NCBI GenBank assembly: GCA_020349905.1
Contig: CP070702.1
Location: forward strand, 1,900,047-1,964,046
Direction of reading: 5' to 3'
Source: Candidatus Eiseniibacteriota bacterium
Lineage (GTDB): Bacteria > Eisenbacteria > RBG-16-71-46 > JAFGJU01
Length of the DNA stretch: 64,000 bases
Part shown: positions 1 to 64,000 of the stretch, in pieces
Layout: each line of letters begins with the position of its first letter
How positions within the stretch are numbered: the first letter of the stretch is position 1
The notes under the pieces: generated by a model
Told to the model about the DNA's origin: nothing
The model's database searches: none
What the model saw: only the letters and a program-made list of their open reading frames with translations
Translations under genes and position numbers: made by a program

Positions 1-70
1 GGTCGTGTTGCAAGGGCTTTCGGAATAGTAAGAAAGACCGCGCAACTACCATGGTCAAAGGAGGAATCTC

Positions 71-1585
71 ATGCTTTGCGCCTGGCGAAAGCGGTCCAAC
101 CTTGCCTTCCTTCTGGCCGTCTTGGCCCTCTTCGTCCTGGCCTCTCCTGTTCTGGGGGGAACTTTCGAGGACTTGGAGAACGAGGTGGTCGAGAAAGTGC
201 TTCCCAACGGGCTGAAGGTCATTCTGCTCCCCAGGCCTGTCGCCCCCGTGGTCTCGATGGCGACGTACGCCAACGTTGGCTCTTCAGACGAGCACACGGG
301 CATCACCGGCCTGGCCCACATATTCGAACACATGGCTTTCAAGGGCACGGAGAGCATAGGCACGAAGGACTACAAGAAGGAGGAGGAGGCCATAAGAAAG
401 GTGGACCAGGCCTTCCTGGCACTCAAGGCCGAAAGAAACAAACGCCACCTGGCTTCGCCGGAGAAGCTGGAGAAGCTCGAACAGGCTTTCAAACAGGCCC
501 AGGACGAGGCGGCGGAGTACGTGGTTTCGAACCAGCTCGGAGAGGTCCTGGAGAAGCAGGGCGCCGCGGGTCTCAACGCCTATACCAGTTTCGACCAGAC
601 TGTCTACCACTATTCCCTTCCCTCCAACAAGCTGGAGCTCTGGGCGGCGGTTGAGGCCGACAGGTTCACCAATCCCGTGCTTCGAGAGTTCTACAAAGAG
701 ACCAGCGTGATACGCGAGGAGAGGAGGATGGGCATCGAGAGCTCCCCGAACGGCAAGCTCTTCGAGGAGGCCCTGGCCGCAGCCTACAAGGCGCATCCCT
801 ACCACGTCCTGGTCATAGGGCACATGTCCGACCTGGAGTCGATAACCCGTGAGGAAGCCAGAGCGTGGTTCAGGAAGTATTACTGCGGCAGCAATCTCAC
901 CGCCTGCGTGGTGGGTGACGTGAATCCCAAGACCGCGATGTCCTTGCTTGAGAAGCACCTCGCACGAATCCCCTCCGGGGAAAGACCGGTTCCGGTTGAG
1001 ACCGTGGAGCCGGCCCAGCTGGGTCTGAAGAGAATCAACGTGGAGGACCCTGCCCAACCCTTCCTCGCGATGGCCTACCACAAGCCCGACGCCAACGACC
1101 CCGACAATGCCACGTACGAGGTCATCACCACGCTCATGGGTCAGGGCAGGACGTCCCGGCTTTACAAGAGACTGGTCAAGGAGGACAAGCTGGCGCTCGC
1201 CGCTGGATGCATGAGCCTCGGGGAGAAATACCCCGGACTATTCATCTACTTCGCGCTTCCGAACAAGGACAAGACTACCGCCGAGAATGAGGCGGTCATT
1301 CTCGAGGAAATAGAACGTCTCAAGACCGAACCCGTCTCCGAGGACGAATTGAACGGAGTGAAGACGCGAAAGAAGGCGGAGTTCATCAACTCTTTAGACA
1401 GCAATATGGGCCTCGCCATCAACCTCGCGAATTTCGAGAATCTGACGGGCTCGTGGAGAAACATGTTTAGGCAGTTGGAACAGATAGAAAGCGTGGCGGC
1501 CGAGGACATACAGAGAGTGGCCAAGAAGTGTTTCGTCAAGAAGAACTGCACGATCGCGGAGATAGTGAAGCCAGAGAGCGAGTAG
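71..1585 (+). CDS. M16 (pitrilysin/insulinase) family zinc peptidase, predicted active subunit, secreted
   Basis: HxxEH inverted zinc motif 'HIFEHMAFKGTE'; N-terminal signal peptide 'LAFLLAVLALFVLASPVLGG'; RBS aaGGAGGaatctcATG directly upstream; 504 aa is typical for two-domain M16. Confidence 0.85.
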   Translation: MLCAWRKRSNLAFLLAVLALFVLASPVLGGTFEDLENEVVEKVLPNGLKVILLPRPVAPVVSMATYANVGSSDEHTGITGLAHIFEHMAFKGTESIGTKDYKKEEEAIRKVDQAFLALKAERNKRHLASPEKLEKLEQAFKQAQDEAAEYVVSNQLGEVLEKQGAAGLNAYTSFDQTVYHYSLPSNKLELWAAVEADRFTNPVLREFYKETSVIREERRMGIESSPNGKLFEEALAAAYKAHPYHVLVIGHMSDLESITREEARAWFRKYYCGSNLTACVVGDVNPKTAMSLLEKHLARIPSGERPVPVETVEPAQLGLKRINVEDPAQPFLAMAYHKPDANDPDNATYEVITTLMGQGRTSRLYKRLVKEDKLALAAGCMSLGEKYPGLFIYFALPNKDKTTAENEAVILEEIERLKTEPVSEDELNGVKTRKKAEFINSLDSNMGLAINLANFENLTGSWRNMFRQLEQIESVAAEDIQRVAKKCFVKKNCTIAEIVKPESE

Positions 1586-1640
1586 CTGCCCCGGGGGCAC
1601 GGACGATGACTCCGGTGTCCTCTGCCGAAAGGAGTAAATC

Positions 1641-3776
1641 ATGAAACGCACTGTCGAGATGATTAGCCCGTCGATCATCTTGTTGCTTCTGGTTTCTCTT
1701 CCGGCTCTGGCGCTGGGCGCAGAGCTGAACGTGGAGAAACTGAAATACCCGAAGCTGAATGAGATCGTGATGCCCGAGGTGCAGGAGATCACGTTGCCCA
1801 ACGGAATGACCGTGATGCTGGTCGAGGACCACGAACTCCCGCTCGTCAAGATGAAGGCCCTAATAAGGGCCGGAACCGTGTACGAGCCTACTGGAATGGC
1901 CGGACTCACGGAGATGTTCGGCGAGGCATGGAGGACCGGAGGCACAGCTTCGTGGACCGGCGACGAGATCGACGAAATCCTGGAGTCGATCGGAGCAACG
2001 ATCGAGGGCGGCATAGGCGAAGGAAGCGCCACTCTCTCAGCGAATACCATGACCGAAAGCTTCGACCAGGTGCTGGACATCTTTAGAGAGATCCTTATGA
2101 CCCCCGTCTTCAGCGAAGACAAGGTTGACCTCGCCAGGACGCGGCTTTCCAGCATAGTCTCCAGGCGTAACGACGAGCCGATGAGCATCCTGATGCGTGA
2201 GTACAGGAAGCTCATATACGGCCCTGCATCCCCGTACGCCAGGCAGTACGAGTACGAAGGCCTGAACAAGCTGGCCAGAGAGGACATGCTGGAATTCCAC
2301 GGCAGGTATTTTCATCCCAACGCGGTCATCTTGGGTGTGTGGGGAGATTTCAAGACGTCGGATATGAAGAAGAAGCTCGAGCAGTCCTTTGCAGAGTGGA
2401 ACTCCGCCGACATCGATTATCCCGAAGTGGCCGAGGTCGACCTCACGCTCAGACCCTCGGTCAACTATGCCGAGAAGAAGGACATCGAGCAGTGCTTCGT
2501 CCTGACCGGCCATCTCTGCATGAGATTGGACGACCCCGACTATCCGGAGTTCTACGTGATGTCCGAGATACTGGGTGGCGGATGGACCTCCCGGATATTC
2601 AAGAAGGTCAGAACCGAGTTGGGGCTGGCCTACGGTGCAGGCGGCGGCCTCATGTCCAGGTACGATTATCCCGGTCCCTTTTATACCTTCTGCTCCACGA
2701 AATTCGCCTCCACTCACCAGGCCATCTCGGCCATGCTGGACGAGGTCAAGAGGATAAGGGAGACGGAAGTCACCGACGCAGAACTGGCGCTGGCCAAGGA
2801 ATCCTACTTGAATTCCTTCGCGTTCAACTTTGACTCCGTGGGAAAGATCCTCTCCAGGCTGATGACTTACAGGTACCACGGCTACCCTCCCGACTTCCTG
2901 CAGAAGACGAGAGCGGCGATCGAGAACGTCACGAAGCAGGACGTTCTGAGAGTGGCCAGGGAGCGCCTGCATCCTGACAAGCTGGTCATCCTGGCCGTGG
3001 GCGACGCCGAGAGGTTTGACAAACCGCTCTCCTCGTTCGGCGCGGTGACCACGCTGGACATAAGCATTCCCGAGCCCGGAGAGGCGGTTCCAGAGCCGAC
3101 CGAGGCCTCTGCAGAGAAGGGGGACGAGATAATGCAGAAGGCGCTGGCCGCCATGGGGGGCGCGGAGAGAGTGCTCTCGTTAAACTCCATCAGCAGCGTC
3201 CTCACTGCTTCCATGAGCACTCCTGCCGGAGACATGACCATCGATATGACGCTGGTGCTTGTCTATCCGGACAGGTTCCGCCTCGACATGCAGACTCCCA
3301 TGGGCGCCGTGGTCCAGACGCTGGACGGGGACTCGGGATGGATGAGCACGCCGCAGGGAGTGATGGCGCTGCAGGGAAGCCAGGCAGCAGAACTGAAGAA
3401 GATGGTCAGGTTCGAACTCTTCAGCGTGCTGAAGGCCTTCGTTAGGGGAGAGGCAGAGATACAGTACCTGGGGGACACCCAGCTGGACGGACACGACGTG
3501 TTCGAGCTCCTTGTGTCTCTGGGGGACGACGCGTCGAGCCGCATGTTTGTGGACAAGAAGGATTACACCATCGTCGGCAATTCCAGAAGGGCGAACACGA
3601 TGGAGGGCCCCGCCGAGATCACCGAGATACTCTCCGACTTCAGAGACGTGGAAGGGCTGAAGGTGAGTTTCGCCTCTGCTCAGAGAGCAGGCGACAAGGA
3701 GGTTTCTTCGTCCTCCATTTCCGAGTTCAAGATAAACCCGGAAGTGGACCTTTCCATATTTGCGAAACCTGAGTAG
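1641..3776 (+). CDS. M16-family peptidase-like protein (no HxxEH, probably the non-catalytic partner) fused to a C-terminal ~250-aa LolA-like/DUF4292-like beta-barrel domain
   Basis: N-terminal 450 aa align in pattern to M16 but the zinc site is replaced ('GLTEMFGEAWRTGG'); signal peptide 'IILLLLVSLPALALGA'; C-terminal region 'MQKALAAMGGAERVLSLNS...FRLDMQTP...DGDSGWMSTPQG...VDKKDYTIVGNSRR' resembles LolA-like lipoprotein-sorting fold proteins; RBS gaaAGGAGtaaatcATG. Confidence 0.75.
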   Translation: MKRTVEMISPSIILLLLVSLPALALGAELNVEKLKYPKLNEIVMPEVQEITLPNGMTVMLVEDHELPLVKMKALIRAGTVYEPTGMAGLTEMFGEAWRTGGTASWTGDEIDEILESIGATIEGGIGEGSATLSANTMTESFDQVLDIFREILMTPVFSEDKVDLARTRLSSIVSRRNDEPMSILMREYRKLIYGPASPYARQYEYEGLNKLAREDMLEFHGRYFHPNAVILGVWGDFKTSDMKKKLEQSFAEWNSADIDYPEVAEVDLTLRPSVNYAEKKDIEQCFVLTGHLCMRLDDPDYPEFYVMSEILGGGWTSRIFKKVRTELGLAYGAGGGLMSRYDYPGPFYTFCSTKFASTHQAISAMLDEVKRIRETEVTDAELALAKESYLNSFAFNFDSVGKILSRLMTYRYHGYPPDFLQKTRAAIENVTKQDVLRVARERLHPDKLVILAVGDAERFDKPLSSFGAVTTLDISIPEPGEAVPEPTEASAEKGDEIMQKALAAMGGAERVLSLNSISSVLTASMSTPAGDMTIDMTLVLVYPDRFRLDMQTPMGAVVQTLDGDSGWMSTPQGVMALQGSQAAELKKMVRFELFSVLKAFVRGEAEIQYLGDTQLDGHDVFELLVSLGDDASSRMFVDKKDYTIVGNSRRANTMEGPAEITEILSDFRDVEGLKVSFASAQRAGDKEVSSSSISEFKINPEVDLSIFAKPE

Positions 3777-3819
3777 CGGGACCTCTGCTCCCTCTCGACG
3801 AACTCAAGAAGTCTTGTCG

Positions 3820-5604
3820 ATGGCCAAGAGGAAACGAGAAGCCGGGAAGCCGAGCGCGGCCAGGTCCGCTAAGCGCGCTCCCTCCGCTCGGAGTAGTCGG
3901 GCGACCGGGCCACTCCCCGAGGTGGCCGCGATCGCCCTGATTGTTCTGATGGTAGTTCTTGTCTACCACAGGGCTCTCCAGTATTTCTTCTTTCAAGACG
4001 ACTTCGTGAGCCTCTGGATAGCCCGGGAGGGCCCGGGCACACTCTGGAGGGTGCTTTCCAGCTACGCCTACTTTGGCCTCGCCCGCGCAGTATTCGGACT
4101 GAACCCCACCGCCTTTCACTTGCTTTCGATGCTGTTCCACGTGGCGAGTGCCGTCCTTGTGTTCTTCATAGCCAGGGCCCTTTCTTGTGGAAGAGGTCCC
4201 TCCCTGTTCGCATCGTCCCTCTTCGCGGTACATCCTTCGCTCTTCGTGCCGCTTTACGCCATCTCCTCCATCGGGGAGATCCTCTCGTGCTTCTTTGCCC
4301 TCTCGGCTGCGCTGTATTTGCTGGTTTCGATAAGGCCGTGGGCTCCGGGAGCGATAATCGCGGTCTCGGCCCTGTTCGTGGCCTCGCTTCTTTCCAAGGA
4401 GACAACGATTCTCTTCCCGCTACTCGTGCTTCCTGTCTTTGCAGCGCGAAGCATGCCGCTCAAGCGAGCCGTTCCCCTGCTGGCGGTCCTGGTGGCCATC
4501 GCGGCGGGCTACGGGGGCTTTCTCTATGCGCAGAACGTGTTCGGAATCCGTGAAGCGGCTCCAGAGACCGGACCGTATCATCTGGCCGTAGGACCCGAAC
4601 TGGTGACTAGTCTTCAGACTTACTTCAAGTGGGCCTTCAACGTCGTGGAGTCTTGGAGAAACAAACCGTTCAACGTCCTGGATGAGGAGGCCCTGCCCTG
4701 GCTTCTGGCGGGCGCAGGTGTGTTGGCGGCCCTCCTGGCCGGCTCCGGAGCTGGAAGAAGGCGAGTGGGATTCTGCCTCATATGGTTCTTCGTCATGCTG
4801 CTACCCGTGGTTCCTCTAGCCGGCCACCCCTATCACTACTATCTTTACATTCCCCTTGCCGGACTCGCGCCGGCTGTCGGGGTATTCCTGACGGAGCGAC
4901 TCAAGAAGGGCCAGATGCAACTGGCGGTCTCAGCCGCTCTCACCGTTGTCATGGTGATTCATTCCGCGCTCCTCGTCGCCAGAATCGAGAGCGCCACGGT
5001 CGACCAGAGTCGCACGCGGCAAGAGCCCACTTTCGACAGGGCCATCGTCTCAGGGAATCTCATCTCGGACCTCACACCCCGGCAGCTTCCCGATGGGGCG
5101 AAGCTCCTTCTGATAAGCCCACTCGATGACTTAAGAGCCGGAAGACTCACCGAGCACCCGCACATTCTGAAGGGAGGCCCGTATTGGGACTCCAACCTGC
5201 GCTCAGCCGTAGCGGAGGGCATCGGCATAAGGCTCTTCTTTCCGCAGGTGGACACGGTGGCCTTTTCAGAGAGGATGAGCCCGGAATTCGAGGGCTTCCT
5301 TCCCCTCCTCTATACGTGGGACGGCCACCTGAGAAGAGTGAAGCCGGCCCAGACGTGGACGGAGGCGGGTCTCCGATACATGCACGAGAACCCTGCGTTC
5401 GCGCGCACCTGTTTCAGAAACGCCGTGGAGGACGACAGTCTTTACGCGGACGCCTACTATCAGCTGGCCCGCATGTCTCTGTCCGAAGCCAGATTCTCTG
5501 AGGCGGCCGATGCGCTCAGGAAGTTTCTCTCGACCGCAGGGACGGACGTGCGAAGGGAAGGAGCCCGGAAGGTCCTCAGAGGCCTTGAGGCACGCGGCTA
5601 CTAG
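3820..5604 (+). CDS. GT-C superfamily membrane glycosyltransferase (PMT_2/GT39- or TMTC-like, candidate protein O-mannosyl/glycosyltransferase) with C-terminal TPR-like repeats
   Basis: Basic cytoplasmic N-terminus, then TM1 followed immediately by 'FFFQDDFVSLWIA' (DD/DE motif in first extracytoplasmic loop typical of GT-C enzymes); ~11 predicted TM helices; C-terminal soluble region with TPR-like 'AYYQLARMSLSEARFSEAADALRKFL'. Start moved to ATG 3820 (MAKRKRE) to avoid overlap with upstream gene. Confidence 0.6.
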   Translation: MAKRKREAGKPSAARSAKRAPSARSSRATGPLPEVAAIALIVLMVVLVYHRALQYFFFQDDFVSLWIAREGPGTLWRVLSSYAYFGLARAVFGLNPTAFHLLSMLFHVASAVLVFFIARALSCGRGPSLFASSLFAVHPSLFVPLYAISSIGEILSCFFALSAALYLLVSIRPWAPGAIIAVSALFVASLLSKETTILFPLLVLPVFAARSMPLKRAVPLLAVLVAIAAGYGGFLYAQNVFGIREAAPETGPYHLAVGPELVTSLQTYFKWAFNVVESWRNKPFNVLDEEALPWLLAGAGVLAALLAGSGAGRRRVGFCLIWFFVMLLPVVPLAGHPYHYYLYIPLAGLAPAVGVFLTERLKKGQMQLAVSAALTVVMVIHSALLVARIESATVDQSRTRQEPTFDRAIVSGNLISDLTPRQLPDGAKLLLISPLDDLRAGRLTEHPHILKGGPYWDSNLRSAVAEGIGIRLFFPQVDTVAFSERMSPEFEGFLPLLYTWDGHLRRVKPAQTWTEAGLRYMHENPAFARTCFRNAVEDDSLYADAYYQLARMSLSEARFSEAADALRKFLSTAGTDVRREGARKVLRGLEARGY

Positions 5605-5698
5605 GCTTCGAGTTAAGACCTTTGTTGCGCCACCTGACTGCTCCCGCCCGCGCGGTGACCCTCCACCCGGCCGCTTATCACTTTCCCTCGTGAGCCTC

Positions 5699-8608
5699 TC
5701 AGTCCAGGACCACGAGCTTTCTCGTCAGGGTGTGCATGGCAGAGGAGAGCTTGAGGAAGTAGACACCGGGAGCCACATCACGCCCCCTCCAGTCTCTGCC
5801 GTCCCAGCTCAGCAGACGGCCGCCCGACACGGGAAGTCCAGAGTAAACGCGTCTCACCACCGCTCCGCGCACGTTCACGACATCCACGGTCACGGGAGTT
5901 CGGGCCTCGACATCGAACGTAACCTCTCCAGGAAATACGGCGGGGTTGGGAGTGGGAAGCCCCAGGTGAAAGCGGCCGGCGCTCCCCGCGGCGTCCACGG
6001 CCCCGAACTCGAAGACCAGGAGACTCCCGCCCGTTGTGGCGCACAGGAGCCGGTAATAAGGAACGACCGCCGCGGCCTCCTCGTCCACCCAGAAGTAGTC
6101 CCCCGCGCCCGAGGCCGGCAGCGATGCAAGTGTCTCCCACGACCCTTGCGACTGTCGCCTCCTCTGCACGTCGAACCTCTGGAAGAACCCGGGAAGAGCT
6201 CTCCAGGAGAGCCTCACGCCTTCCTCCACCCTTTCCGCGGTCAGCTCCCAGACAGGAGGAAAGGCAGGAGTCAGTTCACTCCAGGCCCCCAGCTTTCCCC
6301 AGATTCGGTAGGCCTCGTAAGGCGGGCCGCTCACGCCGGACCACACTATCAGGAACGCGCCGCCACCCTGCTCCGAAAGAGCAGGAGACTCCTCAGGGTC
6401 GGGGCTCTTTGAAACACCGGCTCCTCCTGGGTCCACCACGTCCCCCGCGCTGGCCAGGGGTGTGCCGTAGACATCAGTGTTGCCGCAACGAGTGTCGGTC
6501 CACACAGCCAGGTACCCTCCGACGTCCGAGGCCACGTCCGGTTCGAACTGAAGCCCGGACGCCTGGCTCACGGCCACGGAAGAGGTATCCAGCAGCTCCC
6601 CGGAACGGTTGAGGCGGGCGCCCCGGACGTCTGAATCTGTCGGACCGCTCGAACGTTCCTCCCAGAGCACCAGACACTCCTCTCCAAAACAGCTGACAGA
6701 GGGAGCCATGTCAGGCTTGGGCGAGCTGGAAATCCGTATTCCGGAGCTGTCCAGCACTTCTCCCTGCCGAGTCACTCTGGCGGCGTAGATGTCTGAGTCA
6801 CCGTTGCGGTCATCCTCCCAAACCACGACGTAGGTCGTGTCCAGGAAATCCACTCGCGGGCTCGTCTGGGAATGCTCCGCACCCTGGACAGAGACGAGGA
6901 GGCCCGAGCTTTCCAGCACGAGGCCAGAGCTGGAGACGCGTGCTCCGTAAATGTCGCCGTTCCCGTCCCGATAGTCCTCCCAGACGCAGAAGTACGTCGC
7001 GCCATCGTTAGCCACCGAGGGCGCACCCTGCATCCCATCGTAGGTTGAGACGGGGATGGGCTGGTCCTCCAGCACCTCGCCGGAGCTGTTCACCCTGTGA
7101 CCGTAGATGTCCGTGGGAACCCTATCGTCTGTCCAGACCACCAGGAAATTGGAGCCGTTCGAGGAAACGTCCGCCCAGTATTGATTGCCAAAGAGACTGG
7201 CCACGGCGATCCCCAGCGTGTCCATCACCTCTCCTGAGGGCGACACTCTGGTGGCGTATATGTCCCGGTGTCCCGCCCTGTAATCTTCCCAGACAACAAG
7301 ATGATTGGCTCCACCGTATGCGGCCCTGGGATTGCGCTGCGCATTGCCGGTCATCGACACGAGAAACCCGCAGGGGTCCTGCGGAGTTCCTCCTGCAGAC
7401 ACCCGGCAGGCGTACACGTCGTCATCGATTCCCGAACGGAAGTCCATCCACGCCACCAGCCACTCGCCGCCGGCCACACAGACGGACGGCGCCTGCTCAA
7501 GCTCCCCGACCGTACAGAGTGTGGCCGCAGTCCCTCCGGCCAGTAAGGTATCCAGCCGGCATACCATGACGTTCTCGAACACGCTCACGTCCCTCCAAGC
7601 TGCGAGCAACGTGTCGGCGTGGCAGGAGACCGCGGGGTCGTACTGCCCGCCCGGAGAGGAACAGACTTCCACACCCGTACCGTCCAGAACCGCGCCCGAC
7701 ACGCTGACCCGGGTCCCAAAAAGCTTCTCCTGCACGTTGCGGCCGTCCTGCCAGAGGACTGCGTAGCTGGTGCCGCCGTACGTAACGTCGGGCACCGTCC
7801 TGGCGTTCCCGTCGAGCAGGTTGCAAACAGGGATTCCGAAGACGTCCAGGACCCCACCGGACGCATCGACGCGGGAACCGTATATGCTCCAGTTTGCGAG
7901 CCGCCTGTCCTGCCAGATGACCAGGAAGTCGGTGCCGTCGCTCGCCACTGCGACCTCGGTCTGCTCGTTGCGTTCACCGCAGATGAGAAAGCCGCCCGGG
8001 TCCAGCACATCTCCCGAGAAGGTGACCCTGGCTCCGTAGACGTCAGTTTCTCCTCCTCTTATATCGTGCCATACTACGAGGAAGTGTGAATCGGAAGAAG
8101 CCACCGCGGGAGAACGGGCGTCCGTGCCGCCGCAAACGACAAACGGTTCCGCCCCCAGCGTCTCACCGCCCGGAGAAACGCGTCTGGCCATTATCCGGTC
8201 GAGCCCCTCTTGCCAGACTACCAGGAAGCTGCCACCGCCGAACGCGCAGGCAGGGAATCTCTGGGTGTCCTGGCCGGAACCCACAGGGAACCCAGAGGGG
8301 TCAAGAACTTCGTTTCCCGAGACGCGAGCAGCGTACACCTCTGTTGCGCCCCACCTGCCGTCTTCCCAGACCGCGAGCGCCACTCCGTCTCCGAACGCCA
8401 GCTCAGGGAACCACTGGTCGCCGGACGCACGGCCATATTCGGGGACGCCTCCGAGGTGCGTGGCCGGGCTGCCGTTGCTCAAAAGCGGCAGACGGACGGC
8501 AGGCGCTTCGCCGGTCCTGGAGGCGGCTTCGAGTGGTGGAGACGCAAACACCACGCAGAAGGTCAAGACGATCCAGAGGATTGCAGCGCGCACTTCACCT
8601 GGCCTCAT
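5699..8608 (-). CDS. Large secreted repeat protein: signal peptide, 14 tandem ~50-aa 'W-x-D-x-R...DIYG-x-RV...SGEVLD' repeats (probable beta-propeller), FN3-like domain, T9SS/FlgD-Ig-type C-terminal sorting domain
   Basis: N-terminal 'ILWIVLTFCVVFASPPLEAAS'; 14 units each starting VW/IW/LW-(E/Q/H/T)-D-x-R; C-terminal 90 aa '...VVNVRGAVVRRVYSGLPVSGGRLLSWDGRDWRGRDVAPGVYFLKLSSAMHTLTRKLVVLD' matches T9SS type-A CTD / FlgD Ig-like pattern. Confidence 0.7.
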   Translation of the reverse strand: MRPGEVRAAILWIVLTFCVVFASPPLEAASRTGEAPAVRLPLLSNGSPATHLGGVPEYGRASGDQWFPELAFGDGVALAVWEDGRWGATEVYAARVSGNEVLDPSGFPVGSGQDTQRFPACAFGGGSFLVVWQEGLDRIMARRVSPGGETLGAEPFVVCGGTDARSPAVASSDSHFLVVWHDIRGGETDVYGARVTFSGDVLDPGGFLICGERNEQTEVAVASDGTDFLVIWQDRRLANWSIYGSRVDASGGVLDVFGIPVCNLLDGNARTVPDVTYGGTSYAVLWQDGRNVQEKLFGTRVSVSGAVLDGTGVEVCSSPGGQYDPAVSCHADTLLAAWRDVSVFENVMVCRLDTLLAGGTAATLCTVGELEQAPSVCVAGGEWLVAWMDFRSGIDDDVYACRVSAGGTPQDPCGFLVSMTGNAQRNPRAAYGGANHLVVWEDYRAGHRDIYATRVSPSGEVMDTLGIAVASLFGNQYWADVSSNGSNFLVVWTDDRVPTDIYGHRVNSSGEVLEDQPIPVSTYDGMQGAPSVANDGATYFCVWEDYRDGNGDIYGARVSSSGLVLESSGLLVSVQGAEHSQTSPRVDFLDTTYVVVWEDDRNGDSDIYAARVTRQGEVLDSSGIRISSSPKPDMAPSVSCFGEECLVLWEERSSGPTDSDVRGARLNRSGELLDTSSVAVSQASGLQFEPDVASDVGGYLAVWTDTRCGNTDVYGTPLASAGDVVDPGGAGVSKSPDPEESPALSEQGGGAFLIVWSGVSGPPYEAYRIWGKLGAWSELTPAFPPVWELTAERVEEGVRLSWRALPGFFQRFDVQRRRQSQGSWETLASLPASGAGDYFWVDEEAAAVVPYYRLLCATTGGSLLVFEFGAVDAAGSAGRFHLGLPTPNPAVFPGEVTFDVEARTPVTVDVVNVRGAVVRRVYSGLPVSGGRLLSWDGRDWRGRDVAPGVYFLKLSSAMHTLTRKLVVLD

Positions 8609-8636
8609 GCCTCACCCCTGTGTTGCAGTAGATTTC

Positions 8637-10580
8637 TCAGAGGGAACCGGGCCGACCCCCTACCCGAACTCTCCTGGCGGAAACCCAGAAGAGGATGCAG
8701 GCGGCCAGGCCGAATAGAAGAAGCGAGGCCCAGTCGCTCTCGTGCAGCACTTGAGGCAGCTCGAACTTCGCGTATATGAGAGCGGCAACTATGATCCCGG
8801 TTATGGACTCACCTGCTATCAAGCCCGAGCTGAAAAGAACTCCGTTGTGAATCGCGCCTCGGGCCTGGTTCTCCCCTCTTGTTCTCACTATCAAGGAGGC
8901 AACGTGGTTTATTATGCCTCCGAACAGTATCGGGGTCGAGAGACTGACAGGAAGATAGATGCCGACCGCAACCGGCATGACGTGCGCTCTGAACGAGCAG
9001 TTTCTCTCCTTGAGAAAAATGTCGAGCACCAGGAGAAGAAGACCGATGGCAGCACCTATGCCGACCATGGTCCAGGGAAGGGCCATGTCTGAGAACATGG
9101 CCTTCACTATGCTGGCAAAGAGAGTCGCCTGCGGCGCTCGCAGGAACGGCACGCCCTCTTTCACCGGGACGCCGATTCCGTGAGCCGAGTGAAGGACCGT
9201 GAGTACCGGGGCTATGATGAAGGCAGGAATCACGACGCCAATGACCTGAGACAGCTGCTGCCGCCTCGGAGTGGCTCCCACGAGATATCCGGTTTTCAGA
9301 TCCTGGGACACGTCTCCCGCCGTGCACGCGGCGCAGCAGACCACGCCCGCCACTCCCAGCGCAGCGATGATTCCCGACGCCCCCGTCATCCCCATGAGCA
9401 GAAGCAACGCAGACGAGAAGAGCACCGTGCATATGGTCATACCGGACACCGGGTTGTTGGAGCTTCCCACTAGCCCCACTATGTAGCTGGACACCGCCAC
9501 GAAGAAGAATCCGGTCACGACCATCGCCACGCCGGCCACGATGGCCGTGGGGACGTTTGAGGTCAGATAGCCGTACAGGAAGAACGTCGGCACTATTGCG
9601 GCCGCGGCGATGACGGCTATCATCTTCGTCCCCATGTCCTGTTCTGTGCGCTTCACCTGTCCCACTCGGCTCGAGCCGGTGTAGCCCAGTATTGTGCTGC
9701 GCATTCCGTCGGCGATTCCGCGTCGCACCTTTATGATGGAGGCGATACCGCCCACGACCATCGCCCCAACCCCCATGTATCGTATCTGGCTGCTCCACAT
9801 CTCCTCGAGCGAGCCGATGAGCGTGTCCCCCGCCGGGATGCCCTGGACCGCCCCGAGTATCGGGATCCCTACCAGCCAGCCTATGGCCCCTCCGATGAAG
9901 ACCAGAGCAGCCACGTTGGGGCCCACCACGAAGCCCACGCCGATGAGAGCCACAGACATGTCGCTTCCCGCGTAGAACGCGGTCCGGCCGGCCTCCCACG
10001 CCCATTGCACCGTCCCCTTTATGACCGAGTATGCGGACACGAAGAACTTGAAGACCACGCTCAGCAGCATGGCCGAGAAGACATAGAGCACACCCGACCC
10101 GCCTCGTTCACCCGTCTCGAGCACTTCTGCGCAGGCCAGTCCCTCCGGGTAGACCAGCTCCTTCTCCTCCACTATGAGAGACCTTCTCAACGGGATCATG
10201 AAGACCACACCGAGAAGACCCCCGAACATCGCAATGAGTGTCACAGGCCAGTACTTGAAGTCCAGCCACACGCCGGCTATCACGAGAGCAGGGACCGTGA
10301 AGATAATACCCGCGGCGAGGGACTCTCCCGCAGACGCGATGGTCTGCACTATGTTGTTCTCGAGGATGGTCCCCCTTCTGAGCAGTCCCCGCAGCACACC
10401 CATGGAGATGACGGCAGCCGGAATGCTGGCCGACACCGTCATTCCGGCGTAAAGACCCAGGTAGACGTTTGCCGCAGTCATGACGAGGCCCAGCAGAAGG
10501 CCCAGCACGACCGCCTTCAGGGTGAACTCGCTGATGCTCTTCTCTGCGGGAACAAAGGGGCCGGAGTGTTCGTTTCGCAT
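8637..10580 (-). CDS. OPT-family oligopeptide transporter
   Basis: 647 aa polytopic membrane protein with N-terminus 'FTLKAVVLGLLLGLVMTAANVYLGLYAGMTVSASIPAAVISMG' characteristic of bacterial OPT family; RBS AAGGAG 8 nt upstream. Confidence 0.8.
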   Translation of the reverse strand: MRNEHSGPFVPAEKSISEFTLKAVVLGLLLGLVMTAANVYLGLYAGMTVSASIPAAVISMGVLRGLLRRGTILENNIVQTIASAGESLAAGIIFTVPALVIAGVWLDFKYWPVTLIAMFGGLLGVVFMIPLRRSLIVEEKELVYPEGLACAEVLETGERGGSGVLYVFSAMLLSVVFKFFVSAYSVIKGTVQWAWEAGRTAFYAGSDMSVALIGVGFVVGPNVAALVFIGGAIGWLVGIPILGAVQGIPAGDTLIGSLEEMWSSQIRYMGVGAMVVGGIASIIKVRRGIADGMRSTILGYTGSSRVGQVKRTEQDMGTKMIAVIAAAAIVPTFFLYGYLTSNVPTAIVAGVAMVVTGFFFVAVSSYIVGLVGSSNNPVSGMTICTVLFSSALLLLMGMTGASGIIAALGVAGVVCCAACTAGDVSQDLKTGYLVGATPRRQQLSQVIGVVIPAFIIAPVLTVLHSAHGIGVPVKEGVPFLRAPQATLFASIVKAMFSDMALPWTMVGIGAAIGLLLLVLDIFLKERNCSFRAHVMPVAVGIYLPVSLSTPILFGGIINHVASLIVRTRGENQARGAIHNGVLFSSGLIAGESITGIIVAALIYAKFELPQVLHESDWASLLLFGLAACILFWVSARRVRVGGRPGSL

Positions 10581-11197
10581 TCCGTTTCTCCTTTCTTTGT
10601 CCGTTAGGTCCGGGGAGCTCCTGGACAGTCAGCGGCAGTGCAGAATGCGACTCAGCTCGCAAGAATCGACGCCCCTTGAAGGCCGGGGCAGACGTAAAAT
10701 AGCATTATATCTGAAGACCGTCAACGTGTAAACCGGCCTCCCCGCAGGCAGTGGCGGTGGCCGCGATGCAGTTCTTCCTGAGGCAGTGACACACAGTCCC
10801 ATCCGCAGCCCCTCCGCCTTTCGACGACCTCCTCCCTTCTTCTCCCTCGCCCAGCGCAAGCCCGGACAAAAAAAGTTCCCCGCAGATGCCGTGTGCCAGG
10901 TCAAGATGAAACTGCACCTTCTGTGTTGGGGGATCAGCCCTCTACCGGGTCAAGCACGGGCATAGCAGGGAACCAAACCACGTCTTTGTTTGTCTGGAGC
11001 ACACAAAGAGCAAGCGGCATGCCATCCCGGGGAGGGAACCGCGGGAAGCGTGGCGTCGCTGGAGAAAGCGGCTCGGAACTCCAAGTTCCTGGCGTGTTGA
11101 GGAGTACGGAATCCGGGCCTTTCCCCTCGAGCCTGGAATTCACTGGCAGCGGCACGAGGCCAACGACGGACGGACCGAAGGCCAAAAGAAGTGGGAG

Positions 11198-12094
11198 TTA
11201 TTTCCCAGTGAGGTGGGTAGATTCTCCGACCTCGGGAGCAGGATGGGCTTTCCCCTCGACCCGCACCGAGCGCACGAAGCCCATCATGGAGAGAAGAAAC
11301 ACCGCGGCCATAAGAACCACGAAACTTATCGGCAACGACACTTCCGTGCCCGCCTTGATGCCGAACAGGTTACCCCCGGCCACACTCGTGGCATTTGTGA
11401 CGGCGTGGGCGACCATTCCGTAGTAGACGCTGCCTCCCCTGGAGACCAGGTAGCCCAGAAGCCCTCCCACGAAGAAGATGGGCACGAAGCGCCATGGGTC
11501 GTGAAGCAGGGCAAAGAGCAGCGACGTGAGCAGTATGCCGCGCCACCTTCCGTACCTCTTCTCGAGAGAGCCCTGAAGGAATCCTCTGAAGAGTAGCTCC
11601 TCTGCCACGGCGGCCGCCACCACGACTCCGCTGGCCACCCTCAGGAATTCCAGGAAGCTGCGCACCCTGGTTATCTCGAGAAGAAACTCCTGAATCCAGA
11701 CAGGCATGGGGAATATCTTATCGATGAGACTGGCCACGTTGTACTGAAGCACGATGAAGCTGAAGGACGCGCCGATACAGAACAGTACGCCGCCCGCGCG
11801 AACCGAAGACAACCTGAGCGAGACCTTCACCGATGAGGTGAGCCACCGGGCCGCCAGCAGGATGGGAACGATACCGCCTACCACGAAGGCCGGAGCCACG
11901 GCGTAGTGGATGCCCAGGATCGCGGAGAAGACCAGGGTGAAAACTTGAAGCAGCAAGAAGCATATGAGCACGACTGCCACGGCAAAGAGTGGACGCGGAT
12001 ACGGACCCGGTCCCTCCTGGGTCTCGTGGGCCTGCGGGACCGTGCTCGGGCGCGTTGGTGTCGATTCAGGCCTCTGACCTATCTCTTCTCGCAA
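11198..12094 (-). CDS. CPBP-family (CAAX/Abi) intramembrane metalloprotease
   Basis: Motifs 'EELLFRGFLQ' (EExxxR), 'FALLH' and 'HAVTN' in successive TM helices; start uncertain because the ORF overlaps the upstream gene by 29 nt. Confidence 0.75.
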   Translation of the reverse strand: MREEIGQRPESTPTRPSTVPQAHETQEGPGPYPRPLFAVAVVLICFLLLQVFTLVFSAILGIHYAVAPAFVVGGIVPILLAARWLTSSVKVSLRLSSVRAGGVLFCIGASFSFIVLQYNVASLIDKIFPMPVWIQEFLLEITRVRSFLEFLRVASGVVVAAAVAEELLFRGFLQGSLEKRYGRWRGILLTSLLFALLHDPWRFVPIFFVGGLLGYLVSRGGSVYYGMVAHAVTNATSVAGGNLFGIKAGTEVSLPISFVVLMAAVFLLSMMGFVRSVRVEGKAHPAPEVGESTHLTGK

Positions 12095-12902
12095 CGATGT
12101 TCCTTTTCTCGAGCGCTCGCTCGCTAATCAGTCTTTCCTCGTGTGAAGAGAGCTTTCCCTCGCGGAACGAAAGGCCGAAACACTCCTCGAAGCCCTCCTT
12201 CAGCACCCGCCCTGCCTCTTCGAAGGAAGGCACGCATTCCAGAAGCTCGGACAGAGACACACAACCTTCCCTCACGGCTAAGAAATCGGCACGCGGGACC
12301 CCGGGCCTGAGAAGTTCCAGGACGCGAAGGTGGGCCGGGCCGACCATTACGGAGCCGTGCGAGAAGTACGTTCGGTCCGAAACCCTGTGGGCGCAGCCGG
12401 CCAGCTTGCGGCCCTCAACCGCTATCTCGTTCTCCGCTCCCCTCGTGAAGCAGAGAGGAGAGTTCCCTGCACGCACGCGCGCCTCTCTTCCCCTCACGCG
12501 CGCCTCTCTCCCCCTGGAGACGACCGACGCCTCAACTCCCAGGCGCACGAGAGCACGCCCGACCGCGGCCGCGGCCAACCCTGCGAATTCTCTGGGCCGC
12601 AAAGGGAGGGGTAGGAACTCCTCTCTTGCCACGAAGCAGTACGTGATTTCCTCCCAGTGCAGCAGGGCACCTCCGCCCGTTACTCGTCGCACTACGTCAA
12701 CGCCCGCGGCTTTGCAGTTCTCAACGTCCAGGAGATCCGGGCCCTGCGAGTAGCCGAGTGAGACAGCTGGAGGCTCCCACCTATAGATTCTCAGGGCGGC
12801 GCCCACAGTCCCATCCTTGCACCCATCGAGAAGGATTTCGTCGACGGCCATGTTGCGGAATCCGTCTGCTGGCTCGCAGAGAAGAAGACGAGGTGTTTCC
12901 AT
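12066..12902 (-). CDS. Lipoate-protein ligase family protein (LplA catalytic domain only; LipM/LipL-like octanoyl/lipoyl transferase)
   Basis: 'ALRIYRWEPPAVSLGYSQ' and overall BPL/LPL catalytic domain pattern; start placed at ATG 12902 (METPRLLL); contains an in-frame 21-bp tandem duplication (RGREARV x2). Confidence 0.7.
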   Translation of the reverse strand: METPRLLLCEPADGFRNMAVDEILLDGCKDGTVGAALRIYRWEPPAVSLGYSQGPDLLDVENCKAAGVDVVRRVTGGGALLHWEEITYCFVAREEFLPLPLRPREFAGLAAAAVGRALVRLGVEASVVSRGREARVRGREARVRAGNSPLCFTRGAENEIAVEGRKLAGCAHRVSDRTYFSHGSVMVGPAHLRVLELLRPGVPRADFLAVREGCVSLSELLECVPSFEEAGRVLKEGFEECFGLSFREGKLSSHEERLISERALEKRNIVARRDRSEA

Positions 12903-13047
12903 TGTACCTTCAGACTCTGAGCAGATGAGAAAGCCCGCGATAACCCATCTACGTCTGCGGAACCCGGAGTCCGAGTGGCCAGGTAAAAGTAGCTGCTCGT
13001 CAGTGCGTCGGGAAGGCAAAAGCCCTGAGGAGCGGAACAAGGGAGAA

Positions 13048-13683
13048 CTAGCGGATGAGCTCTATCCCGAGCGAAGCGGGCCAATCCACCAACAGGAACA
13101 GAAGCCTTCCCACCAGAAGAGAAATCCTGGCCATCACGGTGAAACCGTAGGAGGCCCCGAAGGAGACCATCAAGAACCAGATGCCCAACTTGGCAGTGGC
13201 TCCCAGCGCTCCCTTGTGTTCTTTGGAAAAGAAAAAGTAGACCAGGGTAGCGAGGACCCCGACCACGATGACCCAGTTCGTGAACGTGTCTATCAGAGAC
13301 CCTGCCTTCAGCGGAAGCATGTTCGCCTGTATCTGGGCAACCAGGTCTCCCTGCGCGAAGCCGATGATGGCCAGTCCCGAAAAAGTCCCCACCATGAGCC
13401 CGATGGCCCATCTACTGAGCCAGTTGAAGCGGACCGTGAATCTGGAGAACATCAGCACTCCCAGCAGAAAGGGGATGACCAGCTTGTAGTCGCCAGCAAG
13501 GAGCGGTCTCCACAGGTTGGGAAGGAAGACGTTCTGGAACTCTATGGCCACTATGTAGCCTGCTGCGATACCCACGAATATGTGCTCGGCGAACTTGTAT
13601 ACAGGATTGTCCCTGTAGAGAAAGCTGAAGATGGCAATCGTGAGGAGGGCCGCCATGGTGTGTAGGACTGGAGACGGAAGCAA
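13048..13683 (-). CDS. Polytopic integral membrane protein (module B' of duplicated pair), function unknown
   Basis: 211 aa, ~6 hydrophobic helices; weak similarity to the 14506..15126 product (e.g. 'PNLWRPLLAGDYKLVIPFLLG' vs 'SKDWPYAFPLLAGLGFMLTVG'); 4-nt spacing to upstream gene. Confidence 0.55.
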   Translation of the reverse strand: MLPSPVLHTMAALLTIAIFSFLYRDNPVYKFAEHIFVGIAAGYIVAIEFQNVFLPNLWRPLLAGDYKLVIPFLLGVLMFSRFTVRFNWLSRWAIGLMVGTFSGLAIIGFAQGDLVAQIQANMLPLKAGSLIDTFTNWVIVVGVLATLVYFFFSKEHKGALGATAKLGIWFLMVSFGASYGFTVMARISLLVGRLLFLLVDWPASLGIELIR

Positions 13684-13687
13684 GTCG

Positions 13688-14509
13688 CTACCTCCTCTTG
13701 CCTCCGGCCTTCACGGACCGGAAGTAGAGCACGTTTCCGACTATTATGAACACTATGATGGCCAGGTGACCCAGCGATTGGGCGTCCATGCCTCTCGTTG
13801 CGGTTCCCGCCACTCCGACGAGCTTCTCGTACTCGGCCGCGCCCGCAAGCCCACCCAGCAGGCCCACGAGCTGCCCGGACTGGTAGTAGGGATAGTATTC
13901 CGGAGCGCTCACCGCGGTGCATCCCGCAGCTATCGTCACGTGAAACCTGGACTGCACCTGCTGCACCCATTCCTTGGTCCCCGGGTAGCCGGCCGAAATG
14001 TTGACTATCATCGCCACGTCGCTGAAGTTGCGTACGCCGTCCATTATCGGCAACTCGCTCACAGGAGTCCCATAGAAATCAGCAGGAAAGGTGCCGGGGA
14101 TGCTCTTTCCCAAACTCACCATCACGACTTCGCGTCCCTCCTTATAGCCCAGGTTCACGAAGTCCACCCCGTACTTCTTTCCGAACTTCTCTTCTCCGAC
14201 CCTGGTCAGCACCTCCTCCAACAGAGGTGGCCCTCCGGGCCACAGGCACGCCCCTATCACCTTGATGTCACGCGAGAACAGGTGGTTTAGCGTAGCGTAG
14301 CTCATTGGATGCACTTCGGGAAGAGTTGCGGGGTCGTAGTCGCAGGCGAAGTAGACCGTCGAGCCCTCGGGCACCCGGTCGATGGCATCGTAGGCTCCCA
14401 GCACTTCCTTGCTGACCCGAATGGGCAGCCCCAGCGGGATTATCAGAGGTATCAGGACCACCAGCAGGATGACAAGGAACACGTATCTTCTATCGAAACC
14501 TTCCATCAA
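13688..14509 (-). CDS. Membrane protein: N-terminal TM, ~200-aa extracytoplasmic domain, C-terminal TM (module A'), function unknown
   Basis: 273 aa; same topology and faint sequence echo of the 15193..16137 product; start overlaps upstream stop (ATGA). Confidence 0.55.
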   Translation of the reverse strand: MMEGFDRRYVFLVILLVVLIPLIIPLGLPIRVSKEVLGAYDAIDRVPEGSTVYFACDYDPATLPEVHPMSYATLNHLFSRDIKVIGACLWPGGPPLLEEVLTRVGEEKFGKKYGVDFVNLGYKEGREVVMVSLGKSIPGTFPADFYGTPVSELPIMDGVRNFSDVAMIVNISAGYPGTKEWVQQVQSRFHVTIAAGCTAVSAPEYYPYYQSGQLVGLLGGLAGAAEYEKLVGVAGTATRGMDAQSLGHLAIIVFIIVGNVLYFRSVKAGGKRR

Positions 14510-15126
14510 TCACCGCCGAGATAATTGCGTTCGATGCCCAGGATGACCTTGAGCCCCGTTGATATCGCGCCCAACGCTGCCCCTATGAGGATGGCCCGCT
14601 TGGCGGCCATCTGCGGGGCGTTCATAATCCAGTCCGATATTACGGGGAGCTTGTCCCATATTTCGGTGCCGACGGGGACCCTGCCCAGCATCACGATGAC
14701 GGCCGCCACGGCCAGCAGGCCGGCTTCGAGCGTCCTTATTCGGAAGGCCCTGAAGGCCGCAGAGGCGATGAAGAACGCCAGAAGCGAGAACATGGTGCCC
14801 GACATGGGAGCGTAGGCGTAGAGGTAGAAATCGCTGAAGAGGGTTCCGTTTCCAACGCCGAACACGACTCCGACGGTCAGCATGAAGCCCAGACCCGCCA
14901 GAAGGGGGAACGCGTACGGCCAGTCCTTAGAGCGCTTGGATATCTTCTCTCCGTTGATGCGCACAATGTTGGCCACACCCAGCACGTAAGCAAAGGCCAC
15001 CACTATGATGGCCCATTGTTGGAGCATCTCTCCGAAGCCGGTGACGGAGGGATGAGGAACGAAATACTCTATCACCATGAAGGAGCCGAAGATGGCCGTT
15101 ATGATGAGCGGGACCTCTCGCCTCAA
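14506..15126 (-). CDS. Polytopic integral membrane protein (module B), function unknown
   Basis: 206 aa, ~6 TM; paralogue-like to 13048..13683. Confidence 0.55.
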   Translation of the reverse strand: MRREVPLIITAIFGSFMVIEYFVPHPSVTGFGEMLQQWAIIVVAFAYVLGVANIVRINGEKISKRSKDWPYAFPLLAGLGFMLTVGVVFGVGNGTLFSDFYLYAYAPMSGTMFSLLAFFIASAAFRAFRIRTLEAGLLAVAAVIVMLGRVPVGTEIWDKLPVISDWIMNAPQMAAKRAILIGAALGAISTGLKVILGIERNYLGGD

Positions 15127-15192
15127 TCCGTTTCCCCTTTCAGAACGAACCTTCTCACGTTGTCCGACTTGAAGCGGGTATCCATTGTTCCC

Positions 15193-16137
15193 CTATTGCA
15201 CGGTGAGCCACCGGGTGAAGGCCGTCACCCCGAAGGTCTCCAGGATGGCTCCCACTATCAACGCCCCCATCACGAACACTTTCATCCAGTCCGAACCCTT
15301 CAAAGTTCCCACCAGCTTCGGTTCGTCGGAGAGGTAGGCCGTGGCAGCGAAAAACTCCTCGCCTATCAGGGTGTAGTCGCACGCCACTACGAAAAAGGGA
15401 AGCTGGTGTATGTTTGCGGTTCCTGCTATCTGAATGGCACCCGTGCTGAAGCCGGTCTCGGCAAGGATCAATGACTCGGCGAAGAAGGAGCCCAGAAAAA
15501 GGTTGGCGGCCGGCTTCTCCCTCAGCATTATGCCGTCCACGCCGGCAGTGAAGGCGAACTGTTCATCGGAGAGATATCTTATGTTGTCGGGGTTGTATGC
15601 ATCCGGATGCCCGGCGTCCAGGTAGCCCTGCTTCACGGTTTCCTCTGCCAGAGGGACCACGAAGGCCTTGCAGACAGGCACGATGAGGGGGGTCTCATAC
15701 CGGGCCACGAGCTTGGCCACGGTTCCCAGAATGACCATGCTGTAAATCGTCTGTATGTTGTTGACGTCGTCGATGCCGGGCACGTACAGCACGGCCTTCC
15801 CCATCTCGGTGGCCCTTCCGATGGCTTCCTCGATGGCGCTGAGGCCGGTTATCTTCCTGACGTAAAGGGATCTCCCCCTCACCGCTTTCCTGATGAACAG
15901 CAGAACAAGGAAGAAGAAGAGCCCGATTATGACGAGCAAGTTCACCCGGCGGGGATCAAACCACACCGCGGCCTGGCTTGCGGGGTCGGCTGGTGCACCT
16001 GCCTGGGCACTTGTGGTGTCGGGAAGAATCTCTTCCGGAGAAGCGTCAGATTCGGCACGGGCCATCGCGGGCGTCCCGGCCAGGCTGGCAAAGAGGAGAA
16101 ACGTGGCGATGATGAGAAGACACTCGACTCTGTTCAC
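15193..16137 (-). CDS. Membrane protein with cleavable-looking signal peptide, low-complexity linker, TM anchor and ~200-aa domain plus C-terminal TM (module A), function unknown
   Basis: 'LLIIATFLLFASLAGTPAMARA' signal; 'LLVIIGLFFFLVLLFI' TM; C-terminal TM 'VFVMGALIVGAILETFGV'. Confidence 0.55.
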   Translation of the reverse strand: MNRVECLLIIATFLLFASLAGTPAMARAESDASPEEILPDTTSAQAGAPADPASQAAVWFDPRRVNLLVIIGLFFFLVLLFIRKAVRGRSLYVRKITGLSAIEEAIGRATEMGKAVLYVPGIDDVNNIQTIYSMVILGTVAKLVARYETPLIVPVCKAFVVPLAEETVKQGYLDAGHPDAYNPDNIRYLSDEQFAFTAGVDGIMLREKPAANLFLGSFFAESLILAETGFSTGAIQIAGTANIHQLPFFVVACDYTLIGEEFFAATAYLSDEPKLVGTLKGSDWMKVFVMGALIVGAILETFGVTAFTRWLTVQ

Positions 16138-16168
16138 TGTCCCTACCAGGTCCGCTTTCTATGCCACA

Positions 16169-17299
16169 CTACCCCTCTATCATCTCCACGTTGGCTCTGG
16201 GCAACGTGGCCCTGCTTCCGTCTTCAAACTCCACCTCCAGCACCCTCACCTTGGCTTCAGTTTCCAGAACTCGCAGCTCCGACGGGAGGTCGACGACCTT
16301 TCCCAGCTTTCCGAAGTGCGGCTCTCTGATTACGCGGATGGCACCCCCGACCTCGAGGCCCGATGCGGAGAAGATACTGCCGGTGTCCCCGGCCGACCTC
16401 CCGGCGCCGTCTGCGGCCACGATGACCTCGGGTCTCATGACCCCAGCCCTTATCTGGGTGGCCCCGCTCATGGAAGCGCGTTTTCCCTCCAGTGACTTGA
16501 GAAGTGAGAACGTCTTCTCCGCCATTCTCATTCTCCCGAACCCTTCGGTCACTATGAGGGATATCCCTTTCTCCTCGGAGCCAGTTATGGCGACACCCAG
16601 ATCGTAGCCCAGGAACTGCCTCAGGTCCTTGTCGTCTATTCCGCCGGCCACGACTCCCCTTACCCCCAGGGAGGCAGCCCTGGTGAGAAACTCGCTGTCC
16701 ACCTTCGAGCCACCGATGAGAATCTTGTCGCGGCAGGATTCGTCCAGACTCTTGACGGCGAGCGGCTCGTCGCCCGCGCTCACAAGTAGCTTGATCTCTC
16801 CCCACGTCTCCCCACCGATTCCGAAGATGCCCTGGATGAAGGAGCCCTCGGTCTCCACCTTGACTCCCTCCTTCTCCATGCGCTCTATCACTCTCCCGTC
16901 CAGGTATGCGTGCACCTCGACAGGAATGGGAGGCTCTCGAAGGATGGCCTGGCCCGTGATGGTAGACGCGCTCTCGAGCGTTCCGTCGACGGGACTCTTG
17001 CACCTGGACTTGAACAGGCCGAAGAAGCTGCTGCTCATCGCGAAGACTTCGCCCTTCTGGAGCGGAGAACCGATGGGCTTCGTGAGAGCTCCCCCGATGT
17101 CTTCGGGCAGAAGGCTCAGGATGTTCGCAACGTTTACGGTCTGCACGTTTCCCGGCAGCTCTGTGCGGGCCACCACCTGCTCGGCACTGACCTGGCTTCC
17201 TTCCTCCACCAGGACGGAGCCAGAGAGAGGAAGTCTCCTCTCTCTCACGAGTCTAGTCCTGGCAGTTACCGTGACCCCTGGTGTGTAAGCGTGAGCCAC
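16169..17299 (-). CDS. Hypothetical soluble protein (376 aa), no family recognised; GTG start
   Basis: Long ORF with GGAGG RBS 9 nt upstream of GTG 17299; glycine-rich 'KILIGGSKVD...VRGVVAGGIDDKD' segment; codon usage consistent with neighbours. Confidence 0.5.
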   Translation of the reverse strand: MAHAYTPGVTVTARTRLVRERRLPLSGSVLVEEGSQVSAEQVVARTELPGNVQTVNVANILSLLPEDIGGALTKPIGSPLQKGEVFAMSSSFFGLFKSRCKSPVDGTLESASTITGQAILREPPIPVEVHAYLDGRVIERMEKEGVKVETEGSFIQGIFGIGGETWGEIKLLVSAGDEPLAVKSLDESCRDKILIGGSKVDSEFLTRAASLGVRGVVAGGIDDKDLRQFLGYDLGVAITGSEEKGISLIVTEGFGRMRMAEKTFSLLKSLEGKRASMSGATQIRAGVMRPEVIVAADGAGRSAGDTGSIFSASGLEVGGAIRVIREPHFGKLGKVVDLPSELRVLETEAKVRVLEVEFEDGSRATLPRANVEMIEG

Positions 17300-17333
17300 T
17301 TTCTGATTACCTCCGTATCGCGCGTCACCCGCG

Positions 17334-19184
17334 CTACTTTCTTTCCGGGTAAACGTTCAGAGCGGCGTTCCATTCGCTCAGTTTCTTGACCCTTTCCCCC
17401 TCGTTCGAGGGCAACTGGAAAGGCCGCCGTCCCCTGCAGTCCAAGACGACTCCCACGACGCCGCCGTCGACTTTCGTCTCGAGTGACCTGCCGCTGCCCG
17501 CCCCCACGTCGAATCCTTTCGATGGGTTGAGCACGAGTCTGCCACGTTCTCCCACGCCCAGAGGTAAGACCGCCATCTGGCCGAACTTGAGCGAGAGACT
17601 CTCGGTCGTACCCTTGGCCTTCGCGGCTTTTCCTTCAGAGGCAGCGCCCTCTTCCCTCTCCAGTCTCACCTGCAGACACTCGACCCCCTCCTTGCCCGCG
17701 CCGATCGGTGCCACGCAGGGACCGAGATGAATCAGGCAGTCCTTCTTGAACACTTCCGTGGCGGCTTTGGGATGCACCTCGGAGAGCACTCCGAGCTGCG
17801 GCATCATGAATATGCTGTCCACCGCCAGGTGCGTCACGCACTCAGGCAAAAAGCCGTCTATCAGCATGAAGGCCGCCTGTGCCCTGCGAGGAGCGTGAGA
17901 GAGCACTCCCCCGCTTCCTACGAGCATGCCGAGCTGCCTGAGATCCACGAGGGTCTCTCCGCTGGAACTCTGCTCGAACGTGTCGGAGATTGTCCTCTCC
18001 TGCTGCACGCCCTTCAGTCCCACGGCCAGGGACTTGTGTTGCTCGAAGGCCAGCCTCAAGGCCTCCCGGGCGATGCCCTGCTCTATCATCAGCTCTTCCA
18101 GGCTCTGGGGAATCGTGGTGGGCCTTATCATCTTGTTCTTGATCCTGTTCCTGAGGTCTTTCTCCTCCACGCGGAACGGTATCCACCTCATTATGTTCTC
18201 CAGCCCCGCTTCGGCCAGCACGTTGGAGATGCTGTAGCTCATGCCCAGGTTCGCGCTGACCGTCCTGTTGAACACGGTCTGGAACACCGAGAAGACGTCC
18301 GTGGTGGCGCCACCGATGTCCACGCCGATGGCCTGGATTCCTTCCTCTCTGGCGATGGTCTCTATGATTTTGCCCACCGCCGCAGGGGTAGGCATCACGG
18401 GCACGGGCGTCCAGTTCATGAGTTTCTTATACCCCGGCGCGTGTGCCATGACGTGTTCCATGAAGAGGTCGTGTATCCTGTGCCGGGCGGGCTGAAGGTT
18501 CTCCCTTTCCAGAACCGGGCGGATGTTCTCGGTGAGAACGAGCGCGGTTTTCTCTCCCAGTCTCTCGGAGACGATGTCCCTGGCGTCCACGTTCCCCGCG
18601 TAAATGACGGGCAGCATGTAACCCGCTCCCAGCCGCGCCTTCGGGTCCGCCGCGGAAAGGAGTTCGGCCAATTCGGCCACGTGCGCCGTCGTTCCGCCGT
18701 CGATGCCTCCTGAGAGAAGTATCATGTCGGGTCTCAACTGTCTTATGCGACGTATCTTCTCGTGAGGCAGCCGCCCGTCGTTCGAGGCGATCACGTCCAT
18801 CACGATGGCTCCCGCTCCCAGCGCGGCCCTCTGCGCACTCTCACCGGTCATGGCCTTCACGACTCCAAACACCATCATCTGGAGCCCGCCGCCTGCGCTG
18901 GAAGTGGAGATGTAGATGTCCGCTCCCTCGCCGTCTTCTGCCTTGGACAGAATGCTCTCGCCACTGAGCAACTTTCGCCCCGCCAGCTCCTCCACCTCCC
19001 GGACCGCATTGAGGACCCCCTTCGTCACGTCTTCGAACGGCGCCTCTACGGTGGTGGGCGCCTCTCCACGCACGATGAGCCGGTACTCGTCACCCTTCTT
19101 CTCTATCAAAATGGCCTTGGTCGTCGTGCTTCCGCAGTCGGTGGCCAGTATCGATGTGACATCCTCGGGCTTTGGAACGCTCAT
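17334..19184 (-). CDS. GlmL/MutL-family ASKHA-fold ATPase (glutamate-mutase-L-like, hydantoinase branch) with ~150-aa C-terminal extension
   Basis: Phosphate-1 motif 'ATDCGSTTTKAIL', 'SSAGGGLQMMVFG...AQRAALGAGA', 'DMILLSGGIDGGT', 'MPTPAAV', second-half 'GVDIGGATTDVFSV', all in the order expected for GlmL/MutL-family proteins; 616 aa vs ~460 aa for classical GlmL. Confidence 0.7.
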   Translation of the reverse strand: MSVPKPEDVTSILATDCGSTTTKAILIEKKGDEYRLIVRGEAPTTVEAPFEDVTKGVLNAVREVEELAGRKLLSGESILSKAEDGEGADIYISTSSAGGGLQMMVFGVVKAMTGESAQRAALGAGAIVMDVIASNDGRLPHEKIRRIRQLRPDMILLSGGIDGGTTAHVAELAELLSAADPKARLGAGYMLPVIYAGNVDARDIVSERLGEKTALVLTENIRPVLERENLQPARHRIHDLFMEHVMAHAPGYKKLMNWTPVPVMPTPAAVGKIIETIAREEGIQAIGVDIGGATTDVFSVFQTVFNRTVSANLGMSYSISNVLAEAGLENIMRWIPFRVEEKDLRNRIKNKMIRPTTIPQSLEELMIEQGIAREALRLAFEQHKSLAVGLKGVQQERTISDTFEQSSSGETLVDLRQLGMLVGSGGVLSHAPRRAQAAFMLIDGFLPECVTHLAVDSIFMMPQLGVLSEVHPKAATEVFKKDCLIHLGPCVAPIGAGKEGVECLQVRLEREEGAASEGKAAKAKGTTESLSLKFGQMAVLPLGVGERGRLVLNPSKGFDVGAGSGRSLETKVDGGVVGVVLDCRGRRPFQLPSNEGERVKKLSEWNAALNVYPERK

Positions 19185-19218
19185 GTTCTTCCCTTTCCCT
19201 GTTCCTTCCTTTCAGCTT

Positions 19219-19641
19219 TCAGCTCTGTCTGCGGCTCTCCTTTTCTCGCTGGCGCTCTATCTGCTTTTCCCTCTTCTTCTCCCTCTTTCTCTGGGCCCGT
19301 TCCTCCTTCTGCTGCTCCTCCAAGTCCTCCACCCTCTGGATCAGTTTCTCCACGTTATCTCTGTTCTCCATGAGAGTGTAGAATCTGTCGTAGCTCTTGA
19401 TGTCGAAGAAGGTTTTCACGAAGGGCTCCAGAAACACCAGGAGTTGACTTCCAAGGAAGCTCAAGGGCTTCGAGGATTCCAGAAAGAATATCGCGGGCAC
19501 GCCGAGACCCATCCGGACCACTCTGTTGGCCACGGCATCGATGAGGGCATCGTCGTCTTTCTCCTCCCCGTTTGCCTCAGGTTCTTCCTTAAGGAACGGC
19601 CGTAACCCTCTATCCACGTTGGGACTCCTTTCCCATTGCAT
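19219..19641 (-). CDS. Small protein with one hydrophobic/amphipathic segment and a highly charged K/R/E-rich coiled-coil C-terminus; start uncertain (possibly ATG 19512)
   Basis: 'GVPAIFFLESSKPLSFLGSQLLVFLEPFV' followed by 'EDLEEQQKEERAQRKREKKREKQIERQREKESRRQS'; sits in operon between membrane gene and GlmL-like gene. Confidence 0.4.
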   Translation of the reverse strand: MQWERSPNVDRGLRPFLKEEPEANGEEKDDDALIDAVANRVVRMGLGVPAIFFLESSKPLSFLGSQLLVFLEPFVKTFFDIKSYDRFYTLMENRDNVEKLIQRVEDLEEQQKEERAQRKREKKREKQIERQREKESRRQS

Positions 19642-20053
19642 GCGTCACGAAATCCACCACCTCGCCCCTGTTCCCCGAGACCAGCAGCCTCATTCCTCTG
19701 TAATGCTCCAGCCAGGAGCGTCTTCTAAACGGACTCAGGCTCACGCCCCCCGAGTCAACCCAGAAGCTCTTGAAGCTACTCCACTCCTTCTTCTGGGTGC
19801 CGAAGAGACCTCTTATCTCCACACCCTTTGAGCTCAACGAATAAGTCGAAGCGAAGAAGTAGTTGTGAAGAGAGCCGACAAGTATCACCACCGAGAGCAG
19901 GGCCAGAAACGGATCGTGCCAAAGAAGGAGCACGATGAGGCCGAAGCCCACAATGACGGCGACGACAAATGTGCATTTTCTGAGGTCCATTGTACACGGT
20001 CTGAGACGCCAGGTCAACGTCAGACGCGGCTCGTCTGTAGGAGTTTCTTCCAT
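19610..20053 (-). CDS. Small membrane protein, two TM helices plus bacterial PH-like (bPH_2/YdbS-like) domain; true start probably ATG ~19990
   Basis: 'FVVAVIVGFGLIVLLLW...LALLSVVILVGSL' twin TM then 'YSLSSKGVEIRGLFGTQKKEWSSFKSFWV' resembling bPH_2. Confidence 0.4.
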   Translation of the reverse strand: MEETPTDEPRLTLTWRLRPCTMDLRKCTFVVAVIVGFGLIVLLLWHDPFLALLSVVILVGSLHNYFFASTYSLSSKGVEIRGLFGTQKKEWSSFKSFWVDSGGVSLSPFRRRSWLEHYRGMRLLVSGNRGEVVDFVTHAMGKESQRG

Positions 20054-20110
20054 GGCGCGGCGTGCAATCTCCTATGGTCAAGCCAGTTGTGTGAGCGCCC
20101 TCGCAAACGC

Positions 20111-21607
20111 CTACCACTTGAGCCTGAGCTCGCGCGCGGCCTTGCCCTCGTCGAGCCTGCCCACAGGCGTGGCGACCGGCGCCAGCTTCACGACCTCGGG
20201 CGTTTTCCGGGCCTCCTCCGCAATGGCCTGCATGGCCTCCGCAAACCTGTCCAGCTCCCTCTTCGTTTCGGTCTCGGTCGGCTCTATCATCAGTGCTTCG
20301 TCCACTATGAGGGGAAAGTACACCGTCGGCGCGTGGAATCCGTAGTCAAGAAGTCTCTTTGCCACGTCCAGCGTGCGCACGCCGGCCTCCTTCTGCCTGG
20401 AGCCGGACAGCACGAACTCGTGCATGCAGGGCCTGTCGTAGGGTAACTCGAAATGCGGCGCCAGAAGAGCCTTCAGGTAGTTGGCGTTCAGGGTTGACTC
20501 TCTGGAAACCGCTTCCAGCCCCTCCCCTCCCAGAGACAGTATGTATGCGTATGCTTTCACCATGACGGCGAAGTTCCCGTAGAAACTGTGAATGCGCCCG
20601 ATGCTCTTTGGCTCGTGGTCTCTGAGCACGAAGCGCGTGCCCTCCTTTTCCACCCGGGGCACAGGAAGAAACGGCCGCAGCTTCTCGTTCACCCCCAGAG
20701 GGCCGGAACCGGGCCCGCCGCCCCCGTGAGGTGTGGAGAAGGTCTTGTGCAGATTGATATGCACGACGTCGAATCCCATGTCGGCCGGCTTCGCTACCCC
20801 CAGAAGGGCATTGAGATTCGCCCCGTCAAGGTACATGAGTCCGTCCAGGCCGTGCAGCACCTCCGCCAGCTCCAGTACTTCTTCTTCGAAGAGCCCGAGC
20901 GTGTTGGGATTGGTGAGCATCAGGGCGGCCGTGCGCTCGTCAGCCACTTGCCTCAGCGACTCTGCGCTCACGCAGCCGTTCTTTCCTGACTTCACCTCGG
21001 CCACCCTGTATCCTGCCAGGTTCACGCTGGCCGGGTTGGTTCCGTGAGCCGAGTCCGGGATTATGACCGTGTCTTTCTCGTTCTTCTTGTCTCGGTGATA
21101 GGCAGCCACCATCATCATTCCGGCCAGCTCACCGTGAGCCCCCGCAGCCGGGTGCAGACAGAATTGGCTCATCCCGGTGACTGCCCGGAGTGCCTCGTCC
21201 AGAAGACACATAAGCTCCAGGGCACCCTGAGCTCCGACCAACGGACTCAAGGGATGGAGACCAGCGAAGCCGGGCCAGGAGGCCACTTCCTCGTTGAGCT
21301 TGGGATTGTATTTCATCGTGCAGGAGCCCAGAGGATACATGCCCTTGTCCACGTGGTAGTTCATCGAGGAGAGTCGCGTGAAGTGTCTCACCACTTCCGG
21401 CTCGCTGAGCTCGGGAAGGCCCTGACTCTCCTTGCGCAAAAGATGCGAGGGAATCGCATCTTCCGCGCGCACGGCGGGCACGTCCAGTGCCGGGGCCACG
21501 AACGAGCCGTGCCCCTGGCTGTGAAGCTCCGACAGTAGTGGCTCGGCCTCGAGGCGCGGACCCTCCCCTTGTGGCTCACCGTGTGTTTTTCTCTTCAGCT
21601 CGTCCAT
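20111..21607 (-). CDS. gcvPB: Glycine dehydrogenase (aminomethyl-transferring) subunit 2
   Basis: 498 aa; 'PEVSEPEVVRHFTRLS', PLP-enzyme pattern, 'FHAPTVYFPLIVDEALMIEPTETE' typical of GcvPB. Confidence 0.9.
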   Translation of the reverse strand: MDELKRKTHGEPQGEGPRLEAEPLLSELHSQGHGSFVAPALDVPAVRAEDAIPSHLLRKESQGLPELSEPEVVRHFTRLSSMNYHVDKGMYPLGSCTMKYNPKLNEEVASWPGFAGLHPLSPLVGAQGALELMCLLDEALRAVTGMSQFCLHPAAGAHGELAGMMMVAAYHRDKKNEKDTVIIPDSAHGTNPASVNLAGYRVAEVKSGKNGCVSAESLRQVADERTAALMLTNPNTLGLFEEEVLELAEVLHGLDGLMYLDGANLNALLGVAKPADMGFDVVHINLHKTFSTPHGGGGPGSGPLGVNEKLRPFLPVPRVEKEGTRFVLRDHEPKSIGRIHSFYGNFAVMVKAYAYILSLGGEGLEAVSRESTLNANYLKALLAPHFELPYDRPCMHEFVLSGSRQKEAGVRTLDVAKRLLDYGFHAPTVYFPLIVDEALMIEPTETETKRELDRFAEAMQAIAEEARKTPEVVKLAPVATPVGRLDEGKAARELRLKW

Positions 21608-21641
21608 TCCGCCTCTCTATCTCGTCTGTCCATGCTCCGCG

Positions 21642-23003
21642 CTACGCCCGCGGCAAACGCTCTGAGGCCCGGCGCGTTGCATCGACGAAGCACTCTATCT
21701 CTTTCCGGGTCCTCTTCTCCGTCACGGCCACAAGGAGAAGCTCCGCACGGCCGGAGAAGCGGGAAAGCGGCACGCCCCCCAGTATCCCCTCGTCAAAAAG
21801 CGCCTCGACCAGCGCCTCCGCGCTCACCGGACACTCCAGCAGAAATTCCTTGAAGAAGGGCCTGTCGTACTTGAGCGAGAATCCCTTCAGCTGAGAAAGG
21901 CACTCGGCGGCGAAGTGACTCCTCGAAAGGCACTGCTCTGCCACCTCTCTCATCCCCTCCTCTCCCAGAAGCGAGACGTGGACGGTGGCGGCAAGTGCGA
22001 CCAGTGCCTGATTCGTGCATATGTTGGAGGTGGCCTTCTCGCGCCTTATGTGCTGCTCCCTGGTCTGAAGCGTCAGAACGAAGCCGCGCCTTCCGCGCAC
22101 GTCTGAAGTCAGCCCCACGATTCGGCCGGGCAGCTTTCTCACGTAGTCCTTTCGGGCAGCGAAGAAACCCAGCAGCGGTCCCCCGAAACTCATGGCGTTA
22201 CCCAGACCCTGTCCCTCGCCCACAACGATGTCCGCCCCGTAGGTGGACGGAGGCTCAAGCAGGGAGAGTGAAATCGGGTCCACGCAAGAGACGAGGAGGG
22301 CCTTGCTCGAGGACAGGAGCCTTCCTATACCCGAAGTCTCCTCCACGACCCCAAAGAAATTGGGCTGCTGGTGTATGAAGCACGCCGCCCCCAGGCCCAG
22401 GGCAGATTCCAGCTCTGCCAGGTCCGTCACCCCAGCGTCTTCAGGAATCTCGACCATCTCGATGTTCGTCGGAGTGCAGTATGTCTTGAGGACGTCTACG
22501 TAGTGCGGATTAAGACAGGCGGAAACCAGAATCCGACGCTCGCCGGTGGCGCTCACCGCCAGAAGCGCTGCCTCCGCCACGGCCGTGGCGCAGTCGTACA
22601 TGGACGCGTTGCACACGTCCATGCCCGTAACAGCGCACATCAGGGACTGAAACTCGAAAATGGCCTGAAGCGTTCCCTGGCTCACCTCCGCCTGATAAGG
22701 CGTGTAGCACGTCGAGAACTCGCTCCGCGAAAGCAGGTGACGCACGGCGGCGGGTACGAAGTGGTCGTAGACTCCTGCCCCGGCAAAACACGAGACTCCA
22801 TCCGGATCGATGTTCCTGAGAGACAGCTCTCTGAGGCGCCTTCTCACGTCCAGCTCGGACATTGCCCCAGGTAGTTCTATCCTGGCCTTGGCCCTCAGCG
22901 CAGCCGGAACCGGGTCGAGCAGGTCTTCCATCGACCCGACGCCGATCGCATGCAGCATCTCCTTCCGTTCGGCTTCGCTTCGCCCCACGTAGGAGGTCAT
23001 CAT
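21642..23003 (-). CDS. gcvPA: Glycine dehydrogenase (aminomethyl-transferring) subunit 1
   Basis: 453 aa; 'TCYTPYQAEVSQGTLQAIFEFQ' GcvPA signature region; 4-nt overlap with gcvH. Confidence 0.9.
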   Translation of the reverse strand: MMTSYVGRSEAERKEMLHAIGVGSMEDLLDPVPAALRAKARIELPGAMSELDVRRRLRELSLRNIDPDGVSCFAGAGVYDHFVPAAVRHLLSRSEFSTCYTPYQAEVSQGTLQAIFEFQSLMCAVTGMDVCNASMYDCATAVAEAALLAVSATGERRILVSACLNPHYVDVLKTYCTPTNIEMVEIPEDAGVTDLAELESALGLGAACFIHQQPNFFGVVEETSGIGRLLSSSKALLVSCVDPISLSLLEPPSTYGADIVVGEGQGLGNAMSFGGPLLGFFAARKDYVRKLPGRIVGLTSDVRGRRGFVLTLQTREQHIRREKATSNICTNQALVALAATVHVSLLGEEGMREVAEQCLSRSHFAAECLSQLKGFSLKYDRPFFKEFLLECPVSAEALVEALFDEGILGGVPLSRFSGRAELLLVAVTEKRTRKEIECFVDATRRASERLPRA

Positions 23004-23386
23004 AGCTCCTTACCTACGAGCTTCTCGTAGTCCTGAGGACCCAGAAGAGAACCAAGCTCACTCGTGTCAGACATCTTTATCTTTATCATCCAGCCGTCCT
23101 CGTACGGGCTCTTGTTTACGATACCCGCGTCCGTGGAGAGCGCCTCGTTCACGGCAGCTATCTCTCCCGAAACCGGAGAGAAGAGGTCGCTCACGGTCTT
23201 GACCGCCTCCACCACTCCGAAGGGCGTAGCGGCTTTGGCCTCATCTCCCACCGAAGGAAGCTCCACGTAGACGACGTCACCAAGCTCACGCTGCGCGTAG
23301 TCGGTAATTCCCACTACGGCCGTATCCCCTTCGATGCGCACCCACTCATGCTGCTCGGTGTACTTGAGATTCTCCGGAATCTTCAT
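23000..23386 (-). CDS. gcvH: Glycine cleavage system H protein (lipoyl carrier)
   Basis: 128 aa; 'VGITDYAQRELGDVVYVELP' and lipoyl-lysine context 'VEAVKTVSDLFSPVSGE'. Confidence 0.9.
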   Translation of the reverse strand: MKIPENLKYTEQHEWVRIEGDTAVVGITDYAQRELGDVVYVELPSVGDEAKAATPFGVVEAVKTVSDLFSPVSGEIAAVNEALSTDAGIVNKSPYEDGWMIKIKMSDTSELGSLLGPQDYEKLVGKEL

Positions 23387-23428
23387 CTGCTGCCTTCCTT
23401 TCGCCCGGTGTTCGTGTCGATAGTGCGA

Positions 23429-24520
23429 CTACTTTCGGCTGCCTCTCCTGTAGAACGGTAGCTTCGTCACCGAGGCCCGGTGCTCTTTTCCCCGCACCAG
23501 GACCGTAACTTCTGTTCCAGGCTTCGACGCCTCCACGGGCAGATACGCCATGGCCAGTCCCTTTTTCAGGGAAGGTGAGAACGTCCCGCTGGTCACGCGG
23601 CCTATCTCTTTTCCTCCCGAGGTTACCGGATAACCGGTGCGAGGAATCGCGTTCTCGAGCATCTCCAGTCCCACGAGCTTCCTTCGAACTCCTTCTTGCT
23701 TCTGCCGGACCAGAAACTCCCTGCCCAAGAACTTCTTCTTCTGAAGCTTTACAGTCCAGCCCAGGCCTGCCTCAAAAGGGGTCGTGCTCTCGTCGATGTC
23801 GTTTCCGTAGAGGCAATAGCCCATCTCGAATCTGAGCGTGTCGCGCGCGCCCAAACCCACCGGCTTCAATCCGAATCCGCGCCCCGCCTCGAAGAGCAGG
23901 TTCCAGAGACGGTCGGAATCGCGTGTGTCGTGATATAACTCGAAACCGTCTTCGCCGGTGTAGCCGGTGCGCGAGGCCAGGACTTGAAGCCCCTCGATCT
24001 CTATGCTCACGTGCCCGTTGTGCGGAAGGGACAGAAGCTCAGCCATTCCCGCTTTCTTAAGCACGTCCTCCGCCCTGGGACCCTGCAGAGCCACCTGGAC
24101 CGTCTTCTCGGAGAGGTCCTCAACGTGTGCCTCTTTTTCGGTATGAGAACGTATCCACCTGAAGCCCTTCTCGGTGTTTGAGGCGTTCAGGACGAAGAGC
24201 ACTTCGTCTCCGACCCTGTAAGCCAGAAAGTCGTCCACGATGCCTCCCCGTTCTGTGCACATCGTGGTGTATAGAACCTGGCCCGACCGGAGCGACGAGA
24301 TGTCGTTGGTGACAAGACCGTCGGCAGCATCAATCGCACCGGGCCCTCGAAACCATATCTCCCCCATGTGCGAGACGTCGAAGATACCCGCGGCCTCCCT
24401 GACCGCGGTGTGCTCCTCTACGAGTCCCGAGTACTGGACGGGCATGAGCCAGCCAGCGAACTCAACAAAACGGGCACCGAGTTCACGGTGCTTCTGGGCG
24501 AGCGGAGTTTCTCTGGGCAT
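23429..24520 (-). CDS. gcvT: Glycine cleavage system T protein (aminomethyltransferase)
   Basis: Start set to ATG 24520 ('MPRETPLAQKHRELGARFVEFAGWLMPVQYSG', canonical GcvT N-terminus); the longer ORF to 24613 is an unsupported extension. Confidence 0.9.
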   Translation of the reverse strand: MPRETPLAQKHRELGARFVEFAGWLMPVQYSGLVEEHTAVREAAGIFDVSHMGEIWFRGPGAIDAADGLVTNDISSLRSGQVLYTTMCTERGGIVDDFLAYRVGDEVLFVLNASNTEKGFRWIRSHTEKEAHVEDLSEKTVQVALQGPRAEDVLKKAGMAELLSLPHNGHVSIEIEGLQVLASRTGYTGEDGFELYHDTRDSDRLWNLLFEAGRGFGLKPVGLGARDTLRFEMGYCLYGNDIDESTTPFEAGLGWTVKLQKKKFLGREFLVRQKQEGVRRKLVGLEMLENAIPRTGYPVTSGGKEIGRVTSGTFSPSLKKGLAMAYLPVEASKPGTEVTVLVRGKEHRASVTKLPFYRRGSRK

Positions 24521-24616
24521 TGGCCTTCTCAGGCAGTCTCTTATGATACTCCGTCCTGCGGGACCGCCGCCTTCCCCACGTCTCTTCACTGCCCGCAGTT
24601 CAGGTACAATCACATC

Positions 24617-24644
24617 ATAATAGCACAGGTTTGCCGTCTGTCAA
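24617..24644 (-). promoter_or_regulatory. Near-consensus sigma70-type promoter for the gcvT-H-PA-PB operon
   Basis: Minus strand reads TTGACA-16 nt-TATTAT about 95 nt upstream of gcvT ATG. Confidence 0.45.
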
Positions 24645-24852
24645 GTTTACCGAGCTTGATCTGGTCTAAGGGATTAGGGTTGAGCGGACGGTATGGCTTC
24701 GGTACTGCTGCGTTCCCACGAGAAGGGCAACCGGCACTCAGGTGAGCCACCGCCTGGGCCTCTTTTCGTCACTGGACTCATCAACCGGTGCAGATGCCAC
24801 CCCACTCATCGGGCTGGTGGCCGTGGAACAGCCCGGGTCTCGCCAGGACTGG

Positions 24853-25251
24853 TCAACCAGGTACGTTGACGCCGATGACTATGGGCTCATCGCCGAAGCT
24901 ATCACGGAACTCGAACTCCCACGCTCCCGGCGCGCTGACCGTGACCACGATCGTGGTCCGGTGAGAAGCGATTACCTGGATACAGATTGTGTCCCGGCGT
25001 ATGCGGCTCCTCATCTGAACGGTTACGCGCCTCTCGGGCACTTCTTCCGTTACAGCGGGGTCAATCACTTCGTGGCACGGCGTTGGCTTTGCCCCGAACA
25101 CCTCGAATTCGACTGAAAGCCCTTCAACTGACAACACTTCAACTGAATCCGCGGAGGCCCAGCTTGTCAGGTACTCGGGAGTTGAATCCTCGTGAAGGCA
25201 ACCGGCCAGCACGAGGGTCGACAAGATAACACCGACATACGCTGCCTTCAT
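24853..25251 (-). CDS. Small lipoprotein (~133 aa), unknown function
   Basis: 'MKAAYVGVILSTLVLAGC' signal peptide with lipobox LAGC; GGAGG RBS 6 nt upstream of ATG 25251; longer ORF to 25425 is an unsupported extension. Confidence 0.5.
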   Translation of the reverse strand: MKAAYVGVILSTLVLAGCLHEDSTPEYLTSWASADSVEVLSVEGLSVEFEVFGAKPTPCHEVIDPAVTEEVPERRVTVQMRSRIRRDTICIQVIASHRTTIVVTVSAPGAWEFEFRDSFGDEPIVIGVNVPG

Positions 25252-25617
25252 ATCGTCCTCCCCTCTGTTCGGCGCACGTACTCCATGCAAGAACGGCGTC
25301 AAATGCTTTGGAGGCGGTTTCGAAGCGGACTCAGCGTCCTCATCCTGCTGCGGATCGGCGGCCGTGCCAAGACCCATTGGAGCGAGGCGCCGGGCCTCAC
25401 TCACTCGGCAGCGGGACGATGGCAACTACGTCGCGGGACCTCCTTATCCTGGCGCGCGGCACATAGAGAACGAAACCGTCCGTCGTGACGTTAAAATCAA
25501 CGTACGTGTCGCCCTCTCTGGCCCCTGAGGAGAAGGAATCCAGCCTCAATCTTTGAGCCCCTCTCGCACCACCGGCCCGTCAGGAGCCGTCACCAGTCCA
25601 TCATCTGGTGACTGTGG

Positions 25618-26163
25618 CTACGATTGGTGCTTTCTGCGCATCTCGGCGTTGAAATCCTCTGACTTGCCGGGCGCAACACTCAGGCATCGCCACTGCCCTG
25701 ACCTGAAATGCTTACACAAGAACACGATCTGTCCAACGTGATACGCGCTGTGAGACAGGCTGCGGTCGATGGCCTTCACGACAGAATGAGGCTCTGCGCG
25801 AATCAGAACCGTTCTGCCCAAATCCTCCGGCGTGAGCGAAGCGAGTGCGTCGAAGGCGCAGCGCCAACCGGCTTCCCATCGATCGAAGAGCGCAGCCCTG
25901 TCTTCCGAAACCTCGATCCCGAACTCGCTGTCACGATCTCGGTCAGGCTTCTCGCCGTCAGAACTCAGGAAGTCCGTCCATCGAGAGCGCAAGTTTCCGG
26001 ACACATGTTTCACGATGACTGCAATGCTATTGTCTCCCTCGCCAACCGCAGCGAAGACCTGTTCGTCGCTGACCTGGGCCAGGGCGTCATCGGCCAGGGA
26101 CTTCAATTTGCGGAACTGGAGCAAAACGTCCGCCAAGTAGTCGGCTCCGAAAGAACTCTCCAT
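25618..26163 (-). CDS. DinB_2/DUF1572-like (DinB/YfiT four-helix-bundle) family protein
   Basis: Start placed at 'MESSFGADYLADVLLQFRKL'; 'HVSGNLRSRW' and 'HSAYHVGQIVFL' histidine motifs typical of DinB_2 metal-binding bundle. Confidence 0.5.
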   Translation of the reverse strand: MESSFGADYLADVLLQFRKLKSLADDALAQVSDEQVFAAVGEGDNSIAVIVKHVSGNLRSRWTDFLSSDGEKPDRDRDSEFGIEVSEDRAALFDRWEAGWRCAFDALASLTPEDLGRTVLIRAEPHSVVKAIDRSLSHSAYHVGQIVFLCKHFRSGQWRCLSVAPGKSEDFNAEMRRKHQS

Positions 26164-26439
26164 GGTTGGCTCCGGCTTCAGCAAGCAGCCTCTGGGTTCA
26201 GACATCCCACAAGGGGACTCGGAGAGCCACTCTTCCAAAAAATAGCTCCGCCTGGCCTCTCTGTCAAGCCGCGGATCTGGAGCGCAGCAGTGGATGTGTA
26301 ATCGCCAGCCTTCCTGGAGGGACGGGCACATCCGGCCGGAATAGCGGAGGCGTGGACCCAGATCTGGACAAGGTATCCTCACATCCGTGTCGCTGCCGAG
26401 GAGTTGATTGGAGAGGGGGACAAGGTGGTGGCGCGTCCG

Positions 26440-26793
26440 TCATTTCTTCAGAAAGCTCATGGCTTCGTCCAGTTCGGTGAACAGGCGTAGCGGAATGCCC
26501 CGGTTCTTAGCAACCGTTTCAAAGAACTCTGCATTCTTGTCATCGGGTTTTGCCAGGAGGGCAATCCTGGAGGAGGTGGGAAGCTGGATAGTGGATGCAA
26601 AGGAGTAGATGTCGAACGTGGACATGCTGAAGTCCATTTTCCGCATGTCGACCAGAACGTTCCGCGTCGGATCCTCTTCCAGAAGACGACGGACTTCCAG
26701 GCGCGTGTCTCCGAGTTGAGCCACGTCCACGGCCCCTTCAAAACGCAGCTCAACGACTCCGAGTTCGCTCCTGACCGTAATACTGAATGCCAT
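26440..26793 (-). CDS. Small STAS-like/anti-sigma-antagonist-like domain protein (117 aa)
   Basis: Start at ATG 26793 with GGGGAGG RBS; 'ITVRSELGVVELRFEGAVDVAQ...VLVDMRKMDFSMSTFDIYSFAST' resembles the STAS fold; no firm family assignment. Confidence 0.35.
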   Translation of the reverse strand: MAFSITVRSELGVVELRFEGAVDVAQLGDTRLEVRRLLEEDPTRNVLVDMRKMDFSMSTFDIYSFASTIQLPTSSRIALLAKPDDKNAEFFETVAKNRGIPLRLFTELDEAMSFLKK

Positions 26794-26964
26794 GCTTACA
26801 CCTCCCCGAGCACGTAGCCCGATTCGGAGACCGAATGGCACAGAATCACCGGCGGCTGCTCGTGAATGAATTGACTCTGAGTGTAAAAGCGACTCTCGTT
26901 CGTATGCCGCGGTCACCATACCTGTCCGCGGCACTGCTGTCAAGCAGGATGTGGAATTTCTGCC

Positions 26965-27804
26965 TCACGGCAAGTCTGCTGAGGAAATGTTTGCCCTGAA
27001 ATCCTCCCACATTGCTTTCACGCCGACCCCAAAGTGTTCCTGAAAGACGGGGGCAAAGGGCTCTCCGTCCTGCAGGTCAAGCAACAGTCTCCGAAAGGCG
27101 TCCGGCTTCTTGTTCCGGATGAACCCGACAAACATCTTGCTTTGCTTATGAAACATTAGAGGAGTTAGCCCTGCGGCGGCAACGGACTTTCGCACTGAAC
27201 CTGCAAAACTCCCCTTCTCCTCCACGACGAAGTGCCTTCCGCTCACTATGGAAGCTATCGCGACCTTGTCCGATATGCCCTCCCCACCACTCCCTGCAAG
27301 ACAGTTCGCGAGTCCTTCCGTGAGCCAGGAGGGTATTTCCCCCCGCCCAAGGAATCCGAGCTGCTGAGCCAGGTGCAGATGGGATAGTTCGTGGACCAGA
27401 GTTTCTCTGTGCGTGTCTCTCCCTTGGAAGTCGAAGGCGCTCGGAGCAACCAGCACGCTGCCCAGAACCGCGGTCCCTCTAATTGGATACAGTGAACGTT
27501 CCCCTACGAACTTGTTGTGACTCTCCTGCGTAGCGCACACGTATACCTTGAACGGCTTCTTGAAGTTTCTGAAGTGCCCTTCTTCCACGACCCTGATGGC
27601 CTGCGGAAGAAAACGAGCAATCTTCTTTGCCTCTGATTCGGCGCCGGGCTCGTACAAGACTGCGCGGTTCTCCCCACAGGGCACAAAGTGGCTCTTTGGC
27701 CTGAGAAGTGCGACTCCGACAGGACTTCTGACGAACGCTATCAAAGCGATTACGATAAGAAGCCCAACGAAACCCAGTATGACGGCGTGCTTTCTGAGTT
27801 TCAT
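26965..27804 (-). CDS. Membrane-anchored putative zinc metallopeptidase (HExxH)
   Basis: N-terminal TM 'AVILGFVGLLIVIALIAFV'; 'LVHELSHLHL' HExxH motif. Confidence 0.55.
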   Translation of the reverse strand: MKLRKHAVILGFVGLLIVIALIAFVRSPVGVALLRPKSHFVPCGENRAVLYEPGAESEAKKIARFLPQAIRVVEEGHFRNFKKPFKVYVCATQESHNKFVGERSLYPIRGTAVLGSVLVAPSAFDFQGRDTHRETLVHELSHLHLAQQLGFLGRGEIPSWLTEGLANCLAGSGGEGISDKVAIASIVSGRHFVVEEKGSFAGSVRKSVAAAGLTPLMFHKQSKMFVGFIRNKKPDAFRRLLLDLQDGEPFAPVFQEHFGVGVKAMWEDFRANISSADLP

Positions 27805-27966
27805 TCTCGATCACTGTCCTGTCTCAGAACCGTGGCACGGCACCCTCCCCCTGCCCAGCCCGCCGCGTCCCGGTCCGCTCAGACGGTAACCGACCGAACC
27901 TGACCACAAAGTAGGGGGTCGACTGGCCCGCACACCCGCGCCTCGGCTCCGCCAGACGGTAACTGC

Positions 27967-28260
27967 CTAAGCCCGGACCAGCGTCCAGATGCCGATGCAG
28001 ATGAAGCCGATGCCAGCTACGTAGTGCAGATGCTTTGCGCTTACGTACTGGGAGAGAGTGCTTCCGGCCAGGACTCCGATCCCAGATGCGACCATGAGCG
28101 CCAGTGAAGCAGCCACGAAAACTGTGAGCTTGCTGACCTGCTTGTTTGCGGCGAAAAGCAGCGTGGCAAGCTGTGTCTTATCCCCCAGCTCTGCCACGAA
28201 AACCGCTCCAAACACTGTCAGGAATACCTTGATGTCCATACGAATCCCCTCATCCGGCAA
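27967..28260 (-). CDS. UPF0016 (GDT1/TMEM165) family membrane protein, single-repeat form
   Basis: '[14 protein letters not shown]' E-x-G-D-K-T signature; 97 aa, 3 TM; 11-nt overlap with uvrA end. Confidence 0.65.
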
Positions 28261-31111
28261 CGGTCACGTCGGCCCCTACACCCACCACTTCTCTCAGCGC
28301 TTTACCGGTGTAAGAGCCTTCAGACGCGACTATCTCTTCGGGCGTCCCCGTCGCGACGACGCGCCCCCCATCGTCACCACCTTCGGGTCCCAGGTCGATG
28401 ATGTAGTCAGCTGCCTTAACAACGTCCAGGTTGTGTTCAATGACGATAACTGTATTCCCTGCCGTGACCAGACGATTGAGCACGCCCAGCAGAAGTCTTA
28501 CGTCGTCGAAGTGAAGTCCGGTCGTGGGTTCGTCCAGAATGTAAACGGTGCGCCCCGTTGCCACCTTCGAGAGCTCGGTCGCCAGCTTGACTCTCTGGGC
28601 CTCTCCACCGGACAGCCTCGTGGCCGGCTGACCCAACCTCAGATAGCCCAGGCCCACGTCCCTCAGGGCCTCCAGCTTTCTTCGCACAGGAGGTATCTGA
28701 AGAAAGAACTGATAGGCGGTCTCGATGGTCATATCCAGTACGTCGGCGATGCTCTTCCCTTTGTAAAGCACCTCCAGAGTCTCCCGGTTGTACCTCCTGC
28801 CGTCGCAGGTGTCGCATCTAACGTAAACGTCGGGCAGAAAGTGCATCTCTATCTTCACGACCCCGTCTCCGTGACACGCTTCGCAGCGGCCGCCGTGGAC
28901 GTTGAAGCTGAACCGCCCCGGCTTGTATCCGCGCACCTTCGACTCGGGAAGCTGCGCGAACAGCGACCTCATAAAGGTGAAGGCGCCCACGTACGTCGCG
29001 GCGTTAGAGCGCGGGGTGCGCCCAATTGGAGACTGGTCGATATCCACGACCTTATCGATGTGCTCCAGGCCCTTTATCGCCTTGTGCTCTCCCGGAGACT
29101 CCGTGGAGGAATAGAAGTGCCTCGCGAGGGCCCTATGGAGAATGTCATTCACCAGAGTGCTCTTTCCAGAGCCTGAAACTCCGGTCACGCACACGAAGAG
29201 TCCGAGGGGAAACGACACGTCGATGGACTTGAGGTTATTGGCGGCGGCGCCCCGCACGGTGAGATTTCCTCCCCGGGGTCGCCTCCTGGAACGCGGTACC
29301 TCCACGTCTTTCTTGCCCGAGAGATATAGCCCGGTCAGAGACTCGCTGTTCCCCGCCACGTCGCCCGGCAGGCCCGTGGCCACCACCCATCCACCACCCT
29401 CACCAGCGCCCGGTCCCAGGTCTATCACGTAATCCGCGGAGAGGATGGTGTCTCTGTCGTGTTCGACGACCAGGACGGTGTTGCCCATGTCTCTTAGCTC
29501 GAAAAGGGTGGCCAGAAGCCGTCTCTGGTCCCTGTGATGCAGGCCGATGCTGGGTTCGTCCAGAACGTAAAGGACACCGCTCAGCTTGGAGCCTATCTGG
29601 GTGGCCAGTCTCAACCGCTGCGCCTCGCCGCCTGCAAGGGTCGAGGCGCTTCGCTCCAGCGTGAGATAGTCCAGACCCACGTCACACAGGAACTTCAGTC
29701 GCTGCGAAATCTCTTTCAGAACGGGCTCCGCAACGGGAACTTCCCCGGCACGAAACTTGAGCTTCCCGAAAGCCTCGCGCGCTTCCTTCACAGAGACAGC
29801 CGCGAAATCTGCTATGCTCCGGCCCCCGACCCTCACGGCTAGACTCTCGGGTTTAAGTCTCCGCCCGCCGCACCCGGGGCATTGACCCGGAGCCATGAAA
29901 CCCTCTATCCACTCGCGCACTGCCTCCGAGGTCGTGGCGCGGTACCTGCGGGAGAGGTCGGCAACAACACCCGAGAACTTCGTTCTGTGCTTCACGGTGA
30001 ATTTGCGGCTCTTGTATGTGACGTCCAGTTCTTCCTTCCCCGTTCCGAAGAGAACGGCCCGCTTGGCCCGCTCGGGAAGGTCTTGAAACGGGGTATTCAG
30101 GTCGAACCCGTAGTGCCGCGAAAGCGCCCTCATCTGCGTGCTGAACCAGCCCTTGGTCACGGGACCCCAGGGAGCCACGGCACCGTCCTTGATGGAAACC
30201 TGCGCATCCGGAACCACGAGCGAGGGGTCTATCTCGAGCCGGCTCCCCAGTCCGTCGCAGACAGCGCATGCACCGTAGGGGCTGTTGAAGGAGAAGTTTC
30301 TGGGATTGAGCTCGTCGAAACCGATACCGCACTTCACGCAGGCTCTCTTCTCGCTGAACAGGAGTTGCTTCTTAGCGCCCACGAGCACGCTCACCGTACC
30401 CGAGGCTACACGGAGAGCGGTCTCGACCGAATCCGCCAACCGAGAGCGGTTCTTCCTGGCGGCCGTCAAACGGTCCACCAGCACTTCTATCGTGTGCTTT
30501 CTGGTCTTCTTCAGGGACTCGACTTTCTCCAACTCCACGAGTTCCCCGTCTATGCGCGCGCGCAGAAATCCCTGCCGCCTGGCCTGTTCCAATTCCTTCT
30601 TGTACTCACCTTTTCTGCCCCTGACGATGGGGGCCATTATCTGAACCGACTTGCCGAGCGCAGTCTCCAGCAAGGAATCTACTATCTGGGAGGGCGATTG
30701 GGCGCCGACGGGCGTGCCGCATTTATGGCAGTGCTGAACGCCGACGCGGGAAAAGAGAAGCCTGAGGTAGTCGTAGAGTTCGGTCACCGTGGCGACCGTC
30801 GAACGCGGGTTGGAACCTGCGGTCCGCTGTTCGATGGAGATTGCCGGGGAGAGCCCCTCTATGGAATCCACGTCCGGCTTCTCCATCTGTCCCAAAAACT
30901 GCCGGGCGTATGCCGAAAGGGACTCGACGTAACGCCTCTGCCCTTCCGCGTAGATAGTGTCAAAGGCAAGTGAGCTCTTGCCCGAGCCGCTCACTCCGGT
31001 AATGACAACGAGTGAGTTTCGAGGGATGCTCGCGTCTATGTTCTTGAGATTGTGTTCCCTGGCTCCCTTGACAAGAATGAAACCGGGAGAGGAGCCAGGA
31101 AAAGTCTTCAC
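28250..31111 (-). CDS. uvrA: Excinuclease ABC subunit A
   Basis: Two ABC ATPase modules ('[20 protein letters not shown]', second Walker A '[13 protein letters not shown]'), zinc-finger cysteines; start set to GTG 31111 ('VKTFPGSS...[12 protein letters not shown]'), which overlaps the upstream TGA as GTGA. Confidence 0.92.
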
Positions 31112-34100
31112 CTCGAGAGTCTCTGAAGCCTTTCTCTTGCCATGCTTCCCCACTGCGAATTCTCCCCTTCCCTTTCCAGCAGGATCGTGTATTGCTTGGC
31201 CGCGGCCTCCACGTCTCCGGACTGTTCGAACGCCATCCCTGCCTTGAAGCGAGCAGTCACCGCCCACAGAGAGCCTTCTCCATAGAGAAACGGAACCTTC
31301 AGAAACTCCGAAGCCGCCCTCTCGAACTCTCCCATCGCGGCGTGGGCCTCGCCCAGCCAGTACTGAATCTCGGGCTTCTCCTCTCCCTCGGCCGTCTCAA
31401 GCGCCTGCCTCAGTTTCTCGATCGCCCGACGGTGACGTCCAGCGTTCAGGTCGCAGTACCCGCTCTTGAACGCCGCGGCGCGTGCCTGCTCACCCGTGCA
31501 TCCGGTTCGTATCTCCTCATACAGGGAAGCGGCTTCGGACCACTTCTCCGCCCTTTCGAGACAGAGGGCGGAATTTGACCAGGCGTCGCAGCGGCTCGTG
31601 GCGTCGGAGGCCACCCGCGAGGCGTCCAGATAGGAACGAGAGGCCTCCAGGTACCTGGATTGCGCGTAGAGAGACGTACCCAGTTTGAAATGCGCTGTGA
31701 AATTCAGTGTGCTGTCCGAAGAGGCCAGCTTCACGGCCTGCCCGAAATGGGCGGACGCAGCAGCGAAATCGTTCTGCCGCAGCTTGGAGAGCCCCATCGT
31801 AACAAGCGCCTTCTTCCTTGGCTCTCCCCGCAAGCCTCCGAGTGCCTCTGCCAGACGCGCGTGCGCTCCGGCCATATCGCCGGCCTCGTACAGAGCCAGG
31901 CCCCTCTCCAGAGCCAGCTCCGAAGCCAGAGTAGTATCTGAGGGGAAGCTCTTCACGAACTCCCCGAGCCGTTTCTGCGCCTTGGAGTCTTCTCCAAGCT
32001 TGGCAAGGGACAGCACGATCCTGCGCGCCGCCTCCCGATGCGAGGCCTGGCCCCTGGTCAATGCCAGCGCCCGCTCGTAGGCCTCGAGGCTCGAGGAGAA
32101 ATCTCCCGATTCAAAGCTCGCCCGGCCGAAAGAGAGCATTACCGTGGAATCCGAACGCACCTCTGGAAACTGTTTAGCCAGCCCTGCGTAGGTGACGGCG
32201 GCCTTGCCAGACTCTCCGACCCGCGTTTCGACGCCGGCCTTCCTTATGAGAACGTCTCTGAGCAGCGGACTCCCCGGGAACTGCGCGGCGAGACGTTCCA
32301 CGGGAACAGACGCCTCTTTCAGCATTCCTCTGTCCAGATACGCCCTGGCTTCTCGCGCGAGCAGGTCGTCCGCGAACGGACCGGTGGGATCGTGTTTCAG
32401 AATGTACTCGTACTCTGCGACGGCCTTTTCCAGCTCCCCGCTTACCAGATGGCAATCTCCCCTCCGGGAAAGGGCCCTCTCCCTGAGGATTCGTGTTCTG
32501 CCATTCTGGAAGGCAAACGAGTAGAGTGAGATCGCTCTGTCGAGGTCCCTCCTCGCAAGCTTGCACTCTCCGAGCTCGTATGCCGCCTCGGCAGCAGCAG
32601 GGCTCTCTGAGTAACGCGACACGACTATCTCCAGCTCCCGCTCCGCCGCGTCCAGGTTGCCCGCCTTGCGCAACAAGTATCCCCTCCCGAGCCGGGCCCC
32701 GGCCAGCAGCGGGCTGTCAGGGAATTCGTCGATGAGTTTCTGATAGCTGGCCATGGCCTCTGTGTAGAGTTCGTCGCCCGCGGTACCCGACAGCTCAGCC
32801 AGGGCCTGAGCTCTCCGGAGAAGAGCCGCTTCAAACCGGTCGGTGTCAGGGAAGCCCTGCAGAAAATCCGTATACAGAGACACGGCCGCTCTGTGCTTCT
32901 GAGGGGGATTGAGCTCTGAAAGCTCCTCTTCTATGAGTGCCATTCTGGCGTCGTCCGCCAGCTGGGTCCTGCCGTATTGAGTAAGAAGGTCCCTCAGGTA
33001 CCGGAGCGCCAGACCCTTGTGCTTCGCGGCGTCCTTTCTCTCACCCTCGAAGGCAAGCTTCCTCGAGAGCAGATTGTGCACGTTGGCCAGTCTCCAGAGC
33101 AGCAGGTGCTTTCTGTCCGCAGGAGAGCTCAGCATGGCCTTCGTGAGCATGACCTCGGCCTCGTCGAAGGAACGCAGCCTGCTCTCGAAGAGGATCGCCG
33201 CTTGCTCGAGCAGCCTTTCGCCGGCCACAGAGCCCTCGGCCGCGGACATCAGAAGAACTCGCAGCCTCTGCAAGTCCTCCTTTCCCACCTTCGCGGGAAA
33301 GAGCATTTCTAGGAGGCTTGCTCGCTCCGCGGCCTCGTCCGCTCTTGGACTCAGAGGGAAATCGCGCGCCAGCCTACGGTAGGCCCCCGCGGCCTCGGAG
33401 TACTCGCCGAGGGTTTCGTGAGACCTGGCCAGCTCCCAGACAGCCGGCTCCACACTTTCCGATTCCGGATAGAGGTCAGCAAGCAAGGTGTAATAGGCCG
33501 CGGCCCGTCCTCTCCCAACTGTCTCCTCTGTGCGGGCCTCGGCTCCGGAGAGACGGGCCAGCCGCATGAGGGCAGTGGCGCGGAGCTCGTCCGGACCGGG
33601 CAGTGTCAGCGCCCGCAAATAGGCAGCCACGGCCCCTTCCCTGTCCTCGAGCTCCTCTCTCACCATACCTTCTTCGATACTCACGAAGAGACAAAGGGAA
33701 TCCGCACGCCCGACACACTGTATCTTCTCGAGAAAACCTAGCGCGTCCCTGAGCGCATTCCGAAAGCGCGCGGCACGCGCGCGCGTAAAAAGAGAGGCAC
33801 GCTGCGCCGCCTCCGTGGCCCCTCTCGAAAGCAACTTCTCCGCCAGCAGGTTCGCCTGGCCGTACTCCCCCGCTGCAAGAAACGCGGACTGGGCTCTCAG
33901 ATTGCACTCTTCCGAAAGGAGAGAATCGGGAGACAACCGAGCGCATTCGGAGTAGGCCACCGCCGCGTCTGCGGTTCGCCCCATGCTGTCAAGCAGGCGC
34001 GCCTTCTCAACCAGGGCCTCGCTCAGGAGCTCCTTTCCAACTTTGAACGACAACGCCTCGTCTAGCACGCCCAGAGACCCGAGAGTGTTCCCCTCGGCCT

Positions 34101-34764
34101 GGAGCAGGCGGGCCAGCTCCACGGACCCCCTGAAGGCGGCTTCGCTACCGCGATGAGCCTTGCGCAGGAGTTCAAACGTGCTCCTGGCCCTGACCGCATC
34201 CGTTCGGGTGAGCGTGGAACCCAGAAGATACAGCAGCTCCGCTTTCCACTCGTCATCCGCGCAGAGAGCCAGTCCTCTTTCGAACTCCTTGGCCGCCTGC
34301 ACCGGGTCACCGCGCTCCACGAAGCTGAGACCCACGTTGCGAAGAGCCGCACAGAATCGCGGGCACTCCGGGAAGCGTGCCACGACCTGGGAGAAGGTCG
34401 AACCTGCCTCCCTGTGACGACCCAGTTTCACCTCGCATCCGCCGGCCCTGTACAGGGCCTCGCAGGCCCTTTCGCCGCGCGGGTCGGCCTCGTAGGCCCG
34501 AAAGTAGAGCCGTTCAGCTTCCGCGAACTGCGAAAGGGAACTCCTTATGTCTCCCAGAAGAAGAGTGGCGTGCTGGCGAGACTGCGGAGAGACGTCGCCC
34601 TCCAGGAACCTCTGCAGTTCCTCCTGGGCAGGTTGGAGCATCCCGTCTTCGATCAACTTCTCGGCGTAGTCCAGCTCCCGGGGACCCGAAGGAGTCGCTG
34701 ACTGTGGACCATACACTATTGCTGCAATCGCAATACTAACAATCAATAGTGCGCGTTTCTTCAT
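31108..34764 (-). CDS. Very large (1218 aa) secreted/periplasmic tetratricopeptide-repeat protein
   Basis: Signal peptide '[19 protein letters not shown]'; TPR-like 34-aa units along the whole length (A/L/Y/G/E periodicity). Confidence 0.8.
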
Positions 34765-34780
34765 CTTACTTCTAAAGTCC

Positions 34781-36016
34781 TCATTCGTACCTGAGGGCCA
34801 CGACCGGATCCAACCTCGATGCCTTCACCGCCGGGTACATTCCGAAGAAGAGCCCGACCGCAGACGAGAAGGCGAAGCCCAGGGCCAGGGACCAGAAGGG
34901 CGCCGCCGAGGGGATGTGCACTAGCTTCTCGACCAGCCAGCCGATGAAAACACCGATGGCGATACCGATGACCCCACCGGTGGCTGTGAGAACCACTGCC
35001 TCCGTCAAGAACTGTACCATGACGTCTGTTCTGCGGGCGCCCACCGCCATGCGGAGGCCTATCTCCCTGGTCCTCTCGGTGACGGACACGAACATGATGT
35101 TCGTTACACCCACCCCTCCGACCATGAGTGCGATGGAGGATATGGCTATCATCACGATGTAGAAGGTCCCGGTTATCCTGTGGTAGAGGTCCATGAGAAC
35201 GTCCTCGGTGAAGACGGCGAAGTCCTCTCCGCGGTTCGCAGGGATGCCTCTCCTGCGCCTCATGAGTTCGGTTATCTCCTCTATTGCCTGCTCGGTCGCC
35301 TCCACGGTCACCGGCTTCGCATCCACGAATATCTGCAGGTCGGGTCCGAACCTCTTACCCAGGGTCGAGTGGGGCATGATGACGAAATCATCCAGGCTCT
35401 GCCCCAGGAAATTGCCCCGCTTCTCCAGCTCTCCGACGATGAGAAACCGCTTCCCCCCGATGGAAACCCAGCGTCCCACGGAGGAGGTGTGAGGAAAGAG
35501 CGTCTCCAGAAGCTCCTGTCCCATGACGCACACGTCCGCACTGTGGAGCACCTCTTCCTCTGTGAAGCACCGGCCGCTCGAGATGCCCAGCTCGTGTATC
35601 TCCAGGTAGTCGGGTGCGCTCCCCAGCACCTGCGTGAGCCGGGTTTCCCTGTCCCTGTATTTCAGAGGGACCGCCGTGAAGTTGAGGGGAACAGCCGCCT
35701 TGACAGAGGGACACAGCCTCTCGATGGCGACGGCGTCCTCTACGCTGAAATCTCTCCTGTGACGCAAGCTCTCCGGAAGAGAACCCACGAACAGGCCGGG
35801 CTCGAACTTCCTGACGTACACCACGGACGTGCCCAGCGAGCGAATCTGCCTCGCCATGCTGCGGTTGAGCCCCTGGACCAGGGATACCATTCCGACGACC
35901 GTCGTAATGCCGATGACGACGCCCAGAATCGTCAGAATGGCTCTCAATTTGTGGGTCCAAAGCGAAGAGAGAGCCATCACCATGCTCTCCCTCAGAAGTC
36001 CTGTTCGTAGTCCCAT
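34781..36016 (-). CDS. ABC transporter permease, FtsX/MacB/LolCE family
   Basis: Four TM with large periplasmic domain between TM1 and TM2, C-terminal 'RTREIGLRMAVGARRTDV' FtsX signature; start set to ATG 36016. Confidence 0.8.
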   Translation of the reverse strand: MGLRTGLLRESMVMALSSLWTHKLRAILTILGVVIGITTVVGMVSLVQGLNRSMARQIRSLGTSVVYVRKFEPGLFVGSLPESLRHRRDFSVEDAVAIERLCPSVKAAVPLNFTAVPLKYRDRETRLTQVLGSAPDYLEIHELGISSGRCFTEEEVLHSADVCVMGQELLETLFPHTSSVGRWVSIGGKRFLIVGELEKRGNFLGQSLDDFVIMPHSTLGKRFGPDLQIFVDAKPVTVEATEQAIEEITELMRRRRGIPANRGEDFAVFTEDVLMDLYHRITGTFYIVMIAISSIALMVGGVGVTNIMFVSVTERTREIGLRMAVGARRTDVMVQFLTEAVVLTATGGVIGIAIGVFIGWLVEKLVHIPSAAPFWSLALGFAFSSAVGLFFGMYPAVKASRLDPVVALRYE

Positions 36017-36041
36017 CGATGCTCCGATCCCGTGCGCCAGG

Positions 36042-37268
36042 CTACTCGTAGCGCAGCGCAACTATCGGGTCAAGTTTCGCGGCCCTTGCCGCGGGATAAA
36101 TGCCGAAGAACGTCCCCACACCACACGCCACCGCCAGACCCATCAGTATTGCCCAGGCCCGGATGGCGGCGGGCAGCGGGCTCACACCCGAGACGAACAG
36201 GGCGATTGCCACGCCCAGCAGCACCCCGATCAGACCCCCCGTGCCTGAAAGAATCAGCGATTCGATGAGAAACTGGACCATTATCTCTCCGCGTCTGGCA
36301 CCGATGGCCTTCCTTATGCCTATTTCTCTGGTCCTCTCCGTGACAGAGACCAGCATTATGTTCATTATCACGATTCCGCCCACGATAAGGGAAATTGCGG
36401 CGATTCCCACGGTGACCAGGTACGCCGTGGAAGTGAAGCTCCTGTATAACTCCATGAACGTCTCGGCGCCCATGATGCTGAAATCGTCGGGCTCGGAAAA
36501 AGGTACCTTCCTCCTGGCCCTCAAGACGGCCCTGGTCTCATCCTGTGCAAGATCGTAGCTGGCCTGGTCGCGTGCCTTCACGACCAGGTACACGGGGTTC
36601 CTCGTACCGTAGGCCTTCCTGAATGCCGAGATGGGAACGGTGACGTAACTGTCCTGGCTCATCCCCAGGAGACTACCCTTCCGCTCGCCCACGCCCACGA
36701 TTCTGAACCTGTGCCTCCCTGCTCTGATTTCCTTCCCGATCGGGTCCACCCCGGTGAATAGCTTGTCTTTGACATCCTGACCGATTACGCATATGGCCTT
36801 CCTTCGGAGCACGTCTTCGCGTGAGATTTCCCTCCCTGATTCCACACCGACCGCCTCGCCCGATTCGACGAATCGATACTTCTCGTCCACCCCCTGCACG
36901 TTCACCCCGGAGACGCTCTTGGCTCGGTAGCGCACGGTCTTCTGGGTCTCGGATACGGCTCCTGCAGCAAGAACAGAGGGGGAAAGCCGCTCCACGGCCC
37001 GGGCGTCCTCGGGTGTGAAGTCTTCCCTCTTGAGGGCCTCCAGATACTCCTCGTAATCGGTTATCATCCCGAATTTGTCGACGTAGAAAGTGTTGGATCC
37101 CTCGGCCACGAGCCTCTCTGAGACGTACTCGTTCATGCCCTCGATGATAGACACGATGGTCACGACGGACATGACGCCTATCACCGTGCCCAGCACCGTG
37201 AGAAGAGAACGAACCTTGTGCACACCAAGGGTGGAGACTGCTATCCGGAAGTTCTCAGAGAGCTGCAA
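36042..37268 (-). CDS. ABC transporter permease, FtsX/MacB/LolCE family (second paralogue)
   Basis: Same architecture; 'RTREIGIRKAIGARRGEI'. Confidence 0.8.
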   Translation of the reverse strand: MQLSENFRIAVSTLGVHKVRSLLTVLGTVIGVMSVVTIVSIIEGMNEYVSERLVAEGSNTFYVDKFGMITDYEEYLEALKREDFTPEDARAVERLSPSVLAAGAVSETQKTVRYRAKSVSGVNVQGVDEKYRFVESGEAVGVESGREISREDVLRRKAICVIGQDVKDKLFTGVDPIGKEIRAGRHRFRIVGVGERKGSLLGMSQDSYVTVPISAFRKAYGTRNPVYLVVKARDQASYDLAQDETRAVLRARRKVPFSEPDDFSIMGAETFMELYRSFTSTAYLVTVGIAAISLIVGGIVIMNIMLVSVTERTREIGIRKAIGARRGEIMVQFLIESLILSGTGGLIGVLLGVAIALFVSGVSPLPAAIRAWAILMGLAVACGVGTFFGIYPAARAAKLDPIVALRYE

Positions 37269-37286
37269 GACTCACCCCCGCAGTCT

Positions 37287-37970
37287 TCAGACAAGTTCGT
37301 CGGCCTCGATCAGGCCGTCCCTCAACCTGATGATGCGCCTTGCGTGCTTTGCTATGTACTCTTCGTGTGTTACCAGGACGATGGCGTTTCCGGCTCTGTG
37401 AATCTTCTCCATGGCCTGCATGATTTCCTCGCCCGTCTTGCTGTCGAGGTTGCCGGTAGGTTCGTCGGCGAGTATCACGGAAGGCTCGTTCACGAGCGCC
37501 CGTGCGATCGCTGCGCGCTGTCGCTGGCCGCCGGAGAGCTCGGAAGGACGGTGTCTGGTTCTGTCCTCGAGCCCGACGGCCTTTAGAGCTGCGTCCACCT
37601 TGGTCCTTCTCTCGGCCCGTGAAACACCAGCATAAATGAGGGGGAGTTCTACGTTGTGGGAAGCGTCGGCCCTGGGAAGAAGATTGAAGGTCTGGAAGAC
37701 GAACCCTATCTCCTTGTTCCTTATCCGCGCCAGTTCGTCGTCCGAGAGGTCTTTGACTTCCTGGTCCTTGAAGCGATAGGAACCGCTCGTGGGAGTGTCG
37801 AGACAACCGATGAGGTTCATCAGCGTGGATTTGCCCGAGCCCGAAGGCCCCATGATGGCAAGGTACTCGTTTGAGGTCAGGTCCAGGTCTATTCCGTTCA
37901 GCGCGTGCACCTCCTCCGCGCCGACCTGGTACACCTTCGTCACGCCCCTAAGTTCTATGAGATTGTCCAT
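37287..37970 (-). CDS. ABC transporter ATP-binding protein (MacB/LolD-type)
   Basis: Walker A '[10 protein letters not shown]', signature '[15 protein letters not shown]', Walker B '[11 protein letters not shown]'. Confidence 0.9.
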
Positions 37971-37996
37971 CCGTTCTCCTGTATTGAGCGAGTCTG

Positions 37997-39409
37997 CTAG
38001 TCGCTCTCTTCGTCTCGCCCCTCACCCTCTCCCTTCTTCTCCTTCTTCTCTTCTCTTATGCGCTGACCGTCTTTCAAATCTCTCAACACCCTGAAAGGAC
38101 CCGTTACCACGCGGTCTTCTTCAGAGAGACCCTCCAAAATCTCTACCTCCGTCTCACTCATTATGCCTGTCTTGACAGGCACGAACTTGGCCTTCTCTTC
38201 CTCCACGGTAAAGATACCCGTTATTTCCTCGACCTTCTCTTCCTCAGCGGTTGACACGGAGTCAGCCGCCTCCGCCTCCGGCTTCTCGCCCGCACCCGCT
38301 TCTACATCTGTCGTCTCGTCGGCCGCGGAATCCGGCTCTTCACCGGCCGTCTTCTGTTTCGTCCCGTCCCTCTTCTTTCCCAGCTTCTTGTCCTTGTCGC
38401 GCTCTGATATCCACTTCTCCACGGTCTTCTTCTCTCGCACTACGATGGCCTGGATAGGGACCTTCAAGGCGTCGGTGTGAGTTGCGGTTTCTATCTCGGC
38501 GTCCGCGGTCATCCCGGGCTTCAGATTCTCTATCCCGGGCTCAAGCGTGAGCTTGACCTCGAAGTCGGTGGCGGTACCTTCGGCACCTGCCGACGCTCGC
38601 TTTCCGGAACTGCCTATTTCCACGACGGTCGCCTCGAAGACGGTGTCCGGAAACGCGTCAACGAAGATCTTGGCCTTCTGTCCCTTTCTCACGCTGACCA
38701 CGTCGGTCTCGTCCACCGCACATTCCACCTGCATGTGCGCCAGGTCCGCCACGGTCATTATGACGGTGCCGGGGACGTTCATCGTACCGACGACCACGAT
38801 CTCACCTTCTTCGACGTTGAGCTCGGAGACCACGCCGGACTGAGGAGCAACAAACGTCGTCTTACTCAGGTTGTCTTCCGCTATGTTGAGAGCAGCCCTG
38901 GCCTCGGCAATCCTCTCTGCCGCGGCCTCAACCTCCGCCTCCTGAACGTCGTACTGAGTCCTTGCGGCCTCGAGCTCCTCGTCCGAGGCCAGACCCCTTT
39001 CAGACAGGGCCTTCTTGCGTTCGTAGACAGACCTGATCTGTTTCAATGAGGCCACGGCAAGTCGGTGGCTGGCTTCGGCGGTTCTCAGCGTGGCCCGCCT
39101 CTGCTCCACCTGCGCCAGATACTCTGACTTGTCCAGCTGCAGCAGCAGCTGACCCTGCTCGACGGGGTCTCCTTCCTTGACCGCAAGGTTCACTATCTCG
39201 GCGGGCACGCTGGCGCTTATCTGCACCTCCTTCTCAGGTCTTATGCTGCCGGGGGCACGCACGGTCGAAGTTATGCTGCCGACGCTAACGTCTGCTGCCT
39301 GGATCTTAAGGCCCTTATCAGAACTGCGCCCCATGTTCCCAAGGACGATCAGCAGCACCACGGCCGCGACCCCTCCCACAATCAATATGATCTTACGCTT
39401 TCGACTCAT
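37997..39409 (-). CDS. HlyD/MacA-type periplasmic adaptor subunit with an acidic low-complexity insertion
   Basis: N-terminal TM anchor, long coiled-coil hairpin ('[20 protein letters not shown]...'), lipoyl/beta-barrel segments; ~75-aa D/E/K-rich insertion before the final membrane-proximal domain. Confidence 0.8.
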
Positions 39410-39436
39410 ATCTACTGCGCCTCCGTTACAGCACCG

Positions 39437-40798
39437 CTAATGGACCGGCTCTCCCGTAGCTTTCTCGAGCAACGCTTCGGCCACTCTGAGGCTCGCCAGC
39501 GCCTCCACGTGAGAATTCCTGGCCCTGGAAAGACTTACCTCGGCGTCAAGCAGCTCCAGCATTGTTCCGGAACCCACGTCGTATCTCTCGCGCGAAAGCC
39601 TGTAGTCCTCCTCCGCGCTTTCCAATCCGCTCTTGGAAGCCGCGATCCTCCTCGTGGCCTCTTCGAGTATCAGCAGGGCCTCCTTGACTTCCAGGGCCGC
39701 CTGCAGCTCCGTATCTCTAAGCTGGTTTTCGGCCATCGCCGCACGCGCGGTGGCCTGCCGGATACCGGCACTAGTGCTCAGACCGTCGAATATGGGTAGG
39801 TCGACGCCCAGTCTCACGTTCCATGCGTAGTTCTTACTGTGAGAATCCCAGGTTTCGGGAAAGGTGTTGTCCGACCAACTGTATTGCAGGCTGGAATAGA
39901 GGCTCGGAAATCTGGCTGCCTTGGAAGCGAACCTTGACGCGTTGGCTCCCTTCAGGTCCTCCCTGGCAGCCAGCACGTCCGGCCTGCGCTTCAGTGCGAG
40001 AGACAACGGTGCCTCCACCTCCACGCCAGGCAACTCCGCCCCGAGGTCTTCCACTATCTGAATTGGAGTATCCACCGACAACCCCATCAGCTTCGCCAGC
40101 CGTGAGCGCTCCAGCTTCACCCTGTTCTCAGCAGCGATCAACTCCAGCTCGCTCTGCGACACGCGCACCTTCGCTTTGAGAACGTCTCCCTTCGCCACGG
40201 AGCCCACCTCGAACATGGCGTTGGCCCTGCGCAACTCGTCCTGGCTGAGTTCCATGGCCGCCTGGCTCACTTCTGCGAGCTTCGTCGCCTTCAGAAGTTC
40301 GTAGAACTGTGCCTTGACCTGGTAGGCCACCGACTGTCTCGCCAGCTCCAGAGAATAGCGAGCGGCCCGGACGGAATGGTTCGCGCTGGAGACGTTGGCC
40401 CAGTCCCTGACGTTCAGGAGATTTTGGGTTGCCTGGATGTTGTACGAATAGGTGTCGGAAGAGAGCCTGTCGGTTTCGAACGTCCAGTCGAACTCCGCCA
40501 CATAGAATTCCTGAGGGCCCTGGATGCGCCTAGCGAAACTGCCGCCGGAACTTACGTGGGGAGCAAAACTGCTGATTGCTCCGAGCTGGGCCCCCTCCGA
40601 CTCCCTCACGCCTTCGCGCGCGTTGATGATGGAGAAGTTCCTGCCCAGCGCTATGTTCACGCAGTCCCGGACGGTGAGCGGACCTTCTGGCAACGAGGAA
40701 TCTAAAGCCGGCACAGCCCCCGCCAGCCCTGACGAGACAATCCCACACGAGAGAATGAACAGAGAGAGGAATACGGAAACGCGCACTCTAAGGCACAT
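39437..40798 (-). CDS. TolC-family outer-membrane efflux channel
   Basis: Two internal repeats with coiled-coil/beta segments; start set to ATG 40798 (MCLRVRVSVFLSLFILSCG, AGGAGG RBS 7 nt upstream). Confidence 0.8.
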   Translation of the reverse strand: MCLRVRVSVFLSLFILSCGIVSSGLAGAVPALDSSLPEGPLTVRDCVNIALGRNFSIINAREGVRESEGAQLGAISSFAPHVSSGGSFARRIQGPQEFYVAEFDWTFETDRLSSDTYSYNIQATQNLLNVRDWANVSSANHSVRAARYSLELARQSVAYQVKAQFYELLKATKLAEVSQAAMELSQDELRRANAMFEVGSVAKGDVLKAKVRVSQSELELIAAENRVKLERSRLAKLMGLSVDTPIQIVEDLGAELPGVEVEAPLSLALKRRPDVLAAREDLKGANASRFASKAARFPSLYSSLQYSWSDNTFPETWDSHSKNYAWNVRLGVDLPIFDGLSTSAGIRQATARAAMAENQLRDTELQAALEVKEALLILEEATRRIAASKSGLESAEEDYRLSRERYDVGSGTMLELLDAEVSLSRARNSHVEALASLRVAEALLEKATGEPVH

Positions 40799-40921
40799 CA
40801 AAATCCCTCCTGGCGGTAGTGTCATGAACTTGAGGACCCGCGGTCGCAGTATGCTTCCTACCGCTCCTATATACGCCCGACCGGTGCCGCTGGTTTCAGC
40901 CCCTGACAAACTTGCAGCCCG

Positions 40922-41722
40922 CTACCTCTGCATGAGCGCCCCAACCGCGGAGCTGCCCAGAAGCCAGATCACCCAGAGGACACCCACGGTATAGTATGAC
41001 TTGGGCCTCGAGAACTTGAAGATGACGGAGAGCCCGATGGCTAGAAGGATAACCTCCCACACGTTGAACACGTCGACCTGAGCCAGGAAATTGTATGAAA
41101 AGCGCTGCCCGAAGCCGGCCCCCGGTTCTGGAGAGGAAACGAGCAGGCCCAGACCGGCATGCACTTGCGTGGTCTTCTTAATCAGCTGAAGCGGCACCTT
41201 GACTATGGCGCCAGGCAGAATGACCATGGCCGCGTGAGCCATGACGGAAAAGGTCCTGGAGAAAGTCGACTGCCCGCCCAGAATCAGAGCACACACAAAA
41301 TGCAGAACCGCCGCCACCACAAGGACCGCAAGAGGGATCAACACAACCGGACTCAATACGGCAAGGAAGAACATGATCTTGCTGTCGAAGAACTGAGTCG
41401 CCCTCTCGAGTTGCTCCTCGGTCATTCCCTGCTGTTCGAACCGCTTCTCCATCTGCTCCCGCTGCTCGGGAATCGTGACGGGAGTGAAGATGATCCAGGA
41501 GCTGATTGCGGTAACCAACACACAGATGAGCAGCGGGGCCAGCCAACCGGGACGCTTATCGAGCGTCTGGAAGACTTCGGTAGGGGAAAAGAGAACGCGT
41601 ATCGCTCTTCCTAAGGATTCACCCATGCCCCCGGTCCCCTCCTCTCTGAGGCCAGTTCCAGTGAGGTCACTCATCGTATCCTCCTTGTCTGCGTGGTCGC
41701 ACGTTCCCACACGGCTTGCCAC
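40922..41722 (-). CDS. Yip1-domain membrane protein (start uncertain, possibly internal ATG near 41626-41674)
   Basis: 'LGRAIRVLFSPTEVFQTL' followed by five TM helices in Yip1/DUF1282 arrangement. Confidence 0.55.
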   Translation of the reverse strand: MASRVGTCDHADKEDTMSDLTGTGLREEGTGGMGESLGRAIRVLFSPTEVFQTLDKRPGWLAPLLICVLVTAISSWIIFTPVTIPEQREQMEKRFEQQGMTEEQLERATQFFDSKIMFFLAVLSPVVLIPLAVLVVAAVLHFVCALILGGQSTFSRTFSVMAHAAMVILPGAIVKVPLQLIKKTTQVHAGLGLLVSSPEPGAGFGQRFSYNFLAQVDVFNVWEVILLAIGLSVIFKFSRPKSYYTVGVLWVIWLLGSSAVGALMQR

Positions 41723-41740
41723 TCGAAGGGCTCAAGAATG

Positions 41741-41781
41741 CCCCAGAAAACTCAAAGAGGCAGTGTGACACCCACACTGCC
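41741..41781 (-). terminator. Putative rho-independent terminator after tonB
   Basis: 9-bp perfect stem GGCAGTGTG/CACACTGCC with 5-nt loop followed on the minus strand by TCTTTGAGTTTTCT. Confidence 0.45.
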
Positions 41782-41859
41782 CCGTTCATCTCAGGTCGCT
41801 CGATTCCCCAAGCTGACACTCGCCGGCTGCTTGACCAACGGGCGCCTACGTCCCGTCTC

Positions 41860-42477
41860 TCAGTCAAGGGTGAAGCGGAAGGGAATGACAATCCTACACT
41901 TCACGGCAACGTCCCGCTGTTTTGCGGGCTTGAAGAGGAACTTCTTAGCAGCCTCCAACGCCGCCTGGTTGAGACTCTCTATCGTGTCGCTGGCCACCAC
42001 GCGGGCGGATATCACTCGACCGGTTTCGTCGATTGTCACCTCTACCTGGACAACTCCCTCCGCCTCGGCCTCAGACGCAAGCTCTGGATACTGGGGACTC
42101 ACGCTTCTTATCACCTGGGGCGGCGAGTCGTAAGCGAAAAAGACCTCCGGCATGTCGGGCTGCGAAGGGATGACGGGGGGCTCAAAGGGGTTGAACTCCG
42201 TAGGGGCGATCGTTTCCTCTTCGCTGACGTCGTCCGATATCTCGGCTTCCTGGGGAAGCTGAGGCCGTTCTATCTCCTCGGGAGGCGGCGGAATCTCTAT
42301 GTTGTCAGGCAGATTCAGAACCTCCATCTTCCGCTCCTTCAAAGTGTAAGGACGCGGCACGTAAGGAGGCGAAAAGTAGAAGATTGCAGCGTGGATGAGC
42401 ACCGCGCCGGCCAGCGCCACCTCCAAATACTTGGTGTACTTCTTCTTAAACATGGCGTTCGCCGTAGGACTCATCAT
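41860..42477 (-). CDS. tonB: Energy transducer TonB
   Basis: N-terminal TM, proline-rich spacer 'PPPPEEIERPQLPQE', C-terminal TonB domain 'GVVQVEVTIDETGRVISARVV...VIPFRFTL'. Confidence 0.8.
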   Translation of the reverse strand: MMSPTANAMFKKKYTKYLEVALAGAVLIHAAIFYFSPPYVPRPYTLKERKMEVLNLPDNIEIPPPPEEIERPQLPQEAEISDDVSEEETIAPTEFNPFEPPVIPSQPDMPEVFFAYDSPPQVIRSVSPQYPELASEAEAEGVVQVEVTIDETGRVISARVVASDTIESLNQAALEAAKKFLFKPAKQRDVAVKCRIVIPFRFTLD

Positions 42478-42893
42478 CGTTCCTTCCCACCTCCTGTCTT
42501 CTTGGGGGCCGTGAAGGAAACTCGCAACGCATTAGCGTTCTTCAAGTACTCCATGGCGTCAGAAACCACGCTGTACGGACATCTCGTGTCCGTGTTGAAG
42601 GCAACTATGAGCGAGGGATTCCTGCTCAACTTGTCGGCAATGATGGGCTCGATGTCGGGAAGTGAAATCAGGTTATCATCGATGGAAACACTTCCGAGGG
42701 CATCGATCCATATCCGCGCGGAGTTCTCCCTCGGAACCTTCTCTCCGGCCTCCGAGCGAGGAAGCCTGACGGGGAGGCCTGCCTCCATCCGAAAGATAAC
42801 CGTGGACATGAAGAATATCAGGAGCAACATCGCAATGTCGCCCATCGAAGCCGTCGGAATCCGGCTCGCAATTCTCAGTCTTCGTCCTGCCAT
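42474..42893 (-). CDS. exbD: Biopolymer transport protein ExbD/TolR
   Basis: Single TM 'IAMLLLIFFMSTVIF' then ExbD periplasmic domain; 4-nt overlap with tonB. Confidence 0.85.
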   Translation of the reverse strand: MAGRRLRIASRIPTASMGDIAMLLLIFFMSTVIFRMEAGLPVRLPRSEAGEKVPRENSARIWIDALGSVSIDDNLISLPDIEPIIADKLSRNPSLIVAFNTDTRCPYSVVSDAMEYLKNANALRVSFTAPKKTGGGKER

Positions 42894-42920
42894 TTGACAA
42901 TACTCCTGCCGGGATTACCG

Positions 42921-43328
42921 CTAGTCCGCTTTCAAGGCTCGCAAGGAGAATCGGGTCGCATTGGCCAGTTTGAGCTGGTCCAGCACACTAACCATGACCC
43001 CGTATTCACATCTCGGATGTGTCTCGAGAGAGATAACCAGCTTGTCGTTTTCGGCTATCCTCATCCTCACCTCATCCTCGATGTCCTCGATCGCGATGGG
43101 CTGCTTATCGATCGTGACATTCCCATACTCGTCCGCCACGATACGGGCAACGTTCTTCACGTTGACTTTCACTATCTTCGACCCCTTGGTCGGAAGAAGA
43201 ACGGTGAGTCCCTCCTCCATGCTGAAGACAGTGGTGGCGATGAAGAATATGAGAAGCAGGAACGCCACGTCCGCGGTCGAGGCCAGCGGAATCTCCGGCG
43301 CATCTCTCTTTTTCTTCTTGAATACCAT
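42921..43328 (-). CDS. exbD: Biopolymer transport protein ExbD/TolR (second copy)
   Basis: 'VAFLLLIFFIATTVF' TM and ExbD domain. Confidence 0.85.
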   Translation of the reverse strand: MVFKKKKRDAPEIPLASTADVAFLLLIFFIATTVFSMEEGLTVLLPTKGSKIVKVNVKNVARIVADEYGNVTIDKQPIAIEDIEDEVRMRIAENDKLVISLETHPRCEYGVMVSVLDQLKLANATRFSLRALKAD

Positions 43329-43349
43329 TGGCTCTAGCCCTCTACGTCT

Positions 43350-44192
43350 CTATTCCGAAGCGGCCTGACGGGCGCTGGCGGCAGCCAGAGCGTCCAGAAG
43401 GTCGGCGCTCGACTCTTCCATCTCAACCGTGAACCTGTCGATCTTCGACACGAAGAAGTTGTAGGCGGCCTGCGTCGGAATTGCGATGATGAGACCCGTG
43501 GCCGTCGTGATAAGCGCCTCGGAGATACCGGACGCGACCAGCTTGGCGCTTACCTGCTCGGCAGCTGCAATGGCCTCGAAGGCGTGTATCATTCCAGACA
43601 CCGTGCCGAGAAAGCCCACCAGAGGGGCAATGTTCGCAACGGTCGCCAGCCATATCAGCCCTCTCTCGAGGAAGGAAGTCTCAATCGAGGCCGCGGTTTC
43701 GATCGCCTTCTCGACAGCATCAGAACCCTTCTCCACCTTCAACAGGCCGGCGTGAAGCACGGCGGCAATCGGGCCCTTGGTCTTCTCGAGCATCGTGCGC
43801 GACGCGTCTGCACCGTCCGACTTGAAAGTCCTGAGCAGATTAGCCATGAGCCTCTTCGTGTCGGTGGTCGCCTTGCTGAGCGTGAAGACTCTCTCCAGAA
43901 TGACCGCCACTCCCAGGATGGAGAGTATGAGCAGGGCGTGCATGAACACCCCGCCCCTATCGTAGAGGTCTACCACACCGCTTCGCTTCATCCTGTCGAG
44001 CCAAGTCTCTTCCACGTCCTCGACAAACGGAGCCGTTTCCTCTATCAAGGCAGTGTCGCTCTCGGCGGCCGCAGTGTCACCCATGATGGGGGTCGTTTCG
44101 GGCTCTTCCTGGGCGCTGGACGAAAACAGAAAAGCAGACAGGCCAACACTCACACACACAAGCAACAAGACCGCGAACCTTCTCTTCGACAT
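43350..44192 (-). CDS. exbB: MotA/TolQ/ExbB proton-channel family protein
   Basis: Signal/TM then conserved C-terminal 'IAPLVGFLGTVSGMIHAFEAIA...ISEALITTATGLIIAIP'. Confidence 0.85.
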   Translation of the reverse strand: MSKRRFAVLLLVCVSVGLSAFLFSSSAQEEPETTPIMGDTAAAESDTALIEETAPFVEDVEETWLDRMKRSGVVDLYDRGGVFMHALLILSILGVAVILERVFTLSKATTDTKRLMANLLRTFKSDGADASRTMLEKTKGPIAAVLHAGLLKVEKGSDAVEKAIETAASIETSFLERGLIWLATVANIAPLVGFLGTVSGMIHAFEAIAAAEQVSAKLVASGISEALITTATGLIIAIPTQAAYNFFVSKIDRFTVEMEESSADLLDALAAASARQAASE

Positions 44193-44490
44193 GAAACTAA
44201 CTCCTTCCTAAACCATCCAGCCAGAACACGTTGGGAATATCTCAAGGGTAGCGGTGAAGACCTCTCAGGCTCCACCCCCTCTCATTTCCCGGGAAAAAAA
44301 TCGCGCCGCAGGGCAGCCTCGTCTCGCAAGAAGCCGGTTACACACGGCACCACTTTGGAGTCTAAGTCCGCCCGCACAAGTTGTCAATACTTTTTTGTGC
44401 CGCCTCCCGTCCCCTGCCGGAGCACGGAATCCCCCTATCCTGTTGTGCGTTCAGCCACAAAGCTCCAGGCACTCTCTTCGTCTTCGGCTC

Positions 44491-45792
44491 TTAAGGTCCC
44501 AGACGGTGGAGCATCCTGGGGAACGGAATGGCCTCCCGAACGTGCTCTATCCCACATATCCAGGCCACCGTCCGCTCCAGCCCCAGACCGAATCCCGAGT
44601 GCTCAACGCTGCCGTATCTTCTGAGGTCCAGGTACCACTCGAAGGCCTCGCGGGGAAGCCCTGCCTTCTTCACCTTCTCCTCCAGGACCTCCAGGCTGTC
44701 CTCTCTCTGCCCGCCCCCTATGATCTCACCGTATCCCTCCGGAGCTAGCAGGTCCACCGAGAGCGTGGTACGGGGGTCGTCTGGTGAGGACTTCATGTAA
44801 AAGGCCTTACATTCTGAAGGGAAGTATCGGACGAACACGGGCCTATCGTAGGACTTGGAGAGTTCTGCTTCCTCGACGGCCCCGAAGTCGTCGCCCCATT
44901 TGATGTCTAACCCCTTAGATTTGAGCACGTCGACCGCGTCCCCGTAGGTCACACGGGGGAAGGGAATCTCTATCTGCTCCAGGGCCTCGAGGCTGCGACC
45001 CAGCGTCTCCAGCGCATCCCTGCGTTGTTCCAGAACGCTCCTCACGACAAAAGCAACGAGCTCCTCTCCGAGAGTCGTCACGTCGTCCAGCGTGGCGAAG
45101 GCCACCTCGGGTTCCAGCATCCAGAACTCTATGAGATGCCTTCTGGTCTTTGAGCGCTCTGCCCTGAACGTGGGACCGAGGCAGTATACCTTGCCGAAAG
45201 CCATGGCGGCCGCCTCCATGTACAGCTGACCGCTCTGGCTGAGATAGGCCAAGGAGCCGAAGTAGTCGGTCTGAAAAAGGGTCGTCGTGCCTTCGCACGC
45301 CGCGGGGGTCAAGATGGGAGCGTCTATCAGCATGAAACCGCGAGAGTCCAGAAAGTCCCTGCAGGCCTTCTCCACGCAGCTGCGTACCGAGAGAACGGCA
45401 TGCTGGCGCGAAGACCGCAACCAGAGGTGCCTGCGGTCCAGAAGGAACGACACCCCGTGCTCCTTGGGCGTGAGGGGATAATCCGAAGAAAGGTGAACGA
45501 TCTGAAGCTCGGACAGGACCATCTCGTAGCCACCCGGGGCCCTGCGCTCTTCGCGGACGGTGCCCTTCGCTATGAGAGAACTCTCCTGGGTGAGCTCTTC
45601 ACACCTTGCGAACATCTCGTCCCCTACAGACGCCTTGTCCGCGATCACCTGAATCGTTCCCGTGCCGTCCCTCACGAGCAGGAAATACAGCTTTCCGCTG
45701 GACCTCTTGTTATAGAGCCACCCGCGTATCTCCACGTCCCGGGAGACGAACCCGGCGATCTCGCTGATGTAGGCCTTCATGATTGTTCTCAC
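44491..45792 (-). CDS. asnS: Asparagine--tRNA ligase
   Basis: 433 aa; N-terminal OB-fold '[29 protein letters not shown]', class II aaRS motifs ('FRAERS', '[10 protein letters not shown]'). Confidence 0.9.
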
Positions 45793-45877
45793 CTCGTTAT
45801 GTTATCAGAGAACATTACTTTCCCTTCGACCTCACGTCAACGAAAAACTGGGCGCAGCATCGCGCAGAGCTTTTCTC

Positions 45878-45906
45878 TTGACACGCCTGTGCCCACCGAA
45901 TAGCTT
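45878..45906 (+). promoter_or_regulatory. Possible sigma70-type promoter for the plus-strand TPR/zinc-ribbon gene
   Basis: TTGACA-17 nt-TAGCTT about 30 nt upstream of a strong RBS (GAAGGAGG) and ATG 45940. Confidence 0.35.
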
Positions 45907-45939
45907 CGTGTTGATTCTAGACGTGAAAGAAGGAGGAAT

Positions 45940-47859
45940 ATGTCGAGGGGGATCCTGACTGCCCTTTTTTTTGCAGCGTTCGCGCTCTCTACGTCGGTCT
46001 CTCTGTCCCTTCCTGCCGGCGGGCAGCCCATCGGCGCTACGGCAGGCGATCCCCTTTCCGAAGAAGTGCTCACCTCCCGGGCAGAGTTGAGACTTAACAA
46101 CGGAATTCCGTCTCTTCCCCCTGACGCTCACGCCTACTACAAGCTGGGAATCGAGGAAAGGAAGCTCGGTAACTCCTCGAGAGCCATCCTGGCATTTCGC
46201 GCCGCTTCGGAGTCCGACCCCTACTTTCTGGACCCGCACTTCTCCCTGTTCAGGGCGTTCCTCTTTCGTGACCCGGGGCAGGCCATGGCCGAGCTCTCTG
46301 CTGCTGCTCGAATAGTGCGGCGTGACTTCGTGGCCCAGTACTTCTTCCTCAAGAACACGGCCGTCATGGGGTGGATTGCTCTGCTCATGTCCGTGGCGCT
46401 TCTGACAGCGTCTGCATGTTTGAGGCACGTAACAAGGCTAAAGCACGCGCTCTCCGAGCGCCTCGCACTCCAGATTCCCTCCAGGGCGGCGGGCGTGCTC
46501 GCATTTCTGGCTATTCTTCAGCCGTTCCTCTGGGGCCTGGGCGTTGCGGGAACGGTGCTCTGTTACAGCGGCGCTCTGTGGAGATGCCTCAGCAGGAGAG
46601 AGAGGTTCTTCGCGGTGACACTTCTTCTCCTGGCAGTGACCACCCCCTTCGTTTCGGGCGCGGTGGCTTCCAGGTTTCCTCCGTTGGACGGGGGCTCCCC
46701 CACGCTCATTTCGTACATGGCTCTGCACAGGGGATGGAGCGATGAACTCGAGAGGTCGCTGCGCGAGTCCCTCGAAGCCGCGCCTGAAGAGGCCGCTTAC
46801 CGCTTCGCTTACGGAACCATGGCGCGAAGAGCAGGCAAACTCGGGATTGCCAGAAAGGAGCTGGCGGCTGCCGTCGAGCTCTCGCCGGAGGACGCCATCT
46901 ATCTCAACAACCTGGGGAACGTCTATTTCAACCTGGGTGACCTGAACAGCGCTGAGGAGCTGTACGACAAGGCTACCCGGCTGAGACCCTCCCTGCCTGA
47001 ACCTCATTACAATCTGGCCCAGGTGTTCACGAAGAGGATGGCCTTTGAGAGGGCAAACGAAGAACTGGAACGTGCCAACAGCATAGATTCGGAACTCATA
47101 AGCGAGTTCTCCATGAACAGCCGGGAACAACTCAACCGAAGTGTTATCGACGCTTCTGTCTCCCCGCGCCGCTTCTGGAGAAGCCTGGCCCACGAAGGAA
47201 AGGACGCGACCTCGGCCGATGTATTGATGAGCGCCTCCGGGTACATCGGCATAGGCACACCCGAGAGGAGTGCCATCATCGTCGTCTTGTTCGCCGTGTG
47301 TGTCGTAAGCGGCTTCATGGTCTTCAGGAACTTCTACACATACAGATGCAGCAACTGCGGCAAGGTGGTTTGCAGAAAATGCCTGAAGCGAGTGCACCGC
47401 ACCATCTTCTGTGAGGCGTGCGGCTCCACGGCCGGCTCTCTGAAGTCAGAGGAATTCGCCAAGCTCCTCTTCACGAAGCAACTGAAGGCGGAGGCCAGAA
47501 AGACTCTGCCGGTGTCGTTGCCTTTGCGCCTGCTCTTTCCGGGTTTCGCGCTGGCCGAAAGAGGCGATTCCGTGAGGGGTTTTCTCCTGCTCCTCTGGAC
47601 CTCGGTAGCAGCCGTTTATCTCTGGGGACAAGGATATCTCTTCAACTATGTGCCTTCGCTGCACTATCAGCAGGAGTACGTTTTGAGGTACATCGTGATA
47701 GTGGCTCCTCTGCTCTTGTTACACGTGTTGGTGTTGGCTCACATTTCGCGTCAGTCGGCCTCGGCGCCAATGTCACTGAGAGTGTTGAAAGCCGAGGCGG
47801 ACAGGAAACGGGTGAAAGATGGCATTGCAGGGAAGCCTGGAAGACTTCAGTCTGGCTGA
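45940..47859 (+). CDS. Membrane protein with TPR repeats and a CxxC...CxxC zinc-ribbon between TM segments
   Basis: Signal/TM 'ILTALFFAAFALSTSVSL'; TPR-like 'AYYKLGIEERKLGNSSRAILAFRAASESDP', 'YLNNLGNVYFNLGDLNSAEELYDKA'; 'YRCSNCGKVVCRKCLKRVHRTIFCEACGS'; multiple TM. Confidence 0.65.
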   Translation: MSRGILTALFFAAFALSTSVSLSLPAGGQPIGATAGDPLSEEVLTSRAELRLNNGIPSLPPDAHAYYKLGIEERKLGNSSRAILAFRAASESDPYFLDPHFSLFRAFLFRDPGQAMAELSAAARIVRRDFVAQYFFLKNTAVMGWIALLMSVALLTASACLRHVTRLKHALSERLALQIPSRAAGVLAFLAILQPFLWGLGVAGTVLCYSGALWRCLSRRERFFAVTLLLLAVTTPFVSGAVASRFPPLDGGSPTLISYMALHRGWSDELERSLRESLEAAPEEAAYRFAYGTMARRAGKLGIARKELAAAVELSPEDAIYLNNLGNVYFNLGDLNSAEELYDKATRLRPSLPEPHYNLAQVFTKRMAFERANEELERANSIDSELISEFSMNSREQLNRSVIDASVSPRRFWRSLAHEGKDATSADVLMSASGYIGIGTPERSAIIVVLFAVCVVSGFMVFRNFYTYRCSNCGKVVCRKCLKRVHRTIFCEACGSTAGSLKSEEFAKLLFTKQLKAEARKTLPVSLPLRLLFPGFALAERGDSVRGFLLLLWTSVAAVYLWGQGYLFNYVPSLHYQQEYVLRYIVIVAPLLLLHVLVLAHISRQSASAPMSLRVLKAEADRKRVKDGIAGKPGRLQSG

Positions 47860-48907
47860 GATACTCCAGCTCATCGCCCTTCAGAAGAAGTCTGGCGTCC
47901 TGAGGCTGACTTCTCCGGAGGCCAGCGCCGTGCTTTTCTTCGAGAGGGGCGTTGTTGTCTCCCTGACTGACAGGCGCGAGAGAAAGAGCGATCCACTTCT
48001 GGAATACCTGCACGGCACAAACAGGCTCACGACGGAGCAGGTCGAACAGATTTACGCCATCCGAGCACAGAGCAAGAAGGAGTTCGCCGAGGTAATAATC
48101 ACCGGCGGATATCTTACGTCCAAGCAGCTTGCCCAGGCCGTGGAGCTGCACGCCAGAGAGCTGCTTCCCAAGCTGCTCAGCTGGAAGAAGGGAGTCTACC
48201 ATTTCTCCGGCGACGAGAAGACCGTTGCCCGGCTTTACTTCAAGGTGCCCATGAGAACCGAGGCACTCTTGATGGAGAGCATGAGGAGGATCGACGAGAG
48301 CGACCGAATCAAACAGCTCTATTCCCCTGCCGCCGTACTCAGACGCAGGGAACCCACCGAGAAACTGGAGCTGGCCGACGAGGAGAAATGGGTGCTGGGT
48401 CTCATAGACGGCAGTCGGCCCATCCGTGAGATACTCGGGAAGTCAAGACTCGGAGAGTTCGAAACCTACGAGATTCTGAGCGACCTGATACAGGCCGGAG
48501 CTGCCGAAGTCGCCCAGTGGACCTCCGATGGCGAACCAGAGGCGGAGCCGGCGGTTCCCGTCCGCAAGACTTCGGGACTGGCTCCCATTCTGGGCATAGG
48601 CGTGGCAGTCATCCTCATCGCGGGAGCCTCGTTCGGCATAAGGTGGGTCCTGAAGACGCTTGGCGAAGGGCCTGCAGTCTCGCGTGCCACGGCCACTCTC
48701 CGCGTCGAAGCGAGCAGAGAGGAGAACATACGGTTCGCGGCCGAGGTCTTCAGAGCCGCCCAGGGCTCGTACCCAGAGGAGCTGTCAGAGCTGGTGGCCC
48801 GCGGCCTCCTGGCTGACAGAGACATCGAAGGCTTCAGCTACTCGAGGCTCAGTGACGGCTTCGAGCTCCACAGGCGGCAGGGACCCCAATCCCGAGTGTC
48901 TCCGTGA
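47819..48907 (+). CDS. DUF4388-domain protein with C-terminal TM segment
   Basis: N-terminus 'MALQGSLEDFSLAEILQLIALQKKSGVLRL' is the hallmark DUF4388 motif; TM 'LAPILGIGVAVILIAGASFGI'; overlaps the upstream gene by 41 nt. Confidence 0.65.
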   Translation: MALQGSLEDFSLAEILQLIALQKKSGVLRLTSPEASAVLFFERGVVVSLTDRRERKSDPLLEYLHGTNRLTTEQVEQIYAIRAQSKKEFAEVIITGGYLTSKQLAQAVELHARELLPKLLSWKKGVYHFSGDEKTVARLYFKVPMRTEALLMESMRRIDESDRIKQLYSPAAVLRRREPTEKLELADEEKWVLGLIDGSRPIREILGKSRLGEFETYEILSDLIQAGAAEVAQWTSDGEPEAEPAVPVRKTSGLAPILGIGVAVILIAGASFGIRWVLKTLGEGPAVSRATATLRVEASREENIRFAAEVFRAAQGSYPEELSELVARGLLADRDIEGFSYSRLSDGFELHRRQGPQSRVSP

Positions 48908-48938
48908 GCGCCGCCGGCGGGCTGCTCTTCCCTCCCTT

Positions 48939-49907
48939 TTATCTACCTGTCACAGAGGGATAATCAAGCGCAAACCTTCTCGAGTAATACACCCGCGACA
49001 GCCCCAGCAACGCCAAAACCACCACAAGGAACAAGGGGTGAAGAACTCCCACAAGCAGGACGAAGACCGCAGAACTGCACCGGTACGCGACCCTTACCGA
49101 GCGAGGGTCCACTCTGAGTGAAGCAAACGCAAAGAAGGGCAAGGCAAGAAGAGAACCAGCGGCAGCGATTCGATTCTCGACCACAAGCGCCACGGGCAGG
49201 GCCAGGGCGACGAGACAGAGCGCCAGAAGTGTTCCCCCTCGAAGAGTCAGAACGACACCGGCCGACCTGAAGCCGCTCTTCGCGTCACCCTCCTTGTCCG
49301 CCAGGGCAGTGAGGACGAAGACCGCTCCCACGCACAGGGCGTAGGGCATCGCTCTCCAGACGTCAGGCTGAGCGCCCTGCCCCTTCACCACGACCCATCC
49401 CGCGGAGTAGGCCAGTATGCCGTACCCTATCGCGTTGGCCACAAGGTCAAAGGGGAAACGTCTCTTAAGAGCGATCGGCGGAACCGAGTAGAGGAGTCCC
49501 AGCACCAGCGAGAGGATGAAATAGAGAGGCAGCCTCCCCCCTATCACCAGGGCACCTACGACGGCGTGCACCGCGAGGACGATGGACGCCGTGACGGCTT
49601 CTCTCCTCTTCACGATCCCCTTGGGCAACAGAAACAGCTTGTCGTTGGCCCTGTCGGTCTCGATGTCTGATATCTGGTTGACGACGTAGACGGAGCCCAT
49701 CAGCATGGCGTAGAAGACGGCGGCAATCACGAACGGGCCTTGCCCCTGCTCCACTCCTTCGCGGGCGTCGTAGTGACCCAGGAGAAAGAACGTCACCGCG
49801 GGCACCAGCACCAGCGGCCTGAGGAGAAAGAATCGGTCAGCCACGGTCAGGAGGATTCGCTTCATTACTCCGGCACCTGGGTCAGCCTGTGAGTTCGCCG
49901 CGCGCAC
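48939..49907 (-). CDS. UbiA-family prenyltransferase
   Basis: 'NQISDIETDRAND' Asp-rich motif in a polytopic membrane protein. Confidence 0.7.
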   Translation of the reverse strand: MRAANSQADPGAGVMKRILLTVADRFFLLRPLVLVPAVTFFLLGHYDAREGVEQGQGPFVIAAVFYAMLMGSVYVVNQISDIETDRANDKLFLLPKGIVKRREAVTASIVLAVHAVVGALVIGGRLPLYFILSLVLGLLYSVPPIALKRRFPFDLVANAIGYGILAYSAGWVVVKGQGAQPDVWRAMPYALCVGAVFVLTALADKEGDAKSGFRSAGVVLTLRGGTLLALCLVALALPVALVVENRIAAAGSLLALPFFAFASLRVDPRSVRVAYRCSSAVFVLLVGVLHPLFLVVVLALLGLSRVYYSRRFALDYPSVTGR

Positions 49908-49916
49908 GGGTCGAAC

Positions 49917-50501
49917 TCAGCGTGTTCGCTCATCTCCGCATCTCTGTTTCAGTATCCACTCGATGGCCTGTGTCGAGTTCTCGCACACCTTGTCCGCAAA
50001 GCCCAGAACCTCGTCCCCGTCCTTCTCCAGCTCCCCGCTCCCGAAGCCAGTCCGCACGAAAACCGTCGAAGTTCCGGCCGCCTTGCCGGCCTGCAAGTCG
50101 GTCAGCTTGTCACCGACCATGAAGCTGCGAGAGAGGTCGATGTCCAGCTCTTCGGCGGCCCTGAGAAGAAGTCCCGGTCTGGGCTTCCGGCAATCGCACT
50201 CCACGTCGTAGTCCGGGTGATGTACGCAGTAATAGACCGCATCCAGCGAAGCGTCCTGCGCGGCAAGAAGCTGTCTTAGTCGCTCGTTCACTGCCTCGAT
50301 ATCCTCGACAGTGAAGAGTCCCCTCGCCACGCCTGCCTGGTTCGATACGACGACCACGGGCACGCCCAGTCTGTTGAGGTGCGCGATCGAGGAGGCGACA
50401 TTCCCCAGCAGCTTGACCTTCGCAGGGTCCGAGATGTAGCCTGTCTCTTCGATAATCGTTCCGTCACGGTCAAGAAAGATCGCCCAGTCTGCCCTGCTCA
50501 A
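49917..50501 (-). CDS. gmhB: D-glycero-D-manno-heptose 1,7-bisphosphate 7-phosphatase (HAD-IIIA)
   Basis: 'AIFLDRDGTI' DxDGT motif, 'VVVSNQAG', 'CDCRKPRPG', 'FMVGDKLTDLQAG'. Confidence 0.8.
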   Translation of the reverse strand: MSRADWAIFLDRDGTIIEETGYISDPAKVKLLGNVASSIAHLNRLGVPVVVVSNQAGVARGLFTVEDIEAVNERLRQLLAAQDASLDAVYYCVHHPDYDVECDCRKPRPGLLLRAAEELDIDLSRSFMVGDKLTDLQAGKAAGTSTVFVRTGFGSGELEKDGDEVLGFADKVCENSTQAIEWILKQRCGDERTR

Positions 50502-52738
50502 TCGTCTCCTCCTTCTGTCTTTTTCAGGCTGCCTTCACTGTCGCCGCTCCGGCTCAGCTCCATGGCGGCGCGGTAGACGTCCTCGACTCCGATGCGGCCC
50601 AGGCACTCGAGCTCGTAGGGACATGTCTTGCGAAAACACGGCGAGCAAGACAACTTGTCGTACAAGACCCGTACCGCCTTGCCCCGCGGTGCGGTCCAGT
50701 AAGGATCCGAGGAGCCAAAGACGACCACAACGGGGCACCCAGACGCCGCTGCGACGTGGACGGCCCCCGAGTCGTTCCCGACAAAGACAGCGCCCCGCGA
50801 TGCCACGGCGGCCAGCTCGCGAAGACCCGTCTTCCCGGAGAGGTCCACCACCGGAGCATCCGACCTTTCAGCGATTTCCCGGCAGAGCTCTCTCTCCACC
50901 CGGCTGCCCACCAGAACAGCCTGAAACCCCCCTCCACTGCAAAGCATCCCCGCGAGGCGAGCGAAGTTCTCGGCCGGCCACCTCTTGGTCTCGCCATACG
51001 TGGCGCCGGGCGCAAGAAGAACCACCGAAGCCGATTCCCCCACGCCTGCATCTCTGAGCAGTTGCCGCGCGCGCCCGAGCTCCCCGGCCGAGAAAAACAG
51101 GCGAGGCCCCCGGGGCACAATGCATCCGGCCGGAACAAGCTGCGCATACTGTTCACACAGGTGACTCCATCTCTGGCGCTCCAGGCAGACGGCAAGCATC
51201 CTGTCTCTGAGTTCTCCCCCGAACCCAACGATCTTCTTCACCCCGCCCAGCCGGAGCATGACCGCAGAGGAAAACGAGTCGGGCATGGCAACTCCCGCCT
51301 CGCAGTGGTTTCTCCTCAACGTCACGGCCCCACTGATGACACCGGCAACCCCCCCGCGACGGAGGCGCACCAACTTCCCCGCGACCTTACTCTGTTCCAG
51401 GATGCCGACCACACGCTCGTGGGCCACCACAACCAGTTCCCCTCCACGCATACACTCCTTCAAGGCTTCCAGCGACGGGCAAGCCATCACAGCATCTCCC
51501 ACCCAGTTCGGGGCGCGGACTGCGAGGGAGCCAGGATGCGGAGCGCTCCACGCCCGGGGGCTCGCACCCCCTCGTTCTCCTCCGAGTACGAAGCGAGGCA
51601 ACTGGAGCCGCCGGTGGGACGCGAGGTCGGCCGCTCTTGGCTCGCTCAGAATCCGCTGCACCTCCTCTGCCACCAGCGCCACGTCTATCGATTCCATGCA
51701 ACGCATGTCGCCCTCGTTGCAGGAATCCTTACCGTGGACGTCGCACGGTTTGCAGTCGAAGGAATTGGATATCACGCTGGAGCAGGAATCCGGCGGATAG
51801 AATCCGAACTCCGGCACCGTCGAGCCGAACAGCGCCACGACCGGTGTGCCCACGGCGTGAGCCACGTGCATGAGACCGGAATCATTAGAAACCACGCAGT
51901 CGCAGCGCGCCAGCAGTGCAGCTGAGCTCCGTAGCCCTCCTACGTGGAACCTCACGCCTTCGAGTCTCTCACACGACTTCTCGACGTCCTGAAGAACCGC
52001 CGCGTCCACTTCTCCCCCAACAACGCACACGTCGAGGTCCCTTTCGCGAAGCTCCTGGGCCAGAAGCCCGAAGCGCTCCGCGCTCCAGATCTTCGTTTTC
52101 CACTTGGCTCCGGGACACAACCCCACGAGGGGCCGCCTTCCCTGCCCGGGAAGAAGAGCTAAGAACTCCTCTGCCAGGTTCTTCTCTTCATCTGCCAGAA
52201 ACATCCGGGGCCTTGAGGCGGGTACCGGGCCGCACGCCCTTTCGGCGGCGCGCAAGAAGCGTTGGACGGAATGCCTGACCCGCCGGGGGCGATACCTCTT
52301 GAACCGAACCATGGCGTGTCTGGCAACGGCGTCTCTGTCACCGGTCTTGCGGTCCCCGGATGGCGCCAGACGGCAGACCAAGGCTGTGCGGGGAGTGGAC
52401 TGCAGGTCCAGAACGACGTCGAACTTTCTCGACCTCACCTCAGCAGCAGTCGCAAAGATACCGCTCACCGAGTCCACCCCACGAGGAGGGTAGGAAAGGA
52501 CCTCGTTCACAGCGGGATTATGCTTGAAAACGTCGGCAAAAACGTTCCTGGTGAGGAACGTAATCCTGGCCTCGGGAATGGCTTCCTTGACCGCGAGGGG
52601 TACGGAAGAGGCCAGAACCACGTCTCCCAGTGAGCTCAATCGGATCACCAAGATTTTCGGGGAAGAATCCGGCTTCACTGGACCGCCTGGATGTGCCCGG
52701 GACCGGGTAGAAGTGAACGCGGAGTGACGAACCGTCAC
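50498..52738 (-). CDS. Fused tandem GT9 heptosyltransferases (WaaC-like + WaaF-like); GTG start overlapping msbA stop
   Basis: Domain 1 'KILVIRLSSLGDVVLASSVPLAVKE'; domain 2 'AVRAPNWVGDAVMACPSLEALKE...MPDSFSSAVMLRLGG'; 746 aa. Confidence 0.8.
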   Translation of the reverse strand: MTVRHSAFTSTRSRAHPGGPVKPDSSPKILVIRLSSLGDVVLASSVPLAVKEAIPEARITFLTRNVFADVFKHNPAVNEVLSYPPRGVDSVSGIFATAAEVRSRKFDVVLDLQSTPRTALVCRLAPSGDRKTGDRDAVARHAMVRFKRYRPRRVRHSVQRFLRAAERACGPVPASRPRMFLADEEKNLAEEFLALLPGQGRRPLVGLCPGAKWKTKIWSAERFGLLAQELRERDLDVCVVGGEVDAAVLQDVEKSCERLEGVRFHVGGLRSSAALLARCDCVVSNDSGLMHVAHAVGTPVVALFGSTVPEFGFYPPDSCSSVISNSFDCKPCDVHGKDSCNEGDMRCMESIDVALVAEEVQRILSEPRAADLASHRRLQLPRFVLGGERGGASPRAWSAPHPGSLAVRAPNWVGDAVMACPSLEALKECMRGGELVVVAHERVVGILEQSKVAGKLVRLRRGGVAGVISGAVTLRRNHCEAGVAMPDSFSSAVMLRLGGVKKIVGFGGELRDRMLAVCLERQRWSHLCEQYAQLVPAGCIVPRGPRLFFSAGELGRARQLLRDAGVGESASVVLLAPGATYGETKRWPAENFARLAGMLCSGGGFQAVLVGSRVERELCREIAERSDAPVVDLSGKTGLRELAAVASRGAVFVGNDSGAVHVAAASGCPVVVVFGSSDPYWTAPRGKAVRVLYDKLSCSPCFRKTCPYELECLGRIGVEDVYRAAMELSRSGDSEGSLKKTEGGDD

Positions 52739-54642
52739 TGAACGGCTTCAGAGGTCCGGGCCGATTCTGGCGCCGTGAATTGCAGCTCGTACAGCCTCCT
52801 GTACATTCCTTCCTCAGAGAGCAAGCTCTCGTGTGTCCCTCGCTGGACTATCCTGCCGCGATCCAACACGATTATCTGGTCGGCACGCTGAACAGTGGAG
52901 AGTCTGTGAGCTATCACGAACGTCGTCCTGTTGCGCATCAATCGCTCTATGGCCTGCTGGACCAGGAGTTCGGACTCAGTGTCCAGCGCAGAGGTGGCCT
53001 CGTCCAGAATCAGGATGGGCGGGTTCTTCAGGACCGCCCGGGCGATTGCGATTCTCTGTCTCTGCCCGCCTGATAGGCGCACGCCCCTTTCGCCCATGAC
53101 CGTCTGATAGTCCGAGGGCATCATGGCTATGAATTGGTGGGCGTTGGCGGCTCTGGCGGCACGCACGACCTCTTCTTCCGGAATGTCCTCGCAACCGTAC
53201 GCAATGTTATTCCATACGGTGTCGTTGAAGAGAATGGTCTCCTGAGTCACGATGCCCATGAGGGCACGAAGTGAATCAGTCTTGATATCCAGAACGTCCA
53301 CCCCGTCAAACAGGATGCTGCCCGAGGTGGGAGCGTAGAACTTCGGCAGCAGGTCGACCAGAGTTGACTTGCCCGCCCCGCTGGGTCCGACGATCGCCAG
53401 AACCTGACCGACCTCCACCGTGAAGCTGACGTCCTTCAGGACGTCGGCCGCCCCGTCGTAGCTGAAACACACGTTTCGGAATTCTATCGAGTTGCGAAGC
53501 GAGGTGAGTCCGGTGGCACGTGGGCTGTCGAACATCTGGGGTTCGGTGTCCAGCAGCTTGAAGACCCTCTTTGCCGCCGCCAACCCCTCCTGAATCTTGG
53601 TGTTCACCTGGCTGAGACTCTTTATCGGGGTCATCATGGAGAACATTGCGAGCATGAATACGAAGAACCTGTCCGGCTGGAGAGTCTGTTCCTGCAGAAT
53701 CTGCCTGCCCCCGAACCAGAGCACGACGGTGCCCACCACGACTCCCACGTACTCCGAGAGAGGTGCAGCCATCGCCCCTATGCGCCTGAGCCTCAGGAAG
53801 GAAGATAGATACGCCTTGGTGAAGCGGAAGAACTTGTTCTGTTCGAAGGACTCCATACCGAACGACTTCACCACCCTTATGCCTGATATCGTTTCCTGCA
53901 GCACGGCGGTGATATCTCCCATCCTTTCCTGGATGAGAGTGCTGTCTCTTCGGAGCTTCTTGCTTATCGTAACTATTAGGAACATGCTCGGTGGCAGCAC
54001 CGCGAGCGAGACAAGTGCCAGGTGCCAGCTCGCCCAGAAGACCAGGAACAGGCAGACGAACAGCAGAAGCGTGTCCCGCACGACATTGCTGAACACTGCC
54101 GTTATGGTCCCCCTAATCATGCTCACATCGTTGGTGATTCTGGAGATGAGCCTACCTGTCCTCTGGCTGTGAAAGAAGGACAACGGCAGCGCGTGGAGAT
54201 GTGAATACAGGCGGTCCCTCAGATCCTTGATCACCTTCTGTTCCACGGAGGCAATCAGGTAGGTCTGCCCGTAATTGAAGAGGGTCTTTATTAGCATCAC
54301 TATGAGGATGACGAAACAGATCCGCTCAAGCGACACCAGTGGCCGGGAGGAGAGAAGATACTTCTGCGCCTTCAACTTCACGTAGTCCTTCATCTTCCCG
54401 AGGTCGTCCGGTGAAGAAATGTCGAGGGATGGCTCTTCCAGCGTCTGCGCTTGCTGTAGCGCCACGGGGTCTCTGAAAAGCACCTGGATGAACGGAGAGA
54501 CCATCCCGATCGAGAATCCGCTGAAGATGGCGAACATGACCATGCACGCGAGCGCGACGAGCAGGCTTCGCCAATGAGGTTTCACGCACGCCATCAATCT
54601 CCAAAACGGACTCATCACTACCTCGCGCGCAGGCTCGACCAC
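52735..54642 (-). CDS. msbA: Lipid A export ABC transporter, fused permease/ATPase
   Basis: Six TM then NBD with 'GPSGAGKSTL', '[14 protein letters not shown]', 'LILDEATSALD'; located in LPS operon. Confidence 0.85.
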   Translation of the reverse strand: MVEPAREVVMSPFWRLMACVKPHWRSLLVALACMVMFAIFSGFSIGMVSPFIQVLFRDPVALQQAQTLEEPSLDISSPDDLGKMKDYVKLKAQKYLLSSRPLVSLERICFVILIVMLIKTLFNYGQTYLIASVEQKVIKDLRDRLYSHLHALPLSFFHSQRTGRLISRITNDVSMIRGTITAVFSNVVRDTLLLFVCLFLVFWASWHLALVSLAVLPPSMFLIVTISKKLRRDSTLIQERMGDITAVLQETISGIRVVKSFGMESFEQNKFFRFTKAYLSSFLRLRRIGAMAAPLSEYVGVVVGTVVLWFGGRQILQEQTLQPDRFFVFMLAMFSMMTPIKSLSQVNTKIQEGLAAAKRVFKLLDTEPQMFDSPRATGLTSLRNSIEFRNVCFSYDGAADVLKDVSFTVEVGQVLAIVGPSGAGKSTLVDLLPKFYAPTSGSILFDGVDVLDIKTDSLRALMGIVTQETILFNDTVWNNIAYGCEDIPEEEVVRAARAANAHQFIAMMPSDYQTVMGERGVRLSGGQRQRIAIARAVLKNPPILILDEATSALDTESELLVQQAIERLMRNRTTFVIAHRLSTVQRADQIIVLDRGRIVQRGTHESLLSEEGMYRRLYELQFTAPESARTSEAVQ

Positions 54643-54688
54643 GAGCCCAGGTTCCGTCTCGCGGACGGTGTCTATCTTGCCCTCAGAG

Positions 54689-55057
54689 TCACCAGGGGTA
54701 TTTCTTTACGAATTCCTCGTCGAAATCGTACACGTCGCTGAAGTCCTCTATCTTGTCTTCATCCGTCTTACCGAGAAGCTTGTTCTCTACCAGGTTGAAG
54801 ACAATCTCCCCGAAATCTCGGGTGGTGTGCACGCCCCAGTAGTCAAACACGGTCTTGGTCATGGGCCCGTACTGGGCAAGAGCGAACTCCCTGATGCCCT
54901 CGAGCAACTCCTTGCCCGTCACATGTCTTGACTCACCGAGCTTCGAGAGCGTGTAGTTGAGGGCCAGCATGACGAACGCGTACGCCGCCACCTTGTAACG
55001 AGGGTCTTTGTCCGTTATCTGTTCGACCTTCTCGTAGAAATCCGAATCCCGTTCCAT
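54689..55057 (-). CDS. Small conserved hypothetical protein (~122 aa)
   Basis: Start placed at 'MERDSDFYEKV'; acidic soluble protein, no family assigned. Confidence 0.4.
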   Translation of the reverse strand: MERDSDFYEKVEQITDKDPRYKVAAYAFVMLALNYTLSKLGESRHVTGKELLEGIREFALAQYGPMTKTVFDYWGVHTTRDFGEIVFNLVENKLLGKTDEDKIEDFSDVYDFDEEFVKKYPW

Positions 55058-55164
55058 ATCACTCCGGTGCGGACCGCAGCCCAGATTAACGGTCCACATT
55101 CTACGTTGTCAGCACTCGGCCCGTGCACGGCGACTCCCGGTCGGACCGCGACGGCCGGTCAATA

Positions 55165-56811
55165 CTAGAGGTTCCACGCCCTGAACGAAGCCCTTCGCGC
55201 AAACCCTCCATCCTTGGAGAGAACCGTGTCTCTTTTCCATTTTCTATCATCTCTCCTAGGATGGTCAAGGTTGTAGTGCAGGCCTCTGCTTTCCTTCCTC
55301 TGAAGTGCACACCTGATTATGAGTTCAGCCACCAGCCCGATGTTCCTCAGTTCTATGAGGTCGCTGTCAAGTGCGAATCTCATGTAGTAGTCTTCGATTG
55401 TCTCCCGCATTACCGCCGCCCGTCGAGACGCAATCTGAAGGCGCTCGTCCCGGCGCATTATTCCCACGTAATCCCACATCAGCTTTCTCAGGGCCTGCCA
55501 ATCGTGCTTCACCGAGACGCTCTCGAACGGTGTGCGCGACTCACCGGCCTCCAACGGGGCCACGTGAGGAGGCTTGTCCGTCTGGCGGCCCAGGGCGGAG
55601 TTGGCGGCGCGCTCTGCGAAAACGAGCGCTTCCAGGAGGGAATTGCTGGCCAATCTGTTGGCACCGTGCACCCCCGTGCAGGCCACCTCGCCGCACGCGT
55701 ACAGGCCGGGAACCGTCGTCCTCCCTTCGAGGTCCGTGACGACTCCTCCACACATGTAGTGTGCGGCGGGAACAACGGGGACGGGCTCCCTCGCAGGGTC
55801 AAACCCCAGCGAGACGAGCTTCTTGTGTATGTTCGGGAAGCGCTTCTCTATCCTGCTCTTCCCTATGGGCCTCATGTCCAACATCACGTGCAGGTCCCCC
55901 CGTCGCTTCATCTCCCGGTCGATGGCTCTTGCGACAACGTCCCTGGGGGCAAGGCTCGCACGCTTGTGGTATTTCTCAAGAAAGGCGGAGCCGTCGTTCG
56001 TAGTCAGTACCGCGCCCTCGCCGCGTACCGCCTCGGAAATCAGGAAAGACTTTGCCTCGGGATGAAACAGGCAGGTGGGGTGAAACTGGACGAACTCGAG
56101 ATTGGCGACGGCCGCGCCGGCTCTGTAGGCCATGGCTATCCCGTCACCTGTTGCGATGTCTGGATTCGACGTATAGAGATACACCTTGCCACACCCCCCG
56201 GTTGCCAGCAGGGTGTTTCGAGCGGCGAAAGTGACTATTCTGCCCGTTTTCGTGTTCAGGGCATGCGCGCCCCAGCAGACCGGCCTCGTGCCCCGCCCCG
56301 CCCTTACACGGCTCCTTTCGACAACGAGCTCGACTCCGATGTGGTCTTCCACAAGCGCGATCGCAGGATGACGCATCACCGCTGCCAGCAGAGCCCGCTC
56401 TATCTCTCTTCCGGTGAGGTCGTCGGAATGGACTATCCTCCGTGCAGAATGACCGCCCTCGATGCCCAGCGCGAATCCGGAGGGCGCTTGTTCGTCTCTG
56501 GAGAACTTCACGCCGAGGTCAACAAGCTCCCTGACCAGCCTCGGGCCTTCCCTCACGAGCATCTCGACAGCCTTCCTGTTCCCGAGGCCCACTCCGCAAC
56601 GCAGCGTGTCGCGAACGTGAAGCCCGTAGGTGTCTTCCTGGGAGAGGACACAGGCCACGCCTCCCTGAGCGTAGTTCGTGGTAGATTCGTAGTCCTCTTT
56701 CTTGGTCACTATCGTCACGGTCCCCCTGTCAGCGACTTTGAGGGCGAACGTGAGACCGGCAATGCCGCTACCCAGGACGAGAAAATCGGTTTTTCTAGTT
56801 GTTGGCACCAT
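55165..56811 (-). CDS. nadB: L-aspartate oxidase
   Basis: FAD-binding 'VLGSGIAGLTFA', 'TNYAQGGVA', 'RPVCWGAHALNTKTGRI', succinate-dehydrogenase/fumarate-reductase flavoprotein fold, 548 aa. Confidence 0.9.
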   Translation of the reverse strand: MVPTTRKTDFLVLGSGIAGLTFALKVADRGTVTIVTKKEDYESTTNYAQGGVACVLSQEDTYGLHVRDTLRCGVGLGNRKAVEMLVREGPRLVRELVDLGVKFSRDEQAPSGFALGIEGGHSARRIVHSDDLTGREIERALLAAVMRHPAIALVEDHIGVELVVERSRVRAGRGTRPVCWGAHALNTKTGRIVTFAARNTLLATGGCGKVYLYTSNPDIATGDGIAMAYRAGAAVANLEFVQFHPTCLFHPEAKSFLISEAVRGEGAVLTTNDGSAFLEKYHKRASLAPRDVVARAIDREMKRRGDLHVMLDMRPIGKSRIEKRFPNIHKKLVSLGFDPAREPVPVVPAAHYMCGGVVTDLEGRTTVPGLYACGEVACTGVHGANRLASNSLLEALVFAERAANSALGRQTDKPPHVAPLEAGESRTPFESVSVKHDWQALRKLMWDYVGIMRRDERLQIASRRAAVMRETIEDYYMRFALDSDLIELRNIGLVAELIIRCALQRKESRGLHYNLDHPRRDDRKWKRDTVLSKDGGFARRASFRAWNL

Positions 56812-56937
56812 CTGCTGTCCTCAATCGTAGCGAGTGCGGGGAGCGCGTCCCCGAGCCAGCGGGCTGCACCGACAGGCACACCTCCCTTGCCTTCACTATA
56901 TTGACGTACGGGCCCGTCCGCAAGCTTCCCCGCGCCT

Positions 56938-58074
56938 TCAGCGCACCCGCCCTTCTCTCCGTGGTTTCGGCCCTGTTTCCAGGGCGCTGAGCAGGGCACG
57001 CTGGAGGGCCTCAGTTCCTTCCGCAGTCCTCAGCTCTATTCCCACCGCCAGGAGCGGGATTCCCAGCCGTGGCATCTCACCCTCGACGGGCAATCTCATC
57101 GCGTCCTTCTCAGTCGTGACGAGAAACTCCGTCTTCACGTGCGACGCTTCCTCTCGTATCGCCTCCAGATCGTGCGCGGAAAAGAAATGGTGGTCGGAGA
57201 ATCTCTTGGACCCCACCAGACGGACTCCCGTTTCGCGGAGCGTCTGCTCGAATGACTCCGGGTTCGCCACACCCGAGAAAGCATACACGGCCGCCTTCTC
57301 CAGCACCTCCGGCTTCGCCTCCTCCCATGAGTCCACCTTCCAGACGCCTCTCAAGACGTGCTCTCCCCTGACTATGGGAGCCCGTGTGAGCCTGCGAATC
57401 TCGCTCTCAAGGGCCTGCGTGTTCTGGACCTGATTGCAGCGAGTGATCACGACTACGTCGCCGCGCGAGAGGTTCTGCTTCGGCTCCCTGAGACGCCCCC
57501 GCGGTAGAAGATGCCCGCTTCCCCAAGGATTGGTGGCGTCTACGAGCACGATCTCCAGGTCTTTCCGAATCGAGATGGATTGGAAGCCATCGTCCAGGAC
57601 GATGACCTGAGGCCTCAGGGCTCTCCAGGTCCTCCGGACGGCAGAGGCCTTGGTCCACCCCGAGGCGACGGGAACCGAACCCAGCAGGTGCGACAGCAGC
57701 ACCGCCTCATCGCCAGCCACACTCGAAACTCGGGGCGAAGGATCCTGCTCCCTGAGCAGCACGTAGCTCCCCGAGGTTCTCGCCCCGTACCCGTGGCTCA
57801 CCACCGCTGTGCGCACGCCCATTCTGTGGAAGAACTGCGCCACCCAGGCGACCATCGGCGTCTTTCCTGTCCCCCCCACCGTCATGTTACCGACGCTGAC
57901 TACCGTGCAGGGCACTGCCAGCTTGCTCCTGAACTCCTCAAGGCTCCATCTCAAACTGAGCGCCAGGCCGTAGCACCAAGACAAGGGGACAAGCGGAGCC
58001 GCAAGCGCGTTTACAAGCGACGAGTCCCTTCTGGACTCCAGATAGTGAAGAGCTCCCTCCAGCACGTCTTTCAC
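56938..58074 (-). CDS. lpxK: Tetraacyldisaccharide 4'-kinase
   Basis: 'VSVGNMTVGGTGKTPMVAWVAQ' P-loop typical of LpxK. Confidence 0.8.
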   Translation of the reverse strand: MKDVLEGALHYLESRRDSSLVNALAAPLVPLSWCYGLALSLRWSLEEFRSKLAVPCTVVSVGNMTVGGTGKTPMVAWVAQFFHRMGVRTAVVSHGYGARTSGSYVLLREQDPSPRVSSVAGDEAVLLSHLLGSVPVASGWTKASAVRRTWRALRPQVIVLDDGFQSISIRKDLEIVLVDATNPWGSGHLLPRGRLREPKQNLSRGDVVVITRCNQVQNTQALESEIRRLTRAPIVRGEHVLRGVWKVDSWEEAKPEVLEKAAVYAFSGVANPESFEQTLRETGVRLVGSKRFSDHHFFSAHDLEAIREEASHVKTEFLVTTEKDAMRLPVEGEMPRLGIPLLAVGIELRTAEGTEALQRALLSALETGPKPRREGRVR

Positions 58075-59441
58075 AGTACACCCACTTTCTCCAGGTGCTC
58101 CAGAGTTAGCGAGGAGGCGACCGGTCTGGAACGGAAGAAGGTTCGTGCTTCGCGCCCTCGCTCGCCACGCTCCTCGGGCGAGGCGGCCAACCTGGACACT
58201 TCACGCTCCACGTCAGAGGAGTCCCGTACCGTCAACAAAGCTCCGGAGTTGCCGAGCGCCACGCAATCGTCCTCAATGTTCTCCCTGGAAGGCCCGGCGA
58301 GTATCGGCAGACCAGCTGCCGCGGGCTCCAGCACGTTGTGGCCTCCGTGGCCCGAAAGTGTGCCTCCAATGAACGCGATGTCCGACTCCCGGTATGCGGC
58401 CACCAGTTCACCGATGGTGTCAAGCACCAGGACTTCGGTTCCCTCTCCGGGGACCGCAACCACCGCCTGTGGCCTGCCCCCTGAGGGCTGGGCCCTGAGG
58501 CTGCTCAGCTCTGCGGTCGCAAGACCGAAAGACCTCGCCACCCTGGATACGTGAGAGGACCGTTTGAGATGTCTGGGGGCCAGGACGAGGCGAAGTTCGG
58601 CCACCTTCTGTTTGGCCCGGGCGAAGCCTTCGCAGATTATCCGCTCCTCCCCCGGTCGCGTGCTTCCGGCCGTGAGAACCACGTCGGACTCAGACCAGCC
58701 CGTGCGCTGCCTCAGCGCCAGCTTCCCGCACGGAGGAAGTTGCGCGTCCTGCTTCGTGCTGCCTGTCACGAACATGCGTTCCCGCGAGACCCCCAGGCTC
58801 TCGTAGTTGAGCGCCTGTCTCTCGCTCTGCACCATGACCGCATCCAACTTGCGCAGGAGGGGTTCGAAGATGAATTTGAATCTCCTGTATCCCCTGAGCC
58901 CGGCGGCGCTGAGCTTGCCGTTCACAATTGCCACCTTCATGTCCCTCTTCTTGGCCTCCAGGATGAGAGACGGCCAGAGTTCAGTCTCGACAAGCAGAAG
59001 CGCGTCGGCCTTTATGCGCTCAAGCGCAGCTGCCACCACGAACGGGACGTCGAGCGGCAGGAAGAAAAAGTGTGATGGTTGACTCAGGGAAGCCCTGGCC
59101 ACCGACTGCCCCGCGAAGGTCATCGTGGAGAAGACGACCTCCACTCCGTACTTGCGATGCATCTCCTTGACAAGCCTGGTGGCTGCCCTCACCTCGCCCA
59201 CGGAGGAGGCGTGGACCCAGATCCTGGAAGGTTCATGCGCTTGCCTCGGAAGCAGACGGGGCACGAGCCCCAACATCCCTCTCCAGCGCTCGGAACGAGC
59301 CAGCAGGCCGAGCCCCAGGATGGGGCTGACGATGAAGAAGGCGACCGTCACGGCAAGTCTGTATGCAAGAGGTCCGAAATTGCCTGCTATTGAACCCAAT
59401 TTTGCCCTTCGCTTTCGAATGACGGGTCCCGAGCGTTGCAC
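58071..59441 (-). CDS. waaA: 3-deoxy-D-manno-octulosonic acid (Kdo) transferase
   Basis: N-terminal TM then 'IWVHASSVGEVRAATRLVKEM' characteristic of KdtA; 4-nt overlap with lpxK. Confidence 0.85.
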   Translation of the reverse strand: MQRSGPVIRKRRAKLGSIAGNFGPLAYRLAVTVAFFIVSPILGLGLLARSERWRGMLGLVPRLLPRQAHEPSRIWVHASSVGEVRAATRLVKEMHRKYGVEVVFSTMTFAGQSVARASLSQPSHFFFLPLDVPFVVAAALERIKADALLLVETELWPSLILEAKKRDMKVAIVNGKLSAAGLRGYRRFKFIFEPLLRKLDAVMVQSERQALNYESLGVSRERMFVTGSTKQDAQLPPCGKLALRQRTGWSESDVVLTAGSTRPGEERIICEGFARAKQKVAELRLVLAPRHLKRSSHVSRVARSFGLATAELSSLRAQPSGGRPQAVVAVPGEGTEVLVLDTIGELVAAYRESDIAFIGGTLSGHGGHNVLEPAAAGLPILAGPSRENIEDDCVALGNSGALLTVRDSSDVEREVSRLAASPEERGERGREARTFFRSRPVASSLTLEHLEKVGVL

Positions 59442-59519
59442 GTCTAAGGAACCGGCCCGGGTGCCTGTCCCTGGCCGCTCTGCCCAACTGGGGACCCTTC
59501 GGAGAACCTGGCGCGAGAG

Positions 59520-60665
59520 TCAAGACCCCACGGCCGGCAGCATGCTCAGAGCCAGAGCAGCGGCCCTCTGTGAAGCCCCCGGCCGTCCAAGGGAGCTCTC
59601 TACCAGGGCCAGACTTGCGATAAGCTCCCGTCTCTTCTCTTCGTCGAAGACCAGCTCTCCCAGTTCCTCCGAGATCCTCGACGGGTCGATGTCGTTCTGA
59701 AGATACTCAGAAACTATCTTCTTCCCGGCAACAATGTTCACCAGGCCTATTGTGTCAATCGCCACCAGTCTCCTGGCGATCGCCCACGAAAGAGGAGACA
59801 CACGATAGACGATTACCATCGGAGTCCCCAGAATCGCTGCTTCCAGCGTGGCGGAACCCGATGCGATGACGGCCGCGCTAGAGACGTAGAGCAACTCAGA
59901 ACTTCTCCCCTCCAGGACGCGCACCGGCAGATCTAGCTTGGCTATCATCTTCTTTATCTCGCTCGACAGGGCACCGTCGGCCGCGCACACGGCCAGCTCC
60001 ACCGACCGCTTCTCACTCAATTTGACGCCCGCGGCAAGCATGCTGGGCAGAAGCCTGCGCACCTCCTGCCGCCTGCTTCCGGGCAGAAGGGCCACCACCG
60101 GAAGCTCGGACGAAAGGCCCAGCCTTCGTCGCACCTCCGCCTTCTCTCCTTCGACGCGCACCGATTCCAGGAGAGGGTGCCCCACAAATTCTACCTCCAG
60201 TCCGTGGCCCCGAAAGAAATCCACCTCGAACGGAAACACGACCGCTATTCTGTCAATGTTCGACGCCATGAACTTGACTCTGCCCTGGCCCCACGCCCAC
60301 ACCTGGGGAGCGATGTAGTACATCACCGGAATGCCCAGGCGTTTCGCGTACCTGCAAAGTCTGAGATTAAAGCCGGGAAAATCGACGGCAATAAGTAGTT
60401 GTGGGCGCTCATGTTTCATCAGTTTCTTCAACTTCCACATGAGGCCTATGAACGAATGCAGTTTCGAGATCACCTCTGTGAATCCCATCACTCCCATGTG
60501 CTCCAGCGAGACCACCATGGTGGTCCCTGCCTCGCGCATCCTGGGACCCCCCACCCCCAGCACCTCAAGGTCCGGGGCCTTGTCTCTCAACGCACGCACC
60601 AGCCTGGAGGCGTGAAGGTCACCGGAAGGCTCCCCGGCCACCACCAGGACTTTTCGTCGATTCAC
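59520..60665 (-). CDS. lpxB: Lipid-A-disaccharide synthase
   Basis: 'KVLVVAGEPSGDLHASRLVRAL' canonical LpxB N-terminus; start set to GTG 60665 overlapping the upstream TGA (GTGA); the longer ORF to 60911 is an unsupported extension. Confidence 0.85.
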   Translation of the reverse strand: MNRRKVLVVAGEPSGDLHASRLVRALRDKAPDLEVLGVGGPRMREAGTTMVVSLEHMGVMGFTEVISKLHSFIGLMWKLKKLMKHERPQLLIAVDFPGFNLRLCRYAKRLGIPVMYYIAPQVWAWGQGRVKFMASNIDRIAVVFPFEVDFFRGHGLEVEFVGHPLLESVRVEGEKAEVRRRLGLSSELPVVALLPGSRRQEVRRLLPSMLAAGVKLSEKRSVELAVCAADGALSSEIKKMIAKLDLPVRVLEGRSSELLYVSSAAVIASGSATLEAAILGTPMVIVYRVSPLSWAIARRLVAIDTIGLVNIVAGKKIVSEYLQNDIDPSRISEELGELVFDEEKRRELIASLALVESSLGRPGASQRAAALALSMLPAVGS

Positions 60666-61693
60666 CTCGGCTGATCTCCCACCGGCGGCTCCTCCGTCTG
60701 GAAGGAGAGAGCTTCGATTCCCTCTCTGATCTTCTCGCTGACTCTCAGAGCTGCCTCCATGGCCCGCAGTCCCGCCGTTCCGTCCACGGGCGGCTTCTCC
60801 CCGGTCAGGGCGCATCTGACGAAACACTCCATCTCCAGCCTCAGGGGTTCCTCCCCTCCGGCAGTAATCTTCCGCCTGACGATGCCAGGAGCAATCTCCG
60901 TCTCTTCCCACCCCGCGGCCCCGTTTTCGGACCTGACCGGGGCGCCCTTTCTATAGACCTCTGCCTTGCCTGCCAGGCAATCGATGGAGATGTAGGAATC
61001 TCGTCCAAAGAACCTTATCTTCCGCAGTCTCTCCTTGGATACCCTGCTCGCGGTCAGATTGGCGACCGCGCCGTTCTCGAAGAGAATTCGAGCGTTCGCG
61101 ATGTCCACGTTGGAGGACAGAATAGGGACTCCCGTCGCCTCCACCGAACGAACGTCGCTGTGCACGGTGGCCAGGACCAGGTCGATATCATGTATCATCA
61201 GGTCCAGGATGACGTCCACGTCGGTGCTGCGCCCCAAGAAGGCGGAGAGCCTGTGTCCCTCTATGAAGAGCGGCTGGCGTATCAGAGACAGAGAGGCCTG
61301 CACCACCGGATTGAAGCGTTCCACGTGCCCGGTCTGGACAATCACGGAGTGTCTTTCGGAGAGCTCGATCAGGGCTCGCGCCTCTTCGACGGTTGCAGTC
61401 AGCGGCTTTTCCACCAGGACGTGGATGCCAGAGGACACACATTCGGAAGCAACCGCGAAATGCGCCGTGGTGGGAACGGCCACAGTGACAGCGTCTGCCG
61501 CGGAAATCATCTCCCGGAGGGACGAGAAGGCCCTGGTGTCCGTCTCTTCTGCGACCTTCCTGCCAACGTCGGGATTCTTGTCGTAAACTCCGACGAGCTC
61601 CGCCTGTCCCAGCGAGGCGACCACACGAGCGTGCTGCCTGCCGAGGTGACCTACCCCAGCCACACCTACTCTCAGCCGTCCTGATTCACTCAC
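60662..61693 (-). CDS. Gfo/Idh/MocA-family NAD-dependent oxidoreductase embedded in the lpx cluster (GnnA-like candidate)
   Basis: Rossmann N-terminus 'RVGVAGVGHLGRQHARV', 'EKPLTATVEEARALIE' family signature. Confidence 0.8.
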   Translation of the reverse strand: MSESGRLRVGVAGVGHLGRQHARVVASLGQAELVGVYDKNPDVGRKVAEETDTRAFSSLREMISAADAVTVAVPTTAHFAVASECVSSGIHVLVEKPLTATVEEARALIELSERHSVIVQTGHVERFNPVVQASLSLIRQPLFIEGHRLSAFLGRSTDVDVILDLMIHDIDLVLATVHSDVRSVEATGVPILSSNVDIANARILFENGAVANLTASRVSKERLRKIRFFGRDSYISIDCLAGKAEVYRKGAPVRSENGAAGWEETEIAPGIVRRKITAGGEEPLRLEMECFVRCALTGEKPPVDGTAGLRAMEAALRVSEKIREGIEALSFQTEEPPVGDQPR

Positions 61694-61829
61694 GTTCTAC
61701 CACTCCTTGAGTCATTCGCGTTGTCTCAGCTGGAACAAGAGGCCGGCGGCACCTGTCCTGCAACACGGCCTCTAATCGACATCTGAATCATCCGTCAGCG
61801 GAGAAGAAAGGTCTACGGGATGATATCGC

Positions 61830-62603
61830 TCAGCTGGAGATTCCCCTGTCGGACTGACGGACGAAATCCAGGAAATGCTCCACCTCGGGAAAGGGGTGCA
61901 GTTCAGACGTGGCTCTCTCGACCGCCTGACTGGTGTTCAGACCTGACCTGTAGAAGAGGCGGTGCAGTCTCTTCAGCTCGAGCCTGACATCTGGGGGAAA
62001 TCCACGCCTCAGCAATCCGACCGAGTTGAGCCCCACCACTCTGAGAGGGTTGCCGGCGGCCCTTACATACGGCGGAACGTCCTTCGGGACCCTGGAACCC
62101 CCGCCTATGAAGGCGTGCCGTCCTATCTTCACGAACTGGTGCACCGGGGTCACGCCTCCGACTATGGCGTTGTCATCGATGACGACGTGGCCCGCGAGGT
62201 TTACCGCGTTGGCCAGGATGACGTTGTCCCCGATTATGCAGTTGTGGGCCACGTGTACGTATGCCATGAGAAGATTGTCGTTTCCGATCCTGGTCTCCTC
62301 TCCCTCGTTAGTGGCCCTGTTTATCGTGACGAACTCGCGGATCGTGTTTGAGTCGCCTATGTCAACGAGGCTGGGAGCGCCGCGGTATTTAAGGTCCTGG
62401 GGTGGAGTACCCACGACCGCGTGGTGGAGGATACGACAGTTTCTTCCTATTCTGATGGGACCTTCCACGACCACGCCACTTCCCAGGACGGTCCCGGAGC
62501 TCAGCTCTGCCCGCCCTGAGATGACGCAGTAAGGGCCCACGATCACGTCTTCTGCTATTGTTGCCTCAGGATCCACGACGGCGGTGGGGTGAACTTGAGG
62601 CAT
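61830..62603 (-). CDS. lpxA: Acyl-ACP--UDP-N-acetylglucosamine O-acyltransferase
   Basis: Left-handed beta-helix hexapeptide repeats, 'IHPTAVVDPEATI', 257 aa. Confidence 0.9.
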   Translation of the reverse strand: MPQVHPTAVVDPEATIAEDVIVGPYCVISGRAELSSGTVLGSGVVVEGPIRIGRNCRILHHAVVGTPPQDLKYRGAPSLVDIGDSNTIREFVTINRATNEGEETRIGNDNLLMAYVHVAHNCIIGDNVILANAVNLAGHVVIDDNAIVGGVTPVHQFVKIGRHAFIGGGSRVPKDVPPYVRAAGNPLRVVGLNSVGLLRRGFPPDVRLELKRLHRLFYRSGLNTSQAVERATSELHPFPEVEHFLDFVRQSDRGISS

Positions 62604-62627
62604 AGTCTCCTCTGGCGAGCTGAGGAA

Positions 62628-63947
62628 TCAGCGATCCACGATGGTAGAAAGTAGATCTGCCTCCGCCACCAGCTCCCCGTCTACAAAGGCCTTCCCCTTC
62701 ATCTTGCAGATCTTGTGTCTGAGTCGCACGAGCTCCAGTTCGAATCTGAGTTGATCACCGGGCAGAACAGGCTTCCTGAATTTCGCGTTGTCTATCCCCA
62801 TGAAATAGACCAGCTTCTCCCTCGGATCATCGACCGTGCTGAGAAGAAGCACCCCTCCCACCTGTGCCATTGCCTCGATGATGAGAACGGCAGGCATGAT
62901 CGGATGGCCAGGGAAGTGCCCCTGGAAGAACGGCTCGTTGATAGTGACGTTCTTGATGCCCACCACCCGCTTCCTGTCCTCCAGCTCAAGGATTCTATCC
63001 ACCAGGAGAACAGGGTACCTGTGGGGCATTATCTGCTGTATCGCGTCTATGCCGAGATGGCCCCTGCCTCCCCTCGAGGGAAGACCCAGAAAGCCGTCCG
63101 GCTTGATCTGTTCGTTGAGTTTCTTGACGAATTTCACGTTGCTCTCGTGACCGGACCTGACCGCTATGAAGTGCCCCATCAGAGGTCTACCGAGAAGGAA
63201 CAGGTCACCCAGGAAATCCAGAATCTTATGACGCACGAACTCGTTGGCGAACCTGAGGGGCTCGTCGTCCATGATTCCGTCGTCCTGAACCACGACCGCG
63301 TTCTCTGGGCTGCCCCCCTTGATCAAGCCTCGAGCCCTTAGTTCGTCCACGTCCTTGAAAAGGACGAAGGTCCTCGCCGGAGCGATCTCGTCGGCAAAGA
63401 CCTCGTCATCGAGCTCAAAAGAGGCGTGCTGCGTTCCGACCCAGGGATTCTCGTACTCTATGGTGAAACTTATCTTGAGACCGTTATAAGGAACGGCGAG
63501 AAGCTCCACGTCGTCATCCTGTAGAAACACCGGCTTCGTTACCTTGAAGTACTTCTTCGGCGCGCTCTGCTTCACCAGGCCGGCGCCCCTCAGAAGCTCG
63601 ACGAAAGGAGCGGCACTCCCATCGGCGGCTTCGGCGGCCTCCAGGGAATCCAGCTCGATTATGACGTTGTCAATGCCCAGACCCGCCAGCGTCGCCAGGA
63701 TGTGCTCGACGGTGTGTACCTCGGTCGAGCCGTCTGCGAGTATCGTTCTCCGTCCTGCAGAATCCTCGTACTTGGCGTTCTTCGCGCTCACGAGAACCTC
63801 GGGCCTTCCGGGCAGGTCTATCCTTACGAATCGGATTCCGTGGTCCACCGGAGCGGGCTTGAAAGTGGCAACACATTTCCGCCCGGTGTGGAGACCCGTA
63901 CCCTCGTAGGACACCTCTCTTTCAATCGTCCTTTGATGCTTCAGCAT
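62628..63947 (-). CDS. lpxC/fabZ: Bifunctional UDP-3-O-acyl-GlcNAc deacetylase / 3-hydroxyacyl-ACP dehydratase (LpxC-FabZ fusion)
   Basis: N-terminal LpxC '[17 protein letters not shown]...HTVEHILA'; C-terminal FabZ hot-dog '[23 protein letters not shown]'. Confidence 0.9.
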
Positions 63948-64000
63948 CCTCTTTCTCTCTCTCCAGGCCTTGCACTCGCTTGTCCAGCTCCTTGAACTGC

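What the first reader, a model, noticed from the sequence alone, without database searches (positions are those of the whole stretch)
45940..48907. Plus-strand pair: TPR plus zinc-ribbon polytopic membrane protein overlapping a DUF4388 protein
The first protein has periplasmic-looking TPRs, several TM helices and a cytoplasmic CxxC-x13-CxxC ribbon. The second starts with the diagnostic DUF4388 motif 'GSLEDFSLAEILQLI' and ends in a TM helix. The genes overlap by 41 nt. They are the only plus-strand coding island in the second half of the window, divergent from asnS. This could be a membrane signalling or scaffold pair.
Basis: partly seen in the sequence, partly recalled or inferred. Interest (0 to 1): 0.5.

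Follow-up and report, generated by a model that had tools for sequence, protein, structure and literature searches.

The report
Conserved PATAN and TPR–zinc-finger membrane pair
Two overlapping genes in an uncultured Eisenbacteria genome encode an always-paired, undescribed membrane module: one protein has TPR repeats outside and a six-cysteine finger inside, the other joins a pilus-motor-binding PATAN domain to a pilin-like domain, and a sister lineage adds the polarity GTPase MglA.

Summary
P1 (45940-47859, 639 aa) and P2 (47819-48907, 362 aa) overlap by 41 nt. They are the only plus-strand genes in the second half of the window and lie divergent from asnS.

P1 is a polytopic membrane protein. 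It has periplasmic TPRs and an invariant cytoplasmic C-x2-C-x4-C-x2-C-x9-C-x2-C finger, not CxxC-x13-CxxC.

P2 is PATAN/DUF4388 (98.5 bits). It carries an MshEN-like alpha-clip, a winged helix, one TM helix and then about 80 periplasmic residues with a GspG/pseudopilin-like fold, so it does not end in the TM helix.

The pair is adjacent in 35 of 35 testable species genomes, in the window's six close relatives and in three divergent relatives. The junction ranges from a 41-nt overlap to a 12-nt gap. P1-like proteins form at least 67 clusters at 50% identity, all metagenomic and annotated only as TPR protein.

In a sister clade the operon is TPR-MglA-P1-P2 (MglA in 45 of 46 loci, P2 in 29 of 29).

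Best reading: an inner-membrane scaffold linking PATAN/MglA-type polarity or type-IV-filament regulation to the periplasm. The pairing is shown; the function is inferred. A rival LPS/envelope role rests on synteny alone. I rate it a new variant of a known kind.

The parts
45931..45936 (+). Shine-Dalgarno AGGAGG, 3 nt upstream of the P1 ATG
   Evidence: Read directly from the sequence.
45940..47859 (+). P1 gene: 639-aa polytopic inner-membrane protein with TPRs and a six-Cys finger
   Evidence: ORF. GC3 is 0.71, like the neighbouring genes. It is 100% identical to an NCBI Ca. Eiseniibacteriota protein annotated 'tetratricopeptide repeat protein'. AF2 model has pLDDT 80.9 and pTM 0.74.
45940..46020 (+). 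P1 N-terminal signal peptide or anchor (aa 1-27)
   Evidence: Hydrophobic stretch at aa 4-26 after R3. Conserved in orthologs, with A-x-A-like ends.
46060..46323 (+). P1 N-terminal periplasmic TPR-like helical domain (aa 41-128)
   Evidence: Helices 41-128 in the model. Sub-threshold TPR hit at aa 63-94.
46327..46674 (+). P1 first membrane block (aa 130-245): TM1, a short helical hairpin (181-212, with P195 nearly invariant) and TM4
   Evidence: Hydropathy and K/R-rich short loops at 161-182 and 214-222. Model helices. Conservation.
46444..46458 (+). H169-x3-E173 motif on the cytoplasmic extension of TM1, a candidate metal-ligand pair
   Evidence: H169 is present in 68 of 68 sequences. Position 173 is E, H or D in 67 of 68 across a family with 20% mean identity. 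The ligand role is an inference.
46699..47247 (+). P1 central periplasmic TPR domain (aa 254-436)
47260..47325 (+). P1 TM5 (aa 441-462)
   Evidence: Strongest hydropathy peak, 2.76. Model helix 441-462.
47347..47421 (+). P1 cytoplasmic six-cysteine finger, C470-x2-C-x4-C-x2-C-x9-C-x2-C494
   Evidence: All six Cys are invariant in 68 of 68 sequences. Four short beta-strands at 467-490 in the model. Best profile hits are the FGD5 FYVE domain (E 0.0028) and the CesA RING finger, matching Cys pairs 2-4 only. Pfam B-box and FYVE hits are sub-threshold.
47449..47760 (+). P1 C-terminal block (aa 504-607): long basic helix, conserved P534-G535 motif, two TM helices
   Evidence: Model helices 504-532, 534-540, 544-562 and 580-607. 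G535 is invariant (68 of 68) and P534 is present in 67 of 68. No Pfam family matches.
47819..47859 (+). 41-nt P1/P2 overlap (dual coding)
   Evidence: The same 41-nt overlap occurs in L001, L007 and L008.
47819..48907 (+). P2 gene: 362-aa bitopic PATAN protein
   Evidence: ORF. 100% identical to an NCBI 'DUF4388 domain-containing protein'. AF2 model has pLDDT 83.5.
47819..48319 (+). P2 PATAN/DUF4388 domain (aa 1-167)
   Evidence: PF14332, E 3.6e-28, aa 4-161.
47990..48178 (+). Alpha-clip insertion in PATAN (aa 58-120): two MshEN/GSPII-like helical hairpins
48335..48514 (+). P2 winged-helix-like module (aa 173-232)
48584..48661 (+). P2 transmembrane helix (aa 256-281)
   Evidence: Hydropathy 2.33. 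Model helix 256-281. No prepilin-peptidase site in 0 of 53 sequences.
48683..48874 (+). P2 periplasmic pseudopilin (GspG)-like domain (aa 289-352)

Best explanation
P1 and P2 are the two subunits of one conserved, co-translated inner-membrane complex.

Architecture (shown):
- P1 contributes a periplasmic TPR superhelix, a helical membrane core and a cytoplasmic six-cysteine zinc finger.
- P2 contributes a cytoplasmic PATAN domain with an MshEN/GspE-N-like alpha-clip, plus a winged helix.
- P2 also has one TM helix and an uncleaved periplasmic pseudopilin-like head.

Proposed mechanism (inferred):
- The complex is a transmembrane scaffold or adaptor.
- In the cytoplasm, the PATAN module engages a PilB/GspE-type ATPase or platform protein, as PATAN does in Synechocystis.
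- The P1 zinc finger provides a docking site. In the sister clade the likely partners are the co-encoded MglA GTPase and a soluble TPR protein.
- In the periplasm, the P1 TPRs hold the P2 pilin-like head or an envelope partner.
- Cytoplasmic polarity or motor regulation is thereby tied to a fixed envelope position or to the state of a type-IV-filament machine.

Shown here: domain architecture, topology logic, obligate pairing and the MglA operon in the sister clade. Inferred: physical complex formation, zinc binding and the type-IV-filament target.
For: Pairing:
- P2 lies directly downstream of every complete six-Cys P1 in 35 of 35 testable GTDB species loci.
- The same holds in L001-L006, in divergent P0024/25/26 and in 29 of 29 sister-clade loci.
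- Junctions range from a 41-nt overlap to a 12-nt gap.

P2 architecture:
- PF14332 at 98.5 bits.
- The tail matches GspG/EpsG.

P1 conservation:
- Six Cys, H169 and G535 are invariant, and P534 is nearly so, across 68 sequences of 20% mean identity.

Link to polarity and pili:
- A bona fide MglA (E 2.6e-68 to M. xanthus MglA) sits directly upstream of P1 in 45 of 46 sister-clade loci, preceded by a soluble TPR protein.
- MglA acts through the TPR protein SgmX to recruit PilB, and PATAN proteins co-occur with SgmX (PMC11580455).
- MglA/MglB-PATAN neighbourhoods are already known (PMC4316618).
Against: - No pil, gsp or mglA gene lies in the annotated parts of the 64-kb window, and no mglA lies in the window or the Eisenbacteria loci.
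- In Eisenbacteria the conserved neighbours are envelope and LPS genes instead.
- I did not establish whether these genomes encode a type IV pilus or a T2SS at all.
- No P1-P2 complex prediction could be run.
- The P1 TPRs are predicted to be periplasmic, so they cannot be the MglA-binding TPRs.
Confidence: 0.45

Rival explanations
1. The pair is an envelope or LPS-biogenesis regulator. It would be functionally analogous to LapB/YciM (membrane anchor plus TPRs plus a zinc-binding Cys motif) and would coordinate lipid A/core synthesis or transport with the periplasm.
For: - In Eisenbacteria the pair always lies between asnS/ExbB-ExbD-TonB and a minus-strand block of UbiA, GmhB-like phosphatase, GT9 heptosyltransferases, an MsbA-like ABC transporter and LpxK.
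- That block continues to genes I read as lpxB and lpxA from their translations alone, without a family search.
- The arrangement persists at 38% P2 identity.
- In L075 a UbiA gene follows P2 on the same strand.
Against: - The synteny is confined to one phylum-level lineage and includes asnS, so it may be inherited gene order rather than a functional link.
- The sister clade has quite different neighbours: MglA, TPR, cNMP-binding, M48 peptidase and an adenylate cyclase.
- Neither protein hits a LapB model in NCBIfam.
- The LapB domain layout is recalled from memory, not tested here. Its TPRs and rubredoxin are both cytoplasmic, whereas P1's TPRs are predicted to be periplasmic.
- Nothing about PATAN links it to LPS.
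Confidence: 0.2
2. P2 is a membrane-anchored c-di-GMP receptor. Its MshEN-like alpha-clip binds c-di-GMP, and with P1 it controls a secretion or exopolysaccharide process in response to the second messenger.
For: - 46 of 53 family members hit the NCBIfam c-di-GMP_motif model (best E 1.9e-7), and 39 of 53 hit the c-di-GMP-activated glycosyltransferase NfrB.
- The two repeats are separated by a 5-residue spacer, as I recall for MshEN (and my own reading).
Against: - The window protein scores 16.6 bits against a cutoff of 38.
- By the MshEN motif as I recall it, the first position (Arg) is P59/E88 and the third (Gly) is K-or-L61/T-or-A90 in both repeats. Gln24 is kept only in repeat II of the major clade.
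- The alpha-clip is a generic feature of PATAN domains, for which no c-di-GMP binding is reported in the papers read.
Confidence: 0.12
3. The two genes are unrelated neighbours, and the overlap is an annotation or start-codon artefact.
For: Nothing beyond the weak Shine-Dalgarno sequence upstream of P2.
Against: - Adjacency is complete in every testable locus across lineages with P1 identity down to about 20-25%.
- The P2 N-terminus is conserved from residue 1.
- Junctions are always 12 nt or less apart.
Confidence: 0.02

Closest known systems
PATAN (PatA N-terminal, DUF4388/PF14332) domain proteins such as Synechocystis PixE/PixG/PilG and Anabaena PatA
   Same: P2 has a full-length PATAN domain above the Pfam threshold, including the two-repeat alpha-clip insertion. 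PATAN proteins localise to the inner membrane and act by protein-protein contact with PilB and PilC.
   Different: - P2 has no receiver domain, so it is not a PatA-type response regulator.
- It is an integral membrane protein, with a winged helix, a TM helix and a periplasmic pilin-like domain.
- It is obligately paired with a polytopic TPR/zinc-finger protein, a partner absent from the PATAN papers I read.
MglA polarity module with TPR effectors (M. xanthus MglA-SgmX-FrzS-SopA; MglA/MglB-PATAN neighbourhoods)
   Same: A sister clade encodes TPR-MglA-P1-P2 in one operon. This combines the same kinds of component (MglA, TPR protein, PATAN protein) that co-occur in M. xanthus and recruit PilB.
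   Different: - The window's lineage has no mglA within 64 kb.
- No MglB/roadblock gene appeared among the sister-clade genes I annotated.
- The sister-clade MglA carries a C-terminal extension of about 200 aa.
- P1 has no counterpart in the M. xanthus network.
GspG/EpsG/PulG major pseudopilins of the type II secretion system
   Different: - There is no prepilin-peptidase site or Glu5 (0 of 53).
- The helix is preceded by a 250-aa cytoplasmic module rather than a short leader, so it cannot be processed or polymerise like a pilin.
- The head is truncated.
- The window protein does not reach any family threshold.
MshEN / GSPII N-terminal domains of MshE, PilF, PilB and XpsE ATPases
   Different: It is inserted into a PATAN domain rather than placed at the N-terminus of an ATPase. 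It scores below the family cutoff, and the key Arg and Gly positions of the c-di-GMP motif are replaced.
LapB (YciM)
   Same: As a general parts list it resembles P1: a membrane-anchored TPR protein with a C-terminal Cys-rich metal site, and a genomic association with LPS genes. The LapB architecture is recalled from memory.
   Different: - No sequence match.
- P1 is polytopic, with TPRs predicted periplasmic.
- P1 has six Cys in a FYVE/RING-like spacing rather than a four-Cys rubredoxin.
- P1 is always paired with a PATAN protein.
FYVE / CesA-RING cross-brace zinc fingers
   Same: The spacing C-x2-C-G-x3-C-x2-C...C-x2-C is that of Cys pairs 2-4 of these fingers. The best PDB profile hits are FGD5 FYVE (E 0.0028) and cellulose synthase.
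   Different: The first Cys pair is absent. The hits are sub-threshold. The setting, between TM helices of a bacterial membrane protein, is unrelated.

Membership tests
PATAN / DUF4388 (PF14332) | Match to the Pfam model above the gathering score | tested here: met
   98.5 bits against a cutoff of 25, E 3.6e-28, covering aa 4-161 and profile positions 1-121 of 122.
PATAN / DUF4388 (PF14332) | Alpha-helical (alpha-clip) insertion of two helical hairpins | tested here: met
PatA-type response regulator | C-terminal CheY-like receiver domain after PATAN | tested here: not met
   No Response_reg hit in Pfam or NCBIfam. The C-terminal half is winged helix, TM helix and pilin-like domain.
MshEN c-di-GMP-binding domain | Score above the NCBIfam NF053729 cutoff | tested here: not met
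   The window protein scores 16.6 bits against a cutoff of 38. 46 of 53 relatives match at E up to 1, with best E 1.9e-7.
MshEN c-di-GMP-binding domain | Conserved Arg1, Gly3 and Gln24 of the 24-residue motifs (motif recalled from memory of Wang et al. 2016) | tested here: not met
   Repeat I has P59, K/L61 and E/R82. Repeat II has E88, T/A90 and Q/H111. The hydrophobic positions are kept. Binding itself cannot be tested here.
Type II secretion major pseudopilin GspG (PF08334 / TIGR01710) | Prepilin-peptidase site (G/FTLxE) at the start of the hydrophobic helix | tested here: not met
   Present in 0 of 53 family members and 0 of 24 tails. The helix is internal, after 250 cytoplasmic residues.
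Type II secretion major pseudopilin GspG (PF08334 / TIGR01710) | Sequence match to the family model | tested here: inconclusive
   The window tail has no Pfam hit. 2 of 24 relatives hit T2SSG, best E 9.1e-5. The profile's best PDB hit is GspG at E 0.061. One relative hits TIGR01710 at E 0.16.
Type II secretion major pseudopilin GspG (PF08334 / TIGR01710) | Pilin fold: long N-terminal helix packed on a beta-sheet | tested here: met
TPR repeat proteins | TPR models above threshold | tested here: met
Zinc ribbon / B-box / FYVE fingers | Match above the family threshold and a full ligand set | tested here: not met
   All Pfam zinc-finger hits are sub-threshold, 12-18 bits against cutoffs of 24-34. 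Only six Cys are present, equivalent to pairs 2-4 of FYVE/RING. Metal binding cannot be tested here.
LapB / YciM | Sequence match, with a single N-terminal anchor and cytoplasmic TPRs plus rubredoxin | tested here: not met
   No LapB model appears among the NCBIfam hits at E up to 1. P1 has about 7-8 membrane helices, and its TPRs are predicted to be periplasmic.
MglA-associated operon | An mglA gene adjacent to the pair | tested here: not met
   tblastn finds no MglA in the window or L001-L075. The feature is met only in the sister clade, in 45 of 46 loci.

The most novel reading that the evidence does not exclude
The pair is a previously undescribed transmembrane relay. An uncleaved pseudopilin-like domain, held by periplasmic TPRs, senses or docks to a type-IV-filament machine or another envelope structure. 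The signal passes through a single TM helix to a PATAN/winged-helix module and a membrane-stapled zinc finger, which in turn recruit MglA and/or a PilB/GspE-type ATPase. If so, it would be a dedicated inner-membrane receptor for the bacterial MglA/PATAN polarity system. It would also be the first case of a pilin fold used as a fixed signalling domain rather than a filament subunit.
Probability: 0.2. Interest if true: 0.75.

Novelty: new variant of a known kind. Interest (0 to 1): 0.55.

Why it matters
PATAN domains are widespread, but a mechanism is known only for cyanobacterial response regulators. How MglA-type polarity GTPases connect to the membrane and envelope outside Myxococcus is also unclear.

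This locus defines an obligate two-protein membrane module, found so far only in uncultured lineages. It fuses a PATAN domain to a TM helix and a pilin-like periplasmic domain, and pairs it with an unannotated polytopic TPR/six-Cys protein. A sister lineage adds MglA and a soluble TPR protein.

That gives three practical gains:
- A concrete, testable candidate for a membrane anchor or receptor of PATAN/MglA signalling.
- A new protein family (the P1 membrane and zinc module has no Pfam model) with clear invariant residues to mutate.
- An example of a pilin fold apparently repurposed as a non-polymerising domain.

If the pair instead serves LPS or envelope biogenesis, it would be a new regulator class in a phylum with no cultured members.

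Tried and rejected
- **Exact look-up of the window's P2** found nothing on record. I obtained contexts from homologs instead.
- **The AFDB Foldseek library** was unavailable.
- **Pfam scans of the isolated P2 tail, the P2 winged-helix region and the P1 N- and C-terminal blocks** gave no family above threshold.
- **The third word-index search, using the TPR-free P1 C-terminal profile,** returned only seven fragments.
- **Cluster look-up of ten diverse P1-like representatives** gave no organism names, only 'TPR repeat protein'.
I repeated it with one subclade.
- **A search for pil, gsp or mglA genes in the window** found none.
- **Promoter and terminator scans around the pair** were uninformative: no promoter-like sites, and terminator-like sites at or below chance.
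- **L056** looked like a six-Cys-less family member but is an ordinary soluble TPR protein.
- **An anti-sigma (ZAS) reading of the zinc motif** was rejected: no sigma factor gene is adjacent in any context, and the motif is not N-terminal.
- **A GT-C glycosyltransferase or O-antigen-ligase-with-TPR reading of P1** was rejected: there are too few TM helices and no matching Pfam or NCBIfam model.
Full report
**1. Observation**

P1 is 45940-47859 (639 aa, ATG) and P2 is 47819-48907 (362 aa, ATG). They overlap by 41 nt.

P1 has an AGGAGG box three bases upstream of its ATG. P2 has only a weak purine-rich stretch upstream, as expected for a translationally coupled downstream gene.

Both ORFs have the high third-position GC (0.71-0.74) of the neighbouring real genes. 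The other plus-strand ORFs in the second half of the window are low-GC3 antisense shadows of minus-strand genes. The last doubtful one (61035-61586) lies inside a 343-aa minus-strand gene. The 'only plus-strand island, divergent from asnS' statement therefore holds.

Both proteins are 100% identical to NCBI proteins from a Candidatus Eiseniibacteriota MAG (2.69-Mb contig). They are annotated there only as 'tetratricopeptide repeat protein' and 'DUF4388 domain-containing protein'.

**2. P1 anatomy**

Pfam finds only TPRs, at aa 290-390 (about 50 bits, above threshold).

Hydropathy and the AlphaFold2 model (pLDDT 80.9, pTM 0.74) give this layout:
- an N-terminal signal peptide or anchor
- a helical TPR-like domain (aa 41-128)
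- a membrane block (aa 130-245) of TM1, a short helical hairpin and TM4
- the canonical TPR domain (aa 254-436)
- TM5 (aa 441-462)
- a small four-stranded cysteine module (aa 467-490)
- a long basic helix
- a conserved P534-G535 turn and two more TM helices

The short loops 161-182, 214-222, 463-524 and the C-terminal tail are rich in K/R. That places them, and the cysteine module, in the cytoplasm, and places both TPR regions in the periplasm.

The cysteine motif is C470-x2-C473-x4-C478-x2-C481-x9-C491-x2-C494, not CxxC-x13-CxxC. All six cysteines are invariant in every alignment, including a 68-sequence set with 20% mean identity.

A TPR-free profile of this module finds the FYVE domain of FGD5 (E 0.0028) and the RING-like finger of plant cellulose synthase as its best PDB matches. 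The alignment covers Cys pairs 2-4 of those cross-brace fingers. All Pfam zinc-finger hits are below threshold.

In a cross-brace finger the middle pair needs two further ligands. The only other invariant ligand-type residue in the family is H169. Position 173 is E, H or D in 67 of 68 sequences. This H-x3-[E/H/D] pair sits on the cytoplasmic extension of TM1. I infer, but could not test, that it completes a second zinc site and staples the finger to the membrane core.

**3. P2 anatomy**

PF14332 (DUF4388, now PatA_N/PATAN) matches aa 4-161 at 98.5 bits. The model (pLDDT 83.5) shows four parts.

- *PATAN domain with a helical insertion (aa 59-120).*
  - This agrees with the published description of the PATAN 'alpha-clip' as related to the N1 region of T2SS and T4P ATPases.
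- *A winged-helix-like module (aa 173-232).* It has many wHTH hits.
- *A TM helix (aa 256-281).*
- *A confidently modelled periplasmic domain.* It is a long helix (289-315) followed by a beta-hairpin (339-352).

So P2 does not 'end in a TM helix'.

The periplasmic part resembles a type II secretion pseudopilin:
- A profile of the TM-plus-tail segment has GspG (5wda) as its best PDB hit. The alignment runs through the hydrophobic helix and the 'ALxxY...YP' loop (E 0.061).
- Two of 24 relatives hit Pfam T2SSG on their own (best E 9.1e-5).
- The Schekmanbacteria-labelled relative even carries a 'DAWGG...Y...DGY.L.S.G.D' ending.

There is no prepilin-peptidase site in any of 53 family members. The helix also follows 250 cytoplasmic residues. 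This is therefore a pilin-like fold used as a fixed domain, not a pilin. Support is consistent but modest.

**4. c-di-GMP question**

Of 53 P2 family members, 46 hit the NCBIfam MshE-related c-di-GMP motif model (best E 1.9e-7). 39 hit the c-di-GMP-activated NfrB.

The window protein is well below the cutoff (16.6 against 38 bits). By the motif as I recall it, the Arg and Gly positions are replaced in both repeats. Membership of the c-di-GMP-binding family is therefore not met. Binding remains open.

**5. Is the pair conserved?** Yes, without exception where it can be tested.

- Close relatives (L001-L006, P2 identity 38-75%) have the same P1-P2 arrangement in the same neighbourhood.
- A scan of one genome per GTDB species with the P1 alignment gave 39 loci with P1 relatives.
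  - In all 35 with a complete six-Cys P1 and enough downstream DNA, a P2 relative follows directly on the same strand.
  - These include loci labelled Krumholzibacteriia and Schekmanbacteria, and unclassified bacteria.
  - The 29 TPR-only hits have neither the cysteines nor a P2.
- The three most divergent P1 relatives from the first search are also followed by a PatA_N gene.
- Junctions range from a 41-nt overlap to a 12-nt gap. The 41-nt overlap is a feature of the window's own clade only.
- All listed P2 orthologs begin MALQG, which fixes the start codon.

An exhaustive profile search showed that 67 of the best 150 representatives (50%-identity clusters) are full-length P1-like proteins carrying the six-Cys motif. 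The family is much larger than the first search suggested. A sample of ten clusters carried no names other than 'TPR repeat protein'.

**6. Functional context**

In Eisenbacteria the pair sits in a long minus-strand envelope region.
- Upstream: a MacB/FtsX-type ABC system, an HlyD-family adaptor, a TolC-like OEP, Yip1, TonB-ExbD-ExbD-ExbB and asnS.
- Downstream: UbiA, a GmhB-like phosphatase, a fused double heptosyltransferase, an MsbA-like transporter and LpxK.
- Further downstream are genes I read as lpxB and lpxA from their translations, without a family search.

No pilus, secretion or mglA gene is present in the parts of the window I annotated. tblastn finds no mglA in the window or in L001-L075.

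One divergent locus (L076) has a gene overlapping the P1 start that is an MglA GTPase. It scores E 2.6e-68 to M. xanthus MglA and carries a C-terminal extension of about 200 aa.

A metagenome scan with that subclade gave 52 loci:
- MglA lies directly upstream of P1 in 45 of 46 testable cases. The one exception is L077, which belongs to another clade.
- P2 lies downstream in 29 of 29.
- A soluble TPR protein of about 350 aa precedes mglA. cNMP-binding and CHASE2-cyclase genes are nearby.
- P2 in this clade keeps the TM helix and the same periplasmic 'EV[FY]-x7-YP...GLLP' core at identical spacing, but lacks the beta-sheet.

**7. Literature**

- PATAN is the output domain of cyanobacterial PatA-type regulators. 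It localises to the inner membrane and binds the PilB1 N-terminal region and the PilC N-terminal domain. PATAN proteins of other architectures are widespread and mostly unstudied (bioRxiv 10.1101/2021.06.11.447907).
- In M. xanthus, MglA recruits the TPR protein SgmX, which brings PilB to the pilus base. Two uncharacterised PATAN proteins co-occur with SgmX (PMC11580455).
- MglA and MglB genes are occasionally found next to PATAN genes (PMC4316618, citing Makarova et al. 2006).
- None of the papers I read mentions a polytopic TPR/zinc-finger partner or a PATAN-TM-pilin-like architecture. DUF4388 occurs in only five papers of the library.

**8. Interpretation**

The best-supported statement is structural. 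P1 and P2 form a conserved, co-translated, two-protein inner-membrane module with matched periplasmic parts (TPR; pilin-like head) and cytoplasmic parts (zinc finger; PATAN plus winged helix).

The most likely function is a membrane scaffold or relay of the PATAN/MglA type, acting on a type-IV-filament ATPase or platform (confidence about 0.45). Three lines support it: the known behaviour of PATAN, the GspE/PilB-N-like alpha-clip, and the MglA-TPR-P1-P2 operon in the sister clade.

Against it, the window's lineage shows no pilus or mglA genes nearby, and its conserved neighbours are LPS and envelope genes. That supports a rival envelope-biogenesis role (about 0.2), although the synteny also includes asnS and is lost outside the lineage. 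A c-di-GMP-receptor role (about 0.12) is suggested by fold but not by motif residues. Coincidental adjacency is excluded.

**9. Novelty and verdict**

The domains are known kinds: PATAN, TPR, pilin fold and cysteine finger. The MglA-PATAN association is also known. The following appear undescribed:
- the obligate P1-P2 pairing
- the PATAN-winged-helix-TM-pseudopilin-like architecture
- the P1 membrane/six-Cys family, which has no Pfam model
- the four-gene MglA version

I classify the finding as a new variant of a known kind, of moderate interest (0.55). The pairing is solid and gives testable residues and partners. The function is inferred, and no cultured organism is known to carry the pair.

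Noticed in passing
window 13048-20053 (minus strand): A run of eight genes, mostly without annotation. Products of 211, 273, 206, 376, 140 and 147 aa have no Pfam hit. The other two are a DUF6754 protein (E 7e-113) and a 616-aa PF13941 'MutL' actin-like ATPase (E 5e-127). It may be a conserved unknown operon.
   Followed up: no
L076:3812-5041 and the equivalent genes in L078-L127: The sister-clade MglA proteins (about 380-410 aa) carry a C-terminal extension of about 200 aa: a Pro/Ala/Lys-rich linker plus a small conserved C-terminal domain. Canonical MglA lacks this. No MglB/roadblock gene appeared among the sister-clade genes I annotated.
   Followed up: partly
window 47819-47859: The conserved P1 C-terminal tail 'DGxxGKxxRLQSG' in the window's clade is encoded by the same nucleotides as the invariant P2 N-terminus 'MALQGSLEDFSLAE'. 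Its conservation is probably a dual-coding side effect, and it is absent in clades without the overlap.
   Followed up: partly
window 50498-52738 (minus strand): A 746-aa protein made of two fused GT9 heptosyltransferase domains. In the more distant L005 these are separate genes of 342 and 352 aa.
   Followed up: no
window 59520-62603 (minus strand): A 343-aa oxidoreductase-like gene (60662-61693, Rossmann-type N-terminus) lies between genes I read as lpxB and lpxA. From memory, this arrangement recalls GnnA-type genes for GlcN3N-containing lipid A. None of the three gene identities was tested here.
   Followed up: no
window 31108-34764 (minus strand): A 1218-aa protein with a YfiO/BamD-like N-terminus followed by about 1000 aa of TPRs. 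It lies upstream of a MacB/FtsX-ABC-HlyD-TolC block.
   Followed up: no
L075:13008-13937: In this divergent lineage a UbiA-family prenyltransferase gene follows P2 on the same strand after 52 nt. In the window and close relatives UbiA is convergent on the opposite strand (48939-49907). UbiA is the most persistent neighbour of the pair apart from asnS.
   Followed up: partly
L012, L018, L019, L031, L034 (record titles): Several contigs carrying Eisenbacteria-type P1-P2 pairs, at 31-34% identity to the window's P1 and in the same range as Eisenbacteria-labelled loci, are labelled Hyphomicrobiales, Dormiibacterota, Omnitrophota, Binatia or Acidobacteriota. This probably reflects MAG binning or labelling errors rather than true breadth.
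   Followed up: no

What the first reader, a model, noticed from the sequence alone, without database searches (positions are those of the whole stretch)
60662..61693. Gfo/Idh/MocA oxidoreductase wedged between lpxA and lpxB (GnnA-like), hinting at 2,3-diamino-glucose lipid A
In bacteria that make GlcN3N-based lipid A, a Gfo/Idh/MocA dehydrogenase (GnnA) and an aminotransferase (GnnB) convert UDP-GlcNAc before LpxA acts. This gene is translationally coupled to lpxB (GTGA overlap at 60662-60665) and lies directly downstream of lpxA.
Basis: established knowledge. Interest (0 to 1): 0.5.

Follow-up and report, generated by a model that had tools for sequence, protein, structure and literature searches.

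The report
GnnA-type dehydrogenase in lipid A operon
The gene between lpxA and lpxB is a clear relative and positional counterpart of GnnA, the enzyme that starts making the diamino-sugar form of lipid A, but its partner aminotransferase is not nearby, so whether this uncultured Eisenbacteria bacterium makes that lipid A remains unproven.

Summary
A 343-aa Gfo/Idh/MocA ORF (60662-61693, minus strand) lies between lpxA (61830-62603) and lpxB (59520-60665). Its TGA stop overlaps the lpxB GTG start (GTGA at 60662-60665).

The protein is an orthologue of Acidithiobacillus ferrooxidans GnnA (UDP-GlcNAc 3-dehydrogenase). PDB 7bvj scores E 8.5e-61 and the next structure 2e-15. The AlphaFold model matches 7bvj at TM 0.94-0.96. 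In Acidithiobacillus, gnnA occupies the same slot: lpxA-gnnA-gnnB-lpxB.

The window has no gnnB slot, because gnnA and lpxB overlap. No DegT-type aminotransferase occurs in the 64-kb window or within 10 kb of the gene in four related Eisenbacteria/Latescibacteria loci. I could not read the rest of the source genome (NCBI MAG, Candidatus Eiseniibacteriota, protein UCF78149.1).

The gnnB-less layout is the common one. Among 85 loci from many phyla, lpxB directly follows the gnnA-like gene in 29, and gnnB intervenes in 5.

Verdict: a new member of a known kind. The enzyme assignment is well supported. GlcN3N-containing lipid A is plausible but untested. Interest is low to moderate.

The parts
60662..61693 (-). 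gnnA-like gene: a 343-aa NAD-dependent Gfo/Idh/MocA oxidoreductase, predicted UDP-GlcNAc 3-dehydrogenase
   Evidence: Pfam PF01408 and PF22725. PDB 7bvj GnnA scores E 8.5e-61 and the next hit 2e-15. The AlphaFold model has pLDDT 91.8 and matches 7bvj at TM 0.94-0.96. NF040723 scores 188 bits. The motifs GVGHLG, EKP, GHVERFNP, DLMIHD and DIANAR are conserved.
60662..60665 (-). GTGA overlap between the gnnA-like stop codon (TGA) and the inferred lpxB start codon (GTG)
   Evidence: Read directly from the sequence. The LpxB Pfam alignment begins at residue 6 of the protein started at this GTG.
59520..60665 (-). lpxB, lipid-A-disaccharide synthase (381 aa from the GTG at 60665)
   Evidence: PF02684 E 9.3e-96; TIGR00215 302.7 bits against a cutoff of 190.
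61694..61829 (-). 136-nt lpxA-gnnA spacer carrying the AAGGAG ribosome-binding site and a hairpin shared with relatives
   Evidence: Sequence; alignment with L001 and L003; folds. The folding energy of the whole region is not unusual (z = -0.18) and there is no Rfam match.
61830..62603 (-). lpxA, acyl-ACP--UDP-GlcNAc acyltransferase (257 aa)
   Evidence: NF003657 355.6 bits against a cutoff of 226; PF13720 and Hexapep. PDB LpxA matches: E. coli 1lxa 236 bits, Leptospira 3hsq 207 bits.
62628..63947 (-). lpxC-fabZ fusion (439 aa)
   Evidence: NF009667 515.4 bits against a cutoff of 465; PF03331 and PF07977.
58071..59441 (-). waaA (kdtA), Kdo transferase
   Evidence: PF04413 E 3.8e-51.
56938..58074 (-). 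lpxK, tetraacyldisaccharide 4'-kinase
   Evidence: PF02606 E 2.4e-83.
52735..54642 (-). msbA-like ABC transporter ending the cluster, downstream of nadB (55165-56811) and a small ORF (54689-55099)
   Evidence: The ORF translation shows ABC transporter motifs. The syntenic gene in relatives carries PF00664 and PF00005.

Best explanation
The ORF encodes a GnnA-family NAD-dependent UDP-N-acetylglucosamine 3-dehydrogenase. It is expressed from the lipid A operon (lpxC/fabZ-lpxA-gnnA-lpxB-waaA-lpxK) and its translation is tightly linked to that of lpxB.

Shown here: it is the orthologue and positional counterpart of the biochemically and structurally characterised A. ferrooxidans GnnA, with the cofactor and catalytic motifs intact.

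Inferred: it oxidises the 3-OH of UDP-GlcNAc to UDP-3-oxo-GlcNAc. An aminotransferase encoded elsewhere in the genome converts that to UDP-GlcNAc3N. LpxA then N-acylates it, so that some or all of the lipid A backbone sugars are 2,3-diamino-2,3-dideoxyglucose carrying amide-linked acyl chains.
For: Sequence and structure.
- By sequence, PDB 7bvj/7bvk is the best hit at E 8.5e-61 (209 bits). The next Gfo/Idh/MocA structure scores 2e-15, and the UDP-GlcNAcA 3-dehydrogenase-type entry 3q2k scores 4.7e-13.
- The fold search names 7bvj as 'UDP-N-acetylglucosamine 3-dehydrogenase GnnA from Acidithiobacillus ferrooxidans'. It matches at TM 0.94-0.96 and rmsd 1.2-2.8 A, with E 1e-36 against 3e-23 for the next entry.
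- The 7bvj sequence is 98-99% identical to Acidithiobacillus proteins.
- The best NCBIfam match is an independently defined UDP-GlcNAc 3-dehydrogenase family, NF040723 (E 2.6e-55). The next is IolG at 1.4e-27.

Genomic position.
- In Acidithiobacillus the order is lpxD-fabZ-lpxA-gnnA-DegT(gnnB)-lpxB, the same slot as in the window.
- Desulfuromonadales and Geobacter loci carry the same motif states as the window protein (GHLERFNP, DIANAR) and have a DegT gene between the gnnA-like gene and lpxB. That DegT is 53% identical to the Acidithiobacillus one.

Family.
- A neighbour-joining tree of 85 family members (window protein plus 84 loci) follows organismal groups, with no deep split separating gnnB-linked from gnnB-less members.
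- The gene is intact and 70-81% identical across Eisenbacteria relatives in the same position.
- Rare LpxI::GnnA-like and GnnA-like::LpxB fusion proteins tie the family to the lipid A pathway.
- Published work shows that gnnA and gnnB may be unlinked (PMC5644692).
Against: - No DegT-family aminotransferase occurs anywhere in the 64-kb window. This rests on Pfam scans of about 46 ORFs, a six-frame motif scan and phmmer with a GnnB query at E < 1e-3.
- None occurs within 10 kb of the gene in the Eisenbacteria/Latescibacteria loci L001, L003, L006 and L018.
- The transamination step therefore has no identified enzyme in this organism.
- The characterised enzyme is only 38% identical. It differs from the window protein at positions invariant in the rest of the family: GHIKRVHP against GHxERFNP, and DMATAW against DIANAR.
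- No organism with the gnnB-less lpxA-gnnA-lpxB layout is known to me to have a determined lipid A structure, so the link from this layout to GlcN3N is untested.
- The score against NF040723 (188 bits) is far below its cutoff of 450.
Confidence: 0.6

Rival explanations
1. The protein belongs to the GnnA family, but in gnnB-less operons of this kind it does a different job in lipid A assembly. It might oxidise another sugar nucleotide or a later lipid A intermediate. The organism would then have an ordinary glucosamine lipid A or an undescribed modification.
For: - Among loci where lpxB is linked, 29 have lpxB directly after the gnnA-like gene and only 5 have gnnB in between. No DegT gene lies within 10 kb in the other 80 loci.
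- The rare fusions are with LpxI and LpxB, which act late in the pathway, and not with GnnB or LpxA.
- Residues invariant across the family (E125, N128, I198, N200, R202 in window numbering) differ in the one characterised enzyme.
- A freshwater Verrucomicrobia MAG labelled Akkermansia muciniphila (L073) has the gene overlapping lpxB. A. muciniphila lipid A is published with a glucosamine disaccharide backbone (PMC11436972, PMC13436333).
Against: - The Desulfuromonadales genes that do have an adjacent gnnB share the window protein's motif states, so those motifs are compatible with GnnA function.
- The tree shows one orthologous group with no paralogue split.
- Fusions most simply reflect neighbouring genes merging.
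- The Akkermansia lead is unverified. The MAG label is doubtful, and no genuine A. muciniphila protein appeared among the 120 best homologues.
- No other lipid A step is known to need such an oxidoreductase (my own knowledge).
Confidence: 0.2
2. The gene is an unrelated sugar or inositol dehydrogenase of the large Gfo/Idh/MocA superfamily that lies between lpxA and lpxB by chance.
For: The Pfam domains are generic. Some database records name relatives 'Myo-inositol 2-dehydrogenase' (P0073). TIGR04380 IolG gives a partial hit at E 1.4e-27.
Against: - The IolG score of 96.5 bits is far below its cutoff of 355 and covers mainly the N-terminal Rossmann domain.
- GnnA scores about 45 orders of magnitude better than any other solved Gfo/Idh/MocA protein.
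- The position next to lpxB recurs in Eisenbacteria, Gemmatimonadota, Nitrospirota, Verrucomicrobiota, Omnitrophota, KSB1 and Desulfobulbales.
Confidence: 0.03
3. The gene is a decaying remnant of a former gnnA-gnnB pair, left behind after gnnB was lost, and is no longer functional.
For: The gnnB slot seen in Acidithiobacillus and Geobacter is empty here.
Against: - The reading frame is intact with a good ribosome-binding site.
- All family-invariant residues are present.
- Relatives in the same position are 70-81% identical.
- The gnnB-less layout is conserved across many phyla, which implies selection.
Confidence: 0.02

Closest known systems
GnnA of Acidithiobacillus ferrooxidans (UDP-N-acetylglucosamine 3-dehydrogenase; PDB 7bvj/7bvk; Sweet et al. 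2004 and Manissorn et al. 2020, as cited in PMC8036547 and PMC9636410)
   Same: - Same two-domain Gfo/Idh/MocA fold, at TM 0.94-0.96.
- Best sequence match among solved structures.
- Shared GVGHLG, EKP and DLMIHD motifs.
- Same genomic slot between lpxA and lpxB.
   Different: - Only 38% identical.
- The window protein has about 30 extra C-terminal residues and a longer loop around residues 250-262.
- The family-wide motifs GHxERFNP and DIANAR read GHIKRVHP and DMATAW in the Acidithiobacillus enzyme.
- In Acidithiobacillus a DegT-type gnnB follows immediately. Here lpxB follows with a 4-nt overlap.
gnnA-gnnB pair inside the lipid A cluster of Desulfuromonadales/Geobacter (loci L012, L035, L081; Desulfuromonas versatilis protein P0314, annotated by its source as UDP-N-acetylglucosamine 3-dehydrogenase)
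   Same: 44-47% identity with the same motif states as the window protein, and the same lpxA-gnnA order.
   Different: These loci have a DegT aminotransferase, 53% identical to the Acidithiobacillus DegT gene next to gnnA, between the gnnA-like gene and lpxB. The window has none.
Archaeal UDP-N-acetylglucosamine 3-dehydrogenase family (NCBIfam NF040723)
   Same: Best curated family hit, E 2.6e-55, aligned over residues 7-249. It is annotated with the same reaction.
   Different: The score of 188 bits is far below the family cutoff of 450, so this is a related family and the protein is not a member. That family serves archaeal glycan synthesis and not lipid A (my own knowledge).
WbpB/WlbA-type UDP-GlcNAcA 3-dehydrogenases and aminoglycoside 3''-dehydrogenases (KanD2, GenD2)
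   Same: Same superfamily. These enzymes also oxidise a sugar 3-OH and pair with a DegT-type aminotransferase (my own knowledge). They appear as distant hits: 3q2k, 6jw6 and 6nor.
   Different: Much weaker similarity (E 1e-13 to 1e-15 against 1e-61), and a different genomic context.

Membership tests
GnnA (UDP-GlcNAc 3-dehydrogenase of the GlcN3N lipid A pathway) | Two-domain Gfo/Idh/MocA fold with an N-terminal Rossmann GxGxxG NAD site | tested here: met
   PF01408 and PF22725. GVGHLG lies at residues 13-18. The AlphaFold model has pLDDT 91.8.
GnnA (UDP-GlcNAc 3-dehydrogenase of the GlcN3N lipid A pathway) | Closest characterised relative, by sequence and by structure, is the biochemically defined A. 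ferrooxidans GnnA | tested here: met
   7bvj scores E 8.5e-61 against 2e-15 for the next hit. Foldseek gives TM 0.94-0.96 and E 1e-36 against 3e-23. Identity is 38% over 328 aligned positions.
GnnA (UDP-GlcNAc 3-dehydrogenase of the GlcN3N lipid A pathway) | Superfamily catalytic motifs retained: the Lys of EKP and the His of DxxxH | tested here: met
   E95-K96-P97 and D164-L-M-I-H168-D are invariant in alignments that include 7bvj. That these are the catalytic residues rests on general knowledge of the superfamily. The GnnA structure paper could not be read.
GnnA (UDP-GlcNAc 3-dehydrogenase of the GlcN3N lipid A pathway) | Encoded within the lipid A gene cluster between lpxA and lpxB, as in A. 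ferrooxidans | tested here: met
   Window gene order. Acidithiobacillus locus L089 reads lpxA-gnnA-DegT-lpxB.
GnnA (UDP-GlcNAc 3-dehydrogenase of the GlcN3N lipid A pathway) | Oxidises UDP-GlcNAc at C3 using NAD+ | not testable with these tools
   Requires an enzyme assay, best coupled to GnnB.
GnnA/GnnB pathway (UDP-GlcNAc to UDP-GlcNAc3N) | A GnnB (DegT/DnrJ/EryC1-type) aminotransferase encoded next to gnnA | tested here: not met
   gnnA and lpxB overlap by 4 nt. There is no DegT in the 64-kb window or within 10 kb in relatives. Adjacency is not obligatory in known systems (PMC5644692).
GnnA/GnnB pathway (UDP-GlcNAc to UDP-GlcNAc3N) | A GnnB orthologue somewhere in the same genome | not testable with these tools
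   The source genome (2.69-Mb contig, UCF78149.1) is not on record in the contig look-up. The single genome-collection scan did not return it.
GnnA/GnnB pathway (UDP-GlcNAc to UDP-GlcNAc3N) | An LpxA that accepts UDP-GlcNAc3N, and GlcN3N present in lipid A | not testable with these tools
   The window LpxA resembles E. coli LpxA (236 bits) slightly more than the UDP-GlcNAc3N-selective Leptospira LpxA (207 bits). Sequence similarity does not predict sugar-nucleotide selectivity. Lipid A chemistry is needed.
NCBIfam NF040723, archaeal UDP-GlcNAc 3-dehydrogenase (equivalog) | Whole-protein score at or above the curated cutoff of 450 bits | tested here: not met
   188.1 bits. The family is related but the protein is not a member.
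Inositol 2-dehydrogenase IolG (TIGR04380) | Whole-protein score at or above the curated cutoff of 355 bits | tested here: not met
   96.5 bits, with the best stretch at residues 7-133 only.

The most novel reading that the evidence does not exclude
The lpxA-(lpxI)-gnnA-lpxB module without gnnB is the predominant layout in Eisenbacteria, Gemmatimonadota, Nitrospirota, Verrucomicrobiota, Omnitrophota and others. It may not feed the classical GnnA/GnnB route.

Two readings are open. One is that these lineages aminate the 3-oxo sugar with a non-DegT aminotransferase. The other is that the dehydrogenase acts at a different, undescribed step of lipid A assembly that is functionally coupled to LpxI and LpxB.
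Probability: 0.12. Interest if true: 0.6.

Novelty: new member of a known kind. Interest (0 to 1): 0.25.

Why it matters
If the inference holds, Candidatus Eisenbacteria, a phylum with no cultured members, makes lipid A with amide-linked acyl chains on a 2,3-diaminoglucose backbone. In known bacteria this form changes membrane stability, resistance to antimicrobial peptides and recognition by TLR4 (PMC8036547).

The family is large and sits in lipid A clusters of many phyla. It has 2,214 clusters at 50% identity with E <= 1e-30. This suggests GlcN3N lipid A may be much more widespread than the few chemically characterised cases. That is a prediction from gene content and has not been demonstrated.

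For this single locus the result is mainly a better annotation: the database record names it only 'Gfo/Idh/MocA family oxidoreductase'.

Tried and rejected
1. Looking beyond the window. Exact-protein look-ups for the window's LpxC/FabZ and for the ORF itself found no record. Flanks had to be inferred from relatives.

2. Finding GnnB in the source genome. This was not possible. 

3. Akkermansia as a counter-example. Locus L073 is labelled A. muciniphila and has the gene overlapping lpxB. Published A. muciniphila lipid A has a glucosamine backbone. However, L073 appears to be an environmental MAG, and a search with its protein returned only environmental Verrucomicrobia at about 70% identity or less. 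The lead is therefore unverified and I did not use it as evidence against.

4. LpxA as a predictor of backbone type. Similarity ranking against solved LpxA structures does not discriminate. I know of no sequence rule for sugar-nucleotide selectivity.

5. The primary GnnA papers (Sweet 2004, Manissorn 2020, van Mourik 2010) are not held in the library. Substrate-contact residues therefore could not be checked.

6. Rfam on 54000-64000 gave no match.

7. The last literature search, combining GlcN3N with phylum names, was badly designed and returned only soil-ecology papers.

8. Two searches were rejected for term syntax.
Full report
**What is in the sequence**

The last 12 kb of the window carries a minus-strand lipid A operon:

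| Gene | Coordinates | Support |
|---|---|---|
| lpxC-fabZ fusion | 62628-63947 | NF009667, 515 bits |
| lpxA | 61830-62603 | NF003657, 356 bits |
| the flagged ORF (343 aa) | 60662-61693 | see below |
| lpxB | 59520-60665 | TIGR00215, 303 bits |
| waaA | 58071-59441 | PF04413 |
| lpxK | 56938-58074 | PF02606 |
| nadB | 55165-56811 | syntenic with the PF00890 L-aspartate-oxidase-type gene in relatives; not scanned in the window |
| small ORF | 54689-55099 | no Pfam match |
| msbA-like transporter | 52735-54642 | ABC motifs; synteny |
| double GT9 heptosyltransferase-like gene | 50498-52738 | PF01075 |

The ORF starts at a GTG, 9 nt after an AAGGAG. Its TGA overlaps a GTG that homology indicates is the lpxB start. 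No minus-strand terminator-like site separates the genes.

**Origin**

The exact protein is in NCBI as UCF78149.1, 'Gfo/Idh/MocA family oxidoreductase', from a Candidatus Eiseniibacteriota MAG on a 2.69-Mb contig. Relatives at 81% and 70% identity sit in identical synteny: bamA-skp-lpxD-lpxC/fabZ-lpxA-ORF-lpxB-(DUF374)-waaA-lpxK-nadB-msbA. They come from Latescibacteria bacterium DG_63 and an Eisenbacteria MAG.

**What the protein is**

- Pfam sees only the generic Gfo/Idh/MocA domains.
- Against the PDB the protein matches 7bvj/7bvk at E 8.5e-61. The next entry scores 2e-15.
- The structure library titles 7bvj 'UDP-N-acetylglucosamine 3-dehydrogenase GnnA from Acidithiobacillus ferrooxidans'. 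A confident AlphaFold model (pLDDT 91.8) superposes on it at TM 0.94-0.96, thirteen orders of magnitude in E-value ahead of any other fold match.
- The 7bvj sequence is 98-99% identical to Acidithiobacillus proteins.
- The best NCBIfam hit is a separately curated UDP-GlcNAc 3-dehydrogenase family from archaea (NF040723, E 2.6e-55). It falls below that family's cutoff.
- The NAD-binding GVGHLG, the EKP lysine and the DLMIHD histidine are invariant in alignments that include 7bvj.

**Positional orthology**

In Acidithiobacillus the characterised gene lies in lpxD-fabZ-lpxA-gnnA-DegT-lpxB. The window ORF occupies the same slot.

They come from Ignavibacteria, Bacteroidota, Acidobacteriota, Verrucomicrobiota, Gemmatimonadota, Nitrospirota, Desulfuromonadales, cable bacteria, Omnitrophota, Cloacimonadota and others. 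The representative library holds 2,214 clusters at 50% identity with E <= 1e-30.

My mapping covers 85 non-redundant loci:
- lpxB directly follows the gene in 29.
- A DegT gene followed by lpxB follows in 5: Acidithiobacillus, three Desulfuromonadales/Geobacter loci, and one gammaproteobacterial MAG.
- lpxA is directly upstream in 16.
- lpxI is directly upstream in 9.

The Geobacter DegT is 53% identical to the Acidithiobacillus DegT next to gnnA, so the two are orthologues. A neighbour-joining tree follows organismal groupings with no deep split between gnnB-linked and gnnB-less genes.

The Acidithiobacillus enzyme differs at motifs otherwise invariant in the family: GHIKRVHP for GHxERFNP, and DMATAW for DIANAR. 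The Desulfuromonadales genes with an adjacent gnnB have the same motif states as the window protein. Gammaproteobacterial and Magnetococcales sequences are intermediate. I read the Acidithiobacillus differences as lineage-specific divergence and not as a mark of a different function.

**The missing partner**

The window has no room for gnnB between the ORF and lpxB. Pfam scans of about 46 ORFs, a six-frame motif scan and a phmmer search with a GnnB query over all six-frame segments found no DegT-family protein in the 64 kb. They also found none within 10 kb of the gene in any locus other than the five listed above.

I could not search the rest of the source genome. Published genome comparisons state that gnnA and gnnB lie together but away from the lpx cluster in Bradyrhizobium, Brucella and Phyllobacterium. 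[quoted passage not shown] Absence nearby therefore does not refute the pathway, but the transamination step is unassigned here.

**How it most likely works**

- Shown: a GnnA orthologue sits in the lipid A operon, tightly spaced with lpxB.
- Inferred: NAD-dependent oxidation of UDP-GlcNAc at C3, then transamination by an unlinked enzyme, N-acylation by LpxA, and onward processing by the same LpxC, LpxD, LpxB and LpxK. The result would be a backbone wholly or partly of GlcN3N.
- From memory of the Raetz laboratory work, the oxidation is unfavourable and is pulled by the aminotransferase, and several LpxA enzymes accept UDP-GlcNAc3N. I could not check either point, because the papers are not held.

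**Rivals**

The main rival is that the gnnB-less layout signals a different role for the enzyme. Three things favour it: the predominance of that layout, rare LpxI::GnnA-like and GnnA-like::LpxB fusions, and an unverified lead from a Verrucomicrobia MAG labelled A. muciniphila. A. muciniphila lipid A is published with a glucosamine backbone. A chance neighbour of the wider superfamily, or a decaying remnant, is very unlikely given the conservation.

**Verdict**

This is a new member of a known kind. The enzyme assignment deserves high confidence (about 0.85-0.9). The claim that this bacterium makes GlcN3N-containing lipid A deserves about even odds until a GnnB is found or lipid A chemistry is done. 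The overall confidence of 0.6 given for the best explanation is a compromise between these two figures.

The finding improves an uninformative database annotation. It also points to a broader, testable question about how widespread GlcN3N lipid A is in uncultured phyla. For this locus a specialist would not be surprised.

Noticed in passing
window 61694-61829 (minus strand): The 136-nt lpxA-gnnA spacer contains a hairpin (AGAGGCCG...CGGCCUCU, followed by UGUUCC). Its sequence and pairing are largely shared with the Eisenbacteria and Latescibacteria relatives L001 and L003. It could be a processing or attenuation signal that sets lpxA expression apart from gnnA-lpxB. The folding energy of the whole spacer is not unusual (z = -0.18) and there is no Rfam match.
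   Followed up: partly
window 54689-56811 (minus strand): nadB (L-aspartate oxidase, 55165-56811) and a 136-aa ORF with no Pfam match (54689-55099) sit inside the lipid A operon between lpxK and msbA. The arrangement is conserved in relatives L001 and L003/L004, and nadB also lies in the cluster in L018. In L006 nadA and nadB both follow lpxK.
   Followed up: partly
proteins P0425, P0482, P0466, P0515 (metagenomic; found with the window protein): Rare predicted fusion proteins join the GnnA-like domain to LpxB (679 and 718 aa) or to LpxI (649 aa). The LpxI fusion appears in two independent assemblies. The LpxB fusions are single-sequence clusters and could be assembly or frameshift artefacts of overlapping genes.
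   Followed up: partly
loci L039, L080, L087 (about 12.4-13.6 kb in L087) and L031: In Cloacimonadota loci the gnnA-like gene is followed by asnS and a class I/II (PF00155, aspartate-type) aminotransferase. In L031 a related aminotransferase lies divergently upstream. This may be coincidence, or it may be a non-DegT candidate for the transamination step.
   Followed up: no
window 1-64000: No LpxH, LpxI or LpxG-type domain was found among the roughly 46 main ORFs. Nitrospirota, Acidobacteriota and other loci do have lpxI directly upstream of the gnnA-like gene. The enzyme that cleaves UDP-2,3-diacylglucosamine in this organism is not identified in the window.
   Followed up: no
window 62628-63947 (minus strand): lpxC and fabZ are fused into one 439-aa protein (NF009667, above its cutoff). 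The same fusion is seen in the Eisenbacteria, Gemmatimonadota and several other loci examined.
   Followed up: partly
window 49917-52738 (minus strand): A 746-aa protein with GT9 heptosyltransferase domains is followed by a HAD-family phosphatase (194 aa) just downstream of msbA. Together they suggest that heptose-containing core synthesis is part of the same gene cluster.
   Followed up: no
locus L073, 2075-4284: A MAG labelled Akkermansia muciniphila in its record title carries the gnnA-like gene overlapping lpxB. Its closest database relatives are environmental Verrucomicrobia at about 70% identity or less, and none is named A. muciniphila. The species label looks unreliable.
   Followed up: partly
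window 20111-24613 and 12066-13040 (minus strand): Glycine cleavage genes (T protein and two P-protein subunits) and a lipoate-protein ligase lie in the same window. They are ordinary housekeeping genes unrelated to the finding.
   Followed up: no
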